The notes: generated from the letters alone by a model not told the origin. A DNA stretch of 32,000 bases from an uncultured Actinomycetota bacterium (GCA_963730165.1 CAVSQS010000005.1:40117-72116), one strand, 5' to 3'. Positions 1 to 32,000 are shown, numbered from the stretch's first letter. Program-made: numbers and translations.

Positions 1-1
1 C

Positions 2-2521
2 GAGATGAACCCGAGGATCCAGGTCGAGCACACCGTCACCGAGGAGGTCACCGACGTCGACCTCGTCGTCTCCCAGATGCGGATCGCGAGTGGGGAGACC
101 GTCGCCGACCTCGGGCTGCGTCAGGCGGACATCCGCACCCGGGGAGTCGCCCTCCAGTGCCGTATCACGACCGAGGACCCCGCCAACGGCTTCCGCCCGG
201 ACGCCGGGCAGATCACCGTCTACCGGTCCGCCGGAGGCGGTGGGGTCCGCCTCGACGGCGGGACGGTCTTCGTCGGGGCCCAGGTCAGCCCACACTTCGA
301 CTCGATGCTCGTCAAGCTCACCTGTCGCGGCCGCGACTTCGCCACGGCCGTGCGCCGGGCTCGTCGAGCGCTCGCCGAGTTCCGCATCCGCGGGGTGTCG
401 ACGAACATCCCGTTCCTCGAGGCCGTGCTGTCCGACCCCGTCTTCCAGCGCGGCGAGGCGACGACGGGCTTCATCGACGAGCGGCCCGAGCTGCTCGACG
501 CGCGTACCCCCGCCGACCGCGGCACCAAGCTGCTCCAGTACCTCGCCGATGTGACGGTCAACCAGCCGCACGGCCCCGCGACGACCACGGTGCAGCCGCG
601 CAGCAAGCTGCCCGAGCTCGGCCTCGACGCCCCCCTGCCCCCGGGCTCGCGCGACCTGCTGCTGCGGGTCGGGCCGGAGCGGTTCGCACGGCAGCTGCGC
701 GGGCGCACCGACGTCCCGGTCACCGACACGACCTTCCGCGACGCCCACCAGAGCCTGCTCGCGACGCGGATGCGCACGCGAGACCTCCTCCACGTCGCCG
801 GTCACGTGGCGCGGATGACGCCCCAGCTGCTCTCCGTGGAGGCCTGGGGTGGGGCGACGTACGACGTGGCACTGCGTTTCCTCCACGAGGACCCGTGGGA
901 ACGGCTGGCCCTGCTCCGCGAGGCGATGCCGAACGTCCCCCTCCAGATGCTGTTGCGCGGCCGCAACACCGTCGGCTACACCCCCTACCCGACGCAGGTC
1001 ACGGACGCCTTCGTCCACGAGGCGGCCCGCACCGGGCTGGACATCTTCCGCATCTTCGACTCCCTCAACGACGTCGACCGGATGCGCCCGGCGGTCGACG
1101 CGGTGCTCGAGACGGGCACGGCGGTCGCCGAGGTCGCCCTCTGCTACACCGGCAACCTCATGGACCCCGGGGAGCGGCTCTACACCCTCGACTACTACCT
1201 CCGGCTCGCCGAGCAGATCGTCGACACCGGCGCCCACGTCCTGGCGATCAAGGACATGGCCGGCCTGCTGCGGGCCCCGGCGGCCACCCGGCTCGTCACG
1301 GCGCTGCGGGAACGTTTCGACGTGCCCGTCCACCTCCACACGCACGACACCGCAGGTGGCCAGGTGGGGACGCTGCTCGCCGCGATCGCGGCCGGGGTGG
1401 ACGCGGTCGACGCGGCCGCGTCGTCGATGGCCGGGACGACGAGCCAGCCGAGCCTGTCCGCACTCGTCGCCGCCACCGACCACACCGAGCGGCCAACCGG
1501 CCTCGACATCGAGAACGTCCTCGCGCTCGAGCCGTACTGGGAAGCGGTCCGGGCCCTGTACCGCCCGTTCGAGTCCGGGCTGCCCTCCCCCACCGGGCGC
1601 GTGTACGTCCACGAGATCCCGGGTGGCCAGCTGTCCAACCTGCGCCAGCAGGCGATCGCCCTGGGGCTCGGTCACCGCTTCGAGGACATCGAGAACATGT
1701 ACGCCGCGGCCAACCGCATCCTCGGCAACATCGTCAAGGTGACGCCGTCGAGCAAGGTCGTCGGCGACCTCGCCCTCGCTCTCGTCGGGGCGGGCGCCGA
1801 CCCCGACGACTTCGCGGCCGACCCGACGCGCTACGACATCCCCGACTCGGTGATCGGCTTCCTCCAGGGCGAGCTCGGCGACCCACCGGGCGGATGGCCC
1901 GAGCCCTTCCGCACCAGGGCGCTCCGAGGGCGGACGGCCAGGCCCCGCATCACCGAGCTGACCCGGGAGCAGGAGGACGCGCTCGTCGCCGACCCGAGGC
2001 GAACCCTCAACGCGCTGCTCTTCCCCGGACCGACCCGGGAGTTCGAGGATCACCGGGAGCGCTACGGGAACCTCTCCGTGCTCGGCACGGGCGAGTTCCT
2101 CCACGGCCTCCAGCAGGGCACGGAGTACGAGGCGGAGATCGAGGCGGGCAAGACCCTCCTCCTCGGCATCAGCTCGGTGGGTGAGGCCGACCGGCACGGC
2201 ATGCGCACAGTGATGTGCACCCTGAACGGACAGTTCCGACCCGTCCAGGTGCGCGACCGCTCCGTCGAGGCCGACGTCAAGGCGGCCGAGAAGGCCGACC
2301 CGGGCAACCCGGGGCACGTCGCGGCCCCCTTCGGCGGGGTGGTCTCGCCGACGGTCGTGGAGGGCGACCGGGTCGAGGCGGGCGCCGTCGTCGCGACGAT
2401 CGAGGCGATGAAGATGGAGGCCAACATCACCACTGCGGTGGCCGGGACCGTCGAGCGGCTCGCCGTCGACGGACACCAGCAGCTCGAGGGTGGCGACCTC
2501 GTCCTCGTGATCACCGAATGA
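2..2521 (+). CDS. pyc: pyruvate carboxylase, C-terminal ~840 aa (5' end lies upstream of the window)
   Basis: The frame is open to the window start. The translation shows the end of the biotin-carboxylase domain, a carboxyltransferase block (VTDTTFRDAHQSLLATRMRT, HLHTHDTAG) and a C-terminal biotinyl domain with the EAMKME motif. Stop TGA at 2519-2521. Confidence 0.93.
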   Translation, partial: EMNPRIQVEHTVTEEVTDVDLVVSQMRIASGETVADLGLRQADIRTRGVALQCRITTEDPANGFRPDAGQITVYRSAGGGGVRLDGGTVFVGAQVSPHFDSMLVKLTCRGRDFATAVRRARRALAEFRIRGVSTNIPFLEAVLSDPVFQRGEATTGFIDERPELLDARTPADRGTKLLQYLADVTVNQPHGPATTTVQPRSKLPELGLDAPLPPGSRDLLLRVGPERFARQLRGRTDVPVTDTTFRDAHQSLLATRMRTRDLLHVAGHVARMTPQLLSVEAWGGATYDVALRFLHEDPWERLALLREAMPNVPLQMLLRGRNTVGYTPYPTQVTDAFVHEAARTGLDIFRIFDSLNDVDRMRPAVDAVLETGTAVAEVALCYTGNLMDPGERLYTLDYYLRLAEQIVDTGAHVLAIKDMAGLLRAPAATRLVTALRERFDVPVHLHTHDTAGGQVGTLLAAIAAGVDAVDAAASSMAGTTSQPSLSALVAATDHTERPTGLDIENVLALEPYWEAVRALYRPFESGLPSPTGRVYVHEIPGGQLSNLRQQAIALGLGHRFEDIENMYAAANRILGNIVKVTPSSKVVGDLALALVGAGADPDDFAADPTRYDIPDSVIGFLQGELGDPPGGWPEPFRTRALRGRTARPRITELTREQEDALVADPRRTLNALLFPGPTREFEDHRERYGNLSVLGTGEFLHGLQQGTEYEAEIEAGKTLLLGISSVGEADRHGMRTVMCTLNGQFRPVQVRDRSVEADVKAAEKADPGNPGHVAAPFGGVVSPTVVEGDRVEAGAVVATIEAMKMEANITTAVAGTVERLAVDGHQQLEGGDLVLVITE

Positions 2522-2675
2522 GCCTCCCCGCCGGAGGACGATCAGGACGTCGAATGTTCGTCGAGACGTGTGCGCACCGATCCCCCCGGTGGCGCCTCGC
2601 CCGTCCTACGGTGGCTTGACCGCAGCTGGTCGAGAAGAGGCCTGATGCTCCCCACCACGAGCGAAGGAGTAGGTC

Positions 2676-2849
2676 ATGGGGTTCGACGAGAAGATGGACA
2701 ACGCGAGGCTGGACGCCGAGGGCAAGGTCCGGGAGGCGGTCGGGGAGACCACCGACGACCACGGCCTCGAGGCCGAGGGCAAGGCCCAGCAGAGCGAGTC
2801 CGACCTGCGGCAGGCCGGTGAGAAGGTCAAGGACGCCTTCCGGCACTGA
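2676..2849 (+). CDS. CsbD-family small stress protein (57 aa)
   Basis: Not in the supplied ORF track. ATG 2676 is preceded by GAAGGAG (2663-2669). The translation is MGFDEKMDNARLDAEGKVREAVGETTDDHGLEAEGKAQQSESDLRQAGEKVKDAFRH, with the repeated xEGK pattern and C-terminal KVKDAF typical of CsbD-like proteins. Stop TGA at 2847-2849. Confidence 0.75.
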   Translation: MGFDEKMDNARLDAEGKVREAVGETTDDHGLEAEGKAQQSESDLRQAGEKVKDAFRH

Positions 2850-2884
2850 CGCTCCACCCGGAGGTCCTGTCCACCCCGGTGCCC

Positions 2885-2922
2885 CGACGGGCCGCTCCGC
2901 TCACGCGCGGGGCGGCCCGTCG
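2885..2922. terminator. bidirectional stem-loop between convergent genes
   Basis: Perfect 11-bp inverted repeat CGACGGGCCGC (2885-2895) / GCGGCCCGTCG (2912-2922), lying between the csbD-like stop and the DUF2207 stop. There is no U-tract, which is common in high-GC actinobacteria. Confidence 0.45.
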
Positions 2923-2982
2923 TGTCGGGCGCTCCGCCCGGTCGCCCGGCGACCAGGCCCGCGGTGACGGGCCGTCCGGCAG

Positions 2983-4986
2983 CTACCAGCTGCCCCCGCC
3001 GGAGCCTCCGCCTCCCCCACCGGAGAAGCCTCCCCCGCCGCTGAAGCCACTGCCCCCCGAGGACCCCGGCGTGGAGACGAACGTGCCGGCGGCGACCGTT
3101 GAGAACGAGTCCATGCTCGAGGCGACGTGGTGGAAGCCACCTGTCCCCCAGTCGCCGTAGTACCAGTACGGCGCGGCGACCACGTGACCGGCGGCAGCCG
3201 CGGCCTGCGCCACCTGCTCGAACACCTCGGCCCACCGGTCGGCGAGGCCGAAGACGATCGCGAACGGCAGGTAGCGGCTGAAGAGGTCCTGGGCCTCCTC
3301 CCACCGGATCTGGTTGGCCTCGGCGGTCGCGATGTAGCGCTCGAACCCCCGGGTCTGGGCCAACACCGCGGACCCCTGTGCAGTGCGCGAGGCCATCCGC
3401 TTCCCGAGCGAGCGCACGACGAGCCCCGCCACCACGCCGCCGGCCCCCAGGACCCACACGGGGTTGAAGGGCAGGCCGGAGTCGGAGTAGACCTCCGCGA
3501 GCGGGCCGCCCAGCACGAAGGTGGCGAGCACCGACAGCCCCGCGATGACGAGGCCGAGGGTCATCCAGCCCGTTCGCTGCGACTCCGGGTTGCGCCGGAA
3601 CCAGCCGCGCTGGACGACCTCCTCGTACATGAGCCGCTGGACGGCGTCCAGGGTGGGCTTGAAGTGGTTCTTCAGCGCAGAGAGCGCCACCTCGTCACCC
3701 CCGACGAACAGCGAGTCGTGGAGGACCCGCTCGTAGGCGGTCAAGGGGGTCGAGCCGGCCGGCGGGGTCGTACGCGTCAGCACCCAGTCGTCGGCCCGGA
3801 AGAGGCCCTGCTCGTCACGGGCGATCCGCAGGTACCCACGCACCGCGAGGTCGACGATGGTGGCCGTGACGTCGACGAGGTTGGCCTCCTCGTCCAGGAC
3901 CGTCCCCATCATCCCCGGCTGCACTCCCGCCGGTGGGGTGAACTGGACGGCGACGGTAGGAGCGGGGCCGCCGTAGACGACCCGCGGCTCCTGCTCGGCC
4001 CCCGGGGAGAGGCCGGGCGTCACCCCGGCGTACCGCTCGTCGCGGCCCCGGGTCCACACGAGGGCCCCCATGAGGCCCCCGGCGAGCAGGGGCAGGAAGA
4101 TCCCGGTGCCGATGGTGAGCCAGGCCAGCGCCCGGGACACGGTCGGGCTGACGATGCTCGGCCCGGTGCCGTCGGCGTTGCCCTCGCGCAGGTCCGGGGT
4201 CAGGTCGCCGAAGGCCGCCCGGGGGTAGGAGGTGACGATGCTCGCCCCCTCCTCCGGGGCGAGATCGGGAACGGAGAAGCGCGCGGTCTGCCCCGGGGTC
4301 GCCTGGCACGGGGTGGTCGACCCGGACGGCCCGTAGAAGCAGGCCGCCCGGGTCGAGGCCACGGGGCCGACGACGGTGGCCGCGACGTCGCGCTGGGGGA
4401 ACCCGTTCGAGGTGTCGACGAGGTCGTAGTAGAACTCCGCTGTTCCGTCGCCGATGTCGTTGACGACGTGGGCGAGCCGGTACCGGACCACGTACTGCTG
4501 GACGCCGGTCACGGTCTCGGACGGGCTGCCGATGCGGATCTTCCGGTAGGCGCCGAGGTCGGAGATCGAGATGTCGGTCGGGGCGCCGCTCGGGCTGGTC
4601 ACCTCGACACCGCTCAGCTCGTAGTAGCGGTACTGCGTCTGGCTGTCCCGGTAGCCGGCCCGGACCCGCACCGTGCGGTAGATGCCGTGCCGTTCCTCGC
4701 CATTCGGGAACCGCCAGCTGATCCGCTCGGTGACGAGCACCGAGCCGTCGGCGTCGACCTCGAAGTCGGTGTGGAGGGAGGTGGCCTCCTCCTGGGCGGC
4801 GACCGCCGCTGGCACCCGGCCCCAGGCACCGAGCACCGGCGCCCCGGGGCGTGATCCCGTCGCGGTGGGGGCCGCGTGGGTGGGGGCGGCGGAGAGTCCG
4901 AGCAGCAGGAGGAACGCCCCGAGGGCCGCGAGCGCCACCCGGATGGCGCTCCCCGAGGCGCGCGAGGCCGCCACCGGCAGGGTCAC
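2983..4986 (-). CDS. DUF2207-type membrane protein with Gly/Ser-rich C-terminal tail
   Basis: The supplied ORF 2983..5949 reads through smpB and the M23 gene in another frame. I start the gene at the in-frame GTG at 4986, 4 nt after the smpB stop. This gives a signal-peptide-like N-terminus (VTLPVAASRASGSAIRVALAALGAFLLLLGLSAAPTHA), an extracytoplasmic domain, several TM helices and the tail GSSGGSGFSGGGGFSGGGGGGSGGGSW. Confidence 0.7.
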   Translation of the reverse strand: MTLPVAASRASGSAIRVALAALGAFLLLLGLSAAPTHAAPTATGSRPGAPVLGAWGRVPAAVAAQEEATSLHTDFEVDADGSVLVTERISWRFPNGEERHGIYRTVRVRAGYRDSQTQYRYYELSGVEVTSPSGAPTDISISDLGAYRKIRIGSPSETVTGVQQYVVRYRLAHVVNDIGDGTAEFYYDLVDTSNGFPQRDVAATVVGPVASTRAACFYGPSGSTTPCQATPGQTARFSVPDLAPEEGASIVTSYPRAAFGDLTPDLREGNADGTGPSIVSPTVSRALAWLTIGTGIFLPLLAGGLMGALVWTRGRDERYAGVTPGLSPGAEQEPRVVYGGPAPTVAVQFTPPAGVQPGMMGTVLDEEANLVDVTATIVDLAVRGYLRIARDEQGLFRADDWVLTRTTPPAGSTPLTAYERVLHDSLFVGGDEVALSALKNHFKPTLDAVQRLMYEEVVQRGWFRRNPESQRTGWMTLGLVIAGLSVLATFVLGGPLAEVYSDSGLPFNPVWVLGAGGVVAGLVVRSLGKRMASRTAQGSAVLAQTRGFERYIATAEANQIRWEEAQDLFSRYLPFAIVFGLADRWAEVFEQVAQAAAAAGHVVAAPYWYYGDWGTGGFHHVASSMDSFSTVAAGTFVSTPGSSGGSGFSGGGGFSGGGGGGSGGGSW

Positions 4987-4990
4987 GAGC

Positions 4991-5503
4991 TCACTCCCCG
5001 CCGCGGCGCCGCGCGGCGATGGCCCGGTCGGCCTCGCGTCGGTCCTGGCGCTCGCGCAGCGTCTGCCGCTTGTCGTAGGCCCGCTTGCCCTTGACGACGG
5101 CGATCTCGACCTTGGCCCGGCCGTCCTTGAAGTAGAGACGCAGTGGCACGACGGTGTGGCCGGTCTCCCGCGTGGCCTGGGCGATCTTGTCGAGCTCGCG
5201 GCGGTGCAGCAGCAACTTGCGTTTGCGTCGGGGCGTGTGGTTGTTCCACGTGCCGTTGAGGTACTCCGGGATGTGCACGCCCTCGAGCCAGAGCTCGCCG
5301 TCGGCGTCGAACCCCGCCCACCCGTCGACAAGCGATGCGCGGCCCATCCGCAGCGCCTTGACCTCGGTGCCCATGAGGACCAGACCCGCCTCGTACGTGT
5401 CCTCGATGAGGTAGTCGTGACGGGCCTTGCGGTTGCTCGCGACGAGCTTGGTCCCGTTCTCCTTGGCCACGACGAGGAGGCTACCTGCTGGCCGGGCTCG
5501 CAC
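4991..5503 (-). CDS. smpB: SsrA-binding protein SmpB
   Basis: The block [44 protein letters not shown] and the basic C-terminal tail are diagnostic of SmpB. The start is uncertain: GTG 5503 as in the track, or GTG 5470 (VAKENGTK...), which matches typical SmpB length better. Confidence 0.9.
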
Positions 5504-5521
5504 CCCAGCCGGTCACCGCGC

Positions 5522-6895
5522 TCACAACCAGCGGCGCGGGTCGACGAACGAGCCGTTCTCCATCGTCTCGAAGTGGAGGTGGCAGCCGGTCGAGGTGCCG
5601 GTGTTGCCGCTGTAGGCGATGAGCTGGCCACGGCTGACGTAACCGCCGCCGACGACGATGCTCGACAGGTGGTTGTACGTCGTCGCGAGCCCGACCCCGC
5701 GCTGCAGACCGTGGTCGATGACGACGCGGTTGCCGTAGCCGGCCCCCCAGCCCGCCATGATGACCGTTCCGGGCGCCGCCGCGTACACCGGTGTGCCGCA
5801 GGCGACCGCGTAGTCACGGCCGCTGTGCAGTCGCCACTCGTGGTACACGGGGTGGAACCGCATGCCGAACTCCGAGCTGACCCAGCCGGTGCGCACCGGG
5901 CGGCTGAGGTAGGCGCCCTGGGACGACGAGGAGCCGCTCGAGCTGCCACCGCTCGTGGAGCCTCCGGACTGCTGTTGCTCCTTCTTGCGGCGGGCCTCCT
6001 CCTCGGCCTTCTTCCGCGCGGCCTCGGCCGCGCGCCGCCGGGCCTCGGCGGCCCGCTGCTCGAGGATCTTCTTGAGCCTGGCCTGCTCGGCCTTCATCGC
6101 CGACAGCTGCTTCTTGTCCGCGGCTAGCTGGTCCTCGAAGGCCCGGGCCTGCTTCTCCTGGCTCGCGGCCAGGGCCTCCAGCTCGGCCTTGGCCTGCTCG
6201 GCCGCCTGCCGTGCGGCGGTGGCCTTGGCCAGGGCCTCCTCGGCGGCCTTCTTCTTCTCGACGGAGTCGGCCCGCAGCGCCGAGAGGTGGTCCTCCATGG
6301 CACGCAGGCTCGCCTGCTCGGTGGCGAGCCGGTCCATCGTCTGGCCCTGGATGTCCATGACGGTGTCGACGAGAGCGATCCGGTCGGCGAACTGCTGCGG
6401 GTCGGTGCTCGAGAGGGCCACGTCGAGCTGGCCGAAGCCCTGCTCCTGGTAGATCTGGGCAGCGAACTGCGCGAGTCGGTCCCGGCCCGCCTTCACCTCC
6501 GCCGTCGCCGCCTCGAGGTCGGCCTCGGCCTTCTTCTCGTTGGCCTTGGCGACCTCGAGCTCCTGCGCCGCGACGGTGTTCGCGCGGTCGGCCGCGTCCG
6601 CCGCCCGGGTGGCCTGGTCGAGCCGGTCGCGCGCCGCCGGCATCCTGGCCTTGGTGCCCTCGAGCTTGCTGTAGGCCGACTTCAGGGCCTGGCTGGTGTC
6701 GTCGAGGTGGTTCTTCAGCTCGTCGATCTTGGCGTCGACCTTGCGCTTCTGCACACCGGGGTCGGTCGCGGCGAGGGCGGGGGCGGGCACGAGGACTCCC
6801 GCGGCGCACGTCAGCCCCACGAGGATCGCCACCGCGCGGCGCGGGGCGCGCGGCTGCGCACGGTCCGGGTGTCCCATAGTCCCCATTGGTAACAC
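5522..6895 (-). CDS. secreted coiled-coil M23 (LytM-type) peptidase, EnvC/PcsB/RipC-like position next to ftsEX
   Basis: The N-terminal signal peptide is ...AVAILVGLTCAAGVLVPAPALA. It is followed by a long Ala/Glu/Lys/Gln-rich coiled-coil region and a Ser/Gly linker. The C-terminal M23 domain has HSGRDYA (HxxxD) and GCHLHFE (HxH) zinc motifs. The start is ambiguous among GTG 6895, ATG 6886 and ATG 6877. Confidence 0.85.
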   Translation of the reverse strand: MLPMGTMGHPDRAQPRAPRRAVAILVGLTCAAGVLVPAPALAATDPGVQKRKVDAKIDELKNHLDDTSQALKSAYSKLEGTKARMPAARDRLDQATRAADAADRANTVAAQELEVAKANEKKAEADLEAATAEVKAGRDRLAQFAAQIYQEQGFGQLDVALSSTDPQQFADRIALVDTVMDIQGQTMDRLATEQASLRAMEDHLSALRADSVEKKKAAEEALAKATAARQAAEQAKAELEALAASQEKQARAFEDQLAADKKQLSAMKAEQARLKKILEQRAAEARRRAAEAARKKAEEEARRKKEQQQSGGSTSGGSSSGSSSSQGAYLSRPVRTGWVSSEFGMRFHPVYHEWRLHSGRDYAVACGTPVYAAAPGTVIMAGWGAGYGNRVVIDHGLQRGVGLATTYNHLSSIVVGGGYVSRGQLIAYSGNTGTSTGCHLHFETMENGSFVDPRRWL

Positions 6896-7010
6896 GAATC
6901 ACAGGAGTTAGCGAGCGAACCACGGGAAACGGCGTGAACCGGCCGTGGCCCGCTCTTCAGGTCGGTCTCAGGCTAGGGATGCCGCGCTCCTGCCGTGCGT
7001 GGGTCGGTCC

Positions 7011-7035
7011 GGGACCGGCCGAACGGCCGAGTCCC
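7011..7035 (-). terminator. hairpin 13 nt downstream of ftsX stop (possible terminator/attenuator)
   Basis: GGGACCGGCC-GAAC-GGCCG(A)GTCCC forms a 5+5 bp GC-rich stem with one bulged A and a 4-nt loop. No U-tract. Confidence 0.3.
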
Positions 7036-7047
7036 GGGCGCGCCGGC

Positions 7048-7953
7048 TCAGACGCGCAGGTACCGGCGCAGGGTGACCAGGCTGGTGAGGACCGCGATGA
7101 GCAGCACCCCGCCGAGCAGCCAGGGCACGAGCAGCCAGACGTCCGACGGTCCGATGAAGGCCTGGGACAGGGCGATGCGACTCGCCCCCTCGGTGAAGAC
7201 GTACTGGGTCAGCGCGACGAGCAGCCCGACGGCGAGGGCGACGCCGAGGACCGAGACGATGACCATCTCGGAGATGAACGGCATCCGGATCGTCCAGTTG
7301 GAGGCCCCGACCAGGCGCATGATCCCGATCTCGCGGCGCCGGATGAAGGCCGCCTGCCGGATGGTGGTCGCCATGAGGAGGGCGGCGCAGGCCGCCATGA
7401 GGGCCGCGAGCAGGACGGCGAACACGGTGATCCAGTTGATGATGGTGAAGAACTTGCTGAGGACCTTCTCCTGGTCCTGGACCGTGGCGACGCCCGGGGC
7501 GTCCTCGAACTGGCTCGTGACGACGGCGTACTTGCTCGGGTCGTTCAGCTGCACCCGCAGGCTCTGCGGGATGTCGCCGACCTCGACGTTGCCCGCGATC
7601 GGGCTGTTGCGGAACTGCTCCTTGAACCGGTCGTAGGCCTGCTGCTCGGACTCGTAGAAGACCTGCTTGACCTCCGGCAGCGCCTTGAGCTGCTCCTCGA
7701 GGGTCGTCTTCTGCGCCTCGGTGACCGCGGTGCCCTCGCAGTTGGGCTGGAGCGAGGTGGCCGTGCAGAGGTAGATCGAGATCTGGATCCGGTCGTACCA
7801 GTAGCCCTTCATCGTGTCGGCCTGCCGCTGGGCGAGCAGGCCCAGGCCGAGGAGGAAGATCGAGACCATCGTGACGAGGACGACCGAGACCGCCATGGAC
7901 AGGTTGCGCCGCAGCCCGGAGCCGACCTCGGAGGCGAGGAACCGCATCTGCAT
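7048..7953 (-). CDS. ftsX: cell-division ABC transporter permease FtsX
   Basis: The N-terminus MQMRFLASEVGSGLRRNLSMAVSVVLVTMVSIFLLG, a large extracytoplasmic loop and three C-terminal TM helices give the FtsX topology. The gene starts 4 nt after the ftsE stop. Confidence 0.92.
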   Translation of the reverse strand: MQMRFLASEVGSGLRRNLSMAVSVVLVTMVSIFLLGLGLLAQRQADTMKGYWYDRIQISIYLCTATSLQPNCEGTAVTEAQKTTLEEQLKALPEVKQVFYESEQQAYDRFKEQFRNSPIAGNVEVGDIPQSLRVQLNDPSKYAVVTSQFEDAPGVATVQDQEKVLSKFFTIINWITVFAVLLAALMAACAALLMATTIRQAAFIRRREIGIMRLVGASNWTIRMPFISEMVIVSVLGVALAVGLLVALTQYVFTEGASRIALSQAFIGPSDVWLLVPWLLGGVLLIAVLTSLVTLRRYLRV

Positions 7954-7956
7954 CGG

Positions 7957-8661
7957 TCAGGCCTCCTCGTCGGTGGCGGCCGCGAGGTAGGCGGCGTCCT
8001 GCTCGTCGCGCACCACGCGACCGTCCTCGAGCTGGATGACCCGGCGGCGCAGGTCGTTGACGATGTCGTGGTCGTGGGTGGCCATGACGATCGTCGTCCC
8101 CGTGCGGTTGATCCGCTCGAGGAGCCGGACGATCTCGATGCTGATGCGCTGGTCGAGGTTGCCCGTGGGCTCGTCGCACAGGAGGATCTGCGGCCGGTTG
8201 ACCACCGCGCGGGCGATCGCGACGCGCTGCTGCTCACCGCCGGAGAGCTGGTGGGGGAACCGCTTCTCCTTGCCGGCGAGCCCGACCATCTCGAGGGTCT
8301 CGGGGACCAGCTGGCGGATGACGTGCTTCGGCTTGCCGATGACCTGCAACGCGTAGGCGACGTTCTCGTGGACCGTCTTGTTCGGCAGCAGCCGGAAGTC
8401 CTGGAAGACCGCGCCCATCTCCCGGCGCAGGCGCGGGACCTGGCGCATGGGCATCTTCCGCAGGTCGTACCCGGCGACGAGCACCTGGCCGTTGGTGGCC
8501 GCCTCCTCCCGCAGGGCGAGCCGGAGCATCGTCGACTTGCCCGACCCGGAGGGGCCGACCACGAAGACGAACTCACCGCGCTCGATGTCGAGGCTGACGT
8601 CGTCGAGCGCAGCCCGAGCGGACCTCGGGTAGACCTTGGTGACGTTCTCGAGGGTGATCAT
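7957..8661 (-). CDS. ftsE: cell-division ABC transporter ATP-binding protein FtsE
   Basis: Walker [13 protein letters not shown] signature LSGGEQQRV and Walker [13 protein letters not shown] are present. The gene sits immediately upstream of ftsX. Confidence 0.93.
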
Positions 8662-8781
8662 CGGGCGGGCACGGCCTCAGGGCGTTCGGGGGCAGGGGCA
8701 CGGCAACAGCCGTCACACTGCCGAGGATAGGTCGGCTCCCCGAGGATCCCCGACACCGGCCTCGGTCCGGCGATTCGCGGG

Positions 8782-9270
8782 TCAGTCCCGGATCGAGGGC
8801 AGCGTGGAGAACCGCTCGTCCTCCAGTGGCGGCGCCATGACCTCGCGGAAGGCGACGGCGACCGCAGCCGCGGCCCGCGCAGCGTCGTCGGCCGGCAGGA
8901 AGGGACCCTGCGGGATGTCGTCGGGCCAGAAGCGGACGTAGTGCCGGCCGTCGGCGACCGAGGGGTGCCACCCGAGGTCGAGGAGCGCGGCGTGCTCCTC
9001 GGGGGTCCACGGGAAGCCGGATCCGAAGGCCTCCGGACCGACGCAGAGGCCGCGCAGCAGGTCCTCCATCCGGGTCAGGCGGACCCAGGGGCGGGTGAGG
9101 ACGCGCTTCGGCGGGAGCAACGGGACACGACGCTCCTCGCGGGCGGGGCGGGCCGACCAGTCCGGGCCCTCGACGACGACCGACCCACCGTCGTCCAGGG
9201 CCTGCACCGCCTCGACGAGCATCGACTCGAACTCGTCCCACGTCGTCGGCTGCTGGGGGGTCGTGGCCAT
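8782..9270 (-). CDS. hypothetical cytoplasmic protein (162 aa), co-oriented 4 nt downstream of prfB
   Basis: The track ORF 8782..9549 overlaps prfB. I start the gene at ATG 9270 (MATTPQQPTTWDEFESMLVEAVQALDDGG...). Third-position GC is high and I recognise no motif. Confidence 0.6.
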   Translation of the reverse strand: MATTPQQPTTWDEFESMLVEAVQALDDGGSVVVEGPDWSARPAREERRVPLLPPKRVLTRPWVRLTRMEDLLRGLCVGPEAFGSGFPWTPEEHAALLDLGWHPSVADGRHYVRFWPDDIPQGPFLPADDAARAAAAVAVAFREVMAPPLEDERFSTLPSIRD

Positions 9271-9274
9271 CGGG

Positions 9275-10393
9275 TCAGGCCCTCGCCGCGGCCTTCTCCT
9301 GGGCCTTGCGCCACCGGATGCCGGCCTCGATGAACTCGTCGATGTCGCCGTCGAATACCTTGTCGGGGTTGCCGACCTCGTGTTCGGTCCGCAGGTCCTT
9401 GACCATCTGGTACGGCTGCAGGACGTAGGAGCGCATCTGGTCGCCCCAGCTGGCCTTGATGTCGCCGGCGAGTTCCTTGCGCTCGGCGGCCTCCTCGGCC
9501 TTCCGCATGAGCAGCAGCCGGGACTGGAGGACGCGCAGCGCCGCCGCACGGTTCTGGATCTGGCTCTTCTCGTTCTGCATCGACACGACGATGCCCGTGG
9601 GCAGGTGCGTCATCCGGACCGCGGAGTCGGTGGTGTTGACCGACTGCCCACCGGGACCGCTGGAGCGGAAGACGTCGACCTTGATCTCGTTCTCGGGGAT
9701 GTCGACCGTGTCGTTGGACTCGATGAGCGGCACGACCTCGACGGCGGCGAAGCTCGTCTGGCGGCGGCCCTGGTTGTCGAACGGGCTGATCCGCACCAGC
9801 CGGTGCGTGCCGCCCTCGACCGACAGGTTGCCGTAGGCGTACGGCACGTCGACCTCGAAGGTGGCGGACTTCAGGCCGGCCTCCTCGGCGTAGGAGGTGT
9901 CCAGGACCTTGGTCGGGTAGCCGTGCCGCTCGGCCCAGCGCAGGTACATGCGCAGGAGCATCTCGGCGAAGTCGGCAGCGTCCACACCCCCGGCGCCCGC
10001 CCGGATGGTGACGACGGCCGCCCGCTCGTCGTACTCACCGGAGAGGAGGGTGCGCACCTCGAGCTCGCCCACTGCCTTGCGCAGTCCGGCGAGCTCACGC
10101 TCGGCCTCGACCATGGTGTCGGCGTCGTCCTCCTCCTGCCCGAGCTCGACGAGGGCCTCGAGGTCGTCGATGCGAGCATCCATCCCCGTGACCCGGTCGC
10201 GCTCGACCTTGGCCCGGGACAGCCCCGAGGTCACCTGCTGGGCACGCTCCTGGTCGTCCCACAGCGAGGGATCGGCTGCCTGCTGCTCGAAGTCGCGGAT
10301 CTGCTCCTCGAGCCTGGTGAGGTCGGTGACCTCACGGACCGACGCCATGGTCGAGCGCAGGTCCTTGATCTCCTGGGTGAAGTCGACAGCCAC
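9275..10393 (-). CDS. prfB: peptide chain release factor 2
   Basis: The GGQ motif ([23 protein letters not shown]) and the RF2-specific SPF tripeptide ([16 protein letters not shown]) are present. It is a single uninterrupted frame with no internal TGA frameshift site. I prefer GTG 10393 ([12 protein letters not shown]...) as the start; the track start is 10426. Confidence 0.93.
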
Positions 10394-10457
10394 GAGGGGC
10401 AAGCCTACGCGAGCGGGACGGGACACCGGTCCTCCGGCGTCCCGTCCGGGTGCGGAC

Positions 10458-10925
10458 TCAGCTGCGCGTGATCGCGATCTTGGCGGTCGGCTTCTCGACG
10501 TGCCGGGGAGCCGGGACGCGCACCTCGAGGATGCCGTCCTGGTAGCTCGCCGTGATGTCGTCGGCCGTCGCCCCCTCGGGCAGCCGGATGCTCCGCTGGA
10601 GGCTGCCGTAGTGGAACTCGGACCGGTAGCCCTCGGGGCGCTCCTCCTCGGAGCGCTCCTCGCGGGTCGCCATCAGGCGCAAGATGCCGTCGGCCACGGT
10701 GATGTCGACGTCCTTGTCGGGGTCGATGCCGGGCAGCTCGGCGCGGATGACGATCGTGTCGTCCTCGATGAACTCCTCGACCTTCATCGGTGTGGTGCCG
10801 GTAGGCCCGTCGCCCCAGCCCTCGCCGAAGAACCCGCGGAACATGTCACGGAACATCCGGTCCACGCGGTCCTCGGTCAGCACCAGGTCCAGCGGCCACG
10901 CGGCCTCGCGCTTGACCAGACTCAT
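10458..10925 (-). CDS. Hsp20/alpha-crystallin family small heat-shock protein
   Basis: ATG 10925 is preceded by GAAGAAGG. The alpha-crystallin domain reads [32 protein letters not shown] ... [33 protein letters not shown]. The part of the track ORF upstream of 10925 is a non-coding extension. Confidence 0.9.
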
Positions 10926-10980
10926 GGGAACACCTTCTTCCGCGCCCCCTCGAGGGAGCGCTGTCGCACCTCCCTGGGGA

Positions 10981-11016
10981 GTGGGGGAACCACCCGGTCC
11001 CCCACTTCCGAGAATA
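10981..11016 (-). promoter_or_regulatory. candidate hsp20 promoter -10 (TATTCT, complement of 11011-11016) followed by an 8-bp-arm inverted repeat (10981-11005)
   Basis: On the minus strand the sequence reads ...GGAGGACTATTCTCGGAAGTGGGGGACCGGGTGGTTCCCCCAC.... TATTCT fits the actinobacterial TAnnnT -10 pattern. The arms GTGGGGGA/TCCCCCAC start 5 nt after it, so the repeat sits around the expected transcription start, 56-80 nt upstream of the hsp20 ATG. Confidence 0.3.
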
Positions 11017-11197
11017 GTCCTCCGGGGGCGCACGCTCCACAGGGCGAACGGCGCCCCTCCCCCTGTGCCAGAGGGTGCTTCGTCACACCCGTCGAGGCCC
11101 GGCGGGGTGAGGCAGGCCACGCCCCGACGGCGCCGCCCGGAGTAGCCTGAGGGATGTCGGGAACGTGACGACGACGCCTCGACGAAGGAGGCCGGAG

Positions 11198-11575
11198 ATG
11201 GCCAGCGGGCCCACCATGACGCAGCTGAGGCAACGGCGGGCGCAGGAGGCGCTCGACGCGTTGGGCGAGGGGCGCGCCACGGCGGAGCTCATGTCGGTGC
11301 AGTGCCACCGCAGCCATCACGTCGCCGCGGTGTACGAGACCGGCGTGGGCCCCGTCATCGTCACCCATCCGGGATCGCACGGGCACGGGTCGAAGGACTT
11401 CGTCGACACCGGGCACCACGGCGCCCCCCGGGCCGAGCACCTCGACCTGCTCGACGCCGGCCGCGAGGAAGCGGGCGTCCCCGCCTGGTGCGACTGCGGG
11501 CCCGTGGTCCTCGACCGCGGTGATCTGCTCGACCGGCTCGAGGCCCGCGAGCGCCGGGTGCTCATCGGCGGGTAG
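11198..11575 (+). CDS. hypothetical small His/Cys-containing protein (125 aa), divergent from hsp20
   Basis: ATG 11198 is preceded by GAAGGAGG (11184-11191); the track start is GTG 11165. The translation is MASGPTMTQLRQRRAQEALDALGEGRATAELMSVQCHRSHHVAAVYETG...PAWCDCGPVVLDRGDLLDRLEARERRVLIGG. I recognise no family. Confidence 0.55.
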   Translation: MASGPTMTQLRQRRAQEALDALGEGRATAELMSVQCHRSHHVAAVYETGVGPVIVTHPGSHGHGSKDFVDTGHHGAPRAEHLDLLDAGREEAGVPAWCDCGPVVLDRGDLLDRLEARERRVLIGG

Positions 11576-11682
11576 GGGTCGCCGCAGCGCCCTCCCGGGC
11601 CCGGTCACCGAGGTCCTCGAGGTCGTGCTCCTCGCCCGGCCCACGGGCGCCGGGGTCGTGGCGAGCTTCCTCCGCGAGCCGG

Positions 11683-13107
11683 TCAGTCCCCCTCGACGAG
11701 GGCGGCGAAGAGCTCCACGTACTGGATCAGGTGGCGGTCCCCGAGGAAGCGGGTGCGGACCCGCTCCCGGGCGCCCCGCCCCAGGCGCTCGGCCCGGACA
11801 GGGTCCCGGAGCAGCCGGCCCAGCTGGGTGGCGAACTCGTCCAGGTCGTACGGGTCGTCGAGCAGCACGCCGCTCTCACCGTCCACGACCTGGTCCTGGA
11901 TGCCGCCCACGCCCGAGGCGATGACCGGCTTGCCCTTCCACATGGGCTCCGTCACGGTGAGACCGAATCCCTCGACGAGGCTCTTCTGGACCACCACCGT
12001 GGCGTGACGCTGAAGGGCGTTGACGAGGTGGGCGTTCTCGTCGACATCGTCCATCGGCAGGCTGCACAGGTGTATCCGACGCTGCACGGGTGCGGGCTGG
12101 TTGCGCCAGACGGCGACGCAGTCCTCGAGGACCTCGCGCCCCTCCGGGTCGTCGCTCACCCCCGACACGTCGGGCCCGACGAGCATGAGGTGGACGTCCT
12201 CGGGTAGACCCGGCAGGTGGTCGGCGAAGGAGGTGAGCACGCCCGCCATGTCCTTCAACCGGTCCCACCTGCTGACCTGGAGCACCAGCCGGGCGCCGTC
12301 CGGGACCGCTCCTCCGACCACCAGGCCCGTGTGCCGGCGGACGGTTCCGGCCGTGCCGTCGCGGCGCACGAAGGACACGCTGCCGTGGTCGTGCGCGATG
12401 TCGACGAGCCCGGCGACCCGCAGGGCGGTTGCGACGTCGGCGGCGGACAGCTCGTGGTTCTTCGCGCTGAAGGGGTCCAGTGACGGCGGGATGACCACGA
12501 GGCGCGCCGGATCCACCCACGACGGGGCGAAGGCACTCCGTGAGAAGACGACGGCGTCCGCCTCCTCGACGTAGGGGCGCAGGAAGGCCCACCCGGTGTC
12601 GGTCAGGTCCGTTGCCTCGTCGCGCCCCACGTGGCAGCGCCACACGACGTGCACGCCGAGCTCGCGCAACCCCGCCGCGAGGCCGGCCGTCTGCGGGTCG
12701 TGGAGGATCACGACGTCTCGCTCCCGCACCCGGTCCCGCAGTGCCTCCAGGTTGTGTGCGAGCACCTGCTCGTAGCGCGACCGCTCTGCCTCACCGACCG
12801 GACCACCGTCACCCGGGGCGCCGTGGAGGTGGTTGTGCAGGCGCTTGGTGAACTGGAAGAACTCCGGCGTGCCGTCGAGCACCAGCCAGCGCGTGTCCAC
12901 CCCGGCACCCCGCCCGTAGGCCAGGAGTGCCTGGAGCATCTCCGCGACCCCACCTCCCGACGCCGTGGCGTTGATGTTCCAGACCCGGCGCCCGTCGAGC
13001 AGGGACTGTGCCCGCACCGCGTACTCGCCGAGGCGGTCGGACCGCTCGGGATCGAGGTAGGCGCTCAGCCGCTGGAGGGGCGTCGGGGCGATGGTCACGT
13101 CTCGCAT
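11683..13107 (-). CDS. GT4-family glycosyltransferase, TreT-like (trehalose-synthase-type) architecture
   Basis: The N-terminal block VWNINATASGGGVAEMLQALLAYGRGAGVDTRWLVLDG..EFFQFTKRLHNHLHG resembles the TreT-type motif (NST..GGGVAE.L). The C-terminal GT-B/GT1 core reads VQKSLVEGFGLTVTEPMWKGKPVIASGVGGIQDQV. Confidence 0.65.
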   Translation of the reverse strand: MRDVTIAPTPLQRLSAYLDPERSDRLGEYAVRAQSLLDGRRVWNINATASGGGVAEMLQALLAYGRGAGVDTRWLVLDGTPEFFQFTKRLHNHLHGAPGDGGPVGEAERSRYEQVLAHNLEALRDRVRERDVVILHDPQTAGLAAGLRELGVHVVWRCHVGRDEATDLTDTGWAFLRPYVEEADAVVFSRSAFAPSWVDPARLVVIPPSLDPFSAKNHELSAADVATALRVAGLVDIAHDHGSVSFVRRDGTAGTVRRHTGLVVGGAVPDGARLVLQVSRWDRLKDMAGVLTSFADHLPGLPEDVHLMLVGPDVSGVSDDPEGREVLEDCVAVWRNQPAPVQRRIHLCSLPMDDVDENAHLVNALQRHATVVVQKSLVEGFGLTVTEPMWKGKPVIASGVGGIQDQVVDGESGVLLDDPYDLDEFATQLGRLLRDPVRAERLGRGARERVRTRFLGDRHLIQYVELFAALVEGD

Positions 13108-13147
13108 GCGCTGATGCTCACAGGTTCGTGGCCCCGCGGGCGCGCAT

Positions 13148-13657
13148 TCAGGCGCGTGGCGTCGGATCGGTGCAAGCTCGTGCCCGCGCGGCCGTCGAGA
13201 TGGCCTCGAGCACGGCGACGGCTGCCGCCGGGACGGCCGCCGCCACTTCCGGGGTGAGGCCCGGCCAGTACTCGAGGCTTCCGGCCTCGACGCCCACGAC
13301 GGTGACCTCCCGGGGGAGCCGTCCGAGGGCCCGACCGAGCTCGACGGCGCTCACCAGCCCGAACGCGTGCGTGCCCCCGCGGCCCGTGCGTGCCCACGCG
13401 TCCTCACCGAGCGGCGGCCGGTCGGCTCCGGTGCGCAGCACGAGCACGGTGCCCGGCGCCACCCCCGAGCGGAGGGCGTCGACGACGACCACCAGTTCCC
13501 GACCCTCCCAGAGCAGGGTGAGGTCGGTGGGGTCCTCGTGGCTGACGACCTCGACCTCCGGCCCCGTCAGTGCCGCCACCCGGCCCGCGACCACCGGGCC
13601 GACCCCGTCGTCACCCCGGTCGGGATTGCCGAGCCCGACGACGAGCACCGGGCGCAT
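13148..13657 (-). CDS. [NiFe] hydrogenase maturation endopeptidase (HycI/HoxW-type)
   Basis: MRPVLVVGLGNPDRGDDGVGPVVA... followed by VVVDAL and GTHAFGL fits the hydrogenase protease signature (GxGNxxxxDDGxG). ATG 13657 lies 3 nt after the large-subunit stop. Confidence 0.85.
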   Translation of the reverse strand: MRPVLVVGLGNPDRGDDGVGPVVAGRVAALTGPEVEVVSHEDPTDLTLLWEGRELVVVVDALRSGVAPGTVLVLRTGADRPPLGEDAWARTGRGGTHAFGLVSAVELGRALGRLPREVTVVGVEAGSLEYWPGLTPEVAAAVPAAAVAVLEAISTAARARACTDPTPRA

Positions 13658-13659
13658 GC

Positions 13660-14970
13660 TCACCCGCGGTGCACCGTGAGGTCGAGGAAGTGGGTCGCGC
13701 AGGAGATGCACGGGTCGTAGTTGCGGATGGCCTGCTCGCAGCGGTGGGTCAGCACGTGCTGGTCGAGGTCGGACCAGGCGCCGACGAGGGTGCGCAGGTC
13801 GGCCTCGATGCTCGGTTGGTTCTGCGAGGTCGGTGGCACGATCTGCGCGTCGCGGATCGTCCCCTGCTCGTCGAGCACGTACCGGTGGAAGAGCACGCCC
13901 CTCGGGGCCTCGCTCGCCCCGAACCCCTCCCCCGCCCGCGGCGGCACGGCCACGCTGGGAGCCGCGCCGTCATGCCACCCGTCGACGAGCCGCAGCGCCT
14001 CGTCGAAGGCCTCGACGAGCTCGACCGCGCGGACGATGATGGACCGGAACGGGTTGCGGCACACCGGGCCCAGGCCTGCGCGAGCGGCGGCCTCACGGGC
14101 GTTGGCGCCGAGCCGGTCGGCGTTGAGCGAGTAGCGCGCCAGCGGCCCCACCACGTAGGGCTCCGCCGCGCCGTCGAGCCGGGCGTGCAGCGCGTTGGAG
14201 TGCGGCACGTGGACCTCCTCGATGTGGCGGGTGAAGTCGCGCACGTCGAAGGAGCCACCGGCGGAGGTGACCACGCGCCCCGCCTCGATCGGGTAGCCCT
14301 GCTCGGGTCGGAGAGCGAGGTAGACGTAGGGCTGCTCGAGGTCGGGGAAGTCGAAGCCGGCCACGAGGTCGACGGTGGCCAGGGCGTCCTCGAGGCCACG
14401 CTCGAGCCGAGGGCGCAGCGCGAGCAGCTCCTCGCGGGTCGGCATCCGGTGGAAGCCGCCGACCCGGACGTTCACCGGGTGCACCGAGCGGCCGCCGACC
14501 ACGTCCATCAGCTCGTTGCCGACCTTCTTCATCCGCAGGCCCCGCTCGACCGCGGCCGGGTGGTCACGGGCCATCTCGATGGCGCCGTCGTACCCGAGGA
14601 AGTCGGGCGCGTGAAGCAGGTGGATGTGCAGGGCGTGGCTCTCGATCCACTCGCCGCAGTACAGCAAACGGCGCAGGTCGCGGATCGCGTCGGTGACCGC
14701 GACCCCGCAGGCGTCCTCGACGGCCCAGCAGGAGCTCGTCTGGTACGCGACCGGGCAGATGCCGCAGATCCGCGCGGTGATGTCGGGCGGCTCGGTGTGG
14801 GCACGGCCCCGGAGGAAGCCCTCGAAGAAGCGCGGCGGCTCGTAGATGCGCAGCTGCACGTCGGCGACCTCGCCGTCGCGGTACTCGATGTGCATGGCGC
14901 CCTCGCCCTCGACCCGGGCGAGGGTGCCGACGTGCAGGGTGCGCCGGCCGTCGTCGGTCTGCTGGGTCAT
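13660..14970 (-). CDS. hyhL: [NiFe] hydrogenase large (alpha) subunit, group 3b-type
   Basis: The N-terminal metal-binding motif is [10 protein letters not shown] and the C-terminal one is DPCISCATH, followed by a short FLDLTVHRG extension that serves as the protease substrate. ATG 14970 overlaps the small-subunit stop (ATGA). Confidence 0.9.
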
Positions 14971-15809
14971 CGGTGCGTCTCCTCGGGGGTCGCGGCGCTC
15001 TCGTGCCGCTCGCTCTCGCGGCGGAACGGCTCGGCCGCGGCGTTGAAGGTGCGGAAGAGCCGCATGACATCCGGGTCCTCGAGCCCCAGGTCGTGGAGCC
15101 GGTCGGCCAGCGAGGAGGTGTTGGGCGAGTCCTGCGGGCCGAAGCACCCGTAGCAGCCGCGGTCGAAGGCGGGGCACAGGGCGCCGCACCCGGCCTGGGT
15201 CACCGGGCCCAGGCACGGGGTGCCGTGGGCGACCGTGACGCAGACGGTGCCGCGCCGCTTGCACTCGACGCAGACGCTGGAGGTGGCGATGCGTGGCGCG
15301 CGGTCCTGCAGGGTCGCGGCGAGCACCTCGAGGAGCTGGCCCCGGTCGACCGGGCAGCCGCGCAGCTCGAGGTCGACGCTGACGTGGGCCGAGATGGGGG
15401 TGGACCGCGCCAGGGTCGAGAGGTACTCGGGGTGGGCGTAGACGACGGAGCGGAACTCGGCGACGTCGGCGAAGTTGCGCAGCGCCTGGATGCCGCCCGC
15501 GGTCGCGCACGCTCCGATGGTGACGAGGCGACGGCTCATCCGACGGATCTGCTGGATCCGCTCCAGGTCCTCGGGGGTGGTGACCGACCCCTCGACGAGG
15601 GAGAGGTCGTAGGGCCCCTCGACGACCGCGCGGGTCGCCTCCGGGAAGTACGCGATCTGCACCGCGCCGGCGAGCTCGAGCAGCTCGTCCTCGCAGTTGA
15701 GCAGGGTCAACTGACAGCCGTCGCAGGAGGCGAACTTCCACACCGCGAGGGTGGGCCGGGCCCGCCGGGCGCCGGGCCCGAGCACGGGGTGGCCGTCGGT
15801 GACCGTCAT
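14967..15809 (-). CDS. hyhS: [NiFe] hydrogenase small (delta) subunit, group 3-type
   Basis: The block [27 protein letters not shown]...GSVTTPED...[14 protein letters not shown], plus C-terminal Cys clusters ([36 protein letters not shown]), is typical of Fe-S small subunits. Confidence 0.88.
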
Positions 15810-15811
15810 CG

Positions 15812-16666
15812 TCAGACCTCCGCCCTGGTGATCAACGGCTCGAGCACGTCGTAGGTGAGCACCGGCCCGTCGACGCAGACGAAGTGCTCGCGCAACTGGC
15901 AGTGGCCGCACAGCCCGATGCCGCACTTCATGTTGCGCTCCATCGACAGGCGCAGCCTGTCCTTCCGCACCCCGCGTTGGGTCAGCGCCGCGGCGGCGTA
16001 GCGCATCATCACCTCGGGTCCGCAGACGAGCGCCAGGGTGTTCGTCGCGTCGAACCCGCCGCGGGCGACGAGCTGGGTGACGAGCCCGACCCGCCCTCGC
16101 CACGCGTGCTGTCCGTTGTCGACGGTCACCTCGACGTCGATGCCGTGCTCCTGCGCCCACGTGCGCAGGTCGTCGCCGAAGAGGATGTCCTCCGGCGTGC
16201 GGGCGCCGTAGAGGAGGAGGACCCGCCCGTAGTCGCCGCGGGCGCGGCACACCTCGATGATCGCCGGCCGCAGCGGGGCCAGGCCGATGCCGCCGGCGAC
16301 GAAGACGACGTCGCCGCCCCGGCCCGCCGAGACCTCCCACCCGGTGCCGAACGGGCCGCGCACGCCGAGCTCGGTGCCCGGCACCGAGCGCACCAGCGCC
16401 CGGGTGACCGACCCGACGTCGCGGATCGTGTGCTCGAGCCGCTCGGGGCGGGCCGGGTCGCCGCTGATCGAGATCGGCGCCTCACCGACGCCGAAGGCCT
16501 GCAGCATCGTGAACTGCCCCGGCCGGAAGACCAAGGGAGGTCCGTCGACGGCCTCGAGGACCAGCGTGTAGGTGTCGCGCGTGTCCTGCCGATGGTGGCG
16601 GACCACGTACGGGCTGGGACGGAAGGGGTCGGCGGCGGCGTGGCCGCGGTCGGCGAGGAGGCTCAT
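15812..16666 (-). CDS. hyhG: hydrogenase gamma subunit: FAD/NAD(P)-binding oxidoreductase with C-terminal [2Fe-2S] motif
   Basis: The gene has a ferredoxin-reductase-type fold ([31 protein letters not shown]) and a terminal [12 protein letters not shown] motif, making it PyrK/AsrB-like. ATG 16666 overlaps the upstream stop (ATGA). Confidence 0.85.
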
Positions 16667-17124
16667 GCGGCTCCCCCGTAGAGGTCGACCAGCCGCACCC
16701 GGGCCGACTGGACCCGGTCGGCCATCACGGTGACCACCCGCTGGAGGAGTGCGTAGCCGACGGCGGGGTCCTCCTCGGCCTTGGCCCGCAGGCACGCGCC
16801 GTCGAAGGCGATCGCGCTGGTCTGCTCGGTCGCGCAGGCGTCGAACATCCAGCGGTACGGCGGGACGAGCCAGGACCAGCCGACGACGTCGTCGTCGTGG
16901 ACCGTGTCCACGACGACGTCGGGCCCGGCGGCGGCCCGCACCTCGAGGCTGACCCGGCCGTGCCGCACGACGTAGAAGGTGTCGGCCGGGTCACCCTCGT
17001 GGAACAGGTGCTCCCCCGGCCGGAAGTGGACGTTCTGGGCGCAGCCGGCGACGAGCCCGGCGACCGACTCGTCGAGCCCCTGGAAGAAGGGGTGCTGGGG
17101 CAGGTACTCCGCGATGGTGCGCAC
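16663..17124 (-). CDS. stand-alone cyclic-nucleotide-binding-like (CAP-fold) domain protein, no DNA-binding domain
   Basis: The 153-aa translation [50 protein letters not shown] has the cNMP-domain beta-roll signature. The region where the phosphate-binding cassette would be reads [24 protein letters not shown] 17124 is preceded by GGAG and lies 9 nt after the beta-subunit stop. Confidence 0.75.
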
Positions 17125-17133
17125 GACGGCTCC

Positions 17134-18315
17134 TCACTCGCCTCCCGGGCCCGCGGCGGCGACGGGCTCCGGCTGGTGCGACCCGGGGAGCCCTCGCAGG
17201 ACCGCGGCCTCCTCGGTGATGTCGATCCCGACCGGACACCACGTGATGCAGCGACCGCAGCCGACGCAGCCCGAGCTGCCGAACTGGTCCTGCCACGCGG
17301 CCAGCTTGTGCGTCATCCACTGGCGGTACCTCGACGAGGAGGACTCGCGCACCGTGCCGCCGTGGATGTACGAGAAGGCGGAGGTGAAGCACGAGTCCCA
17401 CACCCGGTGCCGCTCGACCCGGTCGCCGACGAGGTCGGTGGTGTCCTCGATCGAGGTGCAGAAGCACGTGGGGCACACGAGGGTGCAGTTGGTGCACGAG
17501 AGGCACCGGGTGGCCACCTCGCTCCACCGGGGACTGTCGACGCTCGCGTAGAGCAGCTCCTTGAGGCCCTGGGTGTCGAGCTGCCGGCCCATCCGACGGA
17601 TGGCCCGCGCGGTGACGTCGTCGGCGGCGGCGAGGTCCTCCGCTGCGGGTGGTGCGCTCGGCACCGCCTCCAGCACCTCCCGGCCGCGCTCGCTCCCGAC
17701 CTCGACGAGAAATCGGTGCCCGCCGCCCAGGAGCTCGGTGAGGACGAGGTCGACCGCGTCGTGCTCGGGGTCGGGCCTGGGGCCGGTGCCCATCGACGCG
17801 CAGAAGCAGGTGCCGCCGGGGTCGGCGCAGGCGACGGCGACGACGAAGGCGCCCTCCCGCCGGGCGGAGTAGCTCGGGTCGGTGAACCGACGCGCGGTGA
17901 GGACCGTGTCGTGGATCCCGACGGCGGCGACGTCGCAGGAGCGCACACCGATCAGCGCGTACGGCCCGCGTCGGCCGGTGTCGTCCTCGTCGGTGGGCTC
18001 GAGGTCGGCGCCGCGGCGGTCGGGGCGGCGGTGGCCGCGCCAGAGCAGCTCGTCGGCGGGGAAGAAGACCGGCTTCGCGGCCTGTGCGGCGGCGGCGAAG
18101 CCGAAGAAGGCCTCGTCGGTGCGCTCCCGCACGCGGTAGGTGCCGGGGGCCTGCTCGTCCCCGACGCCCCGAGGCAGGTCGTCGACGCCGGAGAGTGGTG
18201 CGGTGACGACGGCACCACCGCGGACCGTGGGTCCGAGGACGGTGAAACCTCGGTCGTGCAGGGCCTCGATGAGGGCCTGCAGGCCGGCGACGTCGATCAT
18301 CCGGTTCTCGACCAT
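17134..18315 (-). CDS. hyhB: hydrogenase beta subunit: 4Fe-4S dicluster protein (AsrA/HydB-like)
   Basis: ATG 18315 is preceded by GGGAGG. Two ferredoxin-type cluster motifs are present, [16 protein letters not shown] and [14 protein letters not shown]. The track ORF 17134..18645 carries a non-coding 5' extension. Confidence 0.8.
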
Positions 18316-18333
18316 CACGCCTCCCGCGGCGCC

Positions 18334-18356
18334 GGGGTGGACCCACTGTCCACCCC
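18334..18356. promoter_or_regulatory. 23-bp palindrome GGGGTGGAC-CCACT-GTCCACCCC immediately upstream of the hyhB RBS
   Basis: Perfect 9-bp arms (18334-18342 / 18348-18356) with a 5-nt spacer, located 19-41 nt upstream of the hyhB ATG. It is either an operator or an RNA hairpin. Confidence 0.35.
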
Positions 18357-18476
18357 CTCCACCGTAGGGGTTCCGGGCGGGCCGGCGGCTGTGAGATCGG
18401 ACATGCCCGCCGGTCACCGGCAGCGGGGCGGGGTGTCGGCGTCGGACGGGGCTCTCCCGGCGCCGAAGGGTCGTGG

Positions 18477-18932
18477 TCACGGTGCGGTCAGGACGTCGGA
18501 GCGGGCCGCTGAGGTGACCGAGATCGTGATCGAGACCCCGAGGTCGCGCAGGAACGACCCCACCATCGGCAGCTCCGCCTCGCCGATGAGTGCGACCACC
18601 GCGGTGCGCCCGTCGGGGCTGCCGGTGCGCGGGCCCAGCCGCCATCGGCTGACCCCGCCCGGTCGCCGGGCCGAGCCCACGTAGGCGGCGGCGCGCTCGC
18701 GCACCGAGGCGTCGCTCAGCGGTACGGCGTCACCGAGTCCGCGGTCGTATGCCGTGGCGTCGAGGGCGTTGGCGGCCTCGAGCGCGGCCCCGTCCGCGAC
18801 GTCGAGCAGCCGGATCCGCGCCAGGTGGGCGGAGGTGACCGCGACCGTCCCCGCGACGAGGACCATGGCGATGACGGCCAGACCCAGCAGGTAGAGACTG
18901 ATCGAGCCGCGCTCGTCCCGCTGCCCCGTCAC
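18477..18932 (-). CDS. TadE/TadG-like pseudopilin-type protein (third of three)
   Basis: GTG 18932 overlaps the upstream stop (GTGA). The N-terminus VTGQRDERGSISLYLLGLAVIAMVLVAGTVAV is a charged leader ending in ERG followed by a single hydrophobic helix. Confidence 0.75.
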   Translation of the reverse strand: MTGQRDERGSISLYLLGLAVIAMVLVAGTVAVTSAHLARIRLLDVADGAALEAANALDATAYDRGLGDAVPLSDASVRERAAAYVGSARRPGGVSRWRLGPRTGSPDGRTAVVALIGEAELPMVGSFLRDLGVSITISVTSAARSDVLTAP

Positions 18933-19369
18933 GGCGTGCCTCGGAAGCGGTCGACGGTCGAGACGTGGGTGGCGGTGACCGGGACCGTGAGTGGCGCCAC
19001 CTCGCGCGCGAACGCCGGGACGAGCGGGAGCGGGACGGTCACCGTCGCCGTGGCGCTCACCCGGCCACCCGGCCGGAGGCACGGGCTGCCGTCGCAGGCC
19101 AGCGTGAGCCGTGCCGAGTCGGCGAGGTCGTGGTCCTCGAAGCTGATCTGCGCCGCGGCCCGGGCCCTGGCCTCTGCGGCCCGGCCGTCGGTGGCGGTGA
19201 CGAACGCACGCCCCGCCTCACGCGACGCCTGGGCGACGGCGAACGCGCCGGCCTGGACGCGGGCGAGCACGAGCACGAGGTAGACGAGCGGCACGAGCAG
19301 CAGCACCCCGAGGACGACGAACTCGACGATCGCGCTACCGCGCTCGTCCCGCGGGCTGCGTCGCCTCAC
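18929..19369 (-). CDS. TadE-like protein
   Basis: GTG 19369 overlaps the upstream stop (GTGA). The N-terminus is VRRRSPRDERGSAIVEFVVLGVLLLVPLVYLVLV, in which G/SAIVEF matches the Flp/TadE G/xxxxE[FY] class-III signal pattern. Confidence 0.8.
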   Translation of the reverse strand: MRRRSPRDERGSAIVEFVVLGVLLLVPLVYLVLVLARVQAGAFAVAQASREAGRAFVTATDGRAAEARARAAAQISFEDHDLADSARLTLACDGSPCLRPGGRVSATATVTVPLPLVPAFAREVAPLTVPVTATHVSTVDRFRGTP

Positions 19370-19749
19370 TGCTCCTCCACGAAGGCGCGGCCGGTGACGT
19401 GAAGCGAGCCGTCGGGGCCGACGAGACCGAGGACGGGCAGCGGGGCGACAATCCGCACCTCGACCACGCGCACCCCTGCGACCCGGGCTTCGGTGGCCGT
19501 CACACTGCGCGCGTACCTCTGCGAGAGGGAGGCTGCGATGAGGTCGCGCGCGCGAGCCGCGCCCAGCCCGGGGTCCGCGTCGGCACGGGCCCCGTAGCGG
19601 GCCCCCTCCGACGCGCACGAGATGAGGAGGTTGCGCGTGAAGAGCGCGAGGCCGAGCTGCACGACGGCCAGGAACAGAACGATCACGAGCACGGAGACGA
19701 GCACGAAGTCGGGCACCGCCGCGCCGCGCTCCTGCCGACGCGGCCGCAC
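19366..19749 (-). CDS. TadE-like protein
   Basis: From GTG 19749 the N-terminus is VRPRRQERGAAVPDFVLVSVLVIVLFLAVVQLGLAL, a leader ending in ERG followed by a hydrophobic helix. The track ORF extends upstream into non-coding frame. Confidence 0.78.
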   Translation of the reverse strand: MRPRRQERGAAVPDFVLVSVLVIVLFLAVVQLGLALFTRNLLISCASEGARYGARADADPGLGAARARDLIAASLSQRYARSVTATEARVAGVRVVEVRIVAPLPVLGLVGPDGSLHVTGRAFVEEQ

Positions 19750-19757
19750 GACCGGGC

Positions 19758-19967
19758 TCAGCCGCCGACCGAGGCGAGCGCGTCGGTGAAGAGCGCGACG
19801 AGCTGGTCCTCGGCGACGATCCAGAGCGCGGAGACCAGCGCGGCCGTCATCAGGGTGATGAGGACCCACCCGGGGACGTCCCCCCGCTCGTCGGGCCGGA
19901 GCGCGCCGCGCGGACGGGCTGGCCGGCGGCACATCGGACGTCCGTGGAACGTCGTCGTCGATCTCAT
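19758..19967 (-). CDS. small Flp-pilin-like / DUF4244-type protein (69 aa)
   Basis: ATG 19967 is preceded by GGAAGGA. The translation has the leader ...RPDERGD followed by one hydrophobic helix (VPGWVLITLMTAALVSALWIV). Its position between tadC and the TadE-like genes matches the pilin slot of actinobacterial Tad-like loci. Confidence 0.6.
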   Translation of the reverse strand: MRSTTTFHGRPMCRRPARPRGALRPDERGDVPGWVLITLMTAALVSALWIVAEDQLVALFTDALASVGG

Positions 19968-19989
19968 GGGTGGTCCTTCCGTGACGTGG

Positions 19990-20922
19990 TCAGAGGGAGA
20001 AGCGGAAGAAGCTGAAGCCCGGGAACACCGCGAAGAGCACGGTGACGGGGAGGATCAGAAAGACGACGGGAACCATCATGAGGATCTCCTTGCGCCCACC
20101 CGCCTCCATGAGGGACCGTCGCCCCTCCTCCCGGACGTCCTGGGCCTGGGCACGGAGCACGTCGGCGAGCGGGGTGCCCCGTTGCACCGCGACGACGATG
20201 CCGTCGACGAAGCGCCGCAGGCTCGGCACGCCGGTGCGGTCGGCGAGGCCCTGGAGCGCGGTCACGAGGTTGGCCCCTGCCCGAGCGTCGGCAAGGCAGC
20301 GCCTCAGCTCGTCGGCCAACTCACCCCGGGAGAGCCGGCAGACGCGGTCCAGCGCCCCCACGGCGCCCTCCCCGGCTCCGACCGAGAGGGCGAGCAGCTC
20401 GGCGATCGTCGGGAACTCGGCGAGCATCCGCCGCTCGCGACGCGTCGCTCGCACCGACAGGAGGTGGTCGCGGCCGGCCACGCCCAGACCGAGCCCAGTG
20501 AGGGTCAGCAGGACGACAGGGACCGCGGACGACCCACGGGCCAGCGCCACAGCGACGCCGAAGGCCGCGCCGAGGACCGCACCGCCGATGCCCCAGAGCA
20601 CCTGTTCGGCCCGGAAGCGATCCACATCCGGAGCCGCTCCGGCACGCAACAGCCGGCTCCGGACCGTCACCCTCCCTCCCATGACGCGCTCCACGCCACG
20701 GCCCAGGTCGCGCAGGAGCGGAGCGGTGAGGATGCCGATCGCGCCGGAGGCTGCGGAGCGCTCCTCGAGCAGCCTCGACGGAACCGGCGTGTCGCGCAGG
20801 TACGGCAGGACCCGCTCCGCCAGGCCGGTCCGGCGCCGACGGGGCAGGCGCGACCAGACGAGGGCGAGCCCCATTCCCGCGCACAGACCGAGCAGGGCCC
20901 CGTCCCGGACGAGCGGGCTCAT
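19990..20922 (-). CDS. tadC: type II secretion system F-family membrane protein (TadC-like)
   Basis: ATG 20922 overlaps the tadB stop (ATGA). The cytoplasmic T2SSF domain (LAEFPTIAELLALSVGAGEGAVGALDRV) is flanked by TM helices and followed by the C-terminal helix ILMMVPVVFLILPVTVLFAVFPG. Confidence 0.82.
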   Translation of the reverse strand: MSPLVRDGALLGLCAGMGLALVWSRLPRRRRTGLAERVLPYLRDTPVPSRLLEERSAASGAIGILTAPLLRDLGRGVERVMGGRVTVRSRLLRAGAAPDVDRFRAEQVLWGIGGAVLGAAFGVAVALARGSSAVPVVLLTLTGLGLGVAGRDHLLSVRATRRERRMLAEFPTIAELLALSVGAGEGAVGALDRVCRLSRGELADELRRCLADARAGANLVTALQGLADRTGVPSLRRFVDGIVVAVQRGTPLADVLRAQAQDVREEGRRSLMEAGGRKEILMMVPVVFLILPVTVLFAVFPGFSFFRFSL

Positions 20923-21788
20923 CGGAGCACCCGCCGGTCCTCGGGCAGCCGACCGAGCCGCATCATCGACCAGTACGCCACGGCGGTGACCCCGGCTCCC
21001 GCCCCGAGGATCGCCACCCCGAGCGGGGAGGCGTAGGCGGCCACGGACTCGGGGTTGGTCGACAGCATGGCCAGCACGATCCACGGCGCCGCAGCGGCCA
21101 GGCGGGCGGCGTTGACGGTCCACGACTGGCGCGCCTCGAGCTCGGCACGGGTCCGCGCGTCCTCGCGCAGGAAGCCGGACAGGGTGCGGAGCAGGTGCCC
21201 CAGGTCGCTCCCGCCGACCTCACGGGCGATGCGCAGGCTCTCGACGAGCCGGTCGCCGACCGGGTCACTGAGGTGGTCCTTGAGACGGTCGAGGCAGTCG
21301 GCGAACCGCCCCGAGAGCCGGTAGTCGTCGGCGAATCGGCGAAACGGCTCACGAAGCTCCTCGGGACCGCGCTCACCCAGCTGGCTGAGCGCCTCCGGTA
21401 GCGCCATCCCGGCCCTCACCGCGGAGACGATGTTGTCGACGGCATCCGGCCAGAGGTCGCGCAAACGGGCCCGCCGACGGCGCGCGCGGCGACGGACGAG
21501 CACGATGGGCGCGGCAGCGGCCATGCCGGCGAAGCACACGGCGATGGGGAGGACGCCCACGGTGAGGTGCACGAGGGCCAGGACGAGGAGTGCGGCCATC
21601 GCGCACCCGCCGAGCAGGGTCCGCAGGCCGAGCCCGGCGAACCCTGCCTGGACCACGTCGTCGGCGAGCCGGTTTAGCGGCCCGAGGCCGCGGGCACGCT
21701 CTGGTGTCGGCGGGGACGGCACCCAGCAGCTCCACCAGACGAGGAAGAGCCCCGTCCCCGCCCCGAGCCCGACGAGGAGGCCCGTCAT
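20919..21788 (-). CDS. tadB: type II secretion system F-family membrane protein (TadB-like)
   Basis: ATG 21788 overlaps the tadA stop (ATGA). The T2SSF-type domain (LWPDAVDNIVSAVRAGMALPEALSQL) has flanking TM helices. Confidence 0.82.
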   Translation of the reverse strand: MTGLLVGLGAGTGLFLVWWSCWVPSPPTPERARGLGPLNRLADDVVQAGFAGLGLRTLLGGCAMAALLVLALVHLTVGVLPIAVCFAGMAAAAPIVLVRRRARRRRARLRDLWPDAVDNIVSAVRAGMALPEALSQLGERGPEELREPFRRFADDYRLSGRFADCLDRLKDHLSDPVGDRLVESLRIAREVGGSDLGHLLRTLSGFLREDARTRAELEARQSWTVNAARLAAAAPWIVLAMLSTNPESVAAYASPLGVAILGAGAGVTAVAYWSMMRLGRLPEDRRVLR

Positions 21789-23014
21789 GCCGGCTCCCGC
21801 GTCAACAGCGCCGCGACGTCGAACCCCGCGCGCTCGAATCGCTCGGCGTGCGGCGGGAAGCCGTCGGCTCGCCGCAGCTCACCGTCGCGGCGGACGAAGA
21901 TGTCGGCGATCTCGACGACGTCCTCCTCCACTCGACCCGGCACCGCGGCGACTTCTCGGACGACCCGACGGCCGTCGCGCTCCAGGGAAAGATGGACGAC
22001 GAGGTCGACGGAGGCCGCGACCGTCGGCACGACGAAGCGGGCCGCGACGTTCTCACCGGCGAGGAGGGGCAGCGTGCACATCTTCGTCACCGCCTCACGG
22101 GCACTGTTCGCGTGGACGGTGCACATCCCGGGTAGTCCCGAGTTGAGGGCGATGAGCAGGTCGAGACTCTCCGCCTGCCGGACCTCGCCCACGACGATGC
22201 GCGACGGCCGCATCCGCAGGGCCTCCTTGACGAGCCGGCGGAGTGGCACCTCCCCGGTCCCCTCGAGGGACGGCTGGCGACACTGCATGGAGGCCACGTC
22301 GCGGTGAGGGATCCGCAGCTCGAAGACCTCCTCGCAGGTCACGACCCTCTCCCGCGCGGGAATGGCGGCCGCGAGGCAGTTCAACATGGTCGTCTTCCCC
22401 GCCTGGGTGCCTCCGGCGACCAGGATGTTGAGGCCGGCCACGACGGCGGCATCGAGGAAGCGCGCGGCCTGCGGTGTGATCGTGCCGAGCCGGAGCAGGT
22501 CGTCCATCGTGTCCGCCTTCACGACGAACTTGCGGATGTTGACGTACCAGTGCTCGCGCGTGATGTCGGGGATGACGACGTGCAGTCGGCTGCCGTCAGG
22601 CAGCACCGCGTCGACGAACGGGGAGGACAGGTCGACCCGCCGCCCGGACGGCTTGAGCATCCGCTCGACGAGGTCCCGGACCTGGTCGTGGGTCAGGAGC
22701 GTGGTGGTCAGCTCGGCCACCCCGTCACGGGCGACGAAGACGCGAGACGGCTCGTTGACCCAGATCTCCTCGATGCTGGGATCGTCGAGGTACTGCTGCA
22801 ACGGACCGTAACCGACGACGGTGTCCCACAGCACCTTCGACGTCGCACCAGGATCGGTCAGGACGGGCAGTCCACCGTGCATCGAGCGCTCGTCGTAATC
22901 GGTGACGGCATCGTGCACCAGGCGTCGGACCGCCGGTTCGTCACGCTGCGGGTCCAGACCCGAGCGACGGATGAGCTCGCGCACCTCACCCTCGAGCGTG
23001 GCGACGGCGTCCAC
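21785..23014 (-). CDS. tadA: TadA/CpaF-family secretion ATPase
   Basis: Walker A is GGTQAGKTTMLN. The Asp/His boxes of type II/IV secretion NTPases are present (RIVVGEVR, GLPGMCTVHANS). I prefer GTG 23014, preceded by GGGAAGGGGG; the track start at 23077 adds 21 Arg/Gly/Pro-rich codons. Confidence 0.9.
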   Translation of the reverse strand: MDAVATLEGEVRELIRRSGLDPQRDEPAVRRLVHDAVTDYDERSMHGGLPVLTDPGATSKVLWDTVVGYGPLQQYLDDPSIEEIWVNEPSRVFVARDGVAELTTTLLTHDQVRDLVERMLKPSGRRVDLSSPFVDAVLPDGSRLHVVIPDITREHWYVNIRKFVVKADTMDDLLRLGTITPQAARFLDAAVVAGLNILVAGGTQAGKTTMLNCLAAAIPARERVVTCEEVFELRIPHRDVASMQCRQPSLEGTGEVPLRRLVKEALRMRPSRIVVGEVRQAESLDLLIALNSGLPGMCTVHANSAREAVTKMCTLPLLAGENVAARFVVPTVAASVDLVVHLSLERDGRRVVREVAAVPGRVEEDVVEIADIFVRRDGELRRADGFPPHAERFERAGFDVAALLTREPA

Positions 23015-23118
23015 GGCTGACCCCCTTCCCCGAGCGGCCGGGCCCCTCCCCGGTGCACTGCCCCTAGGGAACCCCACCAGAGGGGCGGCCGCATCCCGAG
23101 CGGCGCACGACTGTGGAC
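22763..23118. repeat. direct repeat copy A (356 bp): first 84 codons of tadA plus 104 bp of leader
   Basis: It aligns base for base with 26371-26726. The lengths are equal, there are no indels, and I count 5 substitutions by eye. Confidence 0.9.
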
Positions 23119-23341
23119 AACGCGGCTCTGGAGCGACGGACGAGGACCATGGGGCCCAAGAGCCCCAGTGGTCCCACGGCGCGGCGGGCGCCAGGGCAAG
23201 CCTTGCCGGTGGCCGTCAGAACGACTCGGCCGAGGCGCCCAATCCGCACCCTCGGATCCCCTCGCCGCACTGCAAGGACGACGGCGGAGTCGCAGGCGCT
23301 ATCGCACGGGAGTGTCGGACCTCAGCTGAGACGGCTTCGAG

Positions 23342-23827
23342 CTAGGAGATGTAACCCGCCAGCGCGTCCTTGACCCCGTTGGAGACGGAGCTGGTGCCGC
23401 CGAGGATGACGATCCGGCCAGGGTTGAGCCGGGTCAGCTCATCGGCGACGACGGACGGGATCGACGTCGGCGTCACCAGCAGCACCGGACCGCCCTTGAC
23501 CCGCCCGCGGGACCACCCGAGAGCGCATCCGGGAAGCTCGTCCCCGTCGCCACATACGCCACCGGCACCCTCCGGTCGAACGTCGCGGCGCTGATCGCCG
23601 CCGACGTCGCATACCGGTTCCGACCCGACACCCGGTCCACCGACCCGGCCACCGTGGCAACCTCCGGCGCCACCCCCGGCCACGGTGGTCACACCCCCTG
23701 CGGCGCTCGCAGCAACACCCCCACCACCGAGCACCACCGCTACCGACGCCACCAACGCCCCCCACCCCCACCACCACCGAGAACCCGCCCCGCCACCCTT
23801 GCGACCGCAAGACGGGCGCCACCCCAT
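23342..23827 (-). pseudogene. frameshifted CWB2 (cell-wall-binding repeat 2) protein remnant
   Basis: A single CWB2 unit is split across two frames. The frame of 23473..23673 gives VDRVSGRNRYATSAAISAATFDRRVPVAYVATGTSFPDALSGGPAGG. The frame of 23342..23827 gives KGGPVLLVTPTSIPSVVADELTRLNPGRIVILGGTSSVSNGVKDALAGYIS. The break is at GGCGGG-TCAAGGGC (~23500-23506). A signal-peptide-like N-terminus (WGALVASVAVVLGGGGVAASAAG) sits in the second frame, which implies another shift near 23675-23700. Confidence 0.65.
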
Positions 23828-24347
23828 TCCGACCGATTCACAGAATCCGTCTCACCAGGCGACCAAAGGTTCGACCGTCGGCCACGTAGACCCGCTCTCG
23901 CGCATTCACCGAAATCCGGCGGACGCGCGGAATCTCGGCTGGATACGCCTTCTTGTGCATTTCCTGTGTGGATGGCTGGGTGTCGGCGGGGAGGCGCAGA
24001 TCCCCAACGGAGCCATTCCGTGGAACGGGCCGCTCGGCTGCGTCGTGCGCGGCCACAGCCACTACGTGCGCCAACAGGCGTGCCCCGCATCGGCCTCCTT
24101 CGGTGAACGGACGACAAGGGAATGGCGATGAACGGAGAATCATCGCCCGCTTGATGAGATGGGGCCCTCCGACCAGCTGCGCCATCAGTAGGGTCCAGAT
24201 GCAGTTGAGCCCATTCGGCTCCGGGGGCTGCACAACGAATGGACTCCGGGGCCCGCACGACTATCGAATTGACGGACGTCGATACAAGGCAGGCCGACCA
24301 CGTCGAACGGCGGCCACTGACTGGAGAACCCTCGAAAGGCTGACACG

Positions 24348-25982
24348 ATGCTGAGATTGAAGCGAGCCGATCACCGCGACGCCGTGACAACCCGAACCGC
24401 GCGTCTGTCCGCGTGGATCATCGCAGCTGTGGTTGCTGCGTTTGCGACCGTCGGCGGGCTCTCGGCCTCGGCTTCCGCGGCTACTCCCCCGATTCCTGGG
24501 TTTGAGATCTCCGTCCAAGACGCCTCAGGTGCCTCGACTACCGACGGCGCCATCACGGTCACGGCCACGACTGCCCCGGACGGCACCTACGACGTGAGCA
24601 TCTACAACCAGACCGACCTCGCCGGGTTCGGCCAGATCACCGTGCCGGGAGGGAACGCCTACACCGGGACCGGGCTCGATGCCAGGACCTACACCGTCAT
24701 CGTGCGCAATAACAGCGACCAGAGCGAAGTTGGACGCGACCTCAACGTGGTGGTCGGCGTGAGCACGGGCGCCCAGGCCACGGTGGCGGTCAGCTTCGCT
24801 GGCCCCACGGCGTGCTACCCCGACAATGGGTCGGTTCAGGACGTGCCGTTCAGCGTCACGAACGGACCTGTGGCGCAGGACATCACCGTGACGTTGGTGG
24901 ACAGCGGCGTGGCCACGCTCATCGACACCGTCGTCCCACATGCAGCGGGCCAGACCAACGATTCTGCCTTGGTGGCGGTGGACATCATCTTCGGCCACAC
25001 CTACGTGCTGACGGCCACCGGGGCCATTGGGGGAACCGATTCCGCGACGTGGACCGCGCCGGCGCTCTGTGACCCGGTGGCCCGCATCTCCGGCCCGAAC
25101 CGGTACGCCACCTCCGCAGCGATCAGCGCCGCGAGCTTCGACCCCGGCGTCCCCGTGGCCTACGTCGCCACCGGCACCAACTTCCCCGACGCCCTCTCCG
25201 GCGGCCCCGCCGGGGGCATCAAGGGCGGCCCCGTCCTCCTGGTCACCCCCACCTCCATCCCCACCGAGGTCGCCGCCGAGCTGACCCGACTCCAGCCCGC
25301 ACGCATCGAGATCCTCGGCGGGACCAGCTCGGTCTCCACCGCAGTCGAGACCGCCCTCGGCGGGTACACCTCCGGCCCGGTGGACCGGCTCTCCGGCCCG
25401 AACCGGTACGCCACCTCGGCAGCGATCAGCGCCGCGAGCTTCGACCCCGGCGTCCCCGTGGCCTACGTCGCCACCGGAGTGAACTTCCCCGACGCCCTCT
25501 CCGGCGGCCCCGCCGGAGGCCTCAAGGGCGGCCCCGTCCTCCTGGTCACCCCCACCTCCATCCCCTCGCAGGTCGCCGCCGAGCTGACCCGACTCCAGCC
25601 CGGCCGGATCGTCATCCTCGGCGGGACCAGCTCGGTCTCCACCGCAGTCGAGACCGCCCTCGGCGGGTACACCTCCGGCCCGGTGGACCGGCTCTCCGGC
25701 CCGAACCGGTACGCCACCTCCGCAGCGATCAGCGCCGCGAGCTTCGACCCCGGCGTCCCCGTGGCCTACGTCGCCACCGGAGTGAACTTCCCCGACGCCC
25801 TCTCCGGCGGCCCCGCCGGAGGCCTCAAGGGCGGCCCCGTCCTCCTGGTCACCCCCACCTCCATCCCCTCGCAGGTCGCCGCAGAGCTGACCCGACTCCA
25901 GCCCGCACGCATCGAGATCCTCGGAGGAACCAGCTCGGTCTCCACCGCCGTCGAGACCGCCCTGGCCGCCTACATCAAGTAG
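24348..25982 (+). CDS. secreted protein: N-terminal ~240-aa unknown beta-rich region plus three tandem CWB2 cell-wall-binding repeats
   Basis: The signal peptide is ARLSAWIIAAVVAAFATVGGLSASASA. It is followed by three 101-aa units, each reading SGPNRYATSAAISAASFDPGVPVAYVATG.NFPDALSGGPAGG.KGGPVLLVTPTSIP..VAAELTRLQP.RI.ILGGTSSVSTAVETAL. This matches the CW_binding_2 pattern (R.aG.dRY.TA..., DAL, P.LL, .ILGG...VS). Stop TAG at 25980-25982. Confidence 0.85.
   Translation: MLRLKRADHRDAVTTRTARLSAWIIAAVVAAFATVGGLSASASAATPPIPGFEISVQDASGASTTDGAITVTATTAPDGTYDVSIYNQTDLAGFGQITVPGGNAYTGTGLDARTYTVIVRNNSDQSEVGRDLNVVVGVSTGAQATVAVSFAGPTACYPDNGSVQDVPFSVTNGPVAQDITVTLVDSGVATLIDTVVPHAAGQTNDSALVAVDIIFGHTYVLTATGAIGGTDSATWTAPALCDPVARISGPNRYATSAAISAASFDPGVPVAYVATGTNFPDALSGGPAGGIKGGPVLLVTPTSIPTEVAAELTRLQPARIEILGGTSSVSTAVETALGGYTSGPVDRLSGPNRYATSAAISAASFDPGVPVAYVATGVNFPDALSGGPAGGLKGGPVLLVTPTSIPSQVAAELTRLQPGRIVILGGTSSVSTAVETALGGYTSGPVDRLSGPNRYATSAAISAASFDPGVPVAYVATGVNFPDALSGGPAGGLKGGPVLLVTPTSIPSQVAAELTRLQPARIEILGGTSSVSTAVETALAAYIK
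25077..25982 (+). repeat. three tandem 303-bp coding repeats (CWB2 units) with very high nucleotide identity
   Basis: The units start at 25077, 25380 and 25683, a period of exactly 303 nt. Units 2 and 3 differ at only 2 positions over their first ~225 nt. Unit 1 carries the same 3' variant (gcacgcatcgagatcctcgg) as unit 3. Confidence 0.9.
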
Positions 25983-26058
25983 GCCCTCCTCGCGCCCCGG
26001 AGGGCCTAAAGCAGCATCGCCTGGGGCCAGCGCAGACCGCGCTGGCCCCAGGCGATGC
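25981..26058 (+). terminator. two consecutive stem-loops after the CWB2 gene (9-bp stem, then 20-bp perfect stem)
   Basis: The first is AGGCCCTCC (25981-25989) / GGAGGGCCT (25999-26007). The second is GCATCGCCTGGGGCCAGCGC (26014-26033), loop AGACC, GCGCTGGCCCCAGGCGATGC (26039-26058). The first stem overlaps the stop codon. Confidence 0.6.
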
Positions 26059-26370
26059 AGTGCTCCACGACGGGCGAATCCCCGCCACCCCTTCGGGTGC
26101 TGCCTCCAGCGAGAGCGGTCGTCGCAGTGCCCGAGAGGTAGCCGACCGCGTCAGGAGGCGCCGACCATGGCCTTCTCGACGCACCCACTCGAAGCGAGGT
26201 CAGCCCGCTGGGTTGCTGGTGGTAGGCGCATGGGACGGACCATGTCTCGGCGGGACACGCGCTCCAAGTGGAGCAAGACAGAAACCGGCCGCGGATGGCC
26301 CACCAAGCTGAGGACGAGGTGGCGGCAGCGCGGAGGGCGAGCACCCGGGAATCAGTCGCCGCTTGATTCG

Positions 26371-26622
26371 GATCTCCTCGATGCCGGGATCGTCGAGGTA
26401 CTGCTGCAACGGACCGTAACCGACGACGTTGTCCCACAGCACCTTCGACGTCGCACCAGGATCGGTCAGGACGGGCAGTCCACCGTGCATCGAGCGCTCG
26501 TCGTAGTCGGTGACGGCATCGTGCACCAGGCGTCGGACCGCCGGTTCGTCACGCTGCGGGTCCAGACCCGAGCGACGGATGAGCTCGCGCACCTCACCCT
26601 CGAGCGTGGCGACGGCGTCCAC
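26371..26622 (-). pseudogene. truncated duplicate of tadA (first 84 codons only)
   Basis: The GTG at 26622, with the same GGGAAGGGGG RBS, encodes VDAVATLEGEVRELIRRSGLDPQRDEPAVRRLVHDAVTDYDERSMHGGLPVLTDPGATSKVLWDNVVGYGPLQQYLDDPGIEEI. The frame then runs into unrelated sequence (RIKRRLIPGCSPS...) until the stop at 26200. No ATPase domain is present. Confidence 0.85.
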
Positions 26623-26726
26623 GGCTGACCCCCTTCCCCGAGCGGCCGGGCCCCTCCCCGGTGCACTGCCCCTAGGGAACCCCGCCAGAGGGGCGGCCGC
26701 ATCCCGAGCGGCGCACAACTGTGGAC
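26371..26726. repeat. direct repeat copy B (356 bp) of the tadA 5' end plus leader
   Basis: See copy A. Homology ends abruptly at 26370/26371 (inside the tadA reading frame) and at 26726/26727. Confidence 0.9.
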
Positions 26727-26948
26727 GAGGCGACGCTGCAGGGGGAGATGAGAACGAAGTGACCTACCGACGCGCGACCCGGACGACGCAAGAGAGCGGT
26801 TCGGCGGTCCGCCCCGGCTGGTGGCGCCGCGGTGGGCGCACCCCAGCATCCACGCCGTCTGTCGTCGTCCCGACCTCGTTGACCGCGGCATACCAGTTGG
26901 GTACCACGTCGCAGGTGGCGTGCTGCCGTGGACGGCTTGCTGGGCAGC

Positions 26949-27290
26949 TCAGACGTGCTGGACGTGGTAGACGACGGTCTGCACGCGGATCTTGCCGTCA
27001 GCGAAGACGAAGGTGTCGATGCCGTCGTCGACCTTGAAGCCCTCACCGGAGGCGGCCCACTCGAGGTACAGGACGTCGTCGGCGAACGTCGTGGAGAGGG
27101 TCCACTCGGCGTTCGGGACGTCGCTGAGCAGCTGGGTGAACACCTCCCGGGCCCCTTCCAGCCCCCGAAGGACCTTCCCCTGCACGATGAACAGCGAGTC
27201 CTCGCTGTAATCCTCGAGGATGCCCTCCAGGTCACCGGCTCCCAGTACCTGGCCGTGGTGCGCAAAGACCTCTTCCGGAGTCCGCGACAT
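26949..27290 (-). CDS. NTF2-fold / SnoaL-like small protein (113 aa)
   Basis: ATG 27290 is preceded by GGAAGGGGGA. The translation MSRTPEEVFAHHGQVLGAGDLEGILEDYSEDSLFIVQGKVLRGLEGAREVFTQLL...DDVLYLEWAASGEGFKVDDGIDTFVFADGKIRVQTV shows the typical SnoaL-like pattern. The track ORF has a 55-codon non-coding extension. Confidence 0.7.
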   Translation of the reverse strand: MSRTPEEVFAHHGQVLGAGDLEGILEDYSEDSLFIVQGKVLRGLEGAREVFTQLLSDVPNAEWTLSTTFADDVLYLEWAASGEGFKVDDGIDTFVFADGKIRVQTVVYHVQHV

Positions 27291-27681
27291 TGCGGTCCCC
27301 CTTCCGTTTCGTGGGCTGTCCCTCAGGGCGGTACGAGAAGTGTCCCACCCCGCAAATGTGCGCCACAAGGCGCTGCCTCTGGCCAACGGGCACTCCCGGT
27401 GCTTGGCTCTGACCAGGGGCGGGCCGCGAGGGCTACCGCTTCCCGACTTCGCCAAGAGTGGTCATGAGCTGCGGTCGAGGAGGTCCCGGAGCCGGCGCTG
27501 CGCGAGGTCGGGTCCGCTGTGGATCACCTGGCGCCGGGCTACGCGTCGCCCCCCATCCGCTCATCAGCGAGAGCCTCGCTGCGCTCACCAGCGCCGGTGA
27601 GCCGACCCCCCGCTCTCGAGAGAGGCACTCCCCGAGGCAGTCCCGACCAGCGGATCGCGATGTGAGCAGGCGACGACCCGA

Positions 27682-28230
27682 TCACCCGGGTCGGTGCTCG
27701 GAGGTCCGCTGCTCCGAGCGCAGGATCCCCATGCGCACGACGTCCTCGTAGGCGCCACGGACCCAGGCGTGCTGGCGTTGACGTCCCTCCACGACGAAAC
27801 CCGCCTTCTCATAGGCGCGGATGGCGGCGATGTTCGATGAGATCGCCTGAAGATGGATCCGGCGCAGGTTGAGACGCACGAACCCGAACTCGACGAGCTG
27901 GCTGATGGCGGCTGTCCCGATCCCCCGACCCCGGGCGCCCCGTTCCAGGGTGATCCCGGCCTCGGCGTGACGCGCGAGCAGGTCGACGTCGAACAGGGTC
28001 GCACTGCCGACAGCTGTGCCGTCGACGTCGACGACGAAGAACACCGGGGCCCGGGGGTCCTCGTCGTCGGCAGCGCGCGCGAGTCGAGCGTCGAAGCGGT
28101 CCCTCGTGACGGGGCGCGGCGCGTGCGATGTCCGCTCCTCCCAGGTGTCCAGGTCGGCGGCGGTCTCGAACAGCAGGTCGAGGTCTTCGTCGGTGCGGGG
28201 CCGCAGCGACACGATGGGTGGGTTCGGCAC
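27682..28230 (-). CDS. GNAT-family N-acetyltransferase (RimJ/RimL-like)
   Basis: The sequence runs LRPRTDEDLDLLFETAAD ... the motif-A region ITLERGARGRGIGTAAISQLVEFGF ... LQAISSNIAAIRAYEKAGFVVEGRQR. The start is either GTG 28230 or GTG 28212. The 400-aa track ORF is a read-through of junk frame. Confidence 0.8.
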   Translation of the reverse strand: MPNPPIVSLRPRTDEDLDLLFETAADLDTWEERTSHAPRPVTRDRFDARLARAADDEDPRAPVFFVVDVDGTAVGSATLFDVDLLARHAEAGITLERGARGRGIGTAAISQLVEFGFVRLNLRRIHLQAISSNIAAIRAYEKAGFVVEGRQRQHAWVRGAYEDVVRMGILRSEQRTSEHRPG

Positions 28231-28381
28231 GGTCAGGACGCTACGGCGATGACGGCGGGCACACCACCGGCTTTCGCCCGTGTCGGGGACGAGGGCGACG
28301 AAGCGCAGGATGCCGTGCTTCCGCCGATGGCGTGGAAGAGGCACGCTGGACGCGTTGTCGCGACGTCGGAGGGAGTGCCAG

Positions 28382-28564
28382 GTGGACATCGACCGGCAGG
28401 AGATCATCGACCAGCTTCGCGGTCGGAACGAGGACGACGTCGCCGACCTCGCGGAGCGAGAGCTCCCCGAGGTGGTCGACACCCAGGAGCATGCCGACCT
28501 CCTCCATCGGCTCGGCATCAACCCGGCGGATCTGCTGGGTGGGATCGGTGGCACCTTCGGCTGA
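28382..28564 (+). CDS. hypothetical small acidic protein (60 aa)
   Basis: GTG 28382 is preceded by GGAGGGAG (28369-28376). The translation is VDIDRQEIIDQLRGRNEDDVADLAERELPEVVDTQEHADLLHRLGINPADLLGGIGGTFG. Third-position GC is high, but the exactly antisense frame is also open and GC3-rich, so the strand is not certain. Confidence 0.4.
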   Translation: MDIDRQEIIDQLRGRNEDDVADLAERELPEVVDTQEHADLLHRLGINPADLLGGIGGTFG

Positions 28565-28736
28565 GCCGCCCCGAGGCCGGACGTTCCGCGCCGTGCAGAC
28601 CGACTGGTCCCTCGTCCAACCGCATTGCTCGAGGTACGACCCTGCAGCCGGGTGACGGTGTGGGCAATCCACTGTTCGTACTGCGCGTCGCTCCAGCCGG
28701 CGTGGCGCACGAGCAGCCGGTATCCCTGGTCGGTCA

Positions 28737-29285
28737 TCACTGCCCACAGGCCCTCGGCGCGCTGACGCTCCAGGTCGTGGCCGGCCATGAGCGCCATCCC
28801 GGCGACGAAGTCCGGCGCTGGCGCTCCATCTCGGCGGTCAACTCCTCCGCCGGCGCGGCCTCGGTGTCGGCGGCCGTGCGCCACACCCGCATCAGCTCCA
28901 CCGTGCGCCGGTGCACCTCGACTGCCAGCCGCGCGCCGGCCGCGGCAGGCTGCGGAAGGTCACCCTCGGCCAGCGCCGCGAACCGGTCACGCGCCATGGC
29001 CCCCACCGGCTCGTCGTCACCGACCGCGGCCACGTCGACGACCGCCTTGAACAGCTCTGCCTTCGACCCGAACGTGTCGTAGATCGTCTTCAGCGAGATA
29101 TTCGCGTCCTCGGCGATGTCTCGAACCCGCGTCGCGGCCCACCCGCGGTCGACGAGCATTCGGTGGGCCACCGCCAGGACCGCCGCCCGCGTCCGTCGCG
29201 CCTGGCGGCTCCGCAGATCACTGACGTATCGCCGTCGGGGCGGCTCGGGCTCCTCCCGAGTTGCGTCCGCTGCGCTCCCCTCCAT
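28737..29285 (-). CDS. TetR/AcrR-family transcriptional regulator, apparently frameshifted in its C-terminal domain
   Basis: The N-terminal HTH is RTRAAVLAVAHRMLVDRGWAATRVRDIAEDANISLKTIYDTFGSKAELF. The last ~25 codons of this frame (RRTSSPGWRSWPATTWSVSAPRACGQ) look like junk. A TetR-like C-terminus (DFVAGMALMAGHDLERQRAEGLWAVMTDQGYRLLVRHAGWSDAQYEQWIAHTVTRL) is encoded in another frame over ~28650-28815. Confidence 0.7.
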   Translation of the reverse strand: MEGSAADATREEPEPPRRRYVSDLRSRQARRTRAAVLAVAHRMLVDRGWAATRVRDIAEDANISLKTIYDTFGSKAELFKAVVDVAAVGDDEPVGAMARDRFAALAEGDLPQPAAAGARLAVEVHRRTVELMRVWRTAADTEAAPAEELTAEMERQRRTSSPGWRSWPATTWSVSAPRACGQ

Positions 29286-29463
29286 TACCTCGAGATCGCA
29301 CCGCCATTTCAGCGAATGACCGGCGGATGAGGCGGTTCCTCGTCAGCGACGAAGCACCGCGCGCCACGCAGGCCGCCGGGCGGCCCCGTCCGCGACTCAC
29401 CCTCCCCCGGGACCTGTGGACAACCGACGGCCGGTGTCGCCGGCGGCACCTACGGTCGCCCAC

Positions 29464-32000
29464 ATGGAGATGGGGGTCACCGTGCACGAGCCACGCCGCC
29501 GACCGCGGCCGGTCGAGCTGACCGTGCGCTGGACGGGCGAACACACCACGGCCGACCTCCGGGCGGCCCTCGCTGATCACCTGGGTCGGCCGGTCACGCA
29601 CCTCCTGGCATCGGGGCGACCGGTACCCGATGACGCGCTCGTCGGCCGCCCGCCACTTCTCGACGGTGTCTCGCTCGTCATCGCACCGACGGCGGCTGCA
29701 CTCGGAGCGCTGGCCCCTCCCGCGGCGCTCGAGCTCGCCGTCGTCGCTGGCCCCGACGCCGGCCGGTCTCGGCCCTTGGTCCCGCCGGGCTTCGAGGTGG
29801 GCCGTGGGCCCGGAGCGGGAATGCGTCTGGACGACCCAGCCCTCAGTCGCGTCCACGCGCAGGTCGTGGTGGATGCCACCGGCGTCCGGATTCGCGACCT
29901 CGGGGCGACGAACGGGGTGCTCGTCGATGGTCGCCGGGTCCAGGACGCCGCCTCGGTCGACACCCGGTCGACCATCCTGGCCGGCCACAGCACACTGGCC
30001 CTGCGCCGACGGCCACCACCCGGGCTCCCGCTCTCGCACTCCGGCGACGGCACCGAGCTGCTCACCATCGGACCCTCGGCTCCCGAGGGCTCGCCCGCCG
30101 TCGAGGTGGCGGCACCACGCGAGCCGGAGGACTCCCCACCGCCGCGCATCCCGTGGCTGGCCGCGCTGGTGCCGCTGCCCGTCGCGCTCGTGCTCGCCGC
30201 GTTCCTCGGTGCGCACCTGCTGGCCTTCGCGCTGCTCGGACCCGTCACCGTCATGGGCAGCGCCCTCGGCGACCGATGGGGCGGACGGCGACGCCGACGA
30301 CGGGCGTGGGAGGAGCACGCCACGGCGCTGGCAGCCGCCCGTCAACGGCTCGCCAGCGCGCTCCAGGCCGAACGGGATGAACGGCAGCGCCGGCATCCGG
30401 ACCCCCACGTGATCCTGGTCCGCGCAGAGCGCCGGCTGCCCGGGCTGTGGTGCGGCGCGGGTCCCACCGTCCGGGTCGGGCTCGCGGCGATCGCCTCGCG
30501 CACGTCGTGGGTGGCCGGCGGCTCCGGCGAGTCGGCGGCCCTCGCGGACGCGCCGCTCACCATCGACCTGCTCGAGGTCGGGAGCCTGGCCGTCGTCGGG
30601 CCGGAGGCCCAGGCCCGGAAGGTGCTCGACTGGCTCCTCGGGCAGCTCTGCGTCCGCCTGCCGCCCGAGCGGCTCCACGTGTCGGCCAGCGACCCGCGCC
30701 TCCTCGGCGAGTGGCAGCGGGTCCCCCACGCACGCCGGGGTCCCGCCCCCGGAGCAGTGCGGTGCCACGTCGTGCGGAACGGCGACGACCCCGCCGACGC
30801 ACCGGCGCCAGGGATCCTCGCCGATGTCACGATCCTCCTCGCATGCTCTCCGACCGAGCTGCCGGACACCCCTGGGGCAACCCTGATGATCGGGCCCACC
30901 GGACGTGCCCACCTCGCAGGAGCGGAGGGTCCACCGTCACCCGTCACGCTCGACGGCGTGGGCGACTGGTGGGCAGAGCGGGTCAGCCGTGCCCTCGCCC
31001 CTCTCCGCTGTGCGGGCTCGCCGAGCCCCGGCGGGAGCGACGACGACCTGACGATCGCCGACCTCCTCGGAGCCGACCGGATGTCACCCGACGGCATCGC
31101 GAGCCACTGGGACGAAGGCCCTCACGAGCCGTCGGCCGCGGTGGGGAGGGTGGGCCGCGTCGTCCAGCGCATCGACCTGGCCCGGCACGGGCCGCACGTG
31201 CTCGTCGCGGGGACCACCGGCTCCGGGAAGTCGGAGTTCCTCCGGACGCTCGTGACCGGGCTGGCCCTCGAGCTGCCACCCGAGCGGCTGTCGTTGCTGC
31301 TCGTCGACTTCAAGGGCGGCGCGGCGTTCGGGCCGTGCGCCCGGCTCCCCCACGTCGTGGGTCTCGTGACCGATCTCGACGACCATCTCGTCGGCAGGGT
31401 GCTCACCTCCCTGCGCGCCGAGCTCCGCCGCCGCGAGCAGGTTCTCGCCGCCGCCGGCGCCGCCGACCTGGGCGAGCTCGACGGCCGCTCCCCCCTCCCC
31501 CGGCTCGTCCTCGTCGTCGACGAGCTCAGAGCCCTGGTCGACGAGCTCCCCGAGTTCGTCAGCGGCCTCGTCCGGCTGGCCGCCCAGGGCCGTTCTCTCG
31601 GCATCCATCTCGTCCTCGCGACCCAGCGACCCGGCGGCACTGTCACCGCCGAGATCCAGGCAAACGTCGACCTCAGGGTGGCCTTCCGCGTCCGCGACCG
31701 GACCGACTCCGTCGACGTGATCGAGGCCCCGGACGCGGCGCTCATCGACCCGCGCTGCCCCGGCCGGGCCATCGCCCGCGGCAGCGACGGCGCCCTCACC
31801 GACTTCCGTGCCGCGCTCGTCGCCCCACCCCCGGAGGGGACCGGGCTCACCGTCGCGCGCGTTGCATCGGCGCCGGCAGTCGCTGACGGTCCCCGGACCC
31901 GCGAGCGCAGCGCCGAGACCGCGGCGGTCGTCTCCGCGGTGGCGGCCGCCGCGGGCGCTCGACGGGTCCCTCTCCCGGCGCCGCCGTGGCTGCCGCCACT
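29464..32000 (+). CDS. FHA-domain plus FtsK/SpoIIIE-family ATPase membrane protein (EssC/EccC-like architecture), 3' end beyond the window
   Basis: Absent from the supplied ORF track because there is no stop in the window. I translated it by hand, line by line, from ATG 29464 to 32000 and found no stop and very high third-position GC. It contains an FHA block (GRGPGAGMRLDDPALSRVHAQVVVDATGVRIRDLGATNGVLVDGRRV), two TM helices (IPWLAALVPLPVALVLAAFLGAHLLAFALLGPVTVMG), Walker A GTTGSGKSEFL (31210-31233), Walker B LVLVVDEL (~31507) and LVLATQRP. The start is uncertain: GTG 29416/29434, ATG 29470 and GTG 29482 are also in frame. Confidence 0.85.
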   Translation, partial: MEMGVTVHEPRRRPRPVELTVRWTGEHTTADLRAALADHLGRPVTHLLASGRPVPDDALVGRPPLLDGVSLVIAPTAAALGALAPPAALELAVVAGPDAGRSRPLVPPGFEVGRGPGAGMRLDDPALSRVHAQVVVDATGVRIRDLGATNGVLVDGRRVQDAASVDTRSTILAGHSTLALRRRPPPGLPLSHSGDGTELLTIGPSAPEGSPAVEVAAPREPEDSPPPRIPWLAALVPLPVALVLAAFLGAHLLAFALLGPVTVMGSALGDRWGGRRRRRRAWEEHATALAAARQRLASALQAERDERQRRHPDPHVILVRAERRLPGLWCGAGPTVRVGLAAIASRTSWVAGGSGESAALADAPLTIDLLEVGSLAVVGPEAQARKVLDWLLGQLCVRLPPERLHVSASDPRLLGEWQRVPHARRGPAPGAVRCHVVRNGDDPADAPAPGILADVTILLACSPTELPDTPGATLMIGPTGRAHLAGAEGPPSPVTLDGVGDWWAERVSRALAPLRCAGSPSPGGSDDDLTIADLLGADRMSPDGIASHWDEGPHEPSAAVGRVGRVVQRIDLARHGPHVLVAGTTGSGKSEFLRTLVTGLALELPPERLSLLLVDFKGGAAFGPCARLPHVVGLVTDLDDHLVGRVLTSLRAELRRREQVLAAAGAADLGELDGRSPLPRLVLVVDELRALVDELPEFVSGLVRLAAQGRSLGIHLVLATQRPGGTVTAEIQANVDLRVAFRVRDRTDSVDVIEAPDAALIDPRCPGRAIARGSDGALTDFRAALVAPPPEGTGLTVARVASAPAVADGPRTRERSAETAAVVSAVAAAAGARRVPLPAPPWLPP

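Follow-up and report, generated by a model that had tools for sequence, protein, structure and literature searches.

Organisation of the tadA locus

The window, a stretch of 32,000 nucleotides from an uncultured Actinomycetota bacterium, carries the intact tadA/cpaF-type pilus ATPase gene of a Tad pilus operon, and the 5' end of this gene is present a second time further upstream (Table 1). The tadA product matched CpaF structures at 1.9e-67, and its start, a GTG at 23014, was fixed by alignment with 11 relatives. Amino-acid identity of TadA to the proteins of 80 Dermatophilaceae loci ranged from 73 to 91%; at a 90% identity threshold the protein formed a cluster with a single member. The source is a single contig of 729,619 bp recorded in NCBI and ENA only, and a cluster look-up of its proteins gave no close mates. 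The two copies of the tadA 5' end bracket a segment with CWB2 cell-wall-binding genes. Beyond copy B lies another, older extra block, followed by a gene with FHA and FtsK/SpoIIIE domains on the opposite strand.

Table 1. Features of the tadA locus and its upstream region (positions counted from the first letter of the window).
Feature	Position	Strand	Remarks
Intact tadA/cpaF-type pilus ATPase gene	21785-23014	-	409 aa; Pfam T2SSE 2.7e-40
Repeat copy A	22763-23118	-	104-bp leader and tadA codons 1-84; continues into intact tadA
Perfect 9-mer TTGTCCACA, DnaA-box-like	23112-23120	-	At the upstream leader end of copy A; straddles the repeat boundary
Bracketed segment	23119-26370	.	3252 bp; missing from all 80 related tad loci
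CWB2 gene remnant	~23345-23650	-	One terminal repeat; inverted repeats, translation, tblastn
Intact CWB2 cell-wall-binding gene	24348-25982	+	544 aa; three CWB2 domains; Pfam 1.2e-56
Long perfect hairpin	26010-26063	.	Between convergent CWB2 gene and tadA fragment
Chimeric open frame	26200-26622	-	84 TadA codons and 56-codon tail, then stop ending at 26200
Repeat copy B	26371-26726	-	Matching leader and tadA codons 1-84; truncated after ...IEEI
Degenerate box TCGTCCACA	26720-26728	-	Leader end of copy B
Older extra block	26727-29412	-	Between FtsK-like gene and tadA; Pfam
Spacer	starts 26727		222 bp; older block, next to copy B
SnoaL-like gene	26949-27290	-	113 aa; Pfam
GNAT gene	27682-28884	-	Pfam
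TetR gene	28737-29285	-	Pfam
Second perfect TTGTCCACA box	29415-29423	-	Lies 41 nt from the start codon of the FtsK-like gene; same in relatives
FHA and FtsK/SpoIIIE-domain gene	29465-32000	+	Pfam; extends past the window end

The 5' end of tadA is duplicated

A first-pass annotation of this DNA had described two 356-bp direct repeats with five differences. Comparison at an offset of 3608 positions reproduced their boundaries to the base together with the same five positions, and a repeat search returned the same pair. The copies are collinear and differ by substitutions only, four transitions and one transversion (copy A/copy B: 22777 T/C, 22821 G/T, 22898 A/G, 23076 A/G, 23109 G/A), with no indels, which corresponds to 98.6% identity or 1.4% divergence. 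A 356-bp repeat at this identity is far beyond chance. Each unit consists of 252 bp of coding sequence (84 codons) and the 104-bp leader including the GGGGAAGGGGG ribosome-binding site, as annotated before, now with the GTG start fixed by the relatives. Copy A runs on into the full-length gene and copy B is truncated, its match to TadA ending at codon 84, again in agreement with the annotation. It had been considered that the unit might be a dispersed element unrelated to tadA. It is tadA's own 5' end, and no further copy was present elsewhere in the window.

In copy B the 84 TadA codons are fused to a 56-codon tail with a GC3 of 0.56, which is non-coding-like compared with 0.81-0.99 in real genes. 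No Pfam family was assigned to the chimeric frame, and its exact product was absent from the protein collection searched. The stub covers the N-terminal segment preceding the region that aligns with the CpaF ATPase domains. Judged from sequence, copy B is a dead-end, non-functional 5' stub. Three of the five differences could be polarised by means of the relatives: two are derived in copy B, including one non-synonymous change (T to N), and one, which is synonymous, is derived in copy A. Such a distribution would fit a constrained gene (copy A) beside an unconstrained stub (copy B), the numbers being tiny. That the duplication was instead retained because it is useful, as an extra promoter or as a small TadA N-terminal peptide modulating the pilus ATPase, seems highly improbable to us. 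Copy B does retain the leader, the ribosome-binding site and an open frame to codon 84. However, the composition of its tail, its degenerate box and the derived, partly non-synonymous changes speak against a function, and nothing similar was seen in any relative.

An Rfam scan of 21000-30000 gave only sub-threshold chance matches and no riboswitch or leader RNA, a scan for promoter and terminator consensus sequences gave no match, the predicted leader fold was no better than that of shuffled sequence (z +1.5), and an exact 26-mer of the leader had no match in the metagenomes scanned.

The two ends of the repeat differ in character. Inside tadA the repeat ends abruptly; microhomology there, if any, amounts to a few bases. 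Beyond the leader-side end the identity fades, and 24 of 42 positions still match in register (empirical p 5e-4). Sequences of the relatives align across both ends of copy A, and the leader end of the repeat coincides with the conserved DnaA-box-like motif TTGTCCACA, where the similarity among relatives also stops. Here copy A retains the intact conserved GCGTTGTCCACAG and copy B has CTCGTCCACAG, as revealed by comparison with the relatives, so that either copy may be the resident one. The fading on one side and the abrupt end on the other suggest that the repeat has one homology-limited end (leader) and one illegitimate end (inside tadA). An old duplication homogenised by gene conversion was rejected, because the ~43% divergence just outside the repeat offers no homology to seed conversion.

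The bracketed segment lacks mobile-element genes

The segment between the copies had been annotated as containing two CWB2 genes, one of them decayed, about 1.1 kb of non-coding DNA and no recombinase. This inventory held up; the part without recognisable gene amounts to ~1.1-1.3 kb, and the spare ORFs of the segment gave no Pfam matches. The intact CWB2 protein has a signal-peptide-like N-terminus followed by an orphan 245-aa N-terminal domain. All database homologues match the CWB2 half only, and no relatives of the N-terminal domain were found in database or metagenome-contig searches. Within the gene, three 303-bp tandem repeats (25073-25978) are 92-94% identical to each other. The CWB2 remnant is 75-77% identical to these repeats at the nucleotide level and forms with them the sole inverted repeats; nucleotide alignment located the 1-nt deletion that breaks it in a G run. 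The hairpin that separates the CWB2 gene from the convergent tadA fragment has a minimum free energy of -54.4 kcal/mol (z-score -7.2, 0/200 shuffles equally stable) and is likely to act as a two-way terminator, as predicted from its fold. A short repeat (D7, 24124-24155 versus 26336-26367) was considered as a sign that the right end of the segment is a second CWB2 upstream region and discarded, its score lying within the shuffle range.

The first-pass annotation had called the insert foreign-looking. We could not confirm this impression. The GC content of the segment is 69.9% versus 72.2% for the window, the GC3 of the intact CWB2 gene is 0.83-0.89 versus 0.87-0.99 in core genes, and the composition of the segment is near-native. 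CWB2 genes are common in the lineage, and another one (P0020) is located on the same source contig.

Direct repeats that bracket a block missing in relatives are also what a mobile element, be it a transposon, an integrative element or a phage remnant, would leave on insertion, the repeats being attachment or target sites. This explanation is extremely improbable. No transposase, integrase or other recombinase was detected in any frame of the segment, either with Pfam or in spare ORFs, and neither replication or transfer genes nor an origin were found there. The window has no tRNA or tmRNA genes, and the segment ends have no terminal inverted repeats. Similarity searches for the source of the segment, as had been proposed, returned no matching segment in relatives, plasmids or phages, the phage matches being trivial and limited to the CWB2 repeats. 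Transposons and insertion sequences bring a transposase, terminal inverted repeats and a target duplication of 2-14 bp, and none of the three is seen at the segment. The earlier argument that a transposon target-site duplication would not reach 356 bp is supported. Prophages, integrative conjugative elements and genomic islands, which carry an integrase and attachment repeats and often sit at a tRNA gene, likewise find no counterpart here. What is repeated belongs to a housekeeping operon, namely 356 bp of its own 5' end.

The region upstream of tadA is variable among relatives

The FHA-FtsK-like gene is a family-wide divergent neighbour of tadA and adjoins it in most relatives, with a gap of ~150 bp versus 6.45 kb here. 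The TetR-GNAT-SnoaL block is missing from the corresponding place in most relatives, and we take tadA to have already lost its FHA-FtsK-like neighbour to this block. The DNA past copy B had been regarded as native upstream DNA, but the ancestral neighbour is the FHA-FtsK-like gene (29465), which was displaced earlier. The absence of an ssd/cpaE-like gene had also been tied to the duplication event. This connection does not hold, since in none of the tblastn-annotated relatives with adjacent FHA-FtsK-like gene and tadA does a gene lie between the two.

The first-pass annotation had proposed searching relatives for an empty site with one repeat copy and no insert. Neither a second tadA 5' copy nor the CWB2 segment was found by blastn and tblastn in any of the 80 Dermatophilaceae tad loci (0/80); all 80 have a single copy. 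None of these relatives is conspecific (TadA identity ≤91%); the empty sites thus come from other species, and the comparison includes no strain with the donor arrangement and no true empty site of the same species. By this comparison the duplicated arrangement is best regarded as derived. In one relative (L004) the SnoaL gene is followed by tadA without an insert. The SnoaL-tadA spacer of L004 has no homology to either insert flank, which ruled it out as an empty site split by the insert; because this spacer is not homologous to the one here, L004 provides only an approximate empty site. The closest SnoaL homologues reside in unrelated contexts elsewhere, and no closer empty site was found among them.

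Other relatives hold unrelated cargo in the FtsK-like/tadA gap: thiolase, AMP-ligase and BioY; an EF-G paralogue; SBP-VWA; an FAD oxidase; PAS-EAL; an M1 peptidase; and GNAT. The gap is therefore a variable spot. No recombinase was found among the cargo of these relatives. As a recurrent rearrangement spot in Dermatophilaceae, the gap is possibly more useful than the repeat itself.

Origin of the duplication

We consider it slightly better than an even bet that the arrangement is a structural variant that arose when DNA of a close relative, carrying its own tadA 5' end, was integrated in a homology-dependent manner at this naturally variable spot upstream of the tad operon. In one partner, the tadA leader would have been directly preceded by the CWB2 segment; in the other, the SnoaL block would have occupied this place. 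The incoming fragment would have comprised the CWB2 segment, the leader and the first 84 tadA codons. It may have closed into a circle and integrated by a single crossover in the 356 bp common to both partners (Campbell-type integration). Alternatively, homologous recombination at the tadA end may have been combined with an illegitimate join at the other end. By either route, the new DNA would come to be flanked on each side by the common 356 bp. If the repeat is the stretch shared by strains with differing upstream DNA, its leader end is expected at the similarity break of the relatives. The repeat with its content, the lack of this arrangement in the relatives, the variability of the site and the missing mobile-element genes are direct observations; that two strains contributed, which way the DNA was transferred and which molecular route it took are our inferences. 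A Campbell-type integration had been the initial proposal; the repeat geometry and the single copies in relatives are in line with it, whereas no origin, integrase or other specific sign of a circular molecule was seen, and a circular intermediate is possible.

Known systems resemble the locus in part. Experimentally, a single crossover of self-closed incoming DNA during conjugation yields flanking duplications of 109-950 bp (PMC3240628), a range that includes the 356 bp found here. As in such Campbell-type products, including those of suicide plasmids, the direct repeats at tadA represent the shared homology, and one repeat runs into the intact gene while the other is truncated. Unlike them, the locus has no vector, origin, marker or recombinase, its cargo is ordinary chromosomal-type DNA, its copies diverge by 1.4%, and the circular intermediate would have to be assumed. 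Homology-facilitated illegitimate recombination would share with our case a homology-limited end, fading here at the box, an abrupt joint, here inside tadA, and foreign DNA adjoining the anchor gene, but classically it replaces or deletes DNA of the recipient, whereas a duplication is seen here. Merodiploids of Streptococcus pneumoniae reportedly carry segmental duplications that arise in natural genetic exchange and are large, tandem and located between repeated elements. They have in common with the tadA locus a partial chromosomal duplication by recombination with incoming related DNA; instead of a large tandem duplication, however, a short gene 5' end here brackets cargo that is not duplicated.

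Alternatively, the duplication could have arisen within one genome. In the tadA 5' region, a replication fork that broke or stalled would have switched template to a CWB2 locus at another place of the same chromosome, or ends would have been connected to this locus by NHEJ; ~3.25 kb would have been copied before a return upstream of the leader, with the 356 bp being copied again. We rate this course as unlikely. The lack of mobile-element genes, the native-like composition of the segment and the CWB2 paralogue P0020 on the same contig are in its favour, as are the gene fragment within the segment, which points to past illegitimate joins, and the abrupt tadA-internal joint with few bases of microhomology at most. 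However, copies made in one event start out identical, and the five differences require time. Neither the position of the leader boundary at the family-wide similarity break, the box, nor the weak homology past it (24/42) is explained, and the agreement of the copy A leader end with the relatives (GCGTTGTCCACAG) would be unexpected for a random template switch.

An assembly artefact, in which co-occurring strains with the SnoaL block and with the CWB2 segment were placed in series and the shared 356 bp falsely doubled, appears rather unlikely. The source is probably a metagenome-assembled contig, and many of the relatives are long-read MAGs. In haplotypic false duplications from mixed-sample assemblies, copies as similar as those found here (98.6%) flank strain-specific DNA at a variable site; a copy divergence of 1.4% is typical for co-existing strains, the site varies among relatives, and a 1-base frameshift in a G run, as in the CWB2 remnant, is a long-read type of error. 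However, neither hypothetical strain would contain the 26370/26371 joint, at which the far end of the segment meets tadA codon 84, and a graph-based assembler would therefore need chimeric reads to create it. Moreover, the sequence has no Ns or gap, and the copies differ by substitutions only, mostly transitions, without indels. Users of this assembly should verify the locus with reads.

If DNA of a close relative was integrated as we favour, the pilus operon should still be expressed, because the 104-bp leader of tadA, box included, remains complete. The whole leader was duplicated together with the gene start, and for this reason the cargo would leave the operon undisrupted. The copy B stub would run into the hairpin terminator. 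The locus has the look of a common recombination scar within a variable stretch and not of a new kind of genetic element. Taken at face value, it illustrates cleanly how, in nature, an insertion flanked by homology can add chromosomal cargo beside an operon.

A DnaA-box-like motif marks the leader end

Perfect matches to TTGTCCACA occur twice in the window compared with 0.07 expected, and both correspond to the high-affinity DnaA-box consensus of Actinobacteria (PMC4285127). The box at the leader end of copy A is conserved in position in the relatives. Judged from its sequence, the motif might just as well be bound by another regulator or belong to a promoter. A literature search found no report linking DnaA boxes, or FHA-FtsK genes, to tad loci or tadA, respectively, in Actinobacteria. 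One may imagine the TTGTCCACA box as a recombinase-independent capture site for repeated gain of unrelated DNA in Dermatophilaceae, with the tadA duplication as a fresh case, and/or as an element that ties expression of the Tad pilus to DnaA and the cell cycle, but we regard this as very unlikely. A hint towards a capture site is that in the window and in two relatives (L013 and L065) boxes are located on both sides of the extra DNA. The DnaA-box-like motif, whose position is sharply defined, anchors the FtsK-like/tadA gap and could have a regulatory role for the Tad pilus operon.

A 356-bp direct repeat of the tadA 5′ end

Comparison of the window with itself revealed an unbroken collinear match of 356 bp (offset 3608 bases) between 22763-23118 (copy A) and 26371-26726 (copy B), and a separate repeat search recovered the same pair. 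The copies differ by five substitutions (22777, 22821, 22898, 23076 and 23109) and no indels, in exact agreement with the coordinates and differences listed in the first-pass annotation. The Tad pilus ATPase gene tadA lies on the minus strand. Alignment with relatives places its GTG start at 23014, so that each copy comprises codons 1-84, preceded by 104 bp of leader with the ribosome-binding site. In copy A the frame runs on into the full-length gene, whose product aligns with Caulobacter CpaF structures from residue 64 onwards (1.9e-67). In copy B the tadA sequence, here called the stub, ends after ...IEEI and is followed by 56 further codons of non-coding composition (GC3 0.56), with the stop codon ending at 26200. 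The described order of intact gene, insert and 5′ fragment is right. Three of the five differences can be polarised by relatives in the leader/tadA alignment. In copy B the derived states are one non-synonymous change (T to N) and one change in the leader; in copy A there is a single synonymous one. These changes, too few for a test, fit a gene under constraint and a stub released from it; a selected function of the stub is poorly supported and very unlikely.

Features of the tadA region and cargo in the corresponding gap of related loci
Feature	Location	Strand	Description
tadA, full-length	continuous with copy A	-	409-aa ATPase; Pfam T2SSE 2.7e-40
Box, copy A	23112-23120	-	perfect
CWB2 remnant	~23345-23650	opposite to intact CWB2 gene	one complete terminal repeat; frame broken by single-base deletion
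Intact CWB2 protein gene	24348-25982	+	544 aa; signal-peptide-like start, orphan N-terminal domain, three tandem repeats
Hairpin	26010-26063		perfect, 54 nt, between convergent CWB2 gene and stub; -54 kcal/mol, z -7.2
Gap, first block	26727-29412		TetR-GNAT-SnoaL and spacer
Gap, second block			copy B and CWB2 segment
Box, FtsK-like gene	29415-29423	-	perfect; 41 nt from FtsK-like start, as in relatives
Gap cargo	L065		thiolase, AMP-ligase, BioY
Gap cargo	L072		EF-G paralogue
Gap cargo	L030		SBP-VWA
Gap cargo	L074		FAD oxidase
Gap cargo	L079		PAS-EAL
Gap cargo	L020		M1 peptidase
Gap cargo	L068		GNAT

The arrangement is derived

A scan with one genome per species provided 80 Dermatophilaceae tad loci from Oryzobacter, Phycicoccus, Ornithinibacter, Knoellia, Janibacter and other genera. 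Their TadA proteins are 73-91% identical to that of the window, and hence no conspecific is among them. Neither a second tadA 5′ copy (0/80) nor the CWB2 segment, the 3252 bp between the copies (0/80), was found in these relatives. This marks the arrangement as derived and, among the loci sampled, as unique.

In most relatives a divergent gene encoding FHA and FtsK/SpoIIIE domains (FtsK-like gene) is located ~150 bp upstream of tadA. In the window it starts at 29465, 6.45 kb from tadA. Since the TetR-GNAT-SnoaL block also occupies this gap, tadA had been parted from its ancestral neighbour already before, or independently of, the duplication event. The DNA beyond copy B can thus not be regarded as native upstream DNA, and the missing ssd/cpaE-type gene, mentioned in the first-pass annotation in connection with the event, is a family trait that does not stem from it. 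All 80 loci have a single tadA without the insert, including L004, which also carries the SnoaL gene upstream (88% nucleotide identity). However, the SnoaL-tadA spacer of L004 is unrelated to that of the window and the next gene further upstream differs as well, so that this locus, like the others not conspecific, is only an approximate empty site. Other relatives carry unrelated cargo in the gap (see table), with no recombinase in any of the seven. To judge from these loci, the FtsK-like/tadA gap is a recurrent rearrangement spot.

Contents of the CWB2 segment

The three tandem repeats of the intact CWB2 gene (303 bp each, 25073-25978) share 92-94% nucleotide identity, compared to only 75-77% between them and the remnant repeat. 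This difference points to either concerted evolution or a recent duplication inside the gene. Among 5.8 billion proteins the N-terminal domain (245 aa, 24348-25082) had no homologue other than its own entry, and JGI metagenome contigs contained no relative; database matches span the CWB2 half only. The base missing from the remnant lies in a G-rich stretch. Should the source be a long-read assembly, the frameshift could be a sequencing error instead of decay, and even then the one-repeat gene would still be truncated. The hairpin, with an unusually long stem of ~24 pairs and no T tract, is probably a bidirectional terminator. The remaining DNA of the segment contains no recognisable gene. The segment lacks a recombinase, as stated in the first-pass annotation, and terminal inverted repeats; no tRNA gene was found. 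It had no match to plasmids, and the sole phage matches were trivial ones to the CWB2 repeats. A mobile element is poorly supported and extremely improbable.

Repeat boundaries and proposed origin

The leader end of the repeat falls inside a DnaA-box-like 9-mer (the box), where similarity among relatives also stops. Past the box, the flank of copy A agrees with that of the nearest relatives (GCGTTGTCCACAG) and the flank of copy B does not. The copies still match in register at 24 of 42 positions beyond this boundary (random pairs average 12.6; empirical p 5e-4), after which similarity is gone. At the tadA-internal end it stops abruptly. The fading leader end and the abrupt inner end therefore point to one homology-limited and one illegitimate end.

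GC content is 69.9% in the segment and 72.2% in the window, and GC3 is 0.83-0.89 compared to 0.87-0.99 in core genes. With a composition so near native, the segment is "foreign-looking" only in being absent from relatives. Intragenomic template switching or end-joining would fit this composition and the gene fragments present, but is unlikely, as it accounts neither for a boundary at the conserved box nor for the homology fading past it. False duplication during assembly is somewhat less likely still. The source sequence, one contig of 729,619 bp found in NCBI/ENA only and without cluster mates, is thus probably a metagenome-assembled genome, and the 1.4% divergence of the copies is strain-like. 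However, neither strain would contain a joint of codon 84 to the far segment end, and the copy differences are substitutions throughout.

We propose instead that the 356 bp represent the stretch common to two close strains differing upstream of the box, with the CWB2 segment in one and the SnoaL block in the other. The incoming fragment would comprise the CWB2 segment, leader and 84 codons. It could have closed on itself and integrated by a single crossover, for which duplications of 109-950 bp are documented (PMC3240628), compared to 356 bp here, or entered by one homologous and one illegitimate end. The sequence is compatible with both routes, which it cannot separate, and with either copy as resident. 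A Campbell-type origin, as first suggested, is possible and has the right geometry, but nothing is specific to it and homologous plus illegitimate ends fit equally. The original observation hence stands, its interpretation only in part. The feature adds a new case to a known class of recombination scars, at a variable chromosomal spot. Because copy A retains the whole ancestral intergenic leader with its box intact, the event has probably left tadA expression unchanged. Transcripts starting in the stub leader would meet the hairpin.

A DnaA-box-like motif upstream of tadA

A sharply position-specific, family-wide DnaA-box-like motif emerged as the most interesting by-product of the analysis. 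GTT[G/A]TCCACAG is conserved at the upstream end of the tadA leader in relatives, and its core equals TTGTCCACA, the actinobacterial high-affinity DnaA-box consensus (PMC4285127). In the 80 loci (1.39 Mb), 64 of 74 occurrences of TT[G/A]TCCACA on either strand are located between 80 and 230 bp upstream of tadA. Of the 78 loci whose upstream sequence is long enough, 59 have a box in this interval. Copy B of the window reads TCGTCCACA at its leader end. The box may be a regulatory site common to tadA and the divergent FtsK-like gene; no literature link of the 9-mer to tadA was found. Where extra DNA parts the two genes, it is often flanked by a box pair. Direct copies were seen in L013 (9584 and 9895, 310 bp apart), L065 (5781 and 9883, 4.1 kb) and the window (29415 and 23112, 6.3 kb). 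Some relatives at a greater distance (L025, L049) have two or three boxes without an insert, and therefore an ancestral multi-box gap later split by insertions is the simpler reading.

SnoaL-like gene and downstream genes

The SnoaL-like gene (26949-27290) is 88% identical to L004 309-830 in nucleotide and ~98% in amino acid sequence; tadA is less conserved (~80% and 89%). The closest SnoaL homologues elsewhere (L081-L083) lie in unrelated contexts, next to Zn-ADH, glyoxalase or SBP_bac_5 genes, which suggests that this small gene moves between loci. The region 13660-18645, on the downstream side of the tad genes, encodes a cNMP-binding protein, a 4Fe-4S dicluster protein, an NAD-binding oxidoreductase and a NiFe-hydrogenase-like ORF, in part syntenic with related tad locus L002.
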